UHGV virus genome: UHGV-0187445 | Length of the DNA stretch: 14,700 nucleotides | Direction: 5' to 3' (one strand) | Source of the DNA: a virus | Part shown: piece by piece, positions 1 through 14,700 of the stretch | Layout of the letters: each line of letters starts with the position of its first letter | How positions within the stretch are numbered: position 1 is the first letter of the stretch | Notes under the pieces: model-generated | Told to the model about the DNA's origin: nothing | Seen by the model: the letters and a program-made list of their open reading frames with translations, nothing else | The model's database searches: none | Position numbers and translations under genes: made by a program

Positions 1-122
1 GTCAGCGGCATAACGTCAGTAACGGATGGCGGCCAGTGAAAAATGGTGGCGATATCTGCCACCAGATCGTCAACCGTCAGGCTGTCGGTAAACCGGCAAG
101 CACCGACTTCTTCAACAAAAAA
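1..122 (-). CDS. E': E' extension of the E+E' tail assembly chaperone, copy 1 (partial; reached by -1 frameshift at slippery T TTT TTG, plus-strand 116..122); continues past window start
   Basis: Minus-strand -1 frame downstream of the heptamer is open to position 1 and encodes ...VADIATIFHWPP..., homologous to the copy-2 E' tail (...MADIAVIFHWRP...). Confidence 0.6.
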
Positions 123-379
123 GTGACAACCTCAACCGACATGGCAGTGAGATCTGCCGGGTCCATCTCTGCAATTTCCTGTGCAGTCAGTGCCGGACTG
201 GAGATGCGGGGGATCACGGTCATCATCGCGTTTACATCCATATCCATAATGGCCTGCAGGCGTGTACCGCGCAGCGCACCGGACTGCGGTTTACGCAGCA
301 CAATTTCGGTGATTTCTGTTTTACCGCGCTTGATGGGGGTATCCAGTTGAATGGTCTTTTCAGTCTGCTTATCGCTCAT
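77..379 (-). CDS. E: Phage tail assembly chaperone gpE (P2 E family), copy 1
   Basis: 100 aa ORF directly downstream of tube gene; contains in-frame ACT TTT TTG slippery heptamer near 3' end; position and size as P2 E. Confidence 0.85.
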   Translation of the reverse strand: MSDKQTEKTIQLDTPIKRGKTEITEIVLRKPQSGALRGTRLQAIMDMDVNAMMTVIPRISSPALTAQEIAEMDPADLTAMSVEVVTFLLKKSVLAGLPTA

Positions 380-433
380 TTTGCTGTCCTGTCAATTGGG
401 TTCTGGCGCGGTATCCCGCGCCGTTCAGATATA

Positions 434-949
434 TCAGAGGCCGAGGGCGTTGCGGTGCGCTTCCATCAGGTCCACACCGTCCACAATTTCCACCATGTTG
501 ATAAGGTCCACTTCATAGAGCACCTCACCATTGATGGTCAGCTTCGCGTAGCTGTTGGTACTGGTCACTTTGGTGGTGTTGCTTTCGCCCGTCTTCCACT
601 CGCCGGAATCCACTTCTTTGTGACGTCCACGCACGACAAGCTCCACGGCCTGCACTTCCCCGGTATCGTCACGCTGGATAGAGCCGGTAAAGCGCAGTTG
701 GATGCCATCCACCGTGGATTTGCCCATCTGCTTAAACAGCAGCAGTTCAGTACCACCAATGGAAAATTCTGTGTCCAGCGCACTGTCATCAAGCCCCAGA
801 TCCACATCCACCGCACCCGGCATTCCGCCGCCGCGATACTTCTCATATTTGCGGGTAAATTTCGGCAGCGTCAGCGACTCAACGATCCCCTGCCAGTTGT
901 TCCCGTCGTTAAACAGGTTCAGGTGTTTTAATTTGCGTGGTAAAGCCAT
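434..949 (-). CDS. FII: Phage major tail tube protein (P2 FII family), copy 1
   Basis: 171 aa, MALPRKLK... N-terminus and ...HRNALGL C-terminus typical of P2 FII; immediately downstream of sheath gene. Confidence 0.9.
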   Translation of the reverse strand: MALPRKLKHLNLFNDGNNWQGIVESLTLPKFTRKYEKYRGGGMPGAVDVDLGLDDSALDTEFSIGGTELLLFKQMGKSTVDGIQLRFTGSIQRDDTGEVQAVELVVRGRHKEVDSGEWKTGESNTTKVTSTNSYAKLTINGEVLYEVDLINMVEIVDGVDLMEAHRNALGL

Positions 950-958
950 GTTGTCCCC

Positions 959-2131
959 TTACGCGCTGACCTGGCTGGCGAAATTCACCAGGTACTGATC
1001 GGTGATGCGCTGACGCAGCATCAGGTTTTCAAGTGGCGGCACTGGCGTGTAGTCGTAGTCGATGGTGAGTTTTCCGGCTTTCAGCGTGTCTTTGTCGTTC
1101 ACCGACTCATCCAGCCAGCAATCACCACCAATGAGATAGCCCTGACTGACCAGGCTGCGCATTTTGGCGCGGATGCCCTCGATAATGTCGCGCGCCAGCG
1201 ACGGGTTCAGCGGTTTGTCCACTGCCCACATGTGTGCTTCTGCCATCGTGTCCATCAGCACCTGCGCCGTGCGGGTGTAGTTTTCGAAGGCAAAGAGCGG
1301 GTCATCACTCAGGCAGCGGGAACCCCAGAAGCGGAAACCGTCTTTGCGGATAAGGGTGGTGACGTCGTTCTGGTTCAGCAGTCCAGCATCGGTTGCCGTG
1401 TCCTGCAGATCCCAGAACACATCAGCAGAAATTCCAGTGACACCGTTAACGCCCACATTGGACAGGCTTTTGTGCCATCCGGTCTGCTCGTCAATTTTGG
1501 CGCGCAGACCAAGCGCACGAGCGGTGGCATATGCCGTTGCTTCGGCATTCAGCACCGTGTCCCAGCCAGTAAAGTCAGGCCAGATCAGCATCCCTTCGCG
1601 CTGGCTGAAGTTTTCGCGGTAAGTGATCGCCTCCTGCACTGTCTTGCAGCCATACGCTGACAGGTAAGCAAATCCACGCAGGCTTTGCGCCACGCTCAGC
1701 AACTCAGTAGCCACCGCCTTGGTGTCGTGGCCTGGCACGCCGAGAATGCGCGGTTTAACGCCGAGCTGTGACTGGGCAGATAACAGGGCTTTCATACCTG
1801 TTTTTTTACCTTCAGCAGTCACTGCGCCGATGATATTGGTCGTGGTTTCGTCTTCCGTTTCACCCTGCGGCACACGCACAACAATGGTCACGGGTTTTGC
1901 CTGGTCAGCGATGGCATCCAGCGAACGGGCCAGAGTACCGGACTCACCCGCTTTACCGCTGGCAGTCAGCACATCAGTGATCAGCACGGGTTTATTAAGA
2001 GGAAACATTTTTGCATCGGCATCATCGCCCGTGCAGACCATACCCACGATGGCGGTGCTCACCGTGGTAATAGATCGGGTGCCTTCGTTGACTTCAACAA
2101 CGCGCACCCCGTGGTGGTAATCCTGAGCCAT
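959..2131 (-). CDS. FI: Phage contractile tail sheath protein (P2 FI family), copy 1
   Basis: 390 aa; ...DYHHGV...[13 protein letters not shown]...[12 protein letters not shown]... motifs typical of P2 FI; AGGAGG RBS 8 nt upstream of ATG at 2131. Confidence 0.9.
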
Positions 2132-2207
2132 AGTGGCGAACCTCCTGATTGGATTAGGCTTCGCCCTATGTTGAAGTGATTGTGCCTGACAAACAGCTAA
2201 ACGCAGT

Positions 2208-2225
2208 TGTGTCGTTATTCACACA
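2208..2225 (-). promoter_or_regulatory. TGT-N12-ACA dyad (P2 late-promoter Ogr/Delta-type activator site), candidate P_F of module 1
   Basis: TGTgtcgttattcacACA seen directly; centre about 85 bp upstream of FI(1) ATG. Confidence 0.5.
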
Positions 2226-2273
2226 AAATAACGGTATTTGTCTGCTTGCAGGGATAATCAACATAATGCTGAT

Positions 2274-2840
2274 TCAGGGGGATTCATTGATCTTATTTGC
2301 CGGAAATTTTCTATAAATGGTAGAAACGCCTACATCAAAAATCAGTGCAATACGCTGTCTTGATTCTCCGGCCTCGAGTAAACGCCCAATCTGTGCCCAC
2401 TGTTCGGTGGTCAACTTAGGACGGCGTCCACCTACTCTGCCTTTGGCACGAGCTGCAGCCAGCCCTGCCCTGGTACGTTCAACTATCAGTTCGCGTTCCA
2501 TTTCAGCCAGGGCACCCATGACATGAAAAAAGAAACGGCCCATTGGGGTACTGGTATCAATACTGTCAGTCAGGCTTCTGAAATTCACACCACGCTGGCG
2601 CAACTCTTCTATCAGCGTAACAAGATGCCGCATACTGCGCCCCAACCTGTCCAGCTTCCAGACAACCAGCGTGTCTCCTGCCGATAGTGTCCTGAGTAGT
2701 TTTTTCAGCCCCGGTCTGTCGGACTTAGTGCCACTGATTTTGTCCTCAAAAATCCGCTCACATCCCGCGCAGTTCAGTGCATTACGTTGCAAATCGGTGT
2801 TCTGGTCATTTGTTGACACGCGTACATAGCCAATAAGCAT
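2274..2840 (-). CDS. Serine DNA invertase (Hin/Gin/Pin/Cin family), invertase A
   Basis: 188 aa from ATG at 2840 (AGGGGG RBS 6 nt upstream; ORF track start 2846 is 2 codons further). MLIGYVRVSTNDQ catalytic-serine N-terminus, ...GRFFFHVMGALAEMERELIVERT... and C-terminal HTH region typical of the family. Confidence 0.9.
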   Translation of the reverse strand: MLIGYVRVSTNDQNTDLQRNALNCAGCERIFEDKISGTKSDRPGLKKLLRTLSAGDTLVVWKLDRLGRSMRHLVTLIEELRQRGVNFRSLTDSIDTSTPMGRFFFHVMGALAEMERELIVERTRAGLAAARAKGRVGGRRPKLTTEQWAQIGRLLEAGESRQRIALIFDVGVSTIYRKFPANKINESP

Positions 2841-2867
2841 GATCATCCCCCTGAATAAAAACCGGAG

Positions 2868-3389
2868 ATGATGCCAGTTAGCTGTTACCTCTGCATTTTC
2901 TTAAACGTTGGTTTAGGGGAAGGCTCTGCGCTGCCTGTTGGTGTGCCTGTTCCATGGCCTTCAGCCACACCGCCAACAGGCTGGCTGAAATGCAACGGTG
3001 CGGCTTTTTCTGCTGAAGATTACCCTAATCTGGCAAAGGCTTACCCGACGTTAAAATTGCCTGATTTACGCGGTGAGTTTATTCGTGGCTGGGATGGTGG
3101 AAAGGGAGTGGATAGTGGGCGAACTCTGCTTTCAGCACAAGGAGATGCTATCCGAAACATTACCGGGGTGGTTGGCTACAGTTCAATTGGCGATTCACAA
3201 GGGTTATTAGGATACGTGTCAGGGGCCTTTTCGGCTTCGGAGTCAAAAGCTCCCGCATTAAGTGGTGCATCAGCATCCGGGTATCAACGCTCCCTGTATG
3301 CGAATTTTAATGCTTCAGCCGTTGTCCCAACCGCAAATGAGAACCGCCCACGTAACATTGCCTTTAATTATATTGTGAGGGCTGCATAA
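2868..3389 (+). CDS. Tail fibre variable C-terminal cassette (tail-collar-type domain), lacking a constant N-terminal fibre region
   Basis: 173 aa; ...PVGVPVPWPS...GWLKCNGAAFSAEDYPNLAKAYP...LPDLRGEFIRGWD... and C-terminal ...NIAFNYIVRAA resemble Mu S / P1 S-type fibre C-termini; in-frame stop only 3 codons upstream of ATG (2856..2858). Confidence 0.75.
   Translation: MMPVSCYLCIFLNVGLGEGSALPVGVPVPWPSATPPTGWLKCNGAAFSAEDYPNLAKAYPTLKLPDLRGEFIRGWDGGKGVDSGRTLLSAQGDAIRNITGVVGYSSIGDSQGLLGYVSGAFSASESKAPALSGASASGYQRSLYANFNASAVVPTANENRPRNIAFNYIVRAA
2896..2921. repeat. hix/gix-like 26 bp recombination site, left (TTTTCTTAAACG TT GGTTTAGGGGAA; core TT at 2908..2909)
   Basis: Half-sites show 8/12 dyad symmetry around a 2 bp core; resembles Hin-family crossover sites; 55 bp from invertase A start. 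Confidence 0.65.
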
Positions 3390-3991
3390 TGGATAACGCT
3401 GTATTAAATAGCGAGATTATTGCCACGAAGGCAGGGAATATTACCGTCTATAACTATGATGGTGAAATACGGGAATATATTTCCACTTCAAATGAATATC
3501 TTGCCGTTGGTGTTGGTATCCCGGCATATTCCTGTTTAGATTCACCAGGCACATATAAGGCTGGTTATGCTATCTGCCGTTCTGCAGATTTTAACTCATG
3601 GGAATATGTGCCAGACCATCGCGGTGAAATCGTCTATAACACCGAAACGGGAGAAGCCAAAGAAATCACAACTCCGGGTGATTACCCTGAAAATACAACC
3701 ACTATCGCCCCGTTAACGCCATACGATAAATGGGATGGTGAGAAATGGGTGACCGATACTGAGGCACAGCACGGCGCAGCAGTAGATGCAGCAGAAGCAC
3801 AGCGCCAGTCGCTGATTGATACTGCAATGGCCTCCATCAGTCTGATTCAACTGAAATTACAGGCCGGACGGAAGCTGACGCAGGCAGAAACAACCCGCCT
3901 TAACACTGTGCTGGATTACATTGACGTGGTGACGGCAACAGATACCAGCACAGCGCCGGACGTCATCTGGCCTGAACTGCCGGAGGCGTAG
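3389..3991 (+). CDS. Tail fibre assembly chaperone (Tfa/U family)
   Basis: 200 aa; start overlaps upstream stop (TAATG); C-terminal ...DVIWPELPEA motif typical of Tfa proteins. Confidence 0.8.
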   Translation: MDNAVLNSEIIATKAGNITVYNYDGEIREYISTSNEYLAVGVGIPAYSCLDSPGTYKAGYAICRSADFNSWEYVPDHRGEIVYNTETGEAKEITTPGDYPENTTTIAPLTPYDKWDGEKWVTDTEAQHGAAVDAAEAQRQSLIDTAMASISLIQLKLQAGRKLTQAETTRLNTVLDYIDVVTATDTSTAPDVIWPELPEA

Positions 3992-4403
3992 GCCATTCAA
4001 TATCTGGCGCACCGGAAGTATCGACCAGTTCCAGTGCGTACAGATAATCCAGCCACAAATTATATTGCGCCAGTTCCTCACCTTTCAGGCGACAAATCGC
4101 CGCTTTACCAGCCCATTGTCTACTGTTCATATAATCGTTGGCCTGATTAATCAATTGCTGCTTTTTAGTTTCGACTGATGCAATTTGTTCTTCACGTGTT
4201 GGCGGTGGAACATCTGCCCATGCTGGCATTCCATCGTCTCCGGTAATTCTGTACTTACCGTCAGGCGGCGTATCATGGAAATATTCCCTGAAAATAGCTT
4301 CGTCTATATCCACGCCTTTACCTTCGGGCCATTGGCCTTTTGCAGCGTAAACAGACTGGAGGGCATAAGGGTACGCCAGATTATCAACATACAAATATTT
4401 CAT
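3963..4403 (-). CDS. Alternative tail fibre assembly chaperone (Tfa/U' family)
   Basis: 146 aa; C-terminal ...DIEWPTPP... motif; convergent with and overlapping the other tfa by 29 bp. Confidence 0.8.
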   Translation of the reverse strand: MKYLYVDNLAYPYALQSVYAAKGQWPEGKGVDIDEAIFREYFHDTPPDGKYRITGDDGMPAWADVPPPTREEQIASVETKKQQLINQANDYMNSRQWAGKAAICRLKGEELAQYNLWLDYLYALELVDTSGAPDIEWPTPPAVQAR

Positions 4404-4405
4404 AA

Positions 4406-4735
4406 TTAACGCCCTTTCGCGTAGAAGGCTCCACCTTCAAAGCCATAGTTACAATGAGCAACGAAACCTGTTTTCGTCCAGTTAGTTGCGCCCCACATAT
4501 TCCCACCACCAAAACCGCCGTCATATACAATCACTACGTCTGGCTCCTGCGTAAAAGGAATGGTGAAAGTCACATTTGTAGATACCGCCGCGGCGTTATT
4601 CGGGAAATTAATTCTTCCCCACTGTTCAATTGAACCATCAGGCAATTTTTGCCAGCCAGATCCTGATGAATAAGCTGACATATCAGGTATCTGATTTTCC
4701 CCTGTTCCCACATTCCGTTTTGCCGCTTCTCCCAA
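4406..4735 (-). CDS. Alternative tail fibre variable C-terminal cassette (no ATG; ORF-track start is TTG; frame open only to 4759)
   Basis: 109 aa C-terminal glycine-rich fibre tip; N-terminus (..CIFKNVGLGE..) is encoded by the right crossover site and matches the left cassette's CIFLNVGLGE; stop at 4760..4762 immediately outside. Confidence 0.7.
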   Translation of the reverse strand: MGEAAKRNVGTGENQIPDMSAYSSGSGWQKLPDGSIEQWGRINFPNNAAAVSTNVTFTIPFTQEPDVVIVYDGGFGGGNMWGATNWTKTGFVAHCNYGFEGGAFYAKGR

Positions 4736-4752
4736 ACCAACGTTTTTGAAAA
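4727..4752. repeat. hix/gix-like 26 bp recombination site, right (inverted copy; core AA at 4739..4740 on plus strand)
   Basis: Reverse complement reads TTTTCAAAAACG TT GGTTTGGGAGAA, matching the left site at 22 of 26 positions; 54 bp from invertase B start. Confidence 0.65.
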
Positions 4753-4806
4753 TGCATAATTATTAGCCGAATGGCATGATTTATCGTTTTAAAGGAATGA
4801 AAAACC

Positions 4807-5388
4807 ATGCTTATTGGATATGTGCGCGTATCAACAAATGACCAGAACACGGCTTTGCAACGTGATGCGCTTGAGCGGTCAGGATGTGAGCTAATTTTTG
4901 AAGATAAAATGAGCGGGAGAACAGCGGAAAGGCCAGGGCTTAAAAAATTACTAAAGCGCCTTTCTCCAGAAGATACGCTTGTTGTCTGGAAGCTGGATCG
5001 TCTTGGGCGGAGTATGCGGAACTTGGTCATTCTGGTGGAGGAACTAAAGCAACGTTCCGTGAACTTCCGCAGCCTGACTGACAGTATTGATACCTCAACA
5101 CCAATGGGGCGTTTCTTTTTTCATGTTATGGGAGCACTGGCAGAGATGGAGAGAGAATTGATTGTCGAGCGTACGCGTGCAGGACTGGTGGCCGCTCGCG
5201 CGCAGGGAAGGATCGGCGGTAGACGTCCAAAACTAACACCAGAACAATGGGCGCAGGCGGGTAGGTTAATAGCGGCAGGGGAATCGCGCCGGAGGGTTGC
5301 CATAATTTATGATGTTGGGATATCTACGCTTTACAAAAAATTCCCAGCGACCAGAGATAAGAATTCCGGCACGCATGGCCGGTTATAA
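4807..5388 (+). CDS. Serine DNA invertase (Hin/Gin/Pin/Cin family), invertase B
   Basis: 193 aa; AAGGAA RBS; about 80% amino-acid identity by eye to invertase A, in opposite orientation. Confidence 0.9.
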   Translation: MLIGYVRVSTNDQNTALQRDALERSGCELIFEDKMSGRTAERPGLKKLLKRLSPEDTLVVWKLDRLGRSMRNLVILVEELKQRSVNFRSLTDSIDTSTPMGRFFFHVMGALAEMERELIVERTRAGLVAARAQGRIGGRRPKLTPEQWAQAGRLIAAGESRRRVAIIYDVGISTLYKKFPATRDKNSGTHGRL

Positions 5389-5472
5389 CCGTGCTGGCCG
5401 TGTGTATCGAGTACGGTCACTTTTAACGGTGCTGTAGCACGGTCAGTTATGGTGGTGTATTACGGAAGACGA

Positions 5473-5496
5473 AGCGGGCAATGGCCCGCTTTTCTT
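5473..5496 (+). terminator. Rho-independent terminator hairpin (AGCGGGC-aatg-GCCCGCT followed by TTTTCTT), overlapping the stop codon of U on the other strand
   Basis: 7 bp GC-rich stem plus T-tract seen directly; lies between convergent invertase B and U. Confidence 0.6.
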
Positions 5497-5944
5497 ATAT
5501 CGAAAGGTTGGTTTTCACCAGAGAGAAGAGATCGTCGGTAGTGGTTTCAGCCAGCTTTTCCCGTATGTCCTCGCTTACCCGTTTCAGGTTGAGCGTGAAA
5601 TCAATTTTCTTTGCCTTCCCGTCCTTAAAAAACTCCGTCCGGTTTTGCGTGATCTGCTCAATTACATACATGCCGTAGATCCTGCCCGTGCCTTCTATCA
5701 GGGGCCACGGGCGCCCGGAAAAAGCCATAGTTTCCAGCATGACAAGCGACACATCACCGCCGCTTATTTCGGGGTACAGCGTGCCGCTGAGTACGAACGG
5801 TTCTTCATCTGCGCCGATGAACTGATAGCGCGGGGATTTCCCCACGCGATCGTTTTTGACGTGCCGCCAGGAGTTGGTTTTATTCGCACTCTGGTAAGGT
5901 GTGGTTTGCAGTGAAAAGGGGAACATCCCCAGAATCATCATCAT
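5495..5944 (-). CDS. U: Phage tail protein gpU (P2 U family), module 2
   Basis: 149 aa; MMMILGMF... N-terminus and ...WPLIEGTGRIYGMYVIEQ... typical of P2 U; directly downstream of T. Confidence 0.85.
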   Translation of the reverse strand: MMMILGMFPFSLQTTPYQSANKTNSWRHVKNDRVGKSPRYQFIGADEEPFVLSGTLYPEISGGDVSLVMLETMAFSGRPWPLIEGTGRIYGMYVIEQITQNRTEFFKDGKAKKIDFTLNLKRVSEDIREKLAETTTDDLFSLVKTNLSI

Positions 5945-5953
5945 GATATTGCC

Positions 5954-8881
5954 TTAGACGTGATCGGTCAGTTGGGAGCGCTTGCGCCGGTCGGCCTGTT
6001 GCTTCGCTAACGCAAGTTCTTCGCGCACGCGCCTGATAATGGTTTCTTCATCCAGTTTCTGGCCGCTAAAGTCGAAGTTAAGGTTATATACATCGCCACC
6101 CGGAGCAGGCATCAGCGCAGCGACGGAAGCCGCAGACGGAGACGCCGAAACAGGCATCCGTGCGGCGGGCTTCTCAACCTGCCAAGGCGTAACGGAAGCG
6201 ATCAGCGATCCGGCCTGCTGCGTCACCCAATCGGTAAGGGATGGTAGCTGGCGCTGCGCCTGCTTAAGCGGTTCCGAATATCCGCCACGGATCGGGATAT
6301 AGGGCTGCTTATTCTTGAAGACAATTTCGCCGGGGCCGTCTTTCTTCTCCGTGGTATTGGTGGCGATCTTGTCCAGGCTGTTGCTCATCTTCGGCACGAT
6401 GTTGGCCGGGCCTTTGAGCGAGTTAATCAGGTTGTCCTGTTTCTTCTGCTCATCGGTTTTCTTTTTCTCTTCGGCTTTTTTGCTTTCCTTCGCGACTGCC
6501 TGCACGTCACCGGAAAAGGCGTTAACCCGGTCTGCCAGATTGTTTACCGCTTCCGGCGTCATTTGCTGCGCAACCTGCTGCGCTGCTTTCGCTGCGTCGG
6601 GAATGGCGCCCAGCTTTTCCAGAATCCAGCCCAGCCCTTTGGCTACGGCCTGAATGGGAAGCGTCAGCGCGCTGATTGCGGCCCCAACCACCTTACCGAA
6701 GGTTTCCCCTGCACTGGTGCAGGATGCCAGCGCTTCACTGGAAAACTGGATCGGCTCCAGTAGTTTGGTAAACCATTCCCAGACGCCGCTGATCGCGTTG
6801 CCGATACTGTTAAAAATCGGGGCCAGTGGTGCGAATACGGCGTTAAACGACTGCGTTATTGGTTGAAGGCCAGCCATCAGACCGGTAAAGAAGCCGCTGA
6901 AAAATGCCTTAATCGGTTGCCAGAATTTAATTACGGCCACTGCTACCGCAGCAAAGAGAGCAATCAGCCCCCAGACGGGCGCAGAAATGCCAGCCAGTAG
7001 CGTGATAAGCGGGCCGAATACCATGCGACCGGCGCTTAACAATGCCTGCATAGGCGAGCCAGCAAGCCACTGGAACGCACCACCCAGGCGCATTACTCCG
7101 CCAGTCAGACGCGCTATTCCTCCTTCCCCGGCCAGCGAGGTGAAGCTGAGGCGAACAAGTGCCATTGGGCCAAGTACTGCGCCGATGGACAGCATCAGGC
7201 CACCCATGACAACCAGCAAAGCGCCTATGGCTGCGGTGACTTTCATGATTGAACCAACCAGCGCTGGGTTTGCCTCCACCCAGCGGCGGACGCTGCCAAC
7301 CACCTTACTGACGGTAAGCATGATATCCATCAGCGGATCGCGAAGGGTTTCACCTGCTGAACTGAATGCGTTAACCGCGCCGGTTTTGGTCAGTTGCCAT
7401 TGAGCAGAAAGGGAAGCTTTATTGATATCAGACTCCCTATTCATGGAACCTTTAGCGGCTGCGCCCTGCGTCAGTTCTATCTGGCGGCGTAGTTCGGGCA
7501 GGTTGTTGGCAAGTTTCTGCGCATCATCGCCGAACTCTTTGCCAAAAATCTGGGTAAGGTTGGCTACCTGCTGATCCGGGGCCAGTTTTTTGGACGCTTC
7601 CAGCACTGAAATGATTGTGCCCATCGCGTCCACTGACATGCTCTTCTGAACTTTTTCGGCGCTGAGGCCGAGGGCGTCCAGACCCTGCATAAAGTTTTTG
7701 CCCTGAACCGTAGCGATTGAGAGTTCGCGCACCATTGCATTGGTGGCGCTGGCGGCAACTTCGGCAGGGGTGCCGAGCGTCAGAAAGGTGGAACCCAGCG
7801 CGGCGGCTTGCTTGTAATCCAGTTGGCTGGCAAGCCCACCAACGCGCTGGAGTACGTCGATAATATCGGAGCCTTTCGACTTCGCGTTATCGTCCAGGTA
7901 GTTTATGGCGTCGCCTAACTGTTCAATATTCTGGGTGGGGATTTTATACAGCCCGGCAATTTTCCCCAGGCTTTCAGAAAGCTGATCGGCGGGCAGTTCA
8001 AAGGCTACCGAAGCTTTTGCCGCCATGCTGGCAAAAGACAGCAGATCGGCTTTTTGCTTTTGCCAGGGATCATCGCTGTTTGCGACGCCCATACGCGCGC
8101 CGCCTTCGACCAGGGCGGCATAGTCAACAGCACCGTTAGCCATTGGCAGCTTTTCGCTGGCATCCATGATCGCCCGCTGCATTTCTTCATACTGCGGGGT
8201 GCGGTTGCCGCTGTCGTCACGTAAGCCATTTACCTGTTTGGCTACGCCCTTCATCGCGTCTTCGAGGCTGCTGTAGGATTTCACCGCAGCGGCGACAGGT
8301 ACGAGTGTTGCCGCCCCTACTGCGGCGGTTTTCATTCCCCCGCTCATCATCTTTTCGCCGGTTTCTTTGGCGCGGCTGTAACGGGCCTGCGCCTGGTTAA
8401 CAGCGTCAAGCCGTCGTTGCTGTTCAGCAAGCTGGCGGTTGTATTGCGCGGTGCGCTGGTTGATCTGTTCCGTCGCCCGGCTGGCGCTGCTGATCGCAAT
8501 GCCTTCGCTGTAGAAGCTGGCCCGCAACTGGTTAAGCTGCGTCTGCTCGCCTTTCTGCTGCTGGGTTAACTGGCGAATGGCTGCACGTTGCTGATTGAGG
8601 GCGGCAACTTGTTCGGCGCTGCGCTGGCGTAACGGGCCATAAGCCGCCGCCATTTGCCGGGCCTGTTCTTTCGCCTGGGCCAGTTGTTCGGTGGTTTTTT
8701 TATTGGCTGCGGTGAGGCGGTCAAAGCTGGTTGCCTGACGCTCAAGCCCTTTAATGCTGGTTTTAGTCTGGTTGATTTGAGACGCCAACGCGGCGGCACT
8801 CTGGCGCGCCGCGTTGACAGGGCGGGACATATTATTCAGGGCGCTGAATGCCACCCTGATATTTAAATTGCGGTCTGCCAT
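5954..8881 (-). CDS. T: Phage tail tape measure protein (P2 T family), module 2
   Basis: 975 aa; N-terminal coiled-coil-rich region, central hydrophobic segments, position between E' and U. Confidence 0.9.
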   Translation of the reverse strand: MADRNLNIRVAFSALNNMSRPVNAARQSAAALASQINQTKTSIKGLERQATSFDRLTAANKKTTEQLAQAKEQARQMAAAYGPLRQRSAEQVAALNQQRAAIRQLTQQQKGEQTQLNQLRASFYSEGIAISSASRATEQINQRTAQYNRQLAEQQRRLDAVNQAQARYSRAKETGEKMMSGGMKTAAVGAATLVPVAAAVKSYSSLEDAMKGVAKQVNGLRDDSGNRTPQYEEMQRAIMDASEKLPMANGAVDYAALVEGGARMGVANSDDPWQKQKADLLSFASMAAKASVAFELPADQLSESLGKIAGLYKIPTQNIEQLGDAINYLDDNAKSKGSDIIDVLQRVGGLASQLDYKQAAALGSTFLTLGTPAEVAASATNAMVRELSIATVQGKNFMQGLDALGLSAEKVQKSMSVDAMGTIISVLEASKKLAPDQQVANLTQIFGKEFGDDAQKLANNLPELRRQIELTQGAAAKGSMNRESDINKASLSAQWQLTKTGAVNAFSSAGETLRDPLMDIMLTVSKVVGSVRRWVEANPALVGSIMKVTAAIGALLVVMGGLMLSIGAVLGPMALVRLSFTSLAGEGGIARLTGGVMRLGGAFQWLAGSPMQALLSAGRMVFGPLITLLAGISAPVWGLIALFAAVAVAVIKFWQPIKAFFSGFFTGLMAGLQPITQSFNAVFAPLAPIFNSIGNAISGVWEWFTKLLEPIQFSSEALASCTSAGETFGKVVGAAISALTLPIQAVAKGLGWILEKLGAIPDAAKAAQQVAQQMTPEAVNNLADRVNAFSGDVQAVAKESKKAEEKKKTDEQKKQDNLINSLKGPANIVPKMSNSLDKIATNTTEKKDGPGEIVFKNKQPYIPIRGGYSEPLKQAQRQLPSLTDWVTQQAGSLIASVTPWQVEKPAARMPVSASPSAASVAALMPAPGGDVYNLNFDFSGQKLDEETIIRRVREELALAKQQADRRKRSQLTDHV

Positions 8882-9082
8882 TTAGTGATCTCCACCACTG
8901 CGCGCAGCCGCCTGATCACGCCATAACAGTATTTCCTGTACCGTCATGGCGTCCATCTCTACCGGCCGCCAGTGGAATATGACGGCGATATCTGCCATCA
9001 GGTCTTCTATGCGTTCGCAGGGGCATCGGATGATTCGTTGCCCGTATCCGTCGCGGTCAGATCCGAAGAGGGTTGCAAAAAA
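8882..9082 (-). CDS. E': E' extension of E+E' fusion, module 2 (-1 programmed frameshift at T TTT TTG, plus-strand 9076..9082); full E+E' spans 8882..9342
   Basis: Hand translation of the -1 frame from the heptamer gives a stop-free 66-codon tail (FATLFGSDRDGYGQRIIRCPCERIEDLMADIAVIFHWRPVEMDAMTVQEILLWRDQAAARSGGDH) ending at TAA 8882..8884, directly abutting the T start codon (TAAATG). Confidence 0.75.
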   Translation of the reverse strand, partial: FFATLFGSDRDGYGQRIIRCPCERIEDLMADIAVIFHWRPVEMDAMTVQEILLWRDQAAARSGGDH

Positions 9083-9342
9083 TCAACCACCGCGTTGGCT
9101 AGCTGGCAAAAATCCCAGGTATCCATACGGGCAATCTCATCGGCGGTTAGTGCCGGAGCGGTAACGCGGGGCAGCAGAATAACCAGCGCGTCATAGTTGG
9201 AAGTCAGCACGTCATAGGCTTTTAAGCCGCGCAGTGATCCAGCCTGTTTAAGCACGGAAGTGATCGCCACTTCGGTGATTTTGGTCTTACCGCGCGTAAT
9301 AGGGGCGGTAAGAATAACGGTGTTTTCTTTGGTTTTGCTCAT
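9007..9342 (-). CDS. E: Phage tail assembly chaperone gpE, module 2
   Basis: 111 aa; in-frame GAT TTT TTG heptamer 25 codons before the stop; downstream of tube gene. Confidence 0.85.
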   Translation of the reverse strand: MSKTKENTVILTAPITRGKTKITEVAITSVLKQAGSLRGLKAYDVLTSNYDALVILLPRVTAPALTADEIARMDTWDFCQLANAVVDFLQPSSDLTATDTGNESSDAPANA

Positions 9343-9356
9343 GGTGCCGGGTTTCC

Positions 9357-9872
9357 TTATAGGCCGATGTTAGCGCGGTGTTTTTCCAGCACATCCACAC
9401 CGGCAACTTTGTAGATCATGTTGAGCACATCAACTTCGATAATCTCTTCGCCGTTGATGGTCAGCTTGTAATAGGTGTTTTTCAGGGTGTACTTATGCGA
9501 AGTGTCATCCCCGACTTTTGCCGAACCGGGATCCAGTTCAGTGAAGCGGCCACGCGTCTGGATTTCGCACGGTACAGCGTCGCCGGTTGCGTCGTCCTGA
9601 TAGGAGCCAGCAAAACGTGTTTGCATCCCGTCCGCAGTGGTAACGCCCCATTTTTTCAGCAATCCGGCATCCAGACCGCCAAGCGTGATATCCATATCCA
9701 GGGCGCCAGCGTCGAAGCCAAGATCCACCGCAACCGAACCTGGCATACCACCCGCCTGGTAGTCTTCGGTTTTTTTGGTGAGTTTGGCGGGGGTGATTTC
9801 CGGCACCATGCCGAAGTAGTTATCCCCGTCAAAGAACATATTGAAATATTTGAGTTTCTTAGGCAGTGCCAT
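9357..9872 (-). CDS. FII: Phage major tail tube protein (P2 FII family), module 2
   Basis: 171 aa; MALPKKLKYFNMF... and ...HRANIGL; same length as module-1 FII but highly diverged. Confidence 0.9.
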   Translation of the reverse strand: MALPKKLKYFNMFFDGDNYFGMVPEITPAKLTKKTEDYQAGGMPGSVAVDLGFDAGALDMDITLGGLDAGLLKKWGVTTADGMQTRFAGSYQDDATGDAVPCEIQTRGRFTELDPGSAKVGDDTSHKYTLKNTYYKLTINGEEIIEVDVLNMIYKVAGVDVLEKHRANIGL

Positions 9873-9884
9873 AAGCGCCCCCGG

Positions 9885-11078
9885 TTAGTTATTCACTGCG
9901 CTGGAAAACGTAGCGAAATATTCGTCGGTGAACTCCTGTACCAGGCTGAGATTTTCCAGCGGTGGAACAGGGGTGTAGTTGTACTTAATGGTCAGTTGAC
10001 CATTGCGCAGGGTTTCCGAGGTATTCGGTTCCGGGTCATACCAGCAGCGGGCGCCCAGCAGCTTGCCAGCCGTCACGTATGAGGTCAGCTTCTTATTGAT
10101 GCCGTCCACAATGTCCTTTACCAGCGACGGGGTAAGCGGTTTATCAACATAGGCGAAATGGGCTTCGGCGACGGTATCCGCAACTATCTGCGCGGTTCGG
10201 GTATAGCTTTCGAAGATATACGTTTCCGCGTCGCAGGTACGCGATCCCCAGATGCGGTAGCCGTCCTGCTTGATCAGCGTGGTAACGCCTGCTGCGTTCA
10301 GTTCGTCGGCGTCGGTATCGGTGCCCTGCAACGTGAAATAGATATCCCGATCCATCCCCAGCACGTTATTAACGGGCACGTTGGAAATGGTTTTATGCCA
10401 GCCCTGCGTTGCGTCGATTTTGGCTCGCATCCCAACAGCATGGGCACCCACGGGCACGGTGGCATTAGCCCCGGCGTTGGTGTCGTAGCAGATGAAATTA
10501 GGCCAGATAACCATCATTTCACGCTGGGAGAATTGCTCGCGGTATTCCTTCACTTCGGCGATTGTGTTGCAACCGTTCGCTGCCACGTAAGCAAACGCGC
10601 GCAGCTTTTCGGCAATGACGCCGAGTTGTGCGGCTACCGCTTCCGTATCAAGCCCTGGAACAGCCAGTACACGCGGGCGCACACCTACGCGCATTTCGGC
10701 AGACAGCAGCGCGTACATGCCGGTAAAGCGCCCGTTTGCATCGGTGCCGCCAATAACCAGTTGATCCTGGGTCTGTGCGGTGCCGCCTTCTGGCGGTTCG
10801 ATATTTGCAGCATCAGCAACGCGGATCACAATGGTTTGCGGGCTGGTCTGGTCTGAAATCGCTTTCAGGGTGGTAAACAGGGTGCCGGTTTTACCTGCCT
10901 TGCCCAGCATGTTAGCCACGCGGGTAATCAGTACAGGGGTATCCAGCGGGAACGCTGTTTCGTCCGCATCATCAGCGGTGCAGACAACGCCGATCACCGC
11001 CGAATCAATGTCGGTGATCATCGTGCTAAGGTCGGTGGTTTCCGTGACGGTTACACCGTGATGGTAGTTAGTGGCCAT
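9885..11078 (-). CDS. FI: Phage contractile tail sheath protein (P2 FI family), module 2
   Basis: 397 aa; ...NYHHGV...TTLIKQDGYRIWG...[12 protein letters not shown]...; roughly half the residues identical to module-1 FI by eye. Confidence 0.9.
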   Translation of the reverse strand: MATNYHHGVTVTETTDLSTMITDIDSAVIGVVCTADDADETAFPLDTPVLITRVANMLGKAGKTGTLFTTLKAISDQTSPQTIVIRVADAANIEPPEGGTAQTQDQLVIGGTDANGRFTGMYALLSAEMRVGVRPRVLAVPGLDTEAVAAQLGVIAEKLRAFAYVAANGCNTIAEVKEYREQFSQREMMVIWPNFICYDTNAGANATVPVGAHAVGMRAKIDATQGWHKTISNVPVNNVLGMDRDIYFTLQGTDTDADELNAAGVTTLIKQDGYRIWGSRTCDAETYIFESYTRTAQIVADTVAEAHFAYVDKPLTPSLVKDIVDGINKKLTSYVTAGKLLGARCWYDPEPNTSETLRNGQLTIKYNYTPVPPLENLSLVQEFTDEYFATFSSAVNN

Positions 11079-11150
11079 GTATTTGCCTCGCCAGTTTAAT
11101 GACTGCGAATATCATTGCGGCAATGGCGGGCCGATGCGATGGATAAGGGT

Positions 11151-11168
11151 TGTCAGCAACCTGCAACA
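11151..11168. promoter_or_regulatory. TGT-N12-ACA dyad (P2 late-promoter activator site) between divergent FI(2) and D
   Basis: TGTcagcaacctgcaACA seen directly; centre about 81 bp upstream of FI(2) ATG and about 77 bp upstream of D ATG. Confidence 0.5.
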
Positions 11169-11235
11169 ATGACGGGGCGTTGTTCATGCGCGCGCGCGTG
11201 GCGACGATGTACCCCATCATGATGAAGGGGTTGAT

Positions 11236-12354
11236 ATGGACACGACAGAAAACCGATATTCGCCGCGCCCGGCGTTCAGTATTGAGATTGAAGGTAAGCA
11301 GCTTACGGCGCTGGATAACCGGCTGATCTCCCTTTCCCTGACAGATAACCGGGGCTTTGAAGCGGACACGCTGGATCTGACTCTGGATGATGCAGACGGG
11401 CAGGTAGCCTTACCATCACGCGGCGCAAAGATATCGGTGGCGCTGGGCTGGGATAATGATCCATTGGTTTTTAAGGGCGTGTATACGGTTGACGAGATCG
11501 GACACTCTGGCCCGCCTGACCAGCTAACGATCAGTGCCAGAAGCGCAGATTTCCGCGATACCTTTAACGTGAAGAGGGAATATAGCTGGCACGATATTAC
11601 CGTGGGGGATGTGGTTGCCAGCATTGCCAGCCGTTACGATCTGCGTGCGGGCGTCAGCGAAGAACTGGCGAAGATTGAGATAGATCACGCCGATCAGACG
11701 AGTGAATCAGATATCAGCTTCTTAACGCGCATGGCCGAAATGCTGGGCGCGGTGGCAACCATTAAAAACGGTATGCTTCTGTTTATCACGCCGGGCAAGG
11801 GAGTAACGCAGAGCGGCAAGCCGCTGCCGGTGATCGAGATAGTCCGGTCAAGCGGTGATAAACATCGGTTTAACGTAGCTGACCGCGACGCGTACACGGG
11901 CGTAACTGCATACTGGCTTGATCTCAACTTTGGCAAGAAACCATCCACTACCGTGAAGAAAACCACCCGCAGGCGACGAACCAGCCAGGCCAAAAAGAAA
12001 GAACCCGCATCAAGCAAAAAAGAAGGGGATTATCTGGCCGGGGCCGAAGGCAACGTTTTTGTTATCCGTAAAACCTTCAAGACGGAAAAGGCGGCAAAGC
12101 GTGCCGCAGCGGCTAAGTGGCGGGAGTTGCAGCGCGGGGCGGCTACGTTCAGCATCACCCTGGCGCGTGGGCGCGCGGATTTGTACCCGGAACAGCCAGC
12201 CAGTGTTTATGGGTTTAAGTCCACGATCGACAGTGGAAGCTGGACGATAACACGGTGCGTTCACGATGTTGGCGGGGGAGGGTTTACCACGTCGCTGGAA
12301 CTGGAAGTAAAAATCGACGACTGGACAGCGGAGAGTGACGATTCAACGTCTTAA
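11236..12354 (+). CDS. D: Phage late control / tail protein gpD (P2 D family)
   Basis: 372 aa; ...DLTLDDADGQVALPSRGAKISVALGW...GPPDQLTISARSADFRDTFNVKREYSW...DAYTGVTAYW... typical of P2 D; GAAGGGG RBS. Confidence 0.85.
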   Translation: MDTTENRYSPRPAFSIEIEGKQLTALDNRLISLSLTDNRGFEADTLDLTLDDADGQVALPSRGAKISVALGWDNDPLVFKGVYTVDEIGHSGPPDQLTISARSADFRDTFNVKREYSWHDITVGDVVASIASRYDLRAGVSEELAKIEIDHADQTSESDISFLTRMAEMLGAVATIKNGMLLFITPGKGVTQSGKPLPVIEIVRSSGDKHRFNVADRDAYTGVTAYWLDLNFGKKPSTTVKKTTRRRRTSQAKKKEPASSKKEGDYLAGAEGNVFVIRKTFKTEKAAKRAAAAKWRELQRGAATFSITLARGRADLYPEQPASVYGFKSTIDSGSWTITRCVHDVGGGGFTTSLELEVKIDDWTAESDDSTS

Positions 12355-12402
12355 GCGTTATACTTGCGTTGATATTAACCAGTCATGAAAGGAGGCCCGC
12401 GT

Positions 12403-12645
12403 ATGGCAATGCGCTGTCCTCGCTGCCGTGCTATAGCAAAAACCAGAACCAGCGTTGAGCTGAGTTTGCTTGTACGGCGCAGCTATCACCAGTGTCAAAA
12501 CATGTTATGCGGGTACTGTTTCACCAGCATGACGGAAATAGACGGTTCATTAAACCAGACCCAGCCAGCGCCCGGCGCGATGGTGCCACAAGAAGCTTTT
12601 CCACGAAGTCACCACGGCGAAGATCAGCTATCGCTGGCACTGTAA
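12403..12645 (+). CDS. ogr: Late-gene transcriptional activator, Ogr/Delta zinc-finger family
   Basis: 80 aa from ATG at 12403 (AAAGGAGG RBS 7 nt upstream); CPRC ... HQCQNMLC Cys4 motif matching the Ogr ...YHQCQN.C signature; follows D as in P2. Confidence 0.8.
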   Translation: MAMRCPRCRAIAKTRTSVELSLLVRRSYHQCQNMLCGYCFTSMTEIDGSLNQTQPAPGAMVPQEAFPRSHHGEDQLSLAL

Positions 12646-12647
12646 AA

Positions 12648-12676
12648 ATAACCCGCCTACATGGCGGGTTTCTTAT
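12648..12676 (+). terminator. Rho-independent terminator after ogr (ACCCGCC-tacat-GGCGGGT then TTCTTAT)
   Basis: Hairpin plus U-rich tract seen directly, 5 nt after ogr stop. Confidence 0.6.
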
Positions 12677-12734
12677 ACCTGTTACCCCTGATATTATTTT
12701 TCAACTTTCACAGTGGTGCTTAAAAGGTAGGGAT

Positions 12735-13118
12735 ATGAAAAAGTTAATCATGGTACTTGCGCTGTTTAGCCTTGTTGGATGTAAGCCCGGTGCTGATAAA
12801 GCGGTTGAGTTGGGGCAGAAAGAAGTTGCTTCAAGTATGCGCGATCCTGATAGCGCGAAATTCAGGTATGTACGTTTTGTTCAGAAAGACGAAGCTGCTG
12901 ATGGTGCTGTTGTCGGTTACGTCTGCGGGCAGGTAAACGCCAAAAATGCGTTTGGTGCGTATGCTGGTTTTGCACCTTTTGAAATGGAATTGTCGATGAA
13001 GTCGAAGGGGTTCTTCTCAAAAGGGGTAACTTACTCTGTATTTAACAAGCAACTGTATTCAGACCCAGGACAGGTAAACATGGCCGAATATACGAAGAAG
13101 TGCGGCCCTGATCAATAG
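12735..13118 (+). CDS. Small lipoprotein of unknown function (signal peptide with lipobox LVGC); candidate prophage cargo
   Basis: 127 aa from ATG at 12735 (GGTAGGG RBS); MKKLIMVLALFSLVGC lipoprotein signal; no family recognised by eye. Confidence 0.65.
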   Translation: MKKLIMVLALFSLVGCKPGADKAVELGQKEVASSMRDPDSAKFRYVRFVQKDEAADGAVVGYVCGQVNAKNAFGAYAGFAPFEMELSMKSKGFFSKGVTYSVFNKQLYSDPGQVNMAEYTKKCGPDQ

Positions 13119-13145
13119 GTTAAGTTTTAGGCAAATGTTTGAATA

Positions 13146-13170
13146 GACCGGGCAGAAGCCCGGCTTTTTT
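13146..13170 (+). terminator. Rho-independent terminator after lipoprotein gene (GACCGGGC-agaa-GCCCGGC then TTTTTT)
   Basis: Perfect GC-rich hairpin plus T6 seen directly. Confidence 0.7.
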
Positions 13171-13261
13171 CTGTCGAAGTGTAGTCAAAATGTAGACGAA
13201 GATTAGAATAAATCCTTTTATTCCATTGTGTTACTGGCTGGATTTCTTCACCATCCCTGTC

Positions 13262-13290
13262 TTCCCCCACATGATGTGGGGGTTTTTTTT
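13262..13290 (+). terminator. Strong stand-alone rho-independent terminator (CCCCCAC-atgat-GTGGGGG then T8); no ORF upstream
   Basis: Hairpin plus T8 seen directly, about 90 bp after the previous terminator and about 80 bp before fieF. Confidence 0.65.
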
Positions 13291-13371
13291 ATCCTCAATT
13301 TGCCTGCTGCTTAATGCATTGCAGATGATTTGCTTCCGTTATACTAGCGTCAGTTGATAGCGGGAGTATTT

Positions 13372-14274
13372 ATGAATCAATCTTATGGACGGCTGGTCAG
13401 TCGGGCGGCGATTGCTGCGACGGCGATGGCTTCGTTGCTATTGCTGATTAAAATTTTTGCATGGTGGTATACCGGGTCGGTGAGTATTCTCGCCGCGCTG
13501 GTGGATTCGCTGGTGGATATCGGCGCGTCGTTGACGAATTTACTGGTGGTGCGATATTCCCTGCAACCTGCCGACGATAATCACTCGTTTGGTCACGGTA
13601 AAGCTGAGTCCCTCGCGGCGCTGGCGCAAAGTATGTTTATCTCCGGTTCGGCACTATTCCTGTTTTTGACGGGTATTCAACATCTGATATCTCCAACACC
13701 GATGACAGATCCAGGCGTTGGGGTTATCGTGACAATTGTGGCGCTAATTTGTACGATTATCCTTGTCTCGTTTCAGCGTTGGGTGGTGCGGCGGACGCAA
13801 AGCCAGGCGGTGCGGGCTGATATGCTACATTACCAGTCTGATGTTATGATGAACGGTGCAATTCTGCTGGCGCTGGGGTTGTCCTGGTACGGCTGGCATC
13901 GCGCCGATGCTCTGTTTGCATTGGGAATCGGCATCTATATTTTATATAGCGCGTTACGCATGGGATATGAGGCGGTACAGTCATTACTGGATCGCGCATT
14001 GCCTGATGAGGAACGGCAAGAAATTATTGATATCGTGACTTCCTGGCCGGGTGTTAGCGGCGCTCACGATCTTCGCACGCGGCAGTCAGGGCCGACCCGC
14101 TTTATTCAGATTCATTTGGAAATGGAAGACTCTCTGCCTTTGGTTCAGGCACATATGGTGGCGGATCAGGTAGAGCAGGCTATTTTACGGCGTTTTCCGG
14201 GATCGGATGTGATTATCCATCAGGACCCCTGTTCCGTCGTACCCAGGGAGGGTAAACGGTCTATGCTTTCATAA
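13372..14274 (+). CDS. fieF: Ferrous-iron/zinc efflux cation diffusion facilitator FieF (YiiP)
   Basis: 300 aa from [13 protein letters not shown]...; recognised as E. coli FieF; ORF-track start at 13354 is an upstream in-frame extension. Confidence 0.93.
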
Positions 14275-14454
14275 TCAGTATAAAAGAGAGCCAGACCCGC
14301 ATTTTGTGTATAAAATACCGCCATTTGGCCTGACCTGAATCAATTCAGCAGGAAGTGATTGTTATACTATTTGCACATTCGTTGGATCACTTCGATGTGC
14401 AAGAAGACTTCCGGCAACAGATTTCATTTTGCATTCCAAAGTTCAGAGGTAGTC

Positions 14455-14700
14455 ATGATTAAGAAAATCGGTGTGTTGACAAGCGGCGGTGATGCGCCAG
14501 GCATGAACGCCGCAATTCGCGGGGTTGTTCGTTCTGCGCTGACAGAAGGTCTGGAAGTAATGGGCATTTATGACGGCTATCTGGGTCTGTATGAAGACCG
14601 TATGGTACAGCTAGACCGTTACAGCGTTTCTGACATGATCAACCGTGGTGGTACGTTCCTCGGTTCTGCGCGTTTCCCGGAATTCCGCGACGAGAACATC
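14455..14700 (+). CDS. pfkA: 6-phosphofructokinase I, N-terminal part (truncated by window end)
   Basis: [32 protein letters not shown]... recognised as E. coli PfkA; GAGG RBS. Confidence 0.93.

Follow-up and report, generated by a model that had tools for sequence, protein, structure and literature searches.

DNA segments inverted by recombinases of the Gin/Pin/Cin/Hin type, such as Mu G, e14 P and P1 C, combine a serine invertase bearing the motif GYVRVST, 26-bp inverted crossover sites with a core of the AAACC-AA-GGTTT type, and two opposed sets of a fibre C-terminus and an assembly gene. All of these elements are shared by the 14,700-nt stretch of DNA analysed here (the window). Unlike the described segments, however, the window has an invertase gene on each side of its invertible cassette and has no constant fibre gene, and therefore flipping of the cassette cannot switch any fibre.

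The window holds two P2-type tail modules, both on the minus strand, which are linked through a 1.85-kb invertible tail-fibre cassette. We tentatively favour, at somewhat under even confidence, the reading that it is a very recent recombination joint of two intact P2-family prophages on one E. coli chromosome, and that this joint probably marks where a chromosomal inversion ends on one side. The parent of the left tail module (module 1) is called prophage 1, and that of the right one (module 2) prophage 2. The tail genes of the two modules are as follows.

1-62, minus strand: E' of module 1, a GpE-family frameshift ORF cut by the window edge, which maps onto the GpE CDS at 19943-20062 of the relative L003
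77-379, minus strand: E1, tail assembly chaperone of module 1 (PF10109, E = 1e-18)
434-949, minus strand: FII1, tail tube of module 1 (PF04985, E = 1e-59)
959-2131, minus strand: FI1, tail sheath of module 1 (Phage_sheath_1, 1C and Gp18_domIII_N)
5495-5944, minus strand: U2, tail protein (PF06995)
5954-8881, minus strand: T2, tape measure, 975 aa (PF10145)
about 8882-8998, minus strand: E'2, GpE family, which maps onto an annotated CDS at 13191-13307 of the relative L002
9007-9342, minus strand: E2, tail assembly chaperone (PF10109, under the curated cut-off at 23.1 vs 25 bits)
9357-9872, minus strand: FII2, tail tube (PF04985)
9885-11078, minus strand: FI2, tail sheath (sheath domains)

Pfam and mapping bear out the initial annotation, which had proposed two P2-type tail modules on the same strand, joined through an invertible segment. 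By Pfam, the P2-type contractile tail set of module 2 is complete (FI, FII, E/E', T, U, D and the Ogr activator). Module 1 is represented in the window by FI, FII and E (Pfam) and by E' (mapping), whereas T, U, D and ogr are carried by its relatives (e.g., L017) outside the window span; the start of the tape measure gene T1 would be expected just left of the window edge. L003 is 98.5% identical to window positions 1-3100, and every ORF in the window is intact. Baseplate, constant-fibre and head genes are absent from the window by ORF list and Pfam, as had been noted earlier, and neither lysis genes nor baseplate genes V, W, J and I adjoin the tail modules within it.

Sheath and tube had been judged to be roughly half identical between the modules, and amino-acid identity is indeed 52% for FI1 and FI2 and 50% for FII1 and FII2; it is 39% for E1 and E2. 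At the nucleotide level, the modules can be aligned only in patches of 64-72%. Near-identical modules, which the initial annotation had named as the sign of a recent duplication, were looked for, and these patches were all that was found. Recent tandem duplication of one tail module, which agrees with the shared gene order and strand and with nothing more, is refuted by the 39-52% amino-acid identity, the patchy nucleotide similarity, and the 94-99% identity of the modules to different phage genera.

Between the modules lie the cassette and its two invertase genes.

2274-2840, minus strand: invertase 1 of prophage 1, a Gin/Pin/Hin-type serine recombinase of 188 aa (Resolvase and HTH_7)
2896-2921: left crossover site, 26 bp, TTTTCTTAAACG-TT-GGTTTAGGGGAA, central TT at 2908-2909
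2922-3389, plus strand: alternative fibre C-terminus Sv, with a Collar domain (PF07484)
3389-3991, plus strand: tail fibre assembly protein of Sv, 200 aa (PF02413)
3963-4403, minus strand: tail fibre assembly protein of Sv', 146 aa (PF02413)
4406-4735, minus strand: alternative fibre C-terminus Sv', gp53-like C (PF21882)
4727-4752: right crossover site, 26 bp, TTCTCCCAAACC-AA-CGTTTTTGAAAA, central AA at 4739-4740
4807-5388, plus strand: invertase 2 of prophage 2, 193 aa (Resolvase and HTH_7)

The two invertase genes diverge, both pointing away from the cassette that they bound, and both fibre constant genes are missing; every intact relative has a constant fibre gene reading into the segment. 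Sv is orphaned, having no constant fibre part upstream, and Sv' likewise; the ORF start at 2868 is fortuitous, and in L006 Sv forms the C-terminus of a 433-aa fibre protein. The exact 200-aa assembly protein is found in many prophage types. Invertase 1 has an intact catalytic motif (GYVRVSTNDQ) and is 99% identical to its counterpart in L007. Invertase 2 is 79% identical to invertase 1 and is placed between the cassette and U in 10 of 10 other contexts.

The crossover sites are in inverted orientation and have a conserved core with an asymmetric central dinucleotide; the core pattern occurs three times, against 0.46 expected. In the left site, the outer half is of the prophage 1 invertase-proximal type and the inner half is that of the cassette, and identity to prophage 1 extends to 2914 while identity to prophage 2 begins at 2908, so that the two overlap inside this site. 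The outer half of the right site is of the prophage 2 invertase-proximal type. Both cassette orientations are seen in prophage 2 elsewhere (sister isolates 0H23 vs 0H26, and L006 vs L010), and the window represents a single state. The same cassette (99.7%) occurs in five prophage families, with homology that stops inside the crossover sites, and copies found in both prophage types of other strains are near-identical, with 1-3 internal differences. Read from these sequences, exchange at crossover sites appears to be a recurrent natural process.

The left part of the window (1-2922) is 98.9-99.2% identical to Wadgaonvirus-type prophages, and 99.08% identical to prophage 1 of L007 and L012, where it is turned the other way with respect to the cassette. 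Escherichia phage 500465-1 (Peduoviridae, Wadgaonvirus) matches module 1 at 98.9-99.0% over only 2.9 kb, and this phage, as well as P2-like prophages at rcdA/ybjL or ssrA, has the same order of cassette, invertase, FI, FII, E and E'. Module 1 alone does not fix the genus, because the same tail module is found in prophages with different integration sites. In Wadgaonvirus-type prophages, the fibre constant and baseplate genes stand before the cassette, whereas the window has a second invertase on that side.

The prophage DNA to its right derives from another phage. Positions 2903-13143 have 99.9-100% identity with prophages of the Senquatrovirus type (SEN4/SEN5-like) at their usual fieF site; 2903-13991 matches an intact fieF prophage (L006) in one piece at 99.89%, and 4753-13143 is 100% identical to complete-prophage copies in strains with different fieF alleles. 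Among the Salmonella phages SEN4 and SEN5 (Peduoviridae, Senquatrovirus), SEN5 aligns with 5297-13293 as a single piece (94%) and has the same layout, with U-T-E'-E-FII-FI on the strand opposite to D, ogr and the cargo gene, although its fibre region is non-invertible and lacks an invertase. The tentative Senquatrovirus assignment of module 2 is based on 94% identity over the available 8 kb and on the identical layout, as only this part of the genome lies in the window. The earlier proposal that two different P2-family phages are combined here, and that no recent duplication occurred, is upheld by the 99.0% identity of module 1 to 500465-1 and the 94% identity of module 2 to SEN4/SEN5.

In 14 other contexts, the order of prophage 2 is baseplate, fibre constant gene, cassette, invertase 2, inverted FI-U block, D and ogr, with the FI-U block lying natively between the invertase and D-ogr on the other strand (L001, L002, L006, L010 and ten further contexts) and with the baseplate and fibre genes beyond the cassette. 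Because the Senquatrovirus-type family natively has this block inverted, the orientation of FI-U in module 2 is not a rearrangement, and that the two modules share a strand is due to the chance combination of a native inversion with a rearrangement. The expectation in the initial annotation that baseplate genes should lie upstream of the module 2 sheath gene does not hold, since in these 14 relatives and in SEN5 FI-U is natively on the opposite strand. Comparison with related E. coli loci, which had also been suggested, reveals that fieF relatives carry an intact prophage 2 with its baseplate across the cassette. These prophages have baseplate and fibre genes before the cassette, whereas the window has the tail module of the other phage there.

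The right part of the window, together with candidate regulatory elements, contains the following features.

2208-2225: TGT-N12-ACA dyad 85 nt upstream of FI1, a candidate Ogr-dependent late promoter element
5468-5495: GC hairpin and T run between the convergent invertase 2 and U2 genes, read from the sequence
11151-11168: TGT-N12-ACA dyad halfway between the starts of the divergent genes FI2 and D2, a candidate shared Ogr site
11236-12354, plus strand: D2, baseplate hub/late control D (PF05954)
12403-12645, plus strand: ogr2, late-gene activator (PF04606)
12735-13118, plus strand: cargo gene of prophage 2, 127 aa, lipobox LVGC, no Pfam family, also present in SEN5
13119-13371: attR region; 100% identity to other prophage 2 copies stops at ~13143, and the first mismatches are at 13144
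13372-14274, plus strand: fieF, chromosomal (Cation_efflux and ZT_dimer; L001 annotation)
14455: start of pfkA, chromosomal, right of fieF

The genes to the right of FI2, which are D2 and ogr2 on the plus strand and then the cargo gene, attR, fieF and the start of pfkA, had been overlooked in the initial annotation. The count of TGT-N12-ACA dyads in the window is not above chance, and their position is the suggestive part. To judge from its sequence, the hairpin is likely a bidirectional terminator.

If the window is a joint of two prophages, prophage 2 (Senquatrovirus-type, beside fieF) would have retained its cassette, invertase 2, FI-U block, D, ogr, cargo gene and attR. The distal part of prophage 1, with invertase 1, FI, FII and E/E' and presumably T, U, D and ogr beyond the window, would be attached in inverted orientation where the fibre constant and baseplate genes of prophage 2 should adjoin the cassette. 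Such an arrangement could arise by a single crossover between the invertase-proximal site of prophage 1 and the fibre-proximal site of prophage 2, catalysed by Gin/Pin-type invertases acting between elements, or by RecA with the near-identical 1.85-kb cassette of both prophages as homology. The crossover sites are mutually inverted, and therefore the chromosome between the prophages would flip, with the reciprocal joint expected elsewhere, where two fibre genes would converge on the other cassette. Both prophages would be split and would no longer excise or be packaged as units, while each tail operon would retain its own Ogr-type promoter element. With two sites and two intact invertases, the cassette may still flip, but presumably silently, as there is no constant fibre part that would read into it.

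Chromosomal geometry argues against a joint of this kind. With prophage 1 at its commonest site, rcdA/ybjL, K-12 map positions imply an inversion of ~1.4 Mb in one replichore that turns several rRNA operons head-on, and such large inversions within one replichore are rarely tolerated. With prophage 1 at ssrA, where it has also been observed, its orientation is such that a lethal deletion would result and not an inversion. These costs would be avoided in a nested double lysogen, in which a whole circular phage-1 genome recombined into the resident prophage 2 cassette, with either RecA using the shared cassette as homology or the invertase joining the two molecules. This would place an entire prophage 1 backwards inside prophage 2 between two flanking cassettes, the window being the right-hand joint; the order and orientation seen in the window would result with the host chromosome untouched. 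Prophage 2 is joined to fieF by a normal attR, the 1.85-kb shared cassette is ample homology, and relatives of module 1 do go on with T, U, D and ogr (L017). We nevertheless regard this cointegrate as rather improbable: none is found for this pair among 5426 complete genomes, Int-mediated integration at a phage's own site is normally far commoner, wild-type invertases disfavour intermolecular reactions, and the sole verified precedent (bR_120_Kylling, below) is an inversion.

Another competing explanation, which we consider unlikely but to which we give real weight, is an assembly chimera: both prophages would be normal and carry the same 1.85-kb cassette, and the assembler would have entered at invertase 1 and exited at invertase 2, as a flipping cassette links each of its ends in reads to all four flanks. 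It is plausible that two prophages of one genome would share such a repeat, given the 1-3 internal differences between cassettes of the two prophage types in other strains. Decay is zero, and metagenome contigs of module 1 (L017, L018) end exactly at the invertase. The joint is absent from complete-genome and gene-index collections, and thus a draft or metagenomic assembly may underlie the window. Assemblers, however, usually break at such repeats and seldom bridge them, and complete genomes contain genuine examples of this architecture, both in bR_120_Kylling with its verified reciprocal joint and in an 18-genome clade. Since each site junction is the normal state of one prophage, a real crossover and an assembler's walk through the shared cassette, the mis-assembly that the initial annotation had named as a refuting outcome, are not separable by the sequence of the window alone.

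Under the preferred reading of an inter-prophage joint, it is possible, though doubtful, that the window is a fresh half-exchange made in a single crossover-site event by the tail-fibre invertases of co-resident Wadgaonvirus- and Senquatrovirus-type prophages, and that such inter-element action is frequent enough to matter. Wild-type Gin/Hin-type invertases strongly favour nearby sites in cis. If the proposal is true, the same reaction would move one identical host-range cassette among at least five unrelated prophage families, and chromosome stretches of up to a megabase would flip as a by-product of invertase action.

R-type tailocins (pyocin R2, carotovoricin Er) share with the window the P2-type sheath, tube, tape measure, U and D genes, and carotovoricin has an invertible fibre segment too (cited in PMC4272514). 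By contrast, the tail modules of the window have no baseplate, fibre constant or lysis genes beside them, and both halves are near-identical to complete phages. A tailocin is a self-sufficient cluster of sheath, tube, baseplate, fibre and lysis genes; the window lacks such a cluster, and it is closely related to complete phages that carry capsid genes. A tail-only remnant or degenerate tailocin, formed by recombination between directly oriented sites of nearby prophages with loss of head, baseplate and fibre genes, would account for a content of tail, invertase, D and ogr genes only, and an old, decayed double-invertase remnant is present in an ETEC clade. We consider this origin very improbable. 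The window is free of decay, with prophage 2 100% and module 1 99% identical to intact phages, and a tailocin requires the baseplate and fibres that it lacks. Deletion from either known prophage 1 site to fieF would remove >1 Mb, including essential genes or oriC, and a fixed remnant should be inherited, yet it is seen in no other genome. Of the origins suggested in the initial annotation, a rearranged poly-lysogen comes close to the best explanation; its status as a remnant is not supported, the ORFs being intact and the sequence 99-100% identical to complete prophages, and a degenerate tailocin-like element is likewise unsupported, given the intact ORFs and the 100% identity of 4753-13143 to complete prophages.

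The prophage pair of the window is found joined in 0 of 5426 complete E. coli genomes. Twenty of these genomes have a cassette bounded by two diverging invertase genes, in three independent contexts, and the architecture has been inherited across the 18-genome clade. In the complete genome of bR_120_Kylling (NZ_CP182374.1), the order is ybjL, ogr to FI with invertase 1, cassette, invertase 3 with FI to ogr, and pflB. The reciprocal joint lies ~96 kb away as a fibre gene, a cassette and a convergent fibre gene, and the host block from pflA to ybjL between the joints is inverted, which constitutes a ~96-kb inversion between two P2-like prophages. As in the window, a two-invertase cassette links module 1 (99.0%) with a tail module that belongs to another P2-like prophage. 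The partner differs, being a classical P2-type prophage at pflA/pflB that is separated from the module 1 prophage by just ~62 kb of host DNA, and because of this nearby partner the tail modules of bR_120_Kylling diverge, unlike those of the window. The two bR_120_Kylling cassettes share 1 kb at 98%, and so RecA could have acted there.

The gene content of the window bears out the initial annotation's observation of two tail modules, which are homologous but far diverged and which flank an invertible tail-fibre cassette.

Features of the window
1-62, minus strand: E' of module 1, cut by the window edge
77-379, minus strand: E of module 1
434-949, minus strand: FII (tube) of module 1
959-2131, minus strand: FI (sheath) of module 1
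2274-2840, minus strand: serine invertase 1
2896-2921: left 26-bp crossover site, TTTTCTTAAACG-TT-GGTTTAGGGGAA
2922-3389 and 3389-3991, plus strand: fibre C-terminus and fibre-assembly gene, set one
4735-4406 and 4403-3963, minus strand: fibre C-terminus and fibre-assembly gene, opposed set two
4727-4752: right 26-bp crossover site, TTCTCCCAAACC-AA-CGTTTTTGAAAA, inverted relative to the left site
4807-5388, plus strand: invertase 2, directed away from the invertible segment
5495-11078, minus strand: U, T, E', E, FII and FI of module 2
11236-12354, plus strand: D
12403-12645, plus strand: ogr
12735-13118, plus strand: small cargo gene
Right of the cargo gene: chromosomal genes fieF and pfkA

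Amino-acid identity between the modules is 52% for the sheath (FI), 50% for the tube (FII) and 39% for E, and a duplication is refuted as their origin, with next to no probability left to it. The two invertases are 79% identical in amino-acid sequence, their catalytic motifs are intact, and so are both crossover sites. The crossover core pattern occurs three times in the window, against 0.46 occurrences expected.

The abnormality lies in how the two modules are joined. In both parental prophage families the cassette has the fibre constant gene on one side and the invertase on the other; in the window there is an invertase gene on each side of it, and both fibre constant genes are absent. When the sites of nine loci are aligned, inner half-sites, on the cassette side, travel with the cassette, and outer half-sites, on the flank side, stay with the host prophage. 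The left outer half-site of the window is of the invertase-proximal type of prophage 1, the Wadgaonvirus-type element at the left end, and the right one is of the invertase-proximal type of prophage 2, the Senquatrovirus-type element at fieF. Identity with prophage 1 stops at 2914 and identity with prophage 2 starts at 2908, which gives a nominal exchange interval of TTGGTTT that contains the central TT, where serine invertases cut. The same cassette, with one to three internal differences, is also found in relatives of prophage 1, and each junction alone is therefore a normal flip state of one prophage. Because the cassette is common to both prophages, the true crossover could be anywhere within 2908-4740, with no finer placement, and the cassette SNPs at 4040, 4081 and 4094 are too few to assign it to either parent. 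A breakpoint at the right crossover site (4731-4743), drawn from comparison with loci L001-L004, was dropped because the entire cassette is likewise present in prophage 2, as L006, an intact prophage adjoining fieF, shows.

Each half has close relatives with a normal layout. Positions 1-2922 match the P2-like prophages L007 and L012 at 99.1% identity and Escherichia phage 500465-1 (Wadgaonvirus) at 98.9-99.0%; each of these has the canonical P2 order of baseplate, fibre, cassette, invertase, FI, FII, E, T, U, D and ogr. Module 1 is common among 5426 complete E. coli genomes (686 with at least 80% of it covered), and the tail module of prophage 2 is uncommon (31 of the same 5426). The same tail module as in prophage 1 (99% identical) resides in P2-like prophages at ssrA (L116) and at rcdA|ybjL (L117, L003 and L007), in opposite chromosomal orientation; as one tail module is present at two integration sites, tail and integration modules assort independently.

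Positions 2903-13991 correspond to L006 in one alignment at 99.89% identity, and 5297-13293 match Salmonella phage SEN5 (Senquatrovirus) at 94%. In every intact member of the prophage 2 family examined, the FI-U block is on the opposite strand between the fibre region or invertase and D-ogr, in a comparison that took in the loci L001, L002, L006, L010, L031 and L032, ten contexts of invertase 2, and SEN5. This inversion is native to the family and is the only reason that both tail modules of the window are on the same strand; inversion of the block relative to D-ogr as a rearrangement of its own was therefore rejected. Flanking inverted repeats or crossover sites were sought around the FI-U block, and only a weak core match inside U was found. 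The third, imperfect occurrence of the crossover core (AAAGGTTGGTTT, 5503-5514) is within the 3' end of the module 2 U gene, beside invertase 2, has no partner at the other end of the inverted block, and is probably due to chance.

Positions 4753-13143, in prophage 2, are 100% identical to copies in several strains whose fieF/pfkA flank (13144-14700) differs at 8-10 positions, and we infer that prophage 2 is an intact phage, not a remnant, that has very recently spread among different E. coli backgrounds. The initial annotation had read the region as a mosaic of two different phages, either a rearranged tandem or polylysogen remnant or a degenerate tailocin-like element. A rearranged polylysogen of two different phages fits, but a remnant or tailocin does not, given the identity of the prophage 2 part to other copies, and we consider a deletion remnant or tailocin very unlikely. 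The slot between ogr and attR in fieF prophages holds cargo that varies by strain: in the window (12735-13118) it is a putative lipoprotein of 127 amino acids without a Pfam family, and elsewhere a zinc-ribbon protein with TagO, or an unrelated ORF (L031 14386-15362; L032 14613-15326).

The order in every site is outer-AAACS-TT-GGTTT-inner, which makes each outer half compatible with each inner half. If the invertase-proximal site of prophage 1 recombined once with the fibre-proximal site of prophage 2, the products would be the joint seen in the window and a reciprocal joint in which two fibre genes converge; a RecA crossover inside the shared cassette would give the same products. If both prophages were chromosomal with their sites inverted, everything between them would be inverted, whereas direct sites would yield a deletion, and phage 1 as a free circle would yield a nested cointegrate. 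A real joint formed by inversion is the reading we tentatively prefer, at somewhat below an even chance. For prophage 1 at rcdA|ybjL, the K-12 map presumably gives the inversion-yielding orientation relative to fieF, and the inversion would span ~1.4 Mb within one replichore and be costly. If prophage 1 were instead at ssrA, the orientation would yield a lethal deletion. A nested cointegrate would avoid these costs but needs a rare event, and it seems to us improbable.

None of the genomes searched contains this particular joint, which may be artefactual. Comparison of the whole window with the 5426 complete E. coli genomes revealed no place covering more than 72% of it, and GTDB representatives reached 98% at best. 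Exact-protein look-ups with the junction ORF, the module 1 FI, the 200-aa assembly protein and invertase 2 did not turn up the arrangement anywhere: for the junction ORF the only matches were two metagenome contigs of ~1 kb, for FI they were two metagenome contigs (98.2-98.5% DNA identity), and the other two proteins are found in many normal settings. An assembler that passed through a cassette common to two normal prophages would produce exactly the sequence of the window, and the total lack of decay is as compatible with such a chimera as with a very recent event. We regard an assembly chimera as rather unlikely, though it deserves serious consideration. Shared invertible cassettes would in that case be a specific trap for assemblers and prophage callers, and the latter would report two "incomplete" tail-only prophages.

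The double-invertase architecture itself is real, rare and recurrent. A census queried with invertase 1, cassette and invertase 2, and then with a split query in which 2500 N separated the two invertases, detected a segment between two diverging invertase genes in 20 of the 5426 complete genomes, in three independent contexts (L113 14001-17128; L114 12001-15182; L118 8931-11876). Strain bR_120_Kylling (NZ_CP182374.1; L113 14001-17128 and L115 20640-24400) carries the same module 1, at the ybjL site, joined through such a segment to the tail module that a P2-type prophage adjoining pflB contributes. The reciprocal joint lies ~96 kb away, where the baseplate and fibre of prophage 1 are followed by a cassette and, in convergent orientation, by the fibre and baseplate of the second prophage; between the two joints the host block pflA..ybjL runs in reverse. 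An inversion of ~96 kb between two P2-like prophages is thereby verified. Its two cassettes have 1 kb in common at 98%, so the crossover could be due to RecA or to an invertase. FDAARGOS_1287 is a second, different case. TW10598, the one genome checked of 18 of ETEC type, contains a decayed pinE-cassette-pinE remnant next to the defence gene avs2, and near-identical matches suggest that the other 17 carry it too, through a single inherited event. The census suggests that such joints, though rare, arise repeatedly and contribute to structural variation in E. coli. Invertase-flanked orphan cassettes were not found described in our literature search.

The intact sites and invertases suggest that the cassette of the window probably still flips; this flipping would be silent, because no fibre constant region reads into the cassette. 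A TGT-N12-ACA dyad, an element of Ogr-dependent P2 late promoters, is situated ~80 nucleotides before each sheath gene (2208-2225 and 11151-11168), and both tail operons are therefore probably still inducible. In the Senquatrovirus layout (window 5495-12645; SEN5 9199-16056, our locus L029) the FI-U tail operon is inverted relative to P2, so that FI and D diverge from one 157-nt intergenic region. A single dyad (11151-11168) is at the centre of this region, and may represent a single Ogr site shared by two late promoters. If the joint is real, neither prophage could be expected to excise or package as a unit.

At least five unrelated prophage families share the 1.85-kb cassette (window 2908-4740; ~9515-11365 in loci L005-L013) at 99.7-99.8% identity: Wadgaonvirus-like, Senquatrovirus-like, BcepMu-like, Mu-like, and one with P22-type regulatory genes. 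In each of the five, homology ends within the 26-bp crossover sites. Flanking homology cannot explain this sharing, which argues that site-specific cassette exchange between prophages happens in nature. A BcepMu-like tail cluster that has the same cassette, with an invertase, at its end occurs near ppc, inside mscM and inside dgcI (L005, L008 and L013). The three contexts were considered as evidence of inversions and rejected as such, since the pattern resembles insertion of a transposable BcepMu-type phage at several positions.

A real joint would show how two prophages can disable each other and, by way of a 26-bp host-range switch site, rearrange the chromosome of their host, and it would be an intermediate of cassette exchange between unrelated phages. 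Horizontal spread of tail-fibre genes, known for a long time, would thereby gain a concrete mechanism. Every component can be assigned to a known family, and mechanisms of this kind are known. Flipping is documented in P2-like prophages (PMC4272514), and switches of fibre segments have been reported among three prophages inside one ST131 lineage (bioRxiv preprint 10.1101/2022.05.07.487787).

Follow-up and report, generated by a model that had tools for sequence, protein, structure and literature searches.

In the window, by which we mean the whole analysed 14,700-nucleotide stretch of the viral genome UHGV-0187445, two P2-like tail modules each contain an E gene with a T-rich heptamer towards its end, and the question arises whether each of these genes specifies a single protein or, through a programmed -1 frameshift, two. 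Based on gene position, homology to phage P2, the heptamer itself, its conservation and a third-position bias in the -1 frame, all of which support the frameshift proposed in an earlier sequence-only reading, we propose that both modules very probably encode the P2-type pair of tail assembly chaperones, E and E+E'. The frameshift as such is already known, being that of the well-known E/E+E' site of P2; it is real and intact but ordinary, and it is found twice here because two P2-like prophage arms stand side by side.

Anatomy of the two E loci

The module at the left edge of the window (module 1) can be read directly as the following features:

379..77, minus strand: E1, tail assembly chaperone gene, gpE homologue of 100 aa (from the ORF list)
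122..116, minus strand: slippery heptamer T TTT TTG of module 1, in X XXY YYZ register, zero-frame codons ACT TTT TTG
1..117, minus strand: E1' in the -1 frame, partial at the window edge (38 of 57 tail residues)
434..949, minus strand: FII1, major tail tube gene, directly upstream of E1 (TIGR01611, 3.1e-49)
959..2131, minus strand: FI1, tail sheath gene (annotated Cartapus homologues; Pfam sheath domains on the L095 gene of the same length)

E1 is recovered by the Pfam family Phage_TAC_7 (PF10109; 67.5 bits, 1e-18) and by PHROG 103 (1.5e-42), and its protein is identical to the E of phage Cartapus and of the prophage L095. The -1 frame stays open to the window edge and encodes a homologous tail, as had been noted earlier: even the partial E1' matches Pfam Phage_P2_GpE (6.7e-07, 29.1 bits against a cut-off of 23). 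As the window edge cuts E1', the full 57-aa tail was taken from Cartapus and L095, and completion with the identical prophage L095 gives a predicted E1+E1' fusion of 145 aa. The same prophage places the tape-measure gene T1 just past the window edge.

The second module (module 2) is present with its downstream tail genes:

9885..11078, minus strand: FI2, tail sheath gene (annotation of E. coli 0H26 and SEN5; Pfam sheath domains)
9357..9872, minus strand: FII2, major tail tube gene, directly upstream of E2 (TIGR01611, 4.5e-47)
9342..9007, minus strand: E2, divergent gpE homologue of 111 aa (PHROG 103, 5.4e-32; aligns with P2 E)
9082..9076, minus strand: slippery heptamer T TTT TTG of module 2, zero-frame codons GAT TTT TTG
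8882..9077, minus strand: E2' in the -1 frame, a 64-aa tail and TAA at 8884..8882 (Pfam Phage_P2_GpE)
8881..5954, minus strand: T2, tape-measure gene, 975 aa (Pfam PhageMin_Tail, 4.5e-22)
5495..5944, minus strand: U2, tail gene downstream of T2 (Pfam Phage_P2_GpU, 4.7e-39)

E2, which PGAP labels hypothetical, scores just under the 25-bit cut-off of Pfam TAC_7 (23.1 bits), and its -1-frame extension matches Phage_P2_GpE (PF06528) with 58.4 bits (4.8e-16; cut-off 23). A -1-frame TGA immediately upstream fixes the opening of the -1 ORF at exactly 9082; from there it continues for 66 codons to the TAA at 8884..8882, which is followed without a spacer by the ATG of T2 at 8881 (TAAATG); every coordinate previously given for this arrangement checks. 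The predicted E2+E2' fusion is 153 aa long. Among the eight close relatives of this module (L004-L011) the heptamer is kept in all and TAAATG in seven, the remaining one (L010) having TAAAATG. Both heptamers thought to lie in frame within the E genes were confirmed in that register; their distance to the E stop, put at 15 to 25 codons, is in fact 12 codons in E1 and 22 in E2. The predicted fusion junction peptides read VVTFLVEEVGAC... and VVDFLATLFGSDR....

In light of the work on P2 and lambda, on which our view of the occurrence and rate of slippage, of the need for the fusion in tail assembly and of the chaperone roles depends, we posit that most ribosomes would reach the E stop and release gpE (100 or 111 aa). 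A minority would slip back by one nucleotide on T TTT TTG, with tRNA-Phe and tRNA-Leu in the P and A sites, and read on in the -1 frame to yield gpE+E' (145 or 153 aa), whose coding sequence abuts or overlaps the start of T. If lambda G/GT is a guide, the N-terminal domain common to both products would coat the tape-measure protein and the E' domain would recruit the tail tube protein; with such a division of roles, the ratio of E to E+E' would be fixed within the mRNA. A search by sequence for a PDB relative, and one for an NCBIfam model of E or E+E', returned none.

Kinship with P2, parallels with lambda and conservation of the slip site

The P2 record (NC_001895) gives E+E' as one CDS joined across a -1 frameshift, and P2 makes a 91-aa E and a 142-aa E+E' via a -1 shift at TTTTTTG that is conserved in P2-like phages (PMC3091744, citing Christie 2002 and Xu 2004). 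Alignment of the fusions directly reveals that the E' tails of the two modules are homologous and that the P2 heptamer, identical in sequence, occupies the same aligned F-L codon pair as those of E1 and E2 (VVGFL in P2, VVTFL in module 1 and VVDFL in module 2, i.e. VVxFL), with an offset from the start codon of 2 mod 3 in all three. The fusion of module 2 is 42% identical to that of module 1 and 42% identical to that of P2. The gene order FI-FII-E/E'-T-U is likewise common to P2, where the site lies in the FETUD tail operon, and to the modules, as is the packing of the end of E' against the start of T; in P2 and module 1 the E' stop and T start overlap by 8 nt (ATGAGTAA / ATGAGTGA), whereas in module 2 they abut. 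P2 differs, however, in having 6 zero-frame codons after the slip site compared with 22 in E2, in being without an 8-residue insertion present in the E' of E2, and in the orientation of the FI..U block, which in the Senquatrovirus type is inverted relative to D-ogr.

A comparable arrangement is known from the G/GT genes of lambda (Levin 1993; Xu, Hendrix & Duda 2004, 2013, 2014; reviewed in PMC5009743, where the mechanism is described). These likewise lie between the tube and tape-measure genes and, through a -1 slip shortly before the first ORF ends, give rise to two products with a common N-terminus; the mechanism is presumed to be alike, with a tape-measure chaperone whose extension recruits the tube protein. 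Unlike the modules, lambda slips on G GGA AAG, and its tail is non-contractile. Christie et al. 2002 are said to have found the P2 tail proteins to be without detectable sequence similarity to those of lambda, and the P2 shift reportedly occurs at about 10%.

The slip site is the same in the Salmonella phages SEN4 and SEN5 (Senquatrovirus), whose DNA is 94% identical to module 2, and in the Escherichia phage Cartapus (Elveevirus), which is 96.6% identical to module 1. Its conservation was also observed directly across 80 related viral loci from IMG/VR, ranging from 36 to 100% identity: in 77 of these a slippery heptamer stands in register and the -1 frame is open, taken as at least 40 open codons, and the three exceptions have changes in the length of the T-run or an indel. 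The heptamer in these 77 is TTTTTTG in 45, AAATTTT and CCCTTTC in 15 each, and TTTTTTA in two. In the E'-only region the relatives differ mainly at third positions of the -1 frame (e.g. 13/18 and 11/16). TTTTTTG is not enriched in the window, the two strands together holding seven copies where shuffled sequence gives 4.4 +/- 1.9; hence, its count is no evidence, and it is the position and register of the heptamers that are.

With respect to stimulatory elements in the RNA, no conserved hairpin or pseudoknot emerged 5-9 nt past the heptamer (fold z-scores: module 1, -2.1; module 2, -0.7; P2, +0.3), and no Rfam family matched; module 1 has one modest hairpin 9 nt downstream of its heptamer. For P2 too, the literature reports no downstream stimulator (PMC3091744). 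A Shine-Dalgarno-like GAGGT, GGTGG or AGGTGG lies 2-5 nt upstream of the heptamer in both modules and in the P2 clade; several other clades lack it, and it coincides with the conserved K/E-V-V codons, which confounds its interpretation. Given its presence in some clades only, slip efficiency is not predictable.

Other possible routes to E'

Existing annotation would favor E' being a gene in its own right, translated from the internal ATG at 8998 in module 2, or the equivalent GTG in module 1, with no frameshift. RefSeq and GenBank records contain separate E' ORFs of 38 or 39 aa, and those of SEN4, SEN5 and Cartapus show E' as a small ORF of its own, named 'hypothetical protein' or 'GpE tail protein', with no frameshift fusion; more generally, every record inspected except NC_001895 either calls E' as a free gene of 21-39 aa or misses it, and the E of Senquatrovirus type is labelled 'hypothetical' in the records inspected. 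However, gene callers variously predict E' as 38, 24 or 21 aa or not at all (the PGAP-type label being 'GpE family phage tail protein'), an inconsistency that suggests that there is no real start. Furthermore, the -1 ORF of module 2 is devoid of ATG, GTG or TTG for 26 codons after the heptamer, yet the conserved residues, including an (I/V)(E/D)DL motif, and the homology to PHROG 1756, spanning fusion residues 95-151, reach upstream of its first ATG and almost to the heptamer. The first possible start in the -1 frame of module 1, at the codon equivalent to that ATG, is a GTG rather than an ATG, no good Shine-Dalgarno sequence precedes the internal start, and P2 itself was shown to produce E' as a continuation of E (P2 record; PMC3091744). 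Taken together, independent translation of E' is very improbable. The practical value of recognizing the frameshift is one of annotation, in that these loci should be recorded as joined E+E' CDSs with ribosomal slippage; for biology it matters little, this being the textbook tail-chaperone frameshift of P2-like phages.

The run of six Ts also invites the explanation that it is RNA polymerase which stutters, adding one U to some transcripts and thereby generating E+E'. A homopolymer run is indeed present, and in two related contigs (L012 and L014) it appears as T7G or T8G with the fusion in one frame, indicating that its length varies, in the sequence data at least. For bacterial RNA polymerase to slip productively, however, a stretch of some 8-9 A or T is generally required. 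Moreover, 30 of the relatives have no homopolymer but AAATTTT or CCCTTTC, both classic heptamers for tandem slippage by the ribosome, and it is the ribosome, not the polymerase, that demands a strict X XXY YYZ register. We accordingly give polymerase slippage just as little credence as an independently translated E'. Least probable of all, to a degree close to negligible, is that heptamers and open -1 frames alike are left over by inheritance and serve no function in this genome today, the arms being rearranged, non-inducible and never-expressed remnants: the arms do stand back to back, and no baseplate, fibre-shaft or head gene separates them, so that neither belongs to a contiguous complete prophage within the window, but every tail ORF is intact and shares 99-100% identity with its counterpart in prophages of other strains, and such a reading concerns expression in the host, not the identity of the signal.

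Origin of the two arms

The modules are not paralogues that arose in situ but come from two different genera of Peduoviridae. Module 1 is Elveevirus-like, with 379 nt identical to a prophage of E. coli O25b:H4, and module 2 resembles Senquatrovirus (SEN4/SEN5); both have counterparts of 99-100% identity among the prophages of other E. coli strains. This bears on the earlier argument that retention of the frameshift in two diverged modules reflects selection rather than decay. The part concerning decay stands, as the tail ORFs are all full-length, as in viable phages, and the intact slip sites show both arms to be undecayed copies of functional phage modules; the part concerning divergence does not, since the two did not diverge in place. 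Given the different genera and the near-identity to other prophages, the selection documented here is that acting on the phage lineages, and the modules may be retained in this genome for no other reason than that they were acquired recently.

The junction between the two back-to-back tail arms is a hybrid, hix/gix-like crossover site for an invertase (2896..2921). Distant references had placed the switch between prophages at the right crossover site (4727..4752); this was rejected, as the closer L087, L093 and L095 place it at the left site, at 2908..2914. The exact 46-mer of the joint had no match in genome, viral or metagenome contigs, the full 121-nt query had none of at least 96% among 5426 complete E. 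coli genomes, and the context of the joint was absent from 20 contigs with exact T2 or inv1 proteins. We consider the chances about evenly poised that two Peduoviridae prophages of different genera recombined through a phage serine invertase acting between their tail-fibre crossover sites, the alternative being that the joint is an assembly chimera. If true, this would represent a chromosomal inversion or deletion by Gin/Pin-type recombination between prophages, which left behind a hybrid 26-bp site and the back-to-back fusion of two complete 'right arms'.

The two tail modules and their slip sites

The window is E. coli chromosome adjoining fieF (13354..14274), and a sequence search matched part of it in all 5426 complete E. 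coli genomes. It carries two P2-like tail gene sets, both on the minus strand, in which E1 and E2, coding for homologues of the tail assembly chaperone gpE, each lie directly downstream of a TIGR01611 tail tube gene:

2131..959, minus strand: FI1, tail sheath, module 1
949..434, minus strand: FII1, major tail tube (TIGR01611), module 1
379..77, minus strand: E1, module 1
11078..9885, minus strand: FI2, tail sheath, module 2
9872..9357, minus strand: FII2, major tail tube (TIGR01611), module 2
9342..9007, minus strand: E2, module 2
8881..5954, minus strand: T2, tape measure, module 2
5944..5495, minus strand: U2, tail gene after T2, module 2
11236..12354, plus strand: D, module 2
12385..12645, plus strand: ogr, module 2

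The sequence-only reading had claimed a conserved E/E' -1 frameshift in both modules, and reading of the sequence together with scripted translation bore out all its coordinates. TTTTTTG lies at 122..116 in E1 and 9082..9076 in E2, and in both its register is X XXY YYZ, a zero-frame codon ending on the first T. The -1 ORF of module 2 begins precisely at 9082 and extends over 66 codons to the TAA at 8884..8882, followed by the T2 ATG at 8881; that of module 1 stays open up to the window edge, with 38 residues of a PF06528-matching tail visible. The sole inaccuracy was the distance from heptamer to E stop, given as 15 to 25 codons and actually 12 in E1 and 22 in E2. The predicted fusions are of 153 aa in module 2 and 145 aa in module 1, the latter completed from an E. 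coli O25b:H4 prophage that shares 379 bases with the window, all of them identical. As the heptamer is not enriched in the window (7 copies versus 4.4 +/- 1.9 in shuffles), the evidence for the slip sites is their position and register, with no weight from the count. At 44..64 (minus strand) a conserved motif of the E1' tail (LVADIATIFHW) contains a terminator-like hairpin, GGUGGCAGAUAUCGCCACC with U5 after it; module 2 has no such hairpin at the equivalent codons, and the one in module 1 is probably a coding coincidence.

Homology to P2 E/E+E' and entry into the -1 frame

Three features are annotated in the P2 reference record: gene E, the frameshift site, and a CDS joined as "E+E'" that shares the gpE amino terminus via a -1 frameshift. 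P2 has the identical heptamer at an offset equal modulo 3, and in the protein alignment the slip codons F-L share columns (VVGFL in P2, VVTFL in E1, VVDFL in E2); its fusion is of 142 aa. Furthermore, PF06528 (Phage_P2_GpE; cut-off 23 bits) matches both -1 tails; that of module 2 scores 58.4 bits, and that of module 1, truncated as it is, 29.1 bits. E1 matches PF10109 (Phage_TAC_7); E2 falls just under that cut-off (23.1 versus 25 bits), matches PHROG 103 at 5.4e-32 and is alignable with P2 E.

An alignment-based scan of IMG/VR yielded 80 loci at 36-100% identity; a locus was counted if its heptamer was in register and followed by 40 or more open -1 codons, with 60 or more zero-frame codons ahead of it. 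An in-register slippery heptamer occupies the homologous position in 77 of the 80 (TTTTTTG in 45, TTTTTTA in 2, AAATTTT and CCCTTTC in 15 each); two of the three exceptions have a longer T-run with E and E' in a single frame, and the remaining one an indel. In the former (L012 1734..1744; L014 1742..1750) the run is now T7G or T8G, and in the latter (L013, ~1701) E' lies in the zero frame after a stop; such changes reflect either sequencing error in homopolymers or natural variation in run length. In the E'-only region, differences from five module 2 relatives fall mostly at third -1-frame positions (6/7, 6/12, 11/16, 11/16 and 13/18), showing purifying selection on this frame. In all compared loci E' ends close against the start of T: as TAAATG in the Senquatrovirus-like clade, overlapping as ATGAGTAA in P2 and ATGAGTGA in module 1, and by 11 nt in another clade. 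The P2 alignment, the Pfam and PHROG homology and this conservation together support the reading of a programmed -1 frameshift, which is the already known one of P2 E/E+E'.

The mechanism with the best support is tandem slippage of the ribosome on T TTT TTG, with gpE as the major product and the fusion as a minor one; if lambda G/GT is taken as the analogue, the shared domain would bind the tape-measure protein and the extension recruit the tube protein (PMC5009743, PMC3091744). No conserved stimulator was detected in the downstream fold (z-scores of -2.1 in module 1, -0.7 in module 2 and +0.3 in P2), and an Rfam search gave no match, in agreement with the reported lack of downstream structure at P2-type sites (PMC3091744). 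An SD-like GGTGG/GAGGT lies 2-5 nt upstream of the heptamer in both modules and P2; it is not family-wide and is inseparable from the conserved K/E-V-V codons. Transcriptional slippage as the source of the shift is unlikely, because the T run is only six long and 30 relatives carry non-homopolymeric tandem-slip heptamers. Nor does E' appear to start independently as a free small gene: the first 26 codons of the module 2 -1 ORF hold no ATG, GTG or TTG, yet PHROG 1756 homology spans fusion residues 95-151; the conserved (I/V)(E/D)DL motif sits just upstream of the first Met, whose module 1 equivalent is GTG; and gene callers disagree on the ORF (38, 24 or 21 aa, or none), as expected if no real start exists. 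We accordingly favor entry of the -1 frame from E.

Existing records annotate E' inconsistently, as a stand-alone gene of 38/39, 24 or 21 aa or with no call (window 8882..8998; L001, L002, L084, L085-L094 and L105), and Senquatrovirus-type E (window 9007..9342 and relatives), which misses the Pfam TAC_7 model by 2 bits, is labelled "hypothetical protein". Among the records inspected, only that of P2 annotates a joined E+E' CDS, making an annotation correction a useful by-product.

Origin of the two modules

Positions 1..~2914 are Elveevirus-like (96.6% identity to phage Cartapus, 98.9% to phage 500465-1), with the E. coli O25b:H4 chromosomal prophage (CP015085) identical in every stretch compared (2001..2914 and 1..379). 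A 29.5-kb "plasmid" of that strain (CP015088.1) also carries the Elveevirus-type phage, with many tail ORFs broken (sheath, E, T and D split), and has the look of a phage genome, excised or replicating, that was assembled with many errors. Positions ~2908..13293 are Senquatrovirus-like, with 94% identity to SEN4/SEN5, two isolated phages of Salmonella, and 99.4-99.9% to fieF-adjacent prophages of other E. coli; the exact T2 protein is present in 763 index blocks. Judging from these matches, the modules did not diverge in place. The earlier inference of selection rather than decay is thus limited to phage lineages, where it stands with all ORFs intact, whereas in this genome recent acquisition suffices to explain retention.

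In the Senquatrovirus type (window 5495..12645; SEN5; E. coli 0H26) the FI-FII-E-E'-T-U block as a whole has the opposite orientation to the P2 order and sits between the invertase gene and opposite-strand D-ogr; this is the natural layout of the genus and of the packaged SEN4/SEN5 genomes. One of the breakpoints is beside the invertase gene, a hint at how the layout arose.

The joint between the two modules

The two tail arms meet back to back (2274..5388), with outward-facing serine invertase genes flanking a ~1.85-kb invertible-type fibre-tip/tfa segment whose ends are inverted 26-bp hix/gix-like sites:

2846..2274, minus strand: inv1, serine invertase gene
2896..2921: left site, TTTTCTTAAACG TT GGTTTAGGGGAA
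4727..4752: right site, TTCTCCCAAACC AA CGTTTTTGAAAA
4807..5388, plus strand: inv2, serine invertase gene

The constant part (shaft) of the fibre gene lies on neither side of the segment. Elveevirus-type prophages with exact inv1 show zero mismatches to the window through 2914 and diverge beyond, and two Senquatrovirus-type prophages (L087, L093) match at 99.9% starting at 2908, which places the switch within 2908..2914. It starts at the left site's central dinucleotide (2908-2909), the central TT being common to both parental sites. A second copy of the joint turned up in none of the viral, metagenome and species-representative genome collections, nor in the 5426 complete E. coli genomes. The joint is either the expected footprint of invertase-catalysed exchange between sites of two prophages or an assembly chimera. 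An ST131 study reports that prophages with such invertases exchange fibre segments (bioRxiv 10.1101/2022.05.07.487787), and the hybrid invertase site is a further useful by-product of the analysis.

What the first reader, a model, noticed from the sequence alone, without database searches (positions are those of the whole stretch)
2274..5388. Orphan tail-fibre shufflon flanked by two divergent invertase genes, with no constant fibre gene on either side
Canonical invertible fibre segments (Mu G, P1 C, e14 P) have a constant fibre N-terminal gene reading through one crossover site and a single invertase beyond the other. Here both sides are invertase-proximal: invertase A starts 55 bp outside the left site and invertase B 54 bp outside the right site, pointing away from the segment, and their upstream leaders are recognisably related. 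Both fibre cassettes have their frame closed by a stop just outside the site (2856..2858 and 4760..4762), so neither orientation can fuse a cassette to a fibre shaft. The two invertases are about 80% identical at protein level, also forming a roughly 570 bp imperfect inverted repeat. This layout is what one inversion between crossover sites of two co-resident P2-like elements would produce, or it could be a free-standing switch expressing short fibre-tip proteins.
Basis: partly seen in the sequence, partly recalled or inferred. Interest (0 to 1): 0.8.

Follow-up and report, generated by a model that had tools for sequence, protein, structure and literature searches.

The report
Two half-prophages joined at fibre switch
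An ordinary Mu Gin-type invertible tail-fibre segment sits between the tail-gene halves of two different P2-like prophages, as expected after the two prophages recombined through that segment, so it is a rearrangement scar (or an assembly chimera), not a new kind of switch.

Summary
A 1.83-kb segment (two opposed fibre-tip cassettes, each with its own assembly gene) is bounded by two 26-bp Gin/Pin-type crossover sites in inverted orientation. Two intact invertase genes, 79% identical, point away from it, and no constant fibre gene reads in.

The two sides belong to different phages. Window 1-2921 is the invertase-to-tail end of a P2-like prophage that normally sits at rybB/ybjL. Window 2903-14700 matches, with 16-17 mismatches, a second P2-like prophage type at fieF. 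In that type a constant fibre gene normally reads into the left site.

So the locus is two right-hand prophage halves fused through the segment. Gene orientations on the K-12 map fit a chromosomal inversion of about 1.4 Mb (or the complementary 3.2 Mb).

The same segment occurs nearly unchanged in at least five phage backgrounds, and identity stops at the sites' central TT. I therefore favour invertase-catalysed exchange between prophages (0.38). RecA recombination inside a shared segment (0.22) and an assembler mis-join (0.28) are not excluded.

No complete E. coli genome shows this junction, and the source assembly could not be recovered. "Shufflon" and "free-standing switch" are not supported. 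Interest is moderate.

The parts
77..379 (-). gpE-like tail assembly chaperone of prophage type 1 (left half-prophage)
   Evidence: ORF; annotated as phage tail assembly protein at the same position in relatives that are 98-99% identical
434..949 (-). tail tube (FII) of prophage type 1
959..2131 (-). tail sheath (FI) of prophage type 1; this exact protein is rare (found on two metagenome contigs only)
2274..2846 (-). invertase A, Gin/Pin-family serine invertase belonging to prophage type 1 (likely start 2840)
   Evidence: window 1-2922 is 99.1% identical to type-1 prophages L008/L013
2896..2921 (+). left 26-bp crossover site; outer half TTTTCTTAAACG is the type-1 invertase-proximal kind; central TT at 2908-2909
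2868..3389 (+). fibre-tip cassette a (Phage Tail Collar domain), closed by TAA 2856-2858
3389..3991 (+). tail fibre assembly protein for cassette a (200 aa); the identical protein is listed in 496 blocks of the assembly collection, in many phage types
3963..4403 (-). tail fibre assembly protein for cassette b (146 aa)
4406..4735 (-). fibre-tip cassette b (Gp53-like_C domain), closed by TAA 4762-4760
4727..4752 (-). right 26-bp crossover site; outer half TTTTCAAAAACG is the type-2 invertase-proximal kind; central TT at 4739-4740
4807..5388 (+). invertase B, Gin/Pin-family serine invertase belonging to prophage type 2
   Evidence: window 4731-14700 is 99.9% identical to L003 and L019
5495..11078 (-). 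gpU, tape measure, gpE, tube and sheath of prophage type 2; this operon is on the opposite strand in the normal layout of that phage
11236..12645 (+). gpD and Ogr of prophage type 2, the right end of the prophage
13354..14274 (+). host gene fieF, the normal right flank of prophage type 2

Best explanation
The locus is a recombination joint between two different resident P2-like prophages. Prophage 1 normally reads: rybB/ybjL flank, ogr, D, U, T, E, FII, FI, invertase A, site, segment, site, constant fibre gene H1, then the rest of the phage. Prophage 2 normally reads: rest of the phage, constant fibre gene H2, site, segment, site, invertase B, U-T-E-FII-FI on the other strand, D, ogr, fieF. 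On the chromosome both have the same polarity (H, segment, invertase), so an invertase-proximal site of one is inverted relative to the H-proximal site of the other. One exchange between such a pair inverts the DNA between the prophages. It leaves one junction with two invertases and no H gene, which is this window. It predicts a reciprocal junction in which H2 and H1 face each other across a segment. I favour catalysis by the Gin/Pin-family invertases at the 26-bp sites, which all share a central TT and near-identical inner half-sites. What is shown: the anatomy, the origin of each side, and the orientation logic. What is inferred: that the event was site-specific, that the reciprocal junction exists, and that the left flank is rybB. 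Expected consequences (inferred): the segment should still flip, because it keeps two invertase genes and two good sites. Neither cassette can be fused to a fibre shaft here. Neither prophage can excise until the inversion is reversed. A second exchange at the other site pair would restore the chromosome but leave the two phages with swapped host-range segments.
For: Type-1 prophages match window 1-2922 at 99.1% (L008/L013). Type-2 prophages at fieF match 2903-14700 with 16-17 mismatches (L018, L024) and have H2 reading into the site at 2896-2921. Both outer half-sites in the window are invertase-proximal kinds, from two different phages. The H-proximal outer halves are TTCTCGCATACC in type 1 and TTCTACAAAACC in type 2. 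In the normal type-2 phage the order is H, segment, invertase, then U-T-E-FII-FI reversed, D, ogr, fieF, so only the left side of the segment is foreign. K-12 has rybB and ybjL on the minus strand and fieF on the plus strand. The window-oriented type-1 half carries rybB/ybjL on the plus strand. The two halves are therefore inverted relative to each other, as an inversion predicts. The only retrievable left continuation (E1V33 contig, L040) runs T1-U1-D1-ogr1, the att core, then 42/42 nt of rybB host DNA, not the phage int-side arm. The same segment (at least 99.7% identical) lies in at least five phage backgrounds whose H-side flanks are unrelated, and identity ends at the central TT. That pattern needs exchanges at the sites. 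Both orientations of the segment occur in type 1 (L008 vs L028), in type 2 (L007 vs L011), and in the type-2 prophage of sister isolates 0H23 vs 0H26, which carries a different segment. Published work shows these invertases acting in trans on another prophage (PMC12529663) or infers it from sequence (PMC4134206).
Against: The crossover point cannot be placed. Type-1 prophages with this very segment exist (L032 has 0 mismatches over 2743-4740), and so do type-2 prophages (L007 differs only at 4081 and 4094). The exchange could therefore lie anywhere between 2908 and 4740. My two earlier site-level mappings each depended on which relative was chosen. From established knowledge of Gin/Hin-type invertases, they normally need both sites and a Fis-bound enhancer on one supercoiled domain, and action over more than a megabase is not documented. 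The implied inversion would put about 1.4 Mb of one replichore head-on to replication, which is rarely seen fixed (inference). None of 5426 complete E. coli genomes has the junction. All roughly 25 genomes carrying type 2 are canonical. The source assembly was not recovered, and the only exact match to the window's start is a contig that ends 86 nt into the window.
Confidence: 0.38

Rival explanations
1. The same inter-prophage inversion, but made by RecA-dependent homologous recombination inside a 1.83-kb segment that both prophages carried in opposite orientation. The invertases only set the relative orientation beforehand.
For: Both phage types are found with a near-identical copy of this segment (L032 has 0 differences, L007 has 2), so 1.8 kb of homology was plausibly available. 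Prophage-to-prophage homologous recombination is the documented route to large inversions in E. coli O157:H7 (PMC8743559, abstract listed).
Against: It needs both residents to carry the same segment at the same time. It does not explain why the segment's identity ends exactly at the central dinucleotide across unrelated phages, although that pattern concerns older events, not this one.
Confidence: 0.22
2. Assembly chimera. The genome holds two canonical prophages that share the same 1.83-kb flipping segment, and the assembler joined the invertase-A flank to the invertase-B flank through the collapsed repeat.
For: The segment is a near-exact repeat across prophages. Flipping makes every flank-to-cassette junction read-supported. 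The EC958 PacBio study reports spurious alternative contigs at such loci (PMC4134206). The E1V33 contig breaks 86 nt into the window, so the assembly is fragmented there. Two metagenome contigs show similar odd joins (L031, L037). No closed genome shows this junction. The implied inversion should be costly (inference).
Against: Most assemblers break at such a repeat rather than cross it. The window runs through the segment into more than 2.8 kb of unique sequence on the left and about 10 kb on the right. The orientation logic fits a real inversion, although a chimera would fit it equally.
Confidence: 0.28
3. Nested prophage. A circular type-1 phage genome integrated into the segment of the resident type-2 prophage, by homologous or invertase-mediated fusion. 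The whole type-1 genome would then lie to the left, and the reciprocal junction would be about 30 kb away with no chromosomal inversion.
For: It gives the same window sequence and avoids the cost of a megabase inversion. The window itself stops in gpE1, so it cannot exclude this.
Against: It predicts that ogr1 is followed by the attP int-side arm. The only retrievable left continuation (L040) has the rybB host arm instead, 42/42 nt identical to the lysogens in the alignment, while phage KP12's int-side arm is unrelated there. That argument rests on L040 being the true neighbour of the window, which is supported only by an 86-nt exact overlap.
Confidence: 0.08
4. A free-standing, selected switch that uses two invertases to express short fibre-tip proteins (173 and 109 aa) without a shaft.
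For: ORFs with start codons exist for both cassettes. One paper reports a function for a chimeric product of the e14 segment (PMC12529663).
Against: The same closed ORF next to the invertase leader is present in every canonical prophage as the silent cassette. No consensus promoter was found in the two leaders, and promoter-like hits over 2100-5600 are no more than chance. Each flank is simply half of a known prophage. The arrangement is not seen in 5426 complete genomes.
Confidence: 0.03

Closest known systems
Mu G segment with Gin; also P1 C with Cin and e14 P with Pin (the Din family of serine invertases)
   Same: Invertase A matches Gin over residues 3-186 at E=1e-92. The sites are 26 bp with a 2-bp core, in inverted orientation. 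Two opposed sets of fibre tip plus assembly gene are present. The invertase gene starts about 55 bp outside a site and reads away from the segment.
   Different: There are two invertase genes, one on each side, and no constant fibre gene reads through either site.
Invertible tail-fibre regions of P2-like prophages in E. coli (for example EC958 Phi2, PMC4134206; EPEC P2-like prophages, PMC4272514)
   Same: Same site type with a central TT (EC958 Phi2: ...TTACC TT GGTTTAGGAGAA). Same cassette architecture (Collar domain tip plus assembly gene). Each half of the window is at least 99% identical to such prophages.
   Different: Those loci sit inside one intact prophage. Here the two flanks come from two prophages with different attachment sites.
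Prophage-mediated large chromosomal rearrangements in E. coli O157:H7 (PMC8743559)
   Same: Two resident prophages serve as the endpoints of a large inversion, splitting both prophages.
   Different: Those events are attributed to homologous recombination between long, similar prophage regions. Here the shared DNA is only the 1.83-kb invertible segment bounded by recombinase sites.
R64-type shufflon (Rci tyrosine recombinase with multiple sfx repeats)
   Same: Both use DNA inversion to change the C-terminus of an adhesin-like protein.
   Different: The recombinase here is of the serine class, there are only two sites, and there is a single segment. The term shufflon does not apply.

Membership tests
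Din (Gin/Cin/Pin/Hin) serine DNA invertases | N-terminal resolvase catalytic domain with the active-site serine in the motif YxRVSTxxQ | tested here: met
   Pfam Resolvase at E=2e-53 (A) and 7e-50 (B). Both proteins contain YVRVSTNDQ. Invertase A aligns end to end with Gin 3UJ3.
Din (Gin/Cin/Pin/Hin) serine DNA invertases | C-terminal HTH_7 DNA-binding domain and a size of about 190 aa | tested here: met
   HTH_7 at E=1.5e-15 and 3.9e-13; lengths 190 and 193 aa.
Din (Gin/Cin/Pin/Hin) serine DNA invertases | Two 26-bp crossover sites in inverted orientation with identical central dinucleotides | tested here: met
   Sites at 2896-2921(+) and 4727-4752(-), both with a central TT. There are 2 matches against 0 in 200 shuffles. 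They agree with the published consensus quoted in PMC4134206.
Din (Gin/Cin/Pin/Hin) serine DNA invertases | Fis-dependent recombinational enhancer inside the 5' part of the invertase gene | not tested
   No reliable sequence test is available with these tools. By analogy with gin, cin and hin, each invertase gene here would carry one, so this joint would have two and the reciprocal joint none.
Din (Gin/Cin/Pin/Hin) serine DNA invertases | The segment is actually found in both orientations | tested here: inconclusive
   Not testable for this locus from one sequence. In relatives the same segment occurs in both orientations (L007 vs L011, L008 vs L028, L006 vs L009). The type-2 prophage segment also differs in orientation between sister isolates 0H23 and 0H26.
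Canonical invertible tail-fibre locus (Mu G, P1 C, e14 P, P2-like) | A constant fibre gene (N-terminal shaft) reads in frame through one crossover site | tested here: not met
   In-frame stops lie 38 and 8 nt outside the two sites. The neighbouring genes are invertases, then sheath and gpU. In canonical relatives H reads into the site.
Canonical invertible tail-fibre locus (Mu G, P1 C, e14 P, P2-like) | A single invertase gene lies outside the other site | tested here: not met
   There are two intact invertase genes, one outside each site.
Canonical invertible tail-fibre locus (Mu G, P1 C, e14 P, P2-like) | Two opposed fibre C-terminal cassettes, each followed by its own assembly (chaperone) gene | tested here: met
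   Collar cassette plus Caudo_TAP on the plus strand; Gp53-like_C cassette plus Caudo_TAP on the minus strand.
Shufflon (R64 type) | Tyrosine recombinase Rci and several (four or more) repeats that delimit several segments | tested here: not met
   Both recombinases are of the serine resolvase class, and only two sites are present in the window.

The most novel reading that the evidence does not exclude
Phage Gin/Pin-family invertases recombine crossover sites of different resident prophages more than a megabase apart. This would give a reversible chromosome-scale inversion that locks both prophages in place. The window would be the first-crossover intermediate of the process by which host-range segments are swapped between unrelated prophages.
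Probability: 0.15. Interest if true: 0.7.

Novelty: new variant of a known kind. Interest (0 to 1): 0.4.

Why it matters
If the junction is real, it would directly show that invertible host-range segments link unrelated prophages into one recombination network. An exchange at one site pair splits and immobilises two prophages and inverts about 1.4 Mb of chromosome. A second exchange would swap host-range cassettes between the phages. That would explain why the same 1.83-kb segment, cut exactly at the central dinucleotide, is found in P2-like, Mu-like and other prophages. It also gives a simple experimental handle: four-primer PCR across the four possible junctions. If it is an artefact, it warns that these shared, flipping segments produce chimeric joins in draft assemblies.

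Tried and rejected
1) I first placed the breakpoint in the right site, because the window matched a type-1 relative (O25b, L005) up to CCAA and type 2 after it. I then placed it in the left site, because L007/L024 match from 2903 at 99.9% and L008 matches up to 2922. I withdrew both when type-1 contigs with the identical segment turned up (L032, L028). The crossover can lie anywhere in 2908-4740.

2) I read the opposite-strand FI-to-U block as a second rearrangement. I rejected this because it is the normal layout of the type-2 phage.

3) I searched for the source genome by exact-protein look-up with five proteins. Only canonical contexts or short metagenome contigs came back. A literature search for E1V33 found nothing.

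4) I looked for the same junction in 5426 complete E. coli genomes with the whole window, with the 400-nt right junction, and with a chimeric H2-side plus invertase-B-side query. No recombinant was found. Type 2 is present in only about 25 genomes.

5) The promoter and terminator scan of 2100-5600 gave nothing above chance and no consensus promoter in the leaders.

6) Literature searches found no report of invertase-mediated inversion between prophages. They found only trans-action, segment 'translocation' among prophages in ST131 isolates, and homologous-recombination inversions.

7) L031 and L037 were examined as possible further hybrids, but their partner sides have no relatives among my loci, so they stay unresolved.
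Full report
WHAT IS THERE

The window holds, left to right:
- gpE, tube and sheath genes on the minus strand (77-2131);
- invertase A on the minus strand (2274-2846);
- a 1.83-kb segment;
- invertase B on the plus strand (4807-5388);
- gpU, tape measure, gpE, tube and sheath on the minus strand (5495-11078);
- gpD and ogr on the plus strand (11236-12645);
- a small ORF, then the host gene fieF (13354-14274).

The segment contains four genes:
- a Collar-domain fibre tip (2868-3389, plus strand) followed by a 200-aa assembly protein;
- on the other strand, a Gp53-like_C fibre tip (4406-4735) followed by a 146-aa assembly protein.

Two 26-bp sites bound the segment: TTTTCTTAAACG TT GGTTTAGGGGAA at 2896-2921(+) and TTTTCAAAAACG TT GGTTTGGGAGAA at 4727-4752(-). 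They are the only matches in the window, against none in 200 shuffles.

The invertases are 79% identical and carry Resolvase and HTH_7 domains. Invertase A aligns end to end with Mu Gin, PDB 3UJ3, at E=1e-92. In-frame TAA codons at 2856-2858 and 4762-4760 close both cassettes just outside the sites. Only the word "shufflon" is loose.

WHERE EACH SIDE COMES FROM

The right side is a P2-like prophage that I call type 2. In several E. coli genomes it lies at fieF in this order: baseplate genes, constant fibre gene H2, segment, invertase, then U-T-E-FII-FI on the opposite strand, D, ogr, fieF. The opposite-strand tail operon is thus normal for this phage and not a second rearrangement. Window 4731-14700 is 99.9% identical to strain 0H23. 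Window 2903-14700 differs at only 16-17 positions from L018 and L024, where H2 reads into the site that corresponds to 2896-2921.

The left side is a different P2-like prophage, type 1. Its usual order is rybB/ybjL flank, ogr, D, U, T, E, FII, FI, invertase, segment, constant fibre gene H1, baseplate. Window 1-2922 is 99.1% identical to L008/L013, and window 1-4740 is 99.4% identical to L032.

Each phage type has its own outer half-sites:
- type 1: TTTTCTTAAACG next to the invertase, TTCTCGCATACC next to H;
- type 2: TTTTCAAAAACG next to the invertase, TTCTACAAAACC next to H.

The window carries the two invertase-proximal versions, one from each phage. The locus is therefore two "right halves" of two prophages joined through one invertible segment.

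GEOMETRY

In K-12, rybB and ybjL are on the minus strand at 0.888 Mb, and fieF is on the plus strand at 4.106 Mb. In window orientation the type-1 half carries ybjL and rybB on the plus strand, while fieF is also plus. The two halves are therefore inverted relative to each other compared with K-12.

Both prophages have the same polarity on the normal map (H, segment, invertase). An invertase-proximal site of one is then inverted relative to the H-proximal site of the other. One reciprocal exchange inverts the interval between them: about 3.2 Mb containing oriC and dif, or equivalently the complementary 1.4 Mb. It yields exactly the junction seen here. It also predicts a reciprocal junction in which H2 and H1 face each other across a segment.

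A type-1-like prophage at ssrA (strain TOK-001) has the opposite polarity. It could give this junction only by deleting oriC. The rybB location is therefore the one that works.

The only retrievable continuation to the left is the end of an Escherichia sp. E1V33 contig whose last 86 nt equal window 1-86. It runs through T1, U1, D1 and ogr1 and the 19-bp att core (position taken from the attR annotation of phage 4LV2017). It then continues into 42 nt identical to rybB host DNA. Phage KP12 has an unrelated int-side arm at that position. This favours a chromosomal inversion over insertion of a whole circular type-1 genome. The link between that contig and the window rests only on the 86-nt overlap.

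HOW THE JOINT WAS MADE

I could not place the crossover. My first two mappings, in the right site and then the left site, each depended on which relative I used. Once more relatives were in hand the picture changed:
- type-1 contig L032 has no mismatch to the window between 2743 and 4740;
- type-2 loci L007, L018 and L024 differ inside the segment only at 4081 and 4094 (L024 also at 3267).

Both phage types can carry this segment, so the exchange may lie anywhere between the two central dinucleotides.

Evidence for the invertase route is indirect but real. The same segment (at least 99.7% identical) occurs in type 1, in type 2, in another myovirus (L006/L009/L014), in a Mu-like prophage (L012) and in L010; an e14-like element (L015) shares its left site and most of the segment at about 93%. 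The H-side flanks are unrelated, and identity stops at the central TT at both ends. Moving a segment between such phages needs one exchange at each site. The first of these gives a joint of the kind seen here.

The segment is also found in both orientations within each phage type. The type-2 prophage segment differs in orientation between sister isolates. Such invertases have been shown (PinQ on e14, PMC12529663) or inferred from sequence (EC958, PMC4134206) to act in trans on another prophage's segment.

Several points count against the invertase route:
- From general knowledge, these enzymes need sites and enhancer in one supercoiled domain.
- Ordinary homologous recombination over 1.8 kb is the documented cause of inversions between prophages (PMC8743559).
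- The implied inversion would turn about 1.4 Mb of one replichore against replication (inference).

IS IT REAL?

No complete E. coli genome of 5426 has more than 72% of the window in one place. The 400-nt right junction has no close match. All roughly 25 genomes carrying type 2 are canonical.

The source assembly was not retrievable. The sheath protein of the left half is found only on two short metagenome contigs. The E1V33 contig stops 86 nt into the window.

A near-exact 1.83-kb repeat that flips is a classic cause of mis-joins and of extra contigs (PMC4134206). I therefore keep an assembly chimera at about 0.28.

My split is:
- invertase-mediated exchange, 0.38;
- homologous recombination, 0.22;
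- assembly chimera, 0.28;
- nested insertion, 0.08;
- selected free-standing switch, 0.03.

CONSEQUENCES IF REAL (INFERRED)

- The segment here should still flip. It has two invertase genes, and its two outer half-sites differ at only two positions.
- Neither cassette can be joined to a shaft.
- At the reciprocal joint both cassettes would be fused to a shaft gene at once, but no invertase gene (or any enhancer inside it) would be nearby.
- The late operons stay intact, because the break falls between the H/G unit and the FI operon. However, attL and attR of each prophage are separated, so neither can excise until the inversion reverses.

COMPARISON AND NOVELTY

By sequence and site structure this is a member of the Gin/Cin/Pin/Hin invertase systems. 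It fails two defining features of a canonical invertible fibre locus: a constant gene reading through one site, and a single invertase. It fails them because it is a recombinant of two such loci, not because it is a new system.

My literature searches found no description of an invertase-flanked, shaft-less segment, nor of an invertase-mediated inversion between prophages. A preprint on ST131 isolates does note "translocation" of fibre segments among three prophages.

I rate it a new variant of a known kind, of moderate interest. Its value depends on confirming the junction in reads.

Noticed in passing
window 2908-4740; L006, L007, L008, L009, L010, L011, L012, L014, L024, L028, L032 (segment at about 9508-11364 in most loci); L015 in part: The same 1.83-kb invertible segment (at least 99.7% identical) sits in at least five different prophage backgrounds: two P2-like types, another myovirus, a Mu-like prophage and L010. 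An e14-like element (L015) shares its left site and most of the segment at about 93%. Identity ends exactly at the central TT of the 26-bp sites, and the outer half-sites are phage-specific.
   Followed up: partly
window 5495-12645; L001 20804-27954: The type-2 P2-like phage normally has its FI-FII-E-T-U tail operon on the strand opposite to D and ogr, unlike P2 itself. About 25 of 5426 complete E. coli genomes carry this phage.
   Followed up: partly
L040 1-61; K-12 887979-888057: The type-1 prophage is integrated at the 3' end of the small RNA gene rybB, downstream of ybjL. The 19-bp att core overlaps the rybB terminator.
   Followed up: partly
window about 12735-13118 (+): A 127-aa ORF with a lipoprotein-like signal (LALFSLVGC) lies between ogr and fieF. 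It is conserved at this prophage end in relatives and annotated as hypothetical. It is probably phage cargo.
   Followed up: no
L031 1-12241 (metagenome NODE_1192): A type-1 sheath and invertase are joined, through a segment, to the fibre gene of a Mu-like baseplate cluster. This is either a second hybrid between prophages or a chimeric metagenome contig.
   Followed up: partly
L037 1-9865 (metagenome scaffold): A type-1 sheath, invertase, cassette a and assembly gene are followed by a truncated assembly gene and then terminase and portal genes. The join is odd and unexplained.
   Followed up: no
L001 vs L003 (strains 0H26 and 0H23): Closed genomes of sister isolates differ in the orientation of the type-2 prophage segment, so the switch is active in nature.
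   Followed up: yes
L004 17501-24282 (strain 1332KP): In this genome the type-2 ogr end is followed by integrase, cox and replication genes of a P2-like genome instead of fieF. This suggests a tandem or differently located copy.
   Followed up: no
L040 (NZ_RHJI01000005.1 304001-309235): The only exact match to the window's first 60 nt in the species-representative genomes is a 309-kb contig of Escherichia sp. E1V33 that ends 86 nt into the window. The window itself could not be retrieved from any collection.
   Followed up: partly

What the first reader, a model, noticed from the sequence alone, without database searches (positions are those of the whole stretch)
5389..11235. Sheath-to-U block is inverted relative to D and ogr, breaking the canonical FI-FII-E-T-U-D operon
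In P2-family phages FI, FII, E, T, U and D are co-directional and contiguous, with ogr downstream in the same orientation. Here FI..U (11078 down to 5495) is on the minus strand while D and ogr are on the plus strand, diverging from a 157 bp spacer, and U instead converges on invertase B across a hairpin-rich 106 bp junction. That junction (5389..5494) contains short internal repeats (ACGGTCA twice) and shares a 9-mer (GGCAATGGC) with a palindrome in the FI/D spacer (CATTGC-G-GCAATG, 11114..11126); this is weak evidence but marks candidate breakpoints. The simplest explanation is an inversion of a 5.7 kb block carrying its own late promoter.
Basis: partly seen in the sequence, partly recalled or inferred. 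Interest (0 to 1): 0.6.

Follow-up and report, generated by a model that had tools for sequence, protein, structure and literature searches.

The report
Normal tail-gene layout, P2-like subgroup
The sheath-to-U tail genes do face away from gene D here, but this is the standard gene order of a large group of working P2-like phages (SEN4/5, P88 and relatives), not damage to this prophage. The real rearrangement in the window lies about 650 bases to the left, where two different prophages were joined at a DNA-invertase site.

Summary
U, T, E', E, FII and FI lie on the minus strand (5495-11078). D and ogr lie on the plus strand. The FI/D spacer is 157 bp and the invertase/U junction is 106 bp.

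Window 5297-13293 is 94% identical in one piece to the plaque-forming Salmonella phage SEN4/5, which has the same layout. So do P88, 3LV2017, phiT5282H and KSP20, 31 of 5,426 complete E. coli genomes, and every one of about 125 classifiable loci, from over 20 enterobacterial genera, whose D protein is at least 60% identical. No inverted repeats flank the block, and the short shared motifs are at chance level.

The spacer holds one TGT-N12-ACA late-activator site at the P2 P_F distance from FI. Minus-10-like hexamers sit 35 nt from it on both sides, the geometry of P2's shared P_P/P_O promoter. I infer a bidirectional late promoter that drives FI-U one way and D the other.

Separately, the segment at 2896-4752 is flanked by two invertase genes. 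It joins an Elveevirus-like prophage arm to the SEN4/5-like arm, with the switch confined to 24 bp at the crossover site.

The parts
4807..5388 (+). DNA invertase 2 (Hin/Gin-type serine recombinase) of the SEN4/5-like prophage. It converges on U.
   Evidence: Pfam Resolvase + HTH_7. 100% identical to the invertase of the E. coli 0H26 prophage at fieF. P88 has an invertase in the same position.
5389..5494 (.). Convergent invertase/U junction with two hairpins, including a terminator-like stem-loop at 5471-5492.
   Evidence: The junction is conserved in SEN5, whose homology starts at 5297.
5495..5944 (-). gpU tail protein
   Evidence: PF06995. 98.7% identical to SEN5, 48% to P2 U.
5954..8881 (-). 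gpT tape measure protein
   Evidence: PF10145. 94.9% identical to SEN5.
8882..8998 (-). gpE' (GpE family; the frameshift extension of the tail chaperone)
   Evidence: PF06528. Annotated as a GpE family protein in E. coli 0H26.
9007..9342 (-). gpE tail assembly chaperone
   Evidence: PF10109 at 23.1 bits, just below the cut-off of 25. 43% identical to P2 E.
9357..9872 (-). gpFII tail tube
   Evidence: PF04985
9885..11078 (-). gpFI tail sheath
   Evidence: PF04984, PF17482 and PF22671. 53% identical to P2 FI.
11079..11235 (.). Divergent FI/D spacer, inferred to be a bidirectional Ogr-type late promoter (P_F leftward, P_D rightward).
11151..11168 (.). TGT-N12-ACA dyad (TGTCAGCAACCTGCAACA), the late-activator binding-site motif.
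   Evidence: The dyad sits at a fixed 75-86 bp from the FI ATG in 72 of 95 distinct spacers (73 hold a perfect dyad). P2 P_F has the same offset.
11111..11116 (-). Predicted P_F -10 hexamer (AATGAT on the minus strand). The predicted transcription start is about 11104.
   Evidence: The hexamer starts 35 nt after the dyad in 11 of 11 lineages. P2 P_P and P_O hexamers also start at 35 nt.
11203..11208 (+). Predicted P_D -10 hexamer (GACGAT). The predicted transcription start is about 11215.
   Evidence: The hexamer starts 35 nt after the dyad in 9 of 11 lineages and 36 nt in the other 2. It lies in the conserved block GTGGCGACGATG.
11236..12354 (+). gpD (baseplate hub / late control D)
   Evidence: PF05954. 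99.5% identical to SEN5, 48.5% to P2 D.
12385..12645 (+). Ogr/Delta-type zinc-finger late activator
   Evidence: PF04606
13264..13293 (.). Right end of the prophage (attR region). Homology to SEN4/5 stops at 13293, and host fieF follows at 13354-14274.
2274..2846 (-). DNA invertase 1, which belongs to a different, Elveevirus-like P2-type prophage arm. That arm spans 1-2922 and also holds E 77-379, FII 434-949 and FI 959-2131.
   Evidence: Pfam. 99-100% identical to the Cartapus and bR_120_Kylling proteins. The DNA is 97-99% identical to phages Cartapus and 500465-1.
2896..2921 (.). Left 26-bp invertase crossover site (TTTTCTTAAACG-TT-GGTTTAGGGGAA)
2908..4745 (.). Invertible tail-fibre segment. 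It holds a fibre tip 2868-3389(+), chaperones 3389-3991(+) and 3963-4403(-), and a fibre tip 4406-4735(-). No constant tail-fibre gene lies on either side.
   Evidence: Pfam Collar, Caudo_TAP and Gp53-like_C. 99.8% identical to the segment of the E. coli AF16 prophage.
4727..4752 (.). Right 26-bp crossover site (TTCTCCCAAACC-AA-CGTTTTTGAAAA). The switch from prophage A to prophage B is confined to 4722-4745.

Best explanation
Window 4807-13293 is the right arm of a SEN4/5-like (Senquatrovirus-type) P2-family prophage inserted between cpxP and fieF of E. coli. In this whole lineage the order is: tail fibre/invertase on the plus strand, then U-T-E'-E-FII-FI on the minus strand, then D-ogr on the plus strand. 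That order is the native, functional gene order.

It most likely arose once, by inversion of the FI-U block together with its P_F late promoter, in the common ancestor of a large clade of Peduoviridae. That clade includes Senquatrovirus, Xuanwuvirus, Reginaelenavirus and Novemvirus, plus many prophages across the Enterobacterales.

How it works is inferred, not shown. The 157-bp FI/D spacer holds a single dyad-symmetric Ogr/Delta-type activator site (TGT-N12-ACA, 11151-11168). Minus-10-like hexamers start 35 nt from the dyad on each side. One bound activator would therefore switch on transcription leftward into FI-FII-E-E'-T-U (start near 11104) and rightward into D, probably continuing into ogr (start near 11215). 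P2 does the same at its divergent P_P/P_O promoters. The hairpins at 5389-5494 end the converging tail-fibre/invertase and FI-U transcripts.
For: Shown:
- Window 5297-13293 is 94.2% identical in one piece to phage SEN4/5, whose annotation has the same order.
- SEN4/5 is spontaneously released, forms plaques and has a contractile tail by electron microscopy (PMC5261728).
- P88 (inducible), 3LV2017, phiT5282H and KSP20 share the layout.
- A complete prophage with this layout sits at cpxP/fieF in E. coli 0H26 and AR_0128. 31 of 5,426 complete E. coli genomes hold the FI/D junction.
- Every one of about 125 classifiable loci with D at least 60% identical has FI on the minus strand 141-239 bp upstream of D, and where the contig reaches that far, U about 5.2-5.7 kb upstream. 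These come from 52 genome loci in over 20 genera and 80 viral contigs.
- Phages with D at 56% identity or less (RE2010, Cartapus, P2) have the canonical order.
- Identity to P2 is uniform across the block and its surroundings: FI 53, FII 48, U 48, D 49, N 49, Q 51 percent. This argues for an inversion in place rather than a foreign module.
- No flanking inverted repeats.

Promoter evidence:
- The dyad lies 81.5 bp from the FI ATG, against 82.5 bp in P2 P_F. It sits 75-86 bp from the FI ATG in 72 of 95 distinct spacers, 73 of which hold a perfect dyad.
- A -10-like hexamer starts at position 35 after the dyad on the FI side in 11 of 11 divergent lineages. On the D side it starts at 35 in 9 of 11 and at 36 in 2 of 11. 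No other offset scores above 3.
- P2's P_P/P_O pair uses one annotated site, with both hexamers at position 35 and both starts at position 47.
- In the 0H26 prophage, perfect dyads also lie in the P/O spacer and upstream of V.
Against: - There are no transcript data, so the P_D start and its dependence on Ogr are inferred.
- The predicted P_D -10 (GACGAT) matches TATAAT at only 3 of 6 positions.
- The distance from the dyad to the D start codon varies from 55 to 125 bp among lineages, so leader length is not conserved.
- 22 of 95 distinct spacers, mostly the P88-like group, have no perfect TGT-N12-ACA. P88 has a one-mismatch site.
- The locus search finds relatives that share exact peptides with this D, so it may under-sample intermediates.
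- The canonical order is taken as ancestral from outgroups (P2, Fels-2-type here; phiCTX and HP1 from general knowledge), not from a rooted tree.
Confidence: 0.8

Rival explanations
1. One reading: a recent inversion of the 5.7-kb FI-U block within this particular prophage. It would break the FI-D operon and perhaps silence D, with breakpoints at 5389-5494 and 11079-11235.
For: The order differs from P2. The two junctions share a 9-mer, and there is a palindrome in the spacer.
Against: Both junctions are identical in SEN4/5 and in 21-31 E. coli genomes. The same layout occurs in every related locus that could be classified and in viable phages. The 9-mer is chance-level and in direct orientation. 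No inverted repeats flank the block.
Confidence: 0.02
2. The ancestor acquired a foreign FI-U tail module in reverse orientation by module swapping, rather than inverting its own genes.
For: P2-like phages are mosaic. The T protein is highly divergent from P2 T, aligning over only about 110 residues.
Against: FI, FII, E and U are as similar to P2 (43-53%) as D, the capsid, the portal and the baseplate genes are (47-70%). The P_F dyad-to-ATG spacing is retained.
Confidence: 0.1
3. The dyad serves only P_F. D and ogr are transcribed from an independent promoter that does not depend on Ogr, or from a site for another regulator. The conserved TTGTT + GCGCGCGCG block on the D side would be that site.
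For: The dyad-to-D-ATG distance is variable. The -10 match is weak. An unexplained GC-alternating block is conserved only on the D side. In P2, ogr has its own promoter.
Against: The fixed offset of 35-36 nt for a -10-like hexamer on the D side in 11 of 11 lineages is exactly the P2 P_P/P_O geometry. D is a structural late protein needed together with FI-U.
Confidence: 0.2

Closest known systems
Salmonella phage SEN4/SEN5 (Senquatrovirus SEN4, Peduoviridae)
   Same: 94.2% nucleotide identity over window 5297-13293 in one piece. Identical order and strands for U, T, E', E, FII, FI | D, ogr. Same 157-bp spacer and dyad.
   Different: SEN4/5 has a different tail-fibre module and no invertase, keeping only a 3' remnant of that gene. 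It comes from a Salmonella host. The window's copy has an invertase and its left arm has been exchanged with another prophage.
Escherichia phage P88 (Xuanwuvirus) and Citrobacter phage PhiSM
   Same: Same full layout, including the invertible tail-fibre segment and an invertase converging on U, with FI diverging from D. Both are active phages.
   Different: Only about 62% D identity. The spacer is longer, and P88 has no perfect TGT-N12-ACA.
Phage P2 F operon (FI-FII-E-E'-T-U-D, promoter P_F) and the P_P/P_O divergent late promoters
   Same: Homologous genes at 43-53% identity. The P_F activator site is at the same distance from FI. The FI/D spacer reproduces the P_P/P_O geometry: one dyad, hexamers at +35 on both sides.
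   Different: In P2, D follows U on the same strand and is transcribed from P_F. Here D is divergent and needs its own start site.
Hin/Gin/Cin/Pin invertible tail-fibre segments (Mu G, P1 C, e14 P)
   Same: Two 26-bp inverted crossover sites shaped like hixL (TTCTTGAAAACC-AA-GGTTTTTGATAA; this site is recalled from memory, not fetched here). Serine invertases with Resolvase + HTH_7 domains. Alternative fibre tips with chaperones.
   Different: In this window an invertase gene flanks the segment on both sides and no constant fibre gene is present. This is the product of an exchange between two prophages.

Membership tests
P2-family (Peduoviridae) contractile tail module | Sheath FI, tube FII, chaperone E/E', tape measure T, U, hub D and the Ogr/Delta zinc-finger activator are all present. 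| tested here: met
   Pfam hits for each gene. E is just below its cut-off but is 99% identical to SEN5 gp24 and 43% to P2 E.
P2-family canonical F operon | FI-FII-E-T-U-D are contiguous and co-directional. | tested here: not met
   FI-U are on the minus strand and D on the plus strand. This is characteristic of the SEN4/5-P88 clade.
SEN4/5-P88-type layout (Senquatrovirus, Xuanwuvirus, Reginaelenavirus, Novemvirus) | FI diverges from D across a spacer of 140-240 bp, and U converges on the tail-fibre or invertase module. | tested here: met
   The spacer is 157 bp and the layout matches. All classifiable loci share it.
Genus Senquatrovirus (same genus as SEN4/5) | High nucleotide identity over the whole genome (ICTV genus criterion, about 70%). 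| tested here: inconclusive
   94% identity over the 8 kb present. The window holds only the right arm, so the head, baseplate and early regions cannot be assessed. Related complete prophages (0H26, AR_0128) look collinear with SEN5.
P2-type Ogr/Delta-dependent late promoter | TGT-N12-ACA dyad centred about 55 bp upstream of the transcription start, with a -10 element and no good -35. | tested here: met
   The motif and spacing are met at sequence level on both sides.
P2-type Ogr/Delta-dependent late promoter | Transcription starts at the predicted sites and depends on the activator. | not testable with these tools
   Needs 5' end mapping or reporter assays.
Hin/Gin-type invertible segment | Serine invertase, plus two inverted 26-bp crossover sites with a 2-bp core. 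| tested here: met
Hin/Gin-type invertible segment | The segment abuts the constant 5' part of a tail-fibre gene, so that inversion swaps the C-terminus. | tested here: not met
   Both flanks are invertase genes. The constant part is expected at the reciprocal joint elsewhere in the genome, as seen in bR_120_Kylling.
Hin/Gin-type invertible segment | A Fis-dependent recombinational enhancer within the invertase gene. | not tested
   Not examined.

The most novel reading that the evidence does not exclude
The real rearrangement in this window is not the FI-U block. It is the joint invertase-1 | segment | invertase-2 at 2274-5388. That joint would be one end of a chromosomal inversion made when a prophage DNA invertase recombined the crossover sites of two unrelated P2-type prophages, one Elveevirus-like and one SEN4/5-like. 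Both sites and both invertase genes are intact, so the flip could be reversible. Tail-fibre switching enzymes would then act as drivers of large chromosome flip-flops that split both prophages and lock them in place. Within the assigned region, the more modest novel reading is that a single Ogr dyad drives FI-U and D divergently, which would explain why the ancestral inversion was tolerated.
Probability: 0.3. Interest if true: 0.5.

Novelty: already known. Interest (0 to 1): 0.15.

Why it matters
For the assigned finding the value is mainly corrective. Divergent FI and D genes should not be read as prophage decay or as a local inversion. The arrangement marks a large, functional clade of P2-like phages, and annotation or prophage-completeness tools that expect the P2 order could wrongly flag these elements.

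There are two modest gains. First, the FI/D spacer looks like a second bidirectional Ogr-dependent late promoter built like P2's P_P/P_O, with start sites that can be tested. Second, the window and one complete genome show that invertase crossover sites in different prophages can recombine with each other. That inverts tens of kilobases or more of chromosome and splits both prophages.

Tried and rejected
- Searched for inverted repeats bracketing the 5.7-kb block and found none.
- Tested the shared 9-mer and the 7-mer repeat against shuffles. Both are at chance level.
- Rfam and tRNA scans of the window found nothing, so the hairpin junction is not a known RNA family and the attachment site is not a tRNA.
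- Looked for the window's invertase-1 | segment | invertase-2 joint in 5,426 complete E. coli genomes. No genome holds the same joint. Only the analogous one in bR_120_Kylling turned up.
- Considered E. coli AR_0128 as the source genome. Rejected, because its prophage is whole and lacks the invertible segment.
- Considered general homologous recombination for the inter-prophage joint. Judged unlikely, because the switch interval is only 24 bp and is centred on the crossover site.
- Considered the module-swap origin of FI-U. Judged unlikely because divergence from P2 is uniform.
- Text searches of the SEN4/5, P88 and PhiSM papers and of a 2026 survey of P2-like phages found no mention of the inverted layout. 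It is visible in the annotations but I found no discussion of it.
Full report
**What is in the window**

ORF listing and Pfam scans give the following map.
- Minus strand: E-like 77-379, FII 434-949, FI 959-2131, invertase-1 2274-2846.
- A tail-fibre segment holding a fibre tip 2868-3389 (+), chaperones 3389-3991 (+) and 3963-4403 (-), and a fibre tip 4406-4735 (-).
- Invertase-2 at 4807-5388 (+).
- Minus strand: U 5495-5944, T 5954-8881, E' 8882-8998, E 9007-9342, FII 9357-9872, FI 9885-11078.
- Plus strand: D 11236-12354 and ogr 12385-12645.
- A small unassigned ORF, then host fieF at 13354-14274.

The window therefore contains two sheath/tube sets, from two different P2-type elements. The assigned finding concerns the right-hand set.

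**Check of the observation**

The strands, the 157-bp FI/D spacer and the 106-bp invertase/U junction are exactly as described. The junction folds into two hairpins on either strand (z = -4.7 and -3.4). One of them, at 5471-5492, is terminator-like.

The small motifs exist, with one-base corrections to the coordinates: ACGGTCA at 5413-5419 and 5439-5445, GGCAATGGC at 5477-5485 and 11119-11127, and the palindrome at 11113-11125. None is more than chance. Shuffles give a shared 9-mer 9% of the time and an internal 7-mer repeat 24% of the time. The 9-mer is in direct orientation. No inverted repeat links the two ends of the block.

**Is it a rearrangement of this prophage? No.**

- Window 5297-13293 matches Salmonella phage SEN4/SEN5 (genus Senquatrovirus) at 94.2% in a single collinear piece.
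- The SEN5 annotation shows the same order: tail fibre on the plus strand, then U, T, E', E, FII and FI on the minus strand, then D on the plus strand.
- SEN4/5 is spontaneously released, forms plaques on Salmonella and E. coli indicator strains, and has a contractile tail by electron microscopy (PMC5261728).
- Complete prophages with this layout and an invertase sit between cpxP and fieF in E. coli 0H26 and AR_0128.
- 31 of 5,426 complete E. coli genomes carry the FI/D junction and 21 carry the invertase/U junction.

**How deep the layout goes**

I fetched 52 genome loci and 80 viral contigs that encode relatives of this D protein, then located FI, U and D in each with tblastn. The genome loci come from Salmonella, Citrobacter, Hafnia, Enterobacter, Pectobacterium, Photorhabdus, Xenorhabdus, Yersinia, Providencia, Morganella, Brenneria, Serratia, Klebsiella, Erwinia, Pantoea, Edwardsiella and others.

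About 125 loci could be classified. In every one, with D 60-100% identical, FI lies on the opposite strand 141-239 bp upstream of D. Where the contig reaches that far, U lies about 5.2-5.7 kb upstream on the same strand as FI.

Named phages with the layout:
- P88 (Xuanwuvirus)
- 3LV2017 (Reginaelenavirus)
- phiT5282H (Novemvirus)
- Serratia phage KSP20

P88 is inducible and its relative PhiSM is spontaneously active (PMC6456863). Phages whose D is 56% identical or less have the canonical T-U-D-ogr order: RE2010 (a Fels-2 relative), Cartapus and P2. The split is clean, which fits a single old event.

Identity to P2 is uniform across the block and its surroundings: FI 53, FII 48, E 43, U 48, D 49, capsid 49, portal 51, baseplate 48-70 percent. 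This favours an inversion in place over import of a foreign module.

That condition is met.

**How D is probably expressed**

The spacer contains one perfect TGT-N12-ACA at 11151-11168. This is the motif of P2-type late promoters, as annotated in the P2 record.
- Its centre is 81.5 bp from the FI start codon. The P2 P_F site is 82.5 bp from FI, and the other FI gene in this window has one at 85.5 bp.
- 73 of 95 distinct spacers from the relatives hold a perfect dyad. In 72 of them it sits 75-86 bp from FI, while its distance to D varies from 55 to 125 bp.
- The site is therefore anchored to P_F and moved with the block.

I then aligned 11 mutually divergent lineages on the dyad. A -10-like hexamer (A at position 2, T at position 6, at least 3 of 6 matches to TATAAT) starts exactly 35 nt beyond the dyad on the FI side in 11 of 11. 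On the D side it starts at 35 nt in 9 of 11 and at 36 nt in the other two. No other offset scores above 3.

In P2 the divergent P_P and P_O promoters share one annotated activator site. Both hexamers start at position 35 and both mapped transcription starts are at position 47.

I therefore infer that the FI/D spacer is a bidirectional late promoter of the P_P/P_O type. The predicted starts are near 11104 (minus strand, 26-nt leader to FI) and 11215 (plus strand, 21-nt leader to D).

This part rests on sequence geometry and conservation only. The D-side hexamer GACGAT is weak, and there are no transcript data.

One element remains unexplained. A TTGTT + GCGCGCGCG block lies between the dyad and the D-side hexamer and is conserved across genera. 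It recurs on the terminase side of the P/O promoter in the 0H26 prophage.

**The rearrangement that is really in the window**

The segment between 2896 and 4752 is bounded by two inverted 26-bp sites of the Hin/Gin type:
- left: TTTTCTTAAACG-TT-GGTTTAGGGGAA
- right: TTCTCCCAAACC-AA-CGTTTTTGAAAA

An invertase gene lies outside each site, and no constant tail-fibre gene lies on either side.
- Left of the segment, the DNA is 97-99% identical to Elveevirus-like phages: Cartapus, 500465-1 and the bR_120_Kylling prophage.
- The segment itself is 99.8% identical to that of an Elveevirus-like prophage in E. coli AF16.
- From 4746 rightward, the sequence is identical to the SEN4/5-like prophages.
- The last base specific to the first lineage is at 4721 and the first base specific to the second is at 4746. 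The exchange therefore lies within 24 bp that include the central AA of the crossover site.

This is what a site-specific exchange by the invertase would leave. The shared stretch is too short to be a likely substrate for general homologous recombination.

[quoted passage not shown] I predicted that the reciprocal joint should exist in that genome, and it does. About 93 kb away there is a joint in which the two constant fibre genes face each other across a segment. That arrangement is an inversion between two prophages.

No complete E. coli genome in the collection carries the window's own joint. Its partner joint, the size of the inversion and its reversibility are all unknown. An assembly error at the 24-bp shared site cannot be excluded from the window alone.

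**Verdict**

The layout is already present in annotated, classified and viable phages, so it is ordinary. The papers I could search do not discuss it. The inferred bidirectional late promoter and the invertase-mediated joint between two prophages are the only points of modest interest.

Noticed in passing
window 2274-5388 (sites 2896-2921 and 4727-4752): An invertible tail-fibre segment is flanked by two different invertase genes, with no constant fibre gene on either side. It joins an Elveevirus-like prophage arm to the SEN4/5-like arm. The lineage switch is confined to 24 bp (4722-4745) containing the crossover core, which indicates invertase-mediated recombination between two prophages.
   Followed up: yes
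L004 (NZ_CP182374.1 2236721-2239848) and L148 (2140639-2144399): [quoted passage not shown] The predicted reciprocal joint, with two constant fibre genes facing each other, lies about 93 kb away. This amounts to an inter-prophage chromosomal inversion.
   Followed up: yes
window 1-2131: A second, partial tail module (E 77-379, FII 434-949, FI 959-2131) is 98-100% identical to Elveevirus-like phages. It has its own TGT-N12-ACA site at 2208-2225, 85.5 bp upstream of FI.
   Followed up: partly
window 11180-11199; L003 8352-8397: A TTGTT + GCGCGCGCG tract is conserved between the activator dyad and the D-side -10 hexamer, in genera from Salmonella to Xenorhabdus. It also occurs on the terminase side of the P/O promoter of the 0H26 prophage. 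Its function is unknown.
   Followed up: partly
window 5297-5388 = L001 (SEN5) 14938-15029: SEN4/5 has no invertase gene but retains about 90 bp homologous to the 3' end of the invertase gene. This suggests it lost an invertible tail-fibre module.
   Followed up: partly
L001 (SEN5 RefSeq) 22024-22281 and 20707-20859; window 11068-11220: The SEN5 annotation places 'ogr' on the wrong strand as a 39-aa ORF, whereas a full-length Ogr homologue is encoded on the plus strand. A 50-aa hypothetical ORF annotated across the FI/D promoter spacer (window 11068-11220, minus strand) is probably spurious.
   Followed up: no
E. coli 0H15-0H26 sibling genomes; L140 (AR_0128): Sibling genomes differ in where the plus-strand match to the window begins: 0H23 from 4731, the others from 3716. 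This suggests the segment next to invertase-2 flips in culture. In AR_0128 no tail-fibre assembly genes are annotated between the invertase and the fibre gene, so the invertible segment seems to be missing.
   Followed up: no
window 12650-13353: A hairpin follows ogr at 12650-12670. An unassigned 127-aa ORF (12735-13118) has no Pfam hit. Homology to SEN4/5 ends at 13293, next to a terminator-like hairpin at 13264-13282. The prophage lies between cpxP and fieF, and no tRNA is present.
   Followed up: no

What the first reader, a model, noticed from the sequence alone, without database searches (positions are those of the whole stretch)
11079..11235. Single late-promoter dyad placed almost symmetrically between divergent FI(2) and D
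TGT-N12-ACA (11151..11168) is the hallmark of P2 late promoters activated by Ogr. Its centre lies about 81 bp from the FI(2) start and about 77 bp from the D start on the other strand. Because the dyad is symmetric, one activator-binding site could serve both divergent genes, which may be how D kept late expression after being separated from its operon. The corresponding dyad for module 1 (2208..2225) sits about 85 bp from FI(1), supporting the assignment.
Basis: partly seen in the sequence, partly recalled or inferred. Interest (0 to 1): 0.5.

Follow-up and report, generated by a model that had tools for sequence, protein, structure and literature searches.

The report
Two-way P2-type phage late promoter

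Summary
TGT-N12-ACA lies at 11151..11168, with its centre 81.5 bp from the FI(2) ATG and 76.5 bp from the D ATG. The bare pattern is not significant in this window (4 hits against 3.0 expected); the support comes from comparison with relatives.

The divergent FI/D layout is not a local accident. It is 100% identical in E. coli 0H26 and 97% identical in the plaque-forming Salmonella phages SEN4/SEN5. It is present in all 135 relatives examined, with D identity down to 59% and about 20 enterobacterial genera. Relatives with D identity of 57% or less keep the P2 order U-D.

In 98 unique spacers the arms of the dyad are kept while the inner 12 nt vary. A -10-like hexamer (nAnnAT) sits 43.5-48.5 bp from the dyad centre on both sides. 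In the window these are AATGAT (11116..11111, toward FI) and GACGAT (11203..11208, toward D). P2 promoters with mapped starts have the same spacing.

As a control, canonical P2-like phages have the phased hexamer on the FI side only (24/26 groups, against 1/26 on the far side).

P2's own GenBank record annotates one shared activator site for the divergent P and O promoters, so the mechanism has a precedent. The verdict is a new member of a known kind. Dependence on Ogr has not been tested.

The parts
11151..11168 (.). Single TGT-N12-ACA dyad (TGTCAGCAACCTGCAACA), the predicted Ogr binding site shared by both promoters; centre at 11159.5
   Evidence: It is conserved in position, with a variable inner 12 nt, in 98 unique spacers from 135 loci: 76 perfect, 18 with one mismatch, 4 with two.
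11111..11116 (-). -10-like hexamer AATGAT of the FI-side late promoter (PF), 43.5-48.5 bp from the dyad centre; predicted start near 11104, leader about 26 nt
   Evidence: The offset matches P2 PP, PO and PF, whose starts are mapped. A2 and T6 are kept at this column in 29 of 32 groups and in 24 of 26 canonical groups.
11203..11208 (+). -10-like hexamer GACGAT of the D-side promoter (PD), 43.5-48.5 bp from the dyad centre; predicted start near 11215-11216, leader about 21 nt
   Evidence: A2 and T6 are kept at this column in 24 of 32 groups, plus 6 shifted by one. The equivalent side of canonical phages has it in 1 of 26 groups.
11180..11198 (+). D-side upstream element: weak -35-like TTGTTC (11180..11185), 17 bp from the hexamer, followed by alternating GCGCGCGCGCG (11188..11198)
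   Evidence: The PV and PP promoters of the same phage type share this layout. PD and PV are 57% identical without gaps over columns 19-65, against a background of about 30%.
5495..11078 (-). Inverted tail operon FI(2)-FII(2)-E/E'-T-U, read from the FI-side promoter
   Evidence: ORFs; Pfam Phage_sheath_1 and Phage_P2_GpU; RefSeq and SEN5 annotation; terminator-like hairpin at 5471..5492 beyond U.
11236..12354 (+). Gene D (baseplate hub, Phage_GPD), first gene of the D-side unit
   Evidence: Pfam PF05954, E = 5.4e-19. The ORF is intact and conserved in 135 loci.
12403..12645 (+). ogr (Ogr/Delta zinc finger, CX2CX22CX4C), co-directional with D; a possible own promoter lies at 12335..12364
   Evidence: Pfam PF04606, E = 1.5e-13. 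It lies just after D in 78 of 80 viral loci and on the same strand in 54 of 55 genomic loci. Promoter-like site GTGACG-18-TATACT.
12650..12678 (+). Hairpin AACCCGCC-TACAT-GGCGGGTT followed by TTTCTTAT: the likely terminator of the D-ogr unit, possibly working in both directions

Best explanation
The FI(2)-D spacer is a bidirectional Ogr-type late promoter with one activator site. Inferred mechanism: Ogr, encoded just downstream of D, binds the dyad at 11151..11168. That places it about 55 bp upstream of two start points, near 11104 on the minus strand (FI-FII-E-T-U) and near 11215 on the plus strand (D, probably reading on into ogr). From there it recruits RNA polymerase through the alpha subunit to two weak -10 hexamers that face away from each other. 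Shown here: the dyad, the two phased hexamers, their conservation, and the absence of the far-side hexamer in phages where no gene sits there. Inferred: the start sites, Ogr binding, Ogr dependence, and read-through into ogr. In evolutionary terms, an ancient inversion of the FI-U block, with its promoter, set D against the back of the PF dyad, and a promoter phased to that dyad is now maintained there.
For: 1. Geometry. The hexamers AATGAT and GACGAT both lie 43.5-48.5 bp from the dyad centre. In P2 the GenBank-annotated starts of PP (3016) and PO (3127) both fall at column 65 of their shared site, with hexamers at columns 53-58, and PF starts at columns 66-68. The predicted window starts are 111 bp apart, the same as P2 PP/PO.
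2. Precedent. The P2 record annotates one 'activator binding site; pO, pP promoters'. Smp131 PP'/PO' are assigned to one dyad.
3. The cognate prophage (E. coli 0H26) has perfect dyads at P/O, at V and at FI/D, with hexamers at the same columns.
4. Conservation. All 135 relatives have FI divergent from D. Across 32 spacer groups at 75% identity or less, A2 and T6 sit at column 53 in 24 groups on the D side and 29 on the FI side; no other offset exceeds 6. No insertions or deletions occur between dyad and hexamer, although the D ATG moves from column 65 to about column 88.
5. Control. In canonical phages the figures are 24 of 26 on the FI side and 1 of 26 on the far side.
6. The D side shares its layout with PV and PP of the same phages.
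7. No autonomous sigma-70 promoter of 9/12 or better is positioned in the spacer to drive D, apart from one unconserved chance-level hit.
8. SEN4/5 forms plaques and myovirus particles with this layout, so D must be expressed.
9. Ogr binds inverted repeats centred near -55 and contacts RNA polymerase alpha (PMC3152322).
Against: There are no transcription-start, binding or expression data for this phage group; every functional step rests on sequence comparison. The D-side hexamer GACGAT matches TATAAT at only 3 of 6 positions. Eight of 32 groups lack A2 and T6 exactly at column 53 on the D side; six of these have them one column over, and some of the others are probably mis-anchored. The weak -35-like TTGTTC at 17-bp spacing leaves room for some Ogr-independent activity. 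The statement that P2 PP/PO share one site comes from a database annotation and a secondary paper, because the primary papers could not be read here.
Confidence: 0.8

Rival explanations
1. The dyad activates only the FI-side promoter. D and ogr are read from an independent, Ogr-independent sigma-70 promoter (TTGTTC-17-GACGAT) that happens to lie next to it.
For: A conserved -35-like TTGTY lies 17 bp from the hexamer on the D side. In P2, ogr also has its own Ogr-independent promoter (annotation).
Against: That promoter would match the consensus at only 6 of 12 positions and was not picked up by the sigma-70 scan. Its distance to the dyad is invariant across 32 diverged groups with no insertions or deletions, although the 11 nt between them vary freely. 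PV and PP of the same phages use the same layout downstream of their own dyads. Constitutive expression of a tail gene in a lysogen would be unusual.
Confidence: 0.12
2. D has no promoter of its own here. It is silent, or read from somewhere inside or beyond FI, and the prophage is defective for D.
For: One chance-level sigma-70-like hit (TCGCCA-16-TATCAT, 11088..11115, plus strand) lies upstream of the dyad. This particular prophage also has a rearranged tail-fibre region.
Against: The same spacer, 97-100% identical, occurs in plaque-forming SEN4/5 and in intact prophages. The D ORF is intact in 135 loci. The promoter scan found 3 hits in the region against 1.6 expected.
Confidence: 0.04
3. 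The dyad is a chance motif, or a recombination site of the neighbouring DNA invertase, with the FI-U block as an invertible segment.
For: The raw motif frequency is at chance level in the window. An invertase gene lies next to the other end of the block (4807..5388). The left half of the site loosely resembles a hix half-site (my reading, not tested).
Against: No inverted repeat links 5389..5494 with 11079..11235. All 135 loci show one orientation. Several relatives, such as SEN5, have no invertase at all yet have the same layout. The pattern of conserved arms and variable centre fits a protein-binding dyad that is kept.
Confidence: 0.02

Closest known systems
Phage P2 PP/PO divergent late promoters with one shared activator site (NC_001895: site 3057..3087, starts 3016 and 3127)
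   Same: One hyphenated dyad lies between two divergent late transcription units. The starts (predicted here, mapped in P2) are 111 bp apart and about 55 bp from the centre. The -10-like hexamers occupy columns 53-58 on both sides. A small Ogr/Delta zinc-finger activator is encoded by the phage.
   Different: The genes served differ: tail sheath operon and D-ogr here, terminase/portal and capsid in P2. The site here is a perfect TGT-N12-ACA, whereas P2's is TGT-N12-CCA. The pair exists only in the clade with the inverted FI-U block. No experimental data exist for it.
Phage P2 PF promoter (site 17555..17583, start 17626-17628, FI ATG 17652)
   Same: The FI side here is its positional counterpart: a dyad 81-86 bp from the FI ATG, a hexamer at the same offset, and a leader of about 25 nt. 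Module 1 of this window (2208..2225) and 24 of 26 canonical groups have the same arrangement.
   Different: In P2 and other canonical phages PF works in one direction and D is the last gene of the same operon. Their far side lacks a phased hexamer (1 of 26 groups).
Salmonella phages SEN4/SEN5 (Senquatrovirus, Peduoviridae)
   Same: 97% nucleotide identity across FI-spacer-D-ogr, with the same dyad and hexamers (L005). The window's right-hand prophage belongs to this phage type.
   Different: The published description (PMC5261728) does not mention the inversion or late promoters. Its annotation places a hypothetical ORF over the spacer and puts ogr on the wrong strand.
Divergent bacterial promoters that share one symmetric upstream activator site (CRP-type class I activation)
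   Same: The same general logic: a symmetric activator site upstream of two outward-facing promoters, with contact through the RNA polymerase alpha subunit. This rests on textbook knowledge; for Ogr-alpha contact.
   Different: The activator is an unrelated protein family. This is a resemblance in how it works, not membership.

Membership tests
P2-type (Ogr/Delta-dependent) late promoter | Hyphenated dyad TGT-N12-ACA upstream of the promoter | tested here: met
   A perfect match at 11151..11168, conserved in relatives.
P2-type (Ogr/Delta-dependent) late promoter | Dyad centred about 55 bp upstream of the transcription start | not testable with these tools
   No start-site data are available. 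Indirect support: the hexamers lie at the same offset (columns 53-58) as in P2 PP, PO and PF, whose annotated starts fall at columns 65-68.
P2-type (Ogr/Delta-dependent) late promoter | Weak core promoter (poor -35, imperfect -10) that needs an activator | tested here: met
   The FI side has AATGAT and no -35. The D side has TTGTTC-17-GACGAT, a 6 of 12 match. Neither passes the 9/12 sigma-70 scan.
P2-type (Ogr/Delta-dependent) late promoter | A cognate Ogr/Delta zinc-finger activator encoded by the element | tested here: met
   12403..12645: Pfam Ogr_Delta, E = 1.5e-13, with the CX2CX22CX4C motif.
P2-type (Ogr/Delta-dependent) late promoter | Lies directly upstream of a morphogenetic (late) operon | tested here: met
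   The sheath operon lies on one side and the baseplate-hub gene D on the other.
P2-type (Ogr/Delta-dependent) late promoter | Transcription depends on Ogr and on the C-terminal domain of RNA polymerase alpha | not testable with these tools
   This needs reporter or in-vitro transcription assays.
Shared-site bidirectional late promoter pair (P2 PP/PO type) | Exactly one dyad between two divergent late genes | tested here: met
   There is one perfect dyad in the 157-bp spacer. 54 of 56 unique viral spacers have exactly one; L049 has two and L083 has a one-mismatch copy.
Shared-site bidirectional late promoter pair (P2 PP/PO type) | A -10-like element at the same distance from the dyad centre on both strands | tested here: met
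   Window: 43.5-48.5 bp on both sides. Clade: 24 of 32 and 29 of 32 groups. Control far side: 1 of 26.
Shared-site bidirectional late promoter pair (P2 PP/PO type) | Both promoters are active late and both are lost when the single site is mutated | not testable with these tools
   This needs mutagenesis and reporter fusions.

The most novel reading that the evidence does not exclude
A promoter was born on the back of an existing activator site. When an ancestor of this clade inverted the FI-U block together with PF, gene D and ogr landed behind the PF dyad, and a promoter phased to that dyad is now maintained there. Because the dyad is symmetric, one Ogr site could take over a second transcription unit. 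The result is a small D-ogr unit driven by Ogr itself, a positive feedback loop separated from the bulk tail operon. It would be a natural, phylogenetically datable example of operon splitting made possible by activator-site symmetry.
Probability: 0.6. Interest if true: 0.45.

Novelty: new member of a known kind. Interest (0 to 1): 0.35.

Why it matters
This result explains how an essential tail gene stays under late control in a large group of P2-like phages and prophages whose tail operon is inverted. The group includes the ICTV genus Senquatrovirus and prophages in about 20 enterobacterial genera. The result gives exact, testable coordinates for two promoters and one activator site. It corrects the annotation of the spacer in the SEN4/5 records. 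It offers a clean natural case for studying how one symmetric activator site drives two promoters, and how promoters arise after rearrangements. It does not reveal a new mechanism, because P2's own P/O promoters are annotated the same way.

Tried and rejected
1. Raw motif statistics were rejected as evidence: 4 hits against 3.0 expected in the window, and 11 against 8.1 in the 0H26 locus.
2. The idea that the FI-U block is a currently invertible segment, with the dyad as crossover site, was rejected. No inverted repeat joins its ends and all 135 loci have one orientation.
3. The idea that the D-side promoter is a recent copy of PV is not established. PD and PV of the same phage are 57% identical over columns 19-65 and share 15 of 18 dyad positions. 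But in a second phage group PV shares only the layout, not the sequence, so a shared promoter grammar is the safer reading.
4. I looked for literature on this promoter or on the inversion (Senquatrovirus, the SEN4/5 paper, xenorhabdicin loci, reports on P2-like prophages). Nothing describes it. The xenorhabdicin locus lists its genes in the canonical order sheath...U, D, ogrK.
5. The primary paper Julien and Calendar 1995 could not be opened. The -55 position and the alpha contact are cited from PMC3152322, the consensus from PMC3931495, and the shared P/O site from the GenBank record.
6. Two tool calls failed on term length and one script failed on a file path. No data were lost.

Full report
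**What the window is**

The window holds P2-type tail genes next to the E. coli gene fieF (13354..14274). From left to right the genes are:
- E(1), 77..379, minus strand
- FII(1), 434..949, minus strand
- FI(1), 959..2131, minus strand
- a DNA invertase, 2274..2846, minus strand
- an invertible tail-fibre segment, about 2858..4790
- a second invertase, 4807..5388, plus strand
- U, 5495..5944, minus strand
- T, 5954..8881, minus strand
- E, 9007..9342, minus strand
- FII(2), 9357..9872, minus strand
- FI(2), 9885..11078, minus strand
- D, 11236..12354, plus strand
- ogr, 12403..12645, plus strand

Pfam confirms sheath, GpU, GPD, Ogr_Delta and resolvase.

**Check of the observation**

TGTCAGCAACCTGCAACA lies at 11151..11168. 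Its centre, 11159.5, is 81.5 bp from the FI(2) ATG and 76.5 bp from the D ATG. The module-1 dyad at 2208..2225 is 85.5 bp from the FI(1) ATG.

The motif alone is not significant. It occurs 4 times in the window against 3.0 expected, and 74 of 200 shuffles do as well.

**The layout is clade-wide, not local**

The FI-spacer-D-ogr stretch is 100% identical in E. coli 0H26 and its sister strains, and it is present in 31 of 5,426 complete E. coli genomes. It is 97% identical in Salmonella phages SEN4/SEN5, genus Senquatrovirus. Those phages form plaques and myovirus particles (PMC5261728).

In both SEN5 and 0H26 the whole block FI-FII-E-E'-T-U is inverted relative to P2, while D and ogr keep the P2 orientation.

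A search with the D protein in viral contigs returned 80 loci, with D identity from 100% down to 65%. All have FI divergent from D and none has U upstream.

A search of one genome per species returned 80 more loci. The 55 with D identity of 59% or more all have the divergent layout. They come from Salmonella, Citrobacter, Hafnia, Enterobacter, Pectobacterium, Photorhabdus, Xenorhabdus, Yersinia, Providencia, Morganella, Serratia, Brenneria, Klebsiella, Kosakonia, Erwinia, Pantoea, Edwardsiella and others. The 25 with D identity of 57% or less have the canonical U-D order. The inversion is therefore an old, shared character of one lineage.

**Precedent in P2**

The P2 GenBank record annotates a single 'activator binding site; pO, pP promoters' at 3057..3087, between the divergent P start (3016) and O start (3127). 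I number columns from the first T of the dyad. The P2 dyad is TGTGTCAGTGATAAGCCA, 3063..3080. On this numbering both starts fall at column 65, and the -10-like hexamers occupy columns 53-58: TAGCCT for PP and GAAACT for PO. PF starts at columns 66-68, with GAAAAT at columns 54-59.

A P2-like Stenotrophomonas phage paper likewise assigns PP' and PO' to one dyad, and it states the TGT-N12-ACA consensus (PMC3931495). Ogr binds inverted repeats centred near -55 and acts through the RNA polymerase alpha subunit (PMC3152322).

**Anatomy of the spacer**

With the same numbering, the FI side has AATGAT at columns 53-58 (11116..11111, minus strand). The D side has GACGAT at columns 53-58 (11203..11208, plus strand).

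The predicted starts are near 11104 and 11215. They are 111 bp apart, exactly as in P2 PP/PO. The leaders would be about 26 nt for FI (24-26 nt for P2 PF) and about 21 nt for D.

The D side also carries a weak -35-like TTGTTC (11180..11185), 17 bp from the hexamer, and an alternating GC run (11188..11198).

The cognate intact prophage (0H26) has perfect dyads at only three intergenic places upstream of late genes: P/O, V and FI/D. Their hexamers are TAGCCT, AATGAT and GATACT at the same columns. PD resembles PV of the same phage: 15 of 18 dyad positions and 57% identity over columns 19-65, against about 30% between unrelated pairs. PV of a second phage group shares the layout but not the sequence.

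The sigma-70 scan finds no autonomous promoter of 9/12 or better positioned to serve D, apart from one chance-level hit.

**Conservation**

Among 56 unique viral spacers, 55 have a perfect dyad 72-80 nt from the FI ATG, and the remaining one has a single mismatch. The inner 12 nt differ between groups, for example CAGCAACCTGCA, CTTAGAGCCGTG, ATCAGGGCTGAC and CGTGGAACCGCG.

Pooling all 135 divergent loci gives 98 unique spacers: 76 with a perfect dyad, 18 with one mismatch and 4 with two. These fall into 32 groups at 75% identity or less.

The two most conserved -10 positions (A2 and T6) sit at column 53 in 24 of 32 groups on the D side, with 6 more at column 54. On the FI side the figure is 29 of 32, with 3 more at column 54. 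No other offset between columns 19 and 78 exceeds 6 (for nine viral groups).

There are no insertions or deletions between dyad and hexamer. The D ATG, by contrast, moves from column 65 in the Yersinia-type group, which implies a leaderless message, to about column 88. The hexamer is therefore tied to the dyad and not to the start codon.

**Negative control**

I collected 76 FI-upstream regions of canonical, module-1-type P2-like phages, which fall into 26 groups at 80% identity. The FI side has the phased hexamer in 24 of 26 groups; the two exceptions are mis-anchored. The far side has it in 1 of 26. A phased promoter on the back of the PF dyad is thus specific to the lineage in which D sits there.

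**Downstream unit**

ogr follows D co-directionally in 78 of 80 viral loci and in 54 of 55 genomic loci. A promoter-like site overlaps the end of D (12335..12364), and a hairpin with a T-rich tail follows ogr (12650..12678). In P2 the record calls the equivalent hairpin the 'terminator for ogr transcript and F operon'. A D-side promoter here would probably also feed ogr, giving positive feedback; this step is inferred.

**Rival explanations**
- An Ogr-independent D promoter remains possible (confidence 0.12). It does not explain the invariant phase with the dyad, or the shared layout with PV and PP.
- A silent or otherwise-transcribed D (0.04) conflicts with the viable SEN4/5 phages and with the conserved ORF.
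- A chance motif or an invertase crossover site (0.02) conflicts with the pattern of conserved arms and variable centre, with the lack of flanking inverted repeats, and with the single orientation seen in 135 loci.

**Verdict**

The feature is a second shared-dyad bidirectional late promoter, of the kind annotated for P2 PP/PO. It serves FI-U on one side and D(-ogr) on the other, in the Senquatrovirus-like clade with an inverted tail operon. No paper in the searchable library describes it. It is a new member of a known kind, with moderate interest of 0.35. Dependence on Ogr and the start sites remain to be measured.

Noticed in passing
window 2274..5388 (junction about 4679..4806): The invertible tail-fibre segment (inverted repeats 2858-2922 and 4726-4790) is flanked by two invertase genes in opposite orientation, 73% complementary over 543 nt. 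No constant N-terminal tail-fibre gene lies on either side. Homology to module-1-type prophages ends near 4743. Homology to the 0H26/SEN4-type prophage begins near 4679, at a hix-like crossover site (TTCTCCCAAACCAACGTTTTTGAAAA, 4728-4753). None of 5,426 complete E. coli genomes has this junction. It looks like invertase-mediated recombination between two different P2-like prophages, which would imply a chromosomal inversion, or else an assembly chimera.
   Followed up: partly
window 11188..11198; L002 8655..8667 (PV) and 2261..2271 (PP side): An alternating GC run (GCGCGCGCGCG) fills the gap between the -35-like and -10-like elements in PD, PV and PP of this clade, and it is conserved in most of the 32 spacer groups. 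PF and PO lack it, and so do the P2 promoters. Its role is unknown; it could affect promoter melting, DNA structure or a further factor.
   Followed up: partly
L066-L082 and L093 (Yersinia-type group), column 65-67; L002 2241..2243: In one subgroup the D ATG sits exactly at the predicted start (column 65), implying a leaderless D message. The annotated terminase ATG of the 0H26 prophage likewise falls at column 65 of the P-side promoter. The P2 record also places the V start on the first base of the V ATG.
   Followed up: no
L001 (SEN5, NC_028701.2) 20707..20859 and 22160..22279: The SEN5 record annotates a 50-aa hypothetical ORF on the minus strand across the FI-D spacer (equivalent to window 11068..11220). 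It also annotates a 'late control protein ogr' on the wrong strand. The real Ogr_Delta ORF is on the plus strand after D. These are probably annotation errors.
   Followed up: partly
window 12735..13118 (+): A 127-aa ORF lies between ogr and the prophage end next to fieF. It starts MKKLIMVLALFSLVGC, which looks like a signal peptide with a lipobox, and it has no Pfam match. It is possibly a lipoprotein cargo gene. It is present in 0H26 and SEN5 as a hypothetical protein.
   Followed up: no
window 5471..5492: A GC-rich hairpin (GAAGCGGGCAATGGCCCGCTTT) lies between the convergent invertase and U genes. It is likely a bidirectional terminator that ends the inverted FI-U operon.
   Followed up: no
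window 2226..2270 (+ strand, behind the module-1 dyad): The back side of the module-1 PF dyad reads ATTTGTCTGC...GATAAT...CATAAT. This loosely resembles the D-side layout but is out of phase (AACATA at columns 53-58), and it points into the 3' end of the invertase gene. Across 26 canonical groups no phased hexamer is conserved there, so it is probably chance.
   Followed up: yes

What the first reader, a model, noticed from the sequence alone, without database searches (positions are those of the whole stretch)
12677..13170. Uncharacterised lipoprotein gene between ogr and the host boundary (candidate moron)
A 127 aa ORF with a textbook lipoprotein signal (MKKLIMVLALFSLVGC), its own RBS and a strong terminator sits where P2 itself has only the attachment site. 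I recall cpxP lying directly upstream of fieF in E. coli K-12 with no such gene, so this looks like accessory cargo carried at the prophage end. Small phage-encoded lipoproteins in this position often act in superinfection exclusion or receptor masking, but nothing in the sequence identifies its function.
Basis: partly seen in the sequence, partly recalled or inferred. Interest (0 to 1): 0.5.

Follow-up and report, generated by a model that had tools for sequence, protein, structure and literature searches.

The report
Phage cargo lipoprotein beside attachment site
The gene is real and is optional cargo of a P2-like prophage; it encodes a small outer-membrane lipoprotein from a widespread, unstudied phage family whose function is untested and which I guess, at about 0.3, acts at the cell-wall layer to exclude other phages.

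Summary
Confirmed. Window 12735-13118 (+) encodes a 127-aa protein with a lipoprotein signal (LVGC). It is under strong purifying selection (dN/dS 0.04 against Salmonella phage SEN5) and has lower GC than the prophage (45.6% vs 53.5%).

It is phage cargo, not a host gene:
- It occurs in 10 (plus 2 diverged copies) of 5426 complete E. coli genomes, always after ogr in a SEN4/5-like P2-type prophage inserted in the cpxQ terminator (45-bp core, 13249-13293).
- Sister prophages have the ogr-att slot empty or filled with unrelated genes.
- Homologues follow ogr in Serratia, Klebsiella and Enterobacter prophages at other host sites.
- In HK97-like siphophages they lie beside the tape-measure gene, the HK97 gp15 moron slot. 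They also occur on SSU5-like phage-plasmids.

The protein belongs to PHROG 2320 (unknown function) and has no Pfam, NCBIfam or PADLOC match. The AlphaFold model is a generic NTF2/cystatin-like fold.

Its core motif defines a large unnamed periplasmic superfamily. Some members are fused to SPOR, PG_binding_1, SH3 or M23 peptidoglycan modules.

Best guess (probability about 0.3): an envelope-level superinfection-exclusion factor acting at the peptidoglycan layer. This is a new member of a known kind; interest is moderate.

The parts
12646..13145 (+). Cargo cassette (moron): everything between the ogr stop codon and the backbone terminator
   Evidence: Aligned with the empty-slot prophage of strain SWYHX138 and with the TOK-001 prophage, which carries other cargo. 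Identity stops at the ogr stop codon and resumes at the 13148 hairpin. GC is 45.6% for the ORF against 53.5% for the rest of the prophage.
12650..12670 (+). Hairpin AACCCGCC-TACAT-GGCGGGTT directly after ogr; left end of the cassette and probably a weak or leaky ogr terminator
   Evidence: The scan reports it on the minus strand; on the plus strand the T tail is poor. It is conserved in SEN5, Serratia and TOK-001 but absent from the empty-slot prophage.
12724..12732 (+). Ribosome-binding site AAGGTAGGG
   Evidence: Read directly from the sequence. GGTAGGGATATG is conserved in 5 of 6 homologous loci.
12735..13118 (+). Lipoprotein gene, 127 aa plus stop (identical to RefSeq WP_021567699.1, annotated 'hypothetical protein')
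   Evidence: PHROG 2320 at E=1e-36. 98.4% identical to SEN5_30. dN/dS 0.04.
12735..12782 (+). Signal peptide with lipobox L-V-G-C (residues 1-16); Cys16 is the predicted lipid-attachment residue and Lys17 sits at +2
   Evidence: Read directly from the sequence. L13, G15, C16 and K17 are at least 90% conserved in 47 homologues. The absence of Asp at +2 implies Lol sorting to the outer membrane (established E. coli rule; inference here).
13148..13170 (+). Intrinsic terminator (6 G-C pairs, loop AGAA, T run); it belongs to the phage backbone
   Evidence: It is retained directly after ogr in empty-slot prophages.
13180..13197 (+). Direct repeats TGTAGTC-AAAA-TGTAGAC, a probable arm-type integrase binding site of the P arm
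   Evidence: The same TGTAGAC repeats lie next to int in SEN5 attP and at attL. That they bind integrase is inferred.
13249..13293 (+). att core (attR copy): CACCATCCCTGTCTTCCCCCACATGATGTGGGGGTTTTTTTTATC, i.e. the 3' 42 nt of cpxQ including its terminator, plus 3 nt
   Evidence: An exact 45-bp repeat is found at attL next to cpxP in strain 0H26. It overlaps the K-12 cpxQ annotation.

Best explanation
SHOWN:
- This is a self-contained cargo cassette in the variable ogr-attP slot of a SEN4/5-like (Peduoviridae) prophage.
- It encodes a secreted lipoprotein of a conserved phage family (PHROG 2320).

INFERRED FROM SEQUENCE RULES AND THE MODEL:
- The mature ~111-aa domain faces the periplasm. It folds as one helix packed on a four-stranded antiparallel sheet plus a C-terminal helix.
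- Conserved Cys64 and Cys123 may form a disulfide; this was not checked in the model.
- The two conserved motifs (DPxSAxF and N-x-K-N-x-x-G-A-Y-x-G) lie at the same end of the sheet.

INFERRED FUNCTION (about 0.3): the protein acts at the peptidoglycan layer, binding the wall or neutralising a wall-degrading or wall-penetrating activity. By doing so it protects the lysogen from superinfecting phages after adsorption. This would be envelope-level superinfection exclusion aimed at a conserved envelope component, not at one particular receptor.
For: Cargo status:
- The gene is present in 12 of 5426 E. coli genomes. The two loci I opened lie inside a P2-like prophage, and the other matches map beside the same fieF junction.
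- Among sister prophages with the same att arm (38 genomes), the slot is empty or holds one of at least four unrelated cargoes.
- The same D-ogr-lipoprotein-att order is seen in Serratia, Klebsiella and Enterobacter at different host sites.
- GC is 45.6% against 53.5% and dN/dS is 0.04.

Moron behaviour in other phages:
- In 42 of the 80 best IMG/VR loci the gene lies immediately upstream of a Pfam-confirmed tape-measure gene, and in 4 it lies just downstream. It has its own terminator-like hairpin there.
- That slot holds the archetypal moron, HK97 gp15, a superinfection-exclusion gene (PMC3594210).
- The family is also found on SSU5-like phage-plasmids.
- In every locus where the backbone could be recognised it looked like a temperate phage (prophage, lambdoid siphophage or phage-plasmid).

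Envelope and peptidoglycan link:
- The lipobox is conserved.
- Superfamily members replace or supplement the lipid anchor with SPOR, PG_binding_1, SH3_3 or a C-terminal M23 peptidase. SPOR, PG_binding_1 and M23 were checked and exceed Pfam's cut-offs; the SH3_3 match has E=7e-7.
- One M23 fusion sits next to an OLD-family nuclease gene.

Against a receptor-specific role: phages with unrelated tails carry the same family at 48-60% identity (P2-like myoviruses and HK97-like siphophages 52-60%; phage-plasmids 48%). The core motif is nearly invariant across 142 diverse representatives.
Against: - No member of the family has a tested function.
- There is no match in PADLOC.
- No convincing promoter lies upstream, so expression from the repressed prophage is not shown. 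The gene could be expressed only late, by read-through from ogr or the tail operon.
- The alternative cargoes of the slot are not known defence genes.
- Deep conservation of the domain in many non-phage contexts would fit a housekeeping envelope role equally well.
- Domain fusions are circumstantial, and the OLD neighbour is a single case.
- The 80 IMG/VR loci are not independent: 35 of their tape-measure genes fall in one cluster.
Confidence: 0.35

Rival explanations
1. Receptor masking of the Llp/Cor type: the outer-membrane lipoprotein binds the periplasmic face of the phage's own outer-membrane receptor. This inactivates the receptor, blocks superinfection and protects released progeny from cell debris.
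For: It is a small phage-encoded outer-membrane lipoprotein with conserved cysteines. It lies in or after late tail operons, which would fit late expression. Lipoproteins in structural gene clusters of other coliphages have been shown to exclude phages that use the same receptor (PMC11893012).
Against: Similarity to Cor (phrog_1119) is confined to signal-peptide residues 1-19, at E=0.048. The family is shared at 48-60% identity by phages with unrelated tail and receptor-binding apparatus, and its core motif is conserved in representatives labelled from Enterobacteriaceae, Lysobacteraceae and Gallionella and in phages of Pseudomonas, Acinetobacter and Paracoccus; a receptor-specific binder should not behave this way. 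Some members are anchored to peptidoglycan (SPOR, PG_binding_1) rather than to the outer membrane.
Confidence: 0.12
2. A lysogenic-conversion factor unrelated to phages: a Bor/Iss-like envelope lipoprotein that improves host fitness (serum resistance, envelope stress tolerance, adhesion, or immunity to peptidoglycan-degrading toxins such as T6SS effectors or lysozyme).
Against: There is no similarity to Bor/Iss, MliC, Ivy or any known immunity family in Pfam or NCBIfam. The fold matches are generic and weak. There is no direct evidence for any phenotype.
Confidence: 0.25
3. A helper for the phage's own lytic cycle: a late-expressed periplasmic modulator of peptidoglycan hydrolysis (for example tuning endolysin or spanin action, or host hydrolases) that improves lysis timing or release.
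For: It is on the same strand as, and close to, late tail genes in most loci. No clear independent promoter is present in the window. Superfamily members are fused to peptidoglycan modules, including an M23 peptidase.
Against: The gene is dispensable: closely related prophages lack it or carry other genes in its place. It is not located in the lysis cassette, which lies elsewhere (holin, TIGR02594 endolysin, DUF2514). On phage-plasmids it sits in the replication/early region. Terminators bracket it like a moron.
Confidence: 0.13
4. It is a host gene or a non-functional ORF, not phage cargo.
For: None was found beyond the lack of a functional annotation.
Against: It is absent from 5414 of 5426 E. 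coli genomes, and K-12 has nothing between cpxQ and fieF. The 45-bp att repeats place it inside the prophage. Purifying selection is strong and homologues are conserved in four phage backbones.
Confidence: 0.01

Closest known systems
SEN5_30 / SEN4 orthologue (Salmonella phage SEN4/5, Senquatrovirus) and PHROG family phrog_2320
   Same: 98.4% amino-acid identity, the same position between ogr and attP/int, and the same P arm and att core. The PHROG HMM matches over residues 1-126 at E=1e-36.
   Different: Nothing of substance differs; this is the same gene in an E. coli lysogen. The family is annotated 'unknown function', and a term search of the SEN4/5 paper for lipoprotein, ogr, moron and attP found nothing on it (PMC5261728).
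HK97 gp15 moron (superinfection exclusion)
   Same: [quoted passage not shown] Both are small envelope proteins with moron architecture and a downstream terminator.
   Different: gp15 is a YebO-like protein with a single inner-membrane helix. This one is a globular lipoprotein predicted to be in the outer membrane. They are not expected to be related in sequence, although no direct comparison was run. Exclusion has been shown for gp15 and is only hypothesised here.
T5 Llp and phi80/N15 Cor (receptor-blocking lipoproteins)
   Same: [quoted passage not shown]
   Different: Similarity to Cor is limited to the signal peptide (phrog_1119, E=0.048). Llp was not compared directly. This protein is about twice the size, is shared across phages with unrelated tails, and has relatives anchored to peptidoglycan.
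Lambda Bor / Iss (moron outer-membrane lipoprotein, serum resistance)
   Same: A lipoprotein encoded by a prophage moron that could be expressed in lysogens.
   Different: No family in Pfam or NCBIfam matched at all, which would include any Bor/Iss model they hold. No phenotype is known.
NTF2-like / cystatin-like / VirB8-like periplasmic domains (TraE, DotI, TraM, cystatins, latexin)
   Different: Identity is 3-12%, Foldseek finds nothing below E=0.04, and no Pfam model of these families matches. The resemblance is at fold level only and says little about function.
NlpD-type lipoprotein architecture (lipobox, wall-binding domain, LytM/M23)
   Same: Some superfamily members have a lipobox, then this domain, then an M23 peptidase. 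In those proteins this domain takes the place that LysM holds in NlpD (the NlpD architecture is from general knowledge).
   Different: The window protein has no catalytic domain. Whether the shared domain binds peptidoglycan is untested.

Membership tests
PHROG phrog_2320 (phage protein family of unknown function) | Significant full-length match to the family HMM | tested here: met
   E=1e-36, 127 bits, residues 1-126 against profile positions 20-140 of 171.
Bacterial lipoprotein (Lgt/Lsp/Lnt pathway) | N-terminal signal peptide ending in a lipobox [LVI][ASTVI][GAS]C | tested here: met
   MKKLIMVLALFS-LVGC. L13, G15 and C16 are at least 90% conserved in 47 homologues. A looser lipobox-like pattern ([LVIAFMTS][ASGTVI][GAS]C within the first 45 residues) is found in 142 of the 197 family proteins held at that point.
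Bacterial lipoprotein (Lgt/Lsp/Lnt pathway) | Actual lipidation, and outer-membrane sorting (no Asp at +2) | not testable with these tools
   Residue +2 is Lys (conserved), which predicts Lol export. Confirmation needs globomycin or palmitate labelling and membrane fractionation.
Phage moron (Juhala/Hendrix definition) | Inserted between genes or sites that are adjacent in related phages | tested here: met
   In the SWYHX138 and LT883142 prophages, ogr is 21 nt from the terminator/P arm, with no cargo.
Phage moron (Juhala/Hendrix definition) | Base composition different from the surrounding genome | tested here: met
   GC is 45.6% against 53.5% (prophage), 53.6% (ogr) and 54.9% (D).
Phage moron (Juhala/Hendrix definition) | Own terminator | tested here: inconclusive
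   A strong hairpin plus T run follows the gene, but that element belongs to the backbone. In HK97-like loci the gene does have its own terminator-like hairpin before the tape-measure gene.
Phage moron (Juhala/Hendrix definition) | Own promoter and expression from the repressed prophage | tested here: inconclusive
   No sigma-70 match at 9/12 or better lies between ogr and the ATG. Only a TTGATA-like -35 element is shared, exactly in 3 of 6 loci and with one mismatch in 2 more. Expression cannot be tested here.
Cor / Llp receptor-blocking lipoproteins | Sequence or profile similarity of the mature domain | tested here: not met
   The Cor PHROG (phrog_1119) matches only signal-peptide residues 1-19, at E=0.048. 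No phage record annotated as Cor appears among the tblastn hits. Llp was not compared directly.
Known anti-phage defence systems (PADLOC-DB 2.0) | Match to any defence protein model | tested here: not met
   No families matched at E<=10.
Cystatin / VirB8 / NTF2 families | Match to a family profile, or a significant structural match | tested here: not met
P2-like (Peduoviridae) prophage right end | Gene order sheath/tube/E/T, D, ogr, then attachment site, with integrase at the other end | tested here: met
   RefSeq annotation of the identical prophage in strain 0H26, and 45-bp att repeats.

The most novel reading that the evidence does not exclude
The conserved core DPxSAxF...VCGxVNAKNxxGAYxG defines a very large periplasmic domain superfamily with no name and no solved structure. 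It has about 790 clusters at 50% identity at E<=1e-10, and up to about 9000 at E<=1e-3. Temperate phages of many Proteobacteria carry lipid-anchored or peptidoglycan-anchored copies as morons next to tail and tape-measure genes. In this reading they form a new, general class of envelope-level exclusion or immunity factor that works at the peptidoglycan layer, for example by blocking tail-associated wall hydrolases or tail-tip passage. That would make it mechanistically distinct from receptor masks (Llp, Cor) and from inner-membrane blockers (gp15, SieA, Imm).
Probability: 0.2. Interest if true: 0.65.

Novelty: new member of a known kind. Interest (0 to 1): 0.4.

Why it matters
Morons are the main route by which temperate phages change their hosts, and most of them have no known function. 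This one is easy to test:
- It is a single 127-aa gene.
- Natural isogenic-like comparators exist: sister prophages with an empty slot or other cargo.
- A cultivable phage carries the same gene (SEN4/5).

It also belongs to a family that recurs in the classic HK97 gp15 slot and on phage-plasmids. If it excludes phages at the peptidoglycan layer, that would add a new step to the known catalogue of superinfection exclusion. It would also give a first function to a large unnamed periplasmic domain family. If it does nothing to phages, the fusions to SPOR, M23 and PG_binding_1 still point to an uncharacterised player in cell-wall biology.

The ogr-att interval also emerges as a third variable cargo slot in this P2-like lineage. 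It is separate from the two defence hotspots I recall from the literature (tin/old and Z/fun).

Tried and rejected
- Pfam, NCBIfam and PADLOC on the protein gave no hit. Pfam on 142 diverse relatives matched only fusion partners, never the core domain.
- Sequence and profile searches of the PDB gave nothing beyond a signal-peptide match.
- Rfam on 12300-13500 found nothing reaching any family's threshold; in particular no CpxQ model matched.
- Promoter search: nothing convincing upstream of the gene.
- I tested whether the slot is a known defence hotspot. The alternative cargoes (a Zn-ribbon protein plus a VasI/TagO-like protein, a metallophosphoesterase, and two families of hypothetical proteins) do not match PADLOC convincingly.
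- I checked whether the experimentally tested exclusion lipoproteins of mEpimmI phages are relatives. No mEp phage appears among the tblastn hits, and those phages form a different group.
- I checked whether the M23-fused relative sits in an nlpD-like housekeeping locus. It does not; its neighbour is an OLD-family nuclease gene.
- The host-gene and chance-ORF readings are rejected.

Full report
**1. The observation**

The window contains an ORF from ATG 12735 to the stop at 13116-13118. It encodes 127 aa beginning MKKLIMVLALFSLVGC. The longer ORF in the mechanical list (GTG 12492) runs back into ogr and is not the gene. The ATG at 12735 is preceded by AAGGTAGGG, and the block GGTAGGGATATGAA is conserved in homologous loci from five of six taxa. 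A 6-bp all-G-C hairpin and T run follow at 13148-13170.

The ORF is a real gene. Against its orthologue in Salmonella phage SEN5 there are 13 synonymous and 2 non-synonymous differences (dN/dS 0.04). More distant pairs where dS is not saturated give 0.10-0.18. The coordinates and description in the finding are therefore confirmed.

**2. Where the prophage ends**

All 5426 complete E. coli genomes match the right-hand part of a 12650-13360 query, but only 10 cover the gene. In K-12 the order is cpxP, cpxQ, fieF with nothing in between.

I aligned the window, K-12 and the SEN5 attP and compared the two prophage ends in strain 0H26. This gives a 45-bp att core, CACCATCCCTGTCTTCCCCCACATGATGTGGGGGTTTTTTTTATC, at window 13249-13293. 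It is repeated exactly next to cpxP at attL. The core is the 3' 42 nt of the 58-nt sRNA gene cpxQ, including its terminator. CpxQ stays intact at attL with one loop change.

The gene is thus the last gene inside the prophage. It lies 130 bp from the core, and the probable integrase arm repeats (TGTAGTC/TGTAGAC, 13180-13197) lie in between. The prophage is about 32.6 kb. It runs from int beside cpxP to this gene beside fieF, with P2 gene order.

**3. It is cargo**

A DNA search with the gene alone finds it in 10 genomes at 100% identity. It also finds a 68.6%-identical version in two more. The two loci I opened, in strains 0H26 and CFSAN051542, lie between ogr and fieF in a P2-like prophage, and the match coordinates of the others place them beside the same fieF junction.

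The P arm of this att site occurs in 38 genomes and this ogr in 31. The distance between them varies, and so does the content of the interval:
- nothing, with only 21 nt between ogr and the terminator (SWYHX138, LT883142);
- this lipoprotein;
- a Zn-ribbon protein plus a VasI/TagO-like protein (MS 57-2);
- a 237-240-aa hypothetical protein on the other strand (TOK-001, ECONIH4);
- a metallophosphoesterase (ABWA45);
- IS4 plus a 215-aa hypothetical protein.

Alignment with the empty and other-cargo variants puts the cassette edges at the ogr stop codon and just before the 13148 hairpin. That terminator therefore belongs to the backbone, and the hairpin at 12650-12670 came in with the cassette. 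The ORF has 45.6% GC against 53.5% for the prophage. None of the alternative cargoes matches a known defence model convincingly.

**4. The gene follows phages, not host sites**

- The protein is 98.4% identical to SEN5_30 of Salmonella phage SEN4/5 (Peduoviridae, Senquatrovirus), which lies between ogr and attP/int. A term search of the paper describing those phages (lipoprotein, ogr, moron, attP) found nothing on the gene (PMC5261728).
- Homologues of 58-69% identity follow D and ogr at the right end of P2-like prophages. These are integrated next to dapA/bamC in Serratia, yccJ/wrbA in Klebsiella, and a gapA-side locus in Enterobacter.
- A 53%-identical homologue lies in an HK97-like siphophage between the tail assembly chaperone genes (plus a KilA-N gene) and the tape-measure gene.
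Among the 80 best loci, 42 have the gene immediately upstream of a large ORF on the same strand. Representatives of those ORFs are Pfam-confirmed tape-measure proteins. Four more lie just downstream of one, and 10 are in the P2-like D-ogr setting. These loci are not independent, since 35 of the tape-measure genes form one cluster.
- In the HK97-like loci a terminator-like hairpin separates the gene from the tape-measure gene.
- More distant members again sit in tail modules. One follows a tape-measure gene. A SPOR-fused one precedes a tape-measure gene. Others lie between tail genes K and I in Escherichia phage Fraca and Pseudomonas phage AUS531phi, beside the tape-measure gene of Paracoccus phage Pkon1, and after the tail-tip gene in an Acinetobacter phage.
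- A 48%-identical version matches plasmid records, 95 of the 165 matching records being from Escherichia. The 23 E. coli and E. fergusonii records listed are 104-120 kb, and 147 of the 165 are typed non-mobilizable. The one I opened has a DnaB-like helicase and a DNA ligase, like SSU5-type phage-plasmids.

The slot between the chaperone and tape-measure genes is where the first described moron lies. That moron is HK97 gene 15, a superinfection-exclusion gene (PMC3594210).

**5. The protein**

The lipobox LVGC is conserved, and Lys follows the lipid cysteine. By the E. coli +2 rule this predicts sorting to the outer membrane; that is an inference.

AlphaFold2 with 47 homologues gives pLDDT 83.9 and pTM 0.75. 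The elements are helix 20-33, strands 42-53, 59-68, 80-90 and 98-107, and helix 116-123. Cys64 and Cys123 are at least 90% conserved. A disulfide between them is plausible for a periplasmic protein, but I could not check the distance in the model.

By strand topology, the two conserved motifs lie at the same end of the sheet. They are residues 37-44 (DPDSAKFR) and 68-78 (NAKNAFGAYAG).

Database results:
- Pfam, NCBIfam and PADLOC do not match.
- PHROG 2320 (unknown function) matches at E=1e-36, and several other unknown-function PHROGs match the N-terminal half.
- No solved structure is related by sequence.
- Foldseek finds nothing below E=0.04.
- BFVD returns only uncharacterised phage lipoproteins.

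**6. The superfamily**

A profile search of 1.84 billion cluster representatives finds 787 proteins at E<=1e-10 and 8967 at E<=1e-3, but only 6 at E<=1e-30. The weakest hits may lean on the signal peptide.

Most are proteins of 100-170 aa with a lipoprotein or Sec signal. In 142 diverse representatives, N71 and G78 are invariant. D37, P38, S40, F43, C64, G65, N68, K70, G74, Y76, F82 and C123 are at least 90% conserved. No Pfam model covers this core.

The fusion partners are informative:
- C-terminal SPOR, in 5 of 142 representatives and in Pseudomonas phage AUS531phi;
- N-terminal PG_binding_1, in Paracoccus phage Pkon1;
- SH3_3;
- C-terminal Peptidase_M23, with the order lipobox, this domain, then M23.

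The SPOR, PG_binding_1 and M23 matches that I checked exceed Pfam's cut-offs; the SH3_3 match has E=7e-7. Four different peptidoglycan-related partners place the domain's action at the cell-wall layer. One M23 fusion lies next to an OLD-family nuclease gene, a single hint of a defence neighbourhood.

**7. How it most likely works**

Shown: an optional, mobile, selectively maintained phage cassette that encodes a secreted lipoprotein.

Inferred from rules and the model: outer-membrane anchoring, periplasmic orientation, and a compact domain with one conserved face, possibly held by a disulfide.

Inferred from context: a role for the lysogen or infected cell rather than for the virion. The protein is exported and dispensable, and wherever the backbone could be recognised it was a temperate phage.

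I commit, at about 0.3, to envelope-level superinfection exclusion acting at the peptidoglycan layer on a conserved component. This would mean binding the wall or neutralising a wall-degrading or wall-penetrating activity of incoming tails.

The main reasons to prefer this over a receptor mask of the Llp/Cor type are:
- phages with unrelated tails share the family at 48-60% identity;
- the motif is deeply conserved;
- some members swap the lipid anchor for peptidoglycan anchors.

The main weaknesses are:
- no tested homologue exists;
- there is no PADLOC match;
- no clear promoter is present, so expression may be late only;
- a housekeeping envelope role fits the breadth of the superfamily equally well.

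The rivals, scored in the report sections, are a phage-unrelated fitness or immunity factor (0.25), a helper of the phage's own lysis (0.13), and receptor masking (0.12).

**8. Comparison with what is known, and novelty**

By membership, this is the E. coli copy of SEN5_30 and a member of phrog_2320, both annotated as unknown. By kind, it is a moron-encoded envelope lipoprotein, a well-known category that includes Bor, Cor and Llp. It fails every sequence or fold test for membership in the families I could test (Cor, cystatin, VirB8 and NTF2; Bor and Llp were not compared directly), and it is unrelated in kind to HK97 gp15, whose slot it shares.

I rate it a new member of a known kind. A specialist would not be surprised by a lipoprotein moron at a P2-like prophage end. 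The more interesting points go beyond the original finding:
- the size of the unnamed domain family and its peptidoglycan fusions;
- its recurrent placement beside tape-measure genes;
- the ogr-att interval as a cassette-exchange slot.

Interest 0.4.

Noticed in passing
window 13249-13293 (attR core); L112 about 17290-17340 (attL): The prophage integrates into the sRNA gene cpxQ, in the cpxP 3' UTR. The 45-bp core is the 3' 42 nt of cpxQ including its terminator. CpxQ is rebuilt at attL with one loop change (C to A). A chimeric phage-arm/CpxQ-3' sequence is left upstream of fieF at attR. No Rfam family, CpxQ included, reached its threshold in this stretch.
   Followed up: partly
window 12646-13145 and loci L004, L017-L021: In this P2-like lineage the ogr-attP interval is a cassette-exchange slot with sharp edges: the ogr stop codon on the left and the backbone terminator on the right. 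Among sister prophages with the same att arm (38 E. coli genomes) it is empty or holds one of at least five different cargoes. It is separate from the tin/old and Z/fun hotspots I recall for P2.
   Followed up: yes
L017 2862-3838 (E. coli MS 57-2 prophage): One alternative cargo of the slot is a two-gene unit: a 110-aa zinc-ribbon protein plus a 210-aa VasI/TagO-like (PF11319) protein. That family is normally associated with type VI secretion, and here it sits on a phage.
   Followed up: partly
window 2274-2846 (-) and 4807-5388 (+), bracketing 2868-4735: Two DNA-invertase genes in opposite orientation (543-nt arms, 73% complementary) flank the tail-fibre and tail-fibre-assembly segment. This suggests an invertible host-range switch with two recombinases. 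In strain 0H26, whose prophage matches the window at 99.9% over the 711-nt stretch compared (12650-13360), only one recombinase gene is annotated in the corresponding region.
   Followed up: no
L010 4274-4804; L116 5242-6027; L028 1051-2483: In siphophages from E. coli and Paracoccus, and on one metagenome contig, the family gene lies close to KilA-N, Arc or AntA-type genes inserted beside the tape-measure gene. This suggests a larger multi-gene moron block that travels together.
   Followed up: no
L112 8091-9731 (strain 0H26 prophage, between portal gene Q and replication gene A): The classic P2 tin/old hotspot of this prophage holds an ImmA/IrrE metallopeptidase gene plus a 212-aa hypothetical gene. 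This may be a further cargo or defence pair.
   Followed up: no
L117 1125-3697: A relative with the architecture lipobox, this domain, then M23 peptidase lies directly upstream of an OLD-family (AAA_15 plus OLD-like TOPRIM) nuclease gene on a metagenome contig.
   Followed up: partly
L002 5788-5907 (SEN5_29): In the SEN5 GenBank record, the feature noted as 'late control protein ogr' is a 120-nt CDS on the opposite strand. The real ogr reading frame, identical in layout to window 12403-12645, is not annotated there.
   Followed up: no

What the first reader, a model, noticed from the sequence alone, without database searches (positions are those of the whole stretch)
13171..13300. Orphan strong terminator in a gene-free stretch upstream of fieF: possible sRNA or host 3'UTR/att remnant
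A second, very strong intrinsic terminator (CCCCCAC-atgat-GTGGGGG-T8, 13262..13290) lies about 90 bp after the lipoprotein terminator with no ORF between them. Such a layout suggests either a short non-coding transcript ending here or the displaced 3' end of the host gene into whose downstream region the prophage integrated. From memory, cpxP lies upstream of fieF in E. coli K-12 and its 3'UTR yields the CpxQ sRNA, so this may be that terminator now separated from cpxP, with the phage-host junction between about 12650 and 13260; I could not verify this.
Basis: inference. Interest (0 to 1): 0.45.

Follow-up and report, generated by a model that had tools for sequence, protein, structure and literature searches.

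The report
Prophage attR copy of CpxQ terminator
The "orphan" terminator is the right-hand attachment site (attR) of a P2-like prophage that integrates into the end of the cpxP/CpxQ small-RNA gene, so it is a duplicated copy of the CpxQ terminator and an ordinary, already documented consequence of phage integration.

Summary
The hairpin plus T8 is real (stem-loop 13264-13282, T8 13283-13290) and lies about 93 nt after the lipoprotein-gene terminator, with no annotated gene between them. From 13249 rightwards the window is E. coli chromosome. Positions 13249-13371 occur in 5426/5426 complete E. coli genomes and align to the cpxP-fieF spacer. Positions 13249-13290 equal nt 17-58 of the annotated 58-nt CpxQ sRNA.

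The 45 bp at 13249-13293 are also identical in the attP of phage WPhi (SEN5 attP has one difference), so they form the att common core. WPhi-type phages are already recorded as integrating at cpxP-fieF.

The "gene-free stretch" 13171-13248 is the phage P arm. It carries the P2-type integrase arm-site dyad at 13180-13197, exactly 51 nt from the core, as in 61 of 68 other attP/attR copies.

In a near-identical lysogen (strain 0H26), attL keeps cpxP followed by a complete CpxQ and terminator. The host gene is therefore not deprived; the terminator is duplicated.

Novelty and interest are low. The only untested twist is a possible phage/CpxQ chimeric RNA ending at attR.

The parts
13249..13293 (.). 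att common core (O) of the WPhi-type attachment site, 45 bp: CACCATCCCTGTCTTCCCCCACATGATGTGGGGGTTTTTTTTATC
   Evidence: Identical in attR (window), attL of strain 0H26, attB of E. coli B and attP of WPhi. SEN5 attP has one G>T change. Flanks diverge exactly at these borders.
13249..13290 (+). Copy of CpxQ sRNA nt 17-58: single-stranded region, terminator hairpin and U8. The 5' 16 nt of CpxQ are absent here.
   Evidence: K-12 RefSeq ncRNA cpxQ b4716 mapped by alignment. The 58-nt cpxQ sequence is in PMC9753035 Table S3, and the 58-nt size is given in PMC6755755.
13264..13282 (+). Terminator stem-loop, a 19-bp perfect palindrome. By inference it is also the inverted-repeat core-type integrase binding sites flanking the strand-exchange region.
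   Evidence: The role as Int core sites is inferred from the general architecture of tyrosine-recombinase sites and was not tested.
13283..13290 (+). T8 tract of the intrinsic terminator (Hfq-binding U-tail in CpxQ)
   Evidence: The Hfq role is taken from the literature (PMC9438474, PMC9753035).
13171..13248 (.). Phage P arm of attP, now the phage side of attR. This is the 'gene-free stretch'.
   Evidence: 12646-13293 is 95% identical to Salmonella phages SEN4/SEN5 attP-proximal DNA. It does not align to the E. coli cpxP-fieF spacer.
13180..13197 (+). Arm-type integrase binding dyad TGTAGTCaaaaTGTAGAC (P2-type consensus tgTGGaCa)
   Evidence: It is the only match in the window, with 0 expected in 200 shuffles. 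One copy lies on each side of the core in WPhi and SEN5 attP, one in attL and one in attR. In 61 of 68 foreign-flank core copies it lies exactly 51 nt from the core. The consensus is from PMC3448106.
13148..13170 (+). Intrinsic terminator of the phage lipoprotein gene
   Evidence: -14.9 kcal/mol, z = -4.1
12735..13118 (+). Phage accessory gene ('moron') between ogr and attP, encoding a 127-aa lipoprotein of unknown function
   Evidence: Lipobox by translation. It matches phrog_2320, of unknown function. There are no Pfam, NCBIfam or PADLOC hits.
13294..13371 (+). Host B' flank: the unchanged cpxP-fieF spacer upstream of fieF
   Evidence: Identical to E. coli B and K-12
13372..14274 (+). fieF (host gene)
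   Evidence: RefSeq annotation of strain 0H26 and E. coli B

Best explanation
The feature is the attR junction (P-O-B') of a P2-like (Peduoviridae, SEN4/SEN5-like) prophage that uses the WPhi-type attachment site between cpxP and fieF.

The 45-bp common core (13249-13293) is identical in phage and host. It consists of the last 42 nt of the cpxP 3'UTR-derived sRNA CpxQ, including its Rho-independent terminator, plus 3 nt. Site-specific recombination inside this core duplicates it. The attL copy, next to int, reconstitutes cpxP with full CpxQ and its terminator. The attR copy, which is this finding, is left behind the phage P arm and in front of fieF.

The 78 bp between the lipoprotein terminator and the core are the phage P arm, with its two arm-type Int sites. 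That is why the stretch has no gene.

Shown here: the identity of the core in attP, attB, attL and attR; the arm-site architecture; the map onto CpxQ; and the intact CpxQ at attL in a sister lysogen.

Inferred: (i) the 19-bp palindrome supplies the inverted core-type Int binding sites, and strand exchange occurs around its centre; (ii) as RNA, the attR copy terminates any transcription leaving the prophage right end (ogr or lipoprotein read-through), so fieF stays insulated, as it is from cpxP in non-lysogens; (iii) in the free phage the same hairpin separates the convergent ogr/moron and int transcription units.
For: Host identity begins at 13249, and 13249-13371 is present in 5426/5426 E. 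coli genomes. It aligns to the E. coli B and K-12 cpxP-fieF spacers. K-12 annotates the 58-nt cpxQ exactly there.

The 45-nt core is 100% identical in WPhi (AY135739, AJ245959), fiAA91-ss, the Yersinia P2-like phages and others. The five-way attR/attL/attB/attP alignment shows flanks switching exactly at the core borders.

In strain 0H26, which is 99.83% identical to window 4679-14700, the integrase gene and cpxP lie at the other prophage end. The attL sequence there has the cpxP stop, the full CpxQ, the core and then the P' arm.

The arm-site dyad is unique in the window and is present once per arm in all att forms. It sits at a fixed 51-nt distance in 61 of 68 copies.

The literature records Wphi1 at 'cpxP-fieF' in E. 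coli W (PMC3032704). It also gives the WPhi integration coordinate 4104392 in MG1655 and the P2-type arm consensus (PMC3448106). A 31.7-kb prophage lies between fieF and cpxP in Salmonella Infantis (bioRxiv 10.64898/2026.03.17.712176).
Against: The window does not contain attL, so retention of CpxQ next to cpxP is shown only in a sister genome and in other lysogens, not in the source genome. The left part of the window (left of about 4679-4790) comes from a different P2-like prophage. In the source genome the two ends of this prophage may therefore no longer be adjacent. The exact crossover position, Int binding to the palindrome, an IHF site (best matches to WATCAANNNNTTR have 2 mismatches) and terminator activity at attR were not tested and cannot be tested with sequence tools.
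Confidence: 0.93

Rival explanations
1. A functional chimeric small RNA is made at attR. Transcription would start in or read through the phage P arm and stop at the CpxQ terminator. The product would be about 50-75 nt, with a phage-derived 5' end fused to the CpxQ Hfq-binding 3' module (nt 17-58). It could act as a CpxQ mimic, competitor or Hfq sponge.
For: A sigma-70-like match TAGTCA-16-TAGAAT at 13182-13209 would place a start near 13216. The attR copy keeps the terminator and U8, and the single-stranded CACCAUCCCUGUCUU segment of CpxQ. GGA|UUU at 13240-13245 fits the RN|WUU RNase E motif; this is my own reading of the sequence, with the motif recalled from memory.
Against: The promoter scan is at chance level (15 found against 13.2 expected). 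The match overlaps the Int arm sites. By eye it has no counterpart in the WPhi P arm shown. The 5' seed (nt 1-16), which the literature says pairs with nhaB and cfa (PMC6755755), is missing, as is half of CpxQ's first small hairpin. The RN|WUU motif is expected about once per 64 nt by chance. No expression data exist here.
Confidence: 0.07
2. Simple displacement, the first reader's literal reading: the prophage inserted between cpxP and its terminator, leaving cpxP without CpxQ or a terminator and stranding the only copy in front of fieF.
For: In the window, the copy is indeed separated from cpxP by phage DNA.
Against: attP itself carries the whole core including the terminator. attL in 0H26 has the complete 58-nt CpxQ and terminator. 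At least 23 further core copies with the native CpxQ 5' part are followed by phage P' arms.
Confidence: 0.02
3. A chance GC hairpin plus T-run with no biological meaning.
For: The generic terminator scan finds about as many sites as in shuffled sequence.
Against: It is exactly conserved in every E. coli genome and in more than 120 enterobacterial species representatives. It is annotated as the cpxQ terminator in K-12.
Confidence: 0.01

Closest known systems
Attachment site of coliphage WPhi (Peduovirus Wphi; prophage Wphi1 of E. coli W) at cpxP-fieF
   Same: The 45-bp common core is identical. There is the same arrangement of one arm-type dyad (TGTRGWC-N4-TGTRGAC) on each arm. The P-arm dyad is 51 nt from the core. 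The host locus is the same (PMC3032704; PMC3448106).
   Different: The arm sequences outside the dyads have diverged. This phage carries an extra lipoprotein gene between ogr and attP (WPhi has none). Its FI-FII-E-T-U tail block is on the opposite strand to D-ogr, as in SEN4/SEN5.
CpxQ, the Hfq-dependent sRNA cut from the cpxP 3'UTR (E. coli b4716; Chao & Vogel 2016, Grabowicz et al. 2016)
   Same: Window 13249-13290 equals CpxQ nt 17-58. It has the same terminator hairpin and U8. The only difference from K-12 is A instead of C at nt 42, in the loop.
   Different: Nt 1-16 (UUUUCCUUGCCAUAGA, the 5' seed) are replaced by phage DNA, along with the upstream cpxP context that holds the RNase E processing site. 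The copy is not transcribed from the CpxR-dependent cpxP promoter. The first small hairpin of CpxQ is disrupted.
Salmonella phages SEN4/SEN5 (Senquatrovirus)
   Same: 12646-13293 is 95% identical, covering the ogr terminator, the lipoprotein gene, the P arm and the core. The gene order is the same.
   Different: SEN5's attP core has one G>T change in the 3' stem arm. The host is Salmonella.
Temperate phages that integrate into the 3' ends of tRNA, tmRNA or sRNA genes and restore them (186/tRNA-Ile, Fels-2/ssrA, P2-like phages at ryeE=cyaR and rybB)
   Same: The core overlaps the 3' hairpin of a conserved RNA gene. The phage carries the 3' part, so the gene is rebuilt at one junction and a partial duplicate is left at the other (PMC3448106; PMC3603311; PMC3032704).
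   Different: The target is a processed 3'UTR-derived sRNA rather than an independently transcribed RNA gene. I found no paper in the searchable library that states this link for CpxQ.

Membership tests
WPhi-type P2-like phage attachment site (attR form) | Common core sequence identical between phage attP and bacterial attB | tested here: met
   The 45 bp at 13249-13293 are identical in WPhi attP, E. coli B attB, 0H26 attL and the window.
WPhi-type P2-like phage attachment site (attR form) | Arm-type integrase binding direct repeats (P2-type consensus tgTGGaCa) flanking the core on the phage side | tested here: met
   TGTAGTCaaaaTGTAGAC lies at 13180-13197, with 0 expected by chance. It has the same position as in 61 of 68 other copies. 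The consensus is from PMC3448106.
WPhi-type P2-like phage attachment site (attR form) | Direct repeat of the core at the other prophage end, next to a tyrosine integrase gene | tested here: inconclusive
   The other end is outside the window. The feature is met in strain 0H26, which is 99.83% identical over 10 kb: int at L003 9233-10213, then the core, then cpxP.
WPhi-type P2-like phage attachment site (attR form) | Host locus between cpxP and fieF | tested here: met
   fieF and pfkA follow at 13372 onwards. [quoted passage not shown]
WPhi-type P2-like phage attachment site (attR form) | Int/IHF/Cox binding and recombination activity | not testable with these tools
   There is only a weak IHF-consensus match with 2 mismatches. 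Biochemistry is needed.
CpxQ sRNA (complete, functional gene) | Full 58-nt sequence including the 5' seed (nt 1-16) | tested here: not met
   Only nt 17-58 are present. The upstream 16 nt are ACTGGCTGGATTTCTT, from the phage.
CpxQ sRNA (complete, functional gene) | Located immediately downstream of the cpxP stop codon and processed from cpxP mRNA | tested here: not met
   It is preceded by phage ogr, a lipoprotein gene and the P arm.
CpxQ sRNA (complete, functional gene) | Rho-independent terminator hairpin plus U-tract (Hfq-binding module) | tested here: met
   There is an 8-bp GC-rich stem and U8, at -14.4 kcal/mol.
CpxQ sRNA (complete, functional gene) | Match to a curated RNA family | tested here: inconclusive
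   No Rfam family reaches its gathering score, in the window or in intact E. coli B CpxQ. The only notable hit is RF02628 Hrs1 on the opposite strand (44.5 bits on intact CpxQ, 25 bits here). Rfam appears to have no correctly oriented CpxQ model.
Intrinsic (Rho-independent) terminator | GC-rich hairpin directly followed by a run of at least 5 U | tested here: met
Intrinsic (Rho-independent) terminator | Actual termination of transcripts at 13290 in this context | not testable with these tools
   This needs Term-seq or a Northern blot on a lysogen.

The most novel reading that the evidence does not exclude
Integration of WPhi-type phages may create a second, phage-controlled CpxQ-like RNA at attR. 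It would have a phage-specified 5' end fused to the CpxQ Hfq-binding 3' module, made by read-through or P-arm-initiated transcription and perhaps trimmed by RNase E. Roughly one in seven E. coli genomes would then carry an altered Cpx/Hfq regulatory input supplied by a prophage junction. The estimate of one in seven comes from extra core copies.
Probability: 0.07. Interest if true: 0.5.

Novelty: already known. Interest (0 to 1): 0.17.

Why it matters
The main value is in explaining the feature and in annotation. The finding accounts fully for an apparently orphan strong terminator and a gene-free stretch. It also fixes the prophage-host boundary to a 45-bp core.

It makes explicit a link I did not find stated in the searchable literature. 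The long-known WPhi attachment site 'between cpxP and fieF' is in fact the 3' 42 nt of the CpxQ sRNA, which was discovered later (2016). This adds CpxQ to CyaR/RyeE, RybB and SdsR/RyeB as Hfq-dependent sRNA loci used as P2-like phage targets.

The core is exactly conserved in more than 120 enterobacterial species, which explains why such phages appear in Escherichia, Salmonella, Enterobacter and Citrobacter. Lysogens carry a truncated CpxQ duplicate that could be mis-annotated as an sRNA gene or could confuse RNA-seq read mapping for CpxQ.

Tried and rejected
Rfam at gathering thresholds over the whole window gave nothing. Permissive Rfam searches on the window and on intact CpxQ gave only sub-threshold hits, the best being Hrs1 on the wrong strand.

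I looked for an independent promoter. The only match overlaps the arm sites and comes from a scan at chance level.

I looked for an IHF consensus in the P arm. The matches have no fewer than 2 mismatches, so an IHF site is inferred only from the P2 paradigm.

I tried to read the primary WPhi att papers (Liu & Haggard-Ljungquist 1999, PMC113030; Karlsson et al. 2006, PMC1482927) and Chao & Vogel 2016. None is held. The published core length and crossover, and the second CpxQ seed, could therefore not be checked. What I say about a second (internal) seed and the RN|WUU motif rests on memory.

Literature searches for CpxQ together with prophage or integration terms found no paper describing the phage-CpxQ link.

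Pfam, NCBIfam and PADLOC gave nothing for the lipoprotein.

I searched for a complete E. coli genome containing the window's left-hand two-invertase junction. None exists among 5426 genomes.

Full report
OBSERVATION. The window reads CCCCCACATGATGTGGGGG at 13264-13282, followed by eight T at 13283-13290. The terminator scan lists it as an 8-pair, 6-GC stem with a T-rich tail. The repeat finder shows a perfect 19-nt palindrome with 9-nt arms around G13273. As RNA it folds to -14.4 kcal/mol. The lipoprotein gene (12735-13118; lipobox LVGC) has its own terminator at 13148-13163 plus T6 at 13165-13170, so 93 nt separate the two terminators. Only two short mechanical ORFs with non-ATG starts overlap the gap. 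RefSeq annotates nothing there in a near-identical genome.

WHERE THE HOST BEGINS. A megablast of 13120-13371 against 5426 complete E. coli genomes matched all of them, but only over query positions 130-252. These correspond to window 13249-13371. Just 25 genomes matched the full length. In an unoccupied genome (E. coli B) the match lies between cpxP and fieF and starts 26 nt after the cpxP stop codon. K-12 MG1655 RefSeq annotates the 58-nt ncRNA cpxQ (b4716) at 4106330-4106387. Alignment shows that window 13249-13290 equals CpxQ nt 17-58, with one difference in the hairpin loop: window, B and 0H26 have A, and K-12 has C at CpxQ nt 42, which is window 13274. The 58-nt CpxQ sequence is given in PMC9753035 Table S3, and the 58-nt size in PMC6755755. 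CpxQ is the RNase E-processed, Hfq-dependent 3'UTR sRNA of cpxP, and it is exceptionally conserved among enterobacteria (PMC9438474).

WHY THE TERMINATOR IS THERE TWICE. Searching 12646-13300 against phage records showed two things. The whole stretch up to 13293 is 95% identical to Salmonella phages SEN4/SEN5. In addition, the 45 nt at 13249-13293 are 100% identical in WPhi, fiAA91-ss, R18C, the Yersinia P2-like phages and many other P2-like phages. In both WPhi and SEN5 these 45 nt lie between ogr (or ogr plus the lipoprotein gene) and int, which is where attP lies in P2-like phages.

A five-way alignment of attR (window), attL (strain 0H26), attB (E. coli B) and attP (WPhi, SEN5) shows a shared core. 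The left flank is either host (attB, attL) or phage (attP, attR). The right flank is either host (attB, attR) or phage (attP, attL). The flanks switch exactly at the core borders. This is the signature of site-specific integration.

In strain 0H26 the region corresponding to window 4679-14700 is 99.83% identical. There the other prophage end has int followed by cpxP. The attL sequence reads cpxP stop, TAAACCCTG, the complete 58-nt CpxQ including the hairpin and T8, ATC, and then phage DNA. So cpxP keeps CpxQ and its terminator, and the copy in the window is the attR duplicate.

WHAT THE GENE-FREE STRETCH IS. Positions 13171-13248 are the phage P arm. They contain TGTAGTCaaaaTGTAGAC at 13180-13197, which matches the P2-type arm-site consensus tgTGGaCa (PMC3448106). 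The dyad pattern TGTRGWC-N4-TGTRGAC occurs once in the window, with 0 expected in 200 shuffles. It occurs once on each side of the core in WPhi and SEN5 attP, once in attL and once in attR. I also collected core copies from species-representative genomes and IMG/VR contigs. Of the 68 copies with a non-CpxQ 5' flank (attP or attR), 63 have the dyad within 120 nt, and in 61 it lies exactly 51 nt from the core. Conversely, 110 of the roughly 121 chromosomal copies are preceded by the exact CpxQ 5' part TTTTCCTTGCCATAGA. Many of those are followed by phage P' arms, which makes them attL copies with an intact CpxQ.

WHAT IS ALREADY KNOWN. The E. coli W genome paper lists prophage Wphi1 (P2-type) at 'cpxP-fieF', beside P2-like prophages at 'rybB ncRNA' and 'cyaR RNA' (PMC3032704). 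Nilsson et al. give the WPhi and L-413C integration site as MG1655 coordinate 4104392 and note that L-413C has the same core as WPhi (PMC3448106). If my recollection is right that this locus is shifted by 1977 bp between MG1655 sequence versions, that coordinate falls in the hairpin loop; I could not verify the offset. A 2026 preprint places a 31.7-kb prophage between fieF and cpxP in Salmonella Infantis. Bobay et al. proposed sRNA hairpins as integrase targets and cited ryeB and ryeE (PMC3603311). I found no paper in the searchable library stating that the WPhi core is the 3' part of CpxQ. That is a small clarification, not a new kind of thing.

MECHANISM (shown versus inferred). The att identity, the duplication, the arm architecture and the CpxQ mapping are shown. 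Three steps are inferred. First, the two 9-nt palindrome arms probably act as the inverted core-type Int binding sites, with strand exchange around the loop. Second, the attR copy probably stops transcripts leaving the prophage (ogr or lipoprotein read-through), so that fieF remains insulated as in non-lysogens. Third, in the free phage the hairpin sits between the convergent ogr/moron and int units. No good IHF consensus match was found in the P arm; the best matches have 2 mismatches.

RIVALS. An independent or chimeric sRNA ending at 13290 cannot be excluded without RNA data. The only promoter-like match (13182-13209) comes from a scan at chance level and overlaps the arm sites. The copy also lacks the CpxQ 5' seed used for nhaB and cfa (PMC6755755) and half of CpxQ's first hairpin. 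Simple displacement of the terminator from cpxP is contradicted by attL in sister lysogens. A chance origin is excluded by the conservation.

FREQUENCY AND BREADTH. The 252-nt query gave 6261 places in 5426 genomes, and the 45-nt core gave 5153 places in 4488 genomes. This means roughly 15% extra core copies, consistent with about one in seven complete E. coli genomes carrying an element at this site. The 45-mer missed 938 genomes, possibly because a central mismatch such as the K-12 loop allele leaves no 28-nt exact word for megablast; I did not check this. The 41-nt core pattern is exact in more than 120 species-representative genomes. These include Escherichia, Salmonella, Citrobacter, Klebsiella, Enterobacter, Kosakonia, Raoultella, Kluyvera, Lelliottia, Yokenella, and some Serratia, Mixta and Erwinia assemblies. 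It is also exact in 85 IMG/VR viral contigs.

VERDICT. The finding is real and is now fully explained. It is the attR copy of the WPhi-type att core, which is the 3' two-thirds of CpxQ including its terminator, preceded by the phage P arm. It is already known in kind and in locus, and interest is low.

Noticed in passing
window 1-5400 (junction region 2858-4790): The left part of the window belongs to a different P2-like prophage. It holds a second tail sheath (962-2131, minus strand) and a second Hin-type invertase (2277-2846, minus strand). This invertase faces the prophage's own invertase (4807-5385, plus strand) across an invertible tail-fibre segment bounded by 65-nt inverted repeats (2858-2922 and 4726-4790). 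Strain 0H26 has the normal V-W-J-I-H layout there. None of 5426 complete E. coli genomes holds the two-invertase arrangement contiguously. This suggests an inter-prophage inversion or recombination at the invertase crossover sites, or an assembly chimera. If real, attL and attR of this prophage are no longer adjacent in the source genome.
   Followed up: partly
L001 1470-1542 (E. coli B CpxQ) and window 13206-13290, minus strand: Rfam RF02628 'Hrs1' (Hfq-regulated sRNA 1) matches the reverse complement of CpxQ end to end, at 44.5 bits (below its gathering score of 56.4). Its consensus starts with A7 followed by a hairpin. Hrs1 therefore looks like a CpxQ homologue modelled on the wrong strand, and Rfam has no correctly oriented CpxQ family.
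   Followed up: partly
window 13274 (centre of the att core; CpxQ nt 42): There is a loop polymorphism. K-12 MG1655 has C (ATGCT). The window, E. coli B, 0H26, WPhi and all 121 core copies in species-representative genomes have A. Among 85 viral contigs, 81 have A and 4 have C. The base lies at the centre of the palindrome, where strand exchange is expected, so the K-12 allele might impair integration of A-type phages.
   Followed up: partly
L043 1047-2925 (Citrobacter amalonaticus P55, NZ_JBALIF010000010.1): A 1.8-kb integrase-less element sits between cpxP and fieF. It is bounded by a complete attL (core plus P' arm with the arm dyad) and a complete attR (P arm with the arm dyad plus core). 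It carries only a 339-aa ORF with no Pfam hit and a 154-aa Fic/Doc-family protein. It looks like a prophage reduced to its att arms plus cargo, potentially mobilisable in trans by a WPhi-type integrase.
   Followed up: partly
window 12735-13118: This is an accessory gene between ogr and attP encoding a 127-aa lipoprotein. It matches phrog_2320 (function unknown) and has no Pfam, NCBIfam or PADLOC match. It is shared with SEN4/SEN5 and present with this arm in only 25 of 5426 E. coli genomes. It may be a lysogenic-conversion or exclusion factor.
   Followed up: partly
L005 (SEN5 attP core; alignment A2 column ~142): The SEN5 attP core has GTGGGGT instead of GTGGGGG in the 3' stem arm. If the crossover is in the loop, integration would place this weaker stem and longer U-run onto the host's CpxQ at attL. 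A phage could therefore subtly edit the host sRNA terminator.
   Followed up: no
window 5498-11078 versus 11236-12645: The tail genes FI, FII, E, T and U are on the minus strand while D and ogr are on the plus strand. The FI-U block is thus inverted relative to the canonical P2 order, as in Senquatrovirus SEN4/SEN5 and strain 0H26.
   Followed up: no
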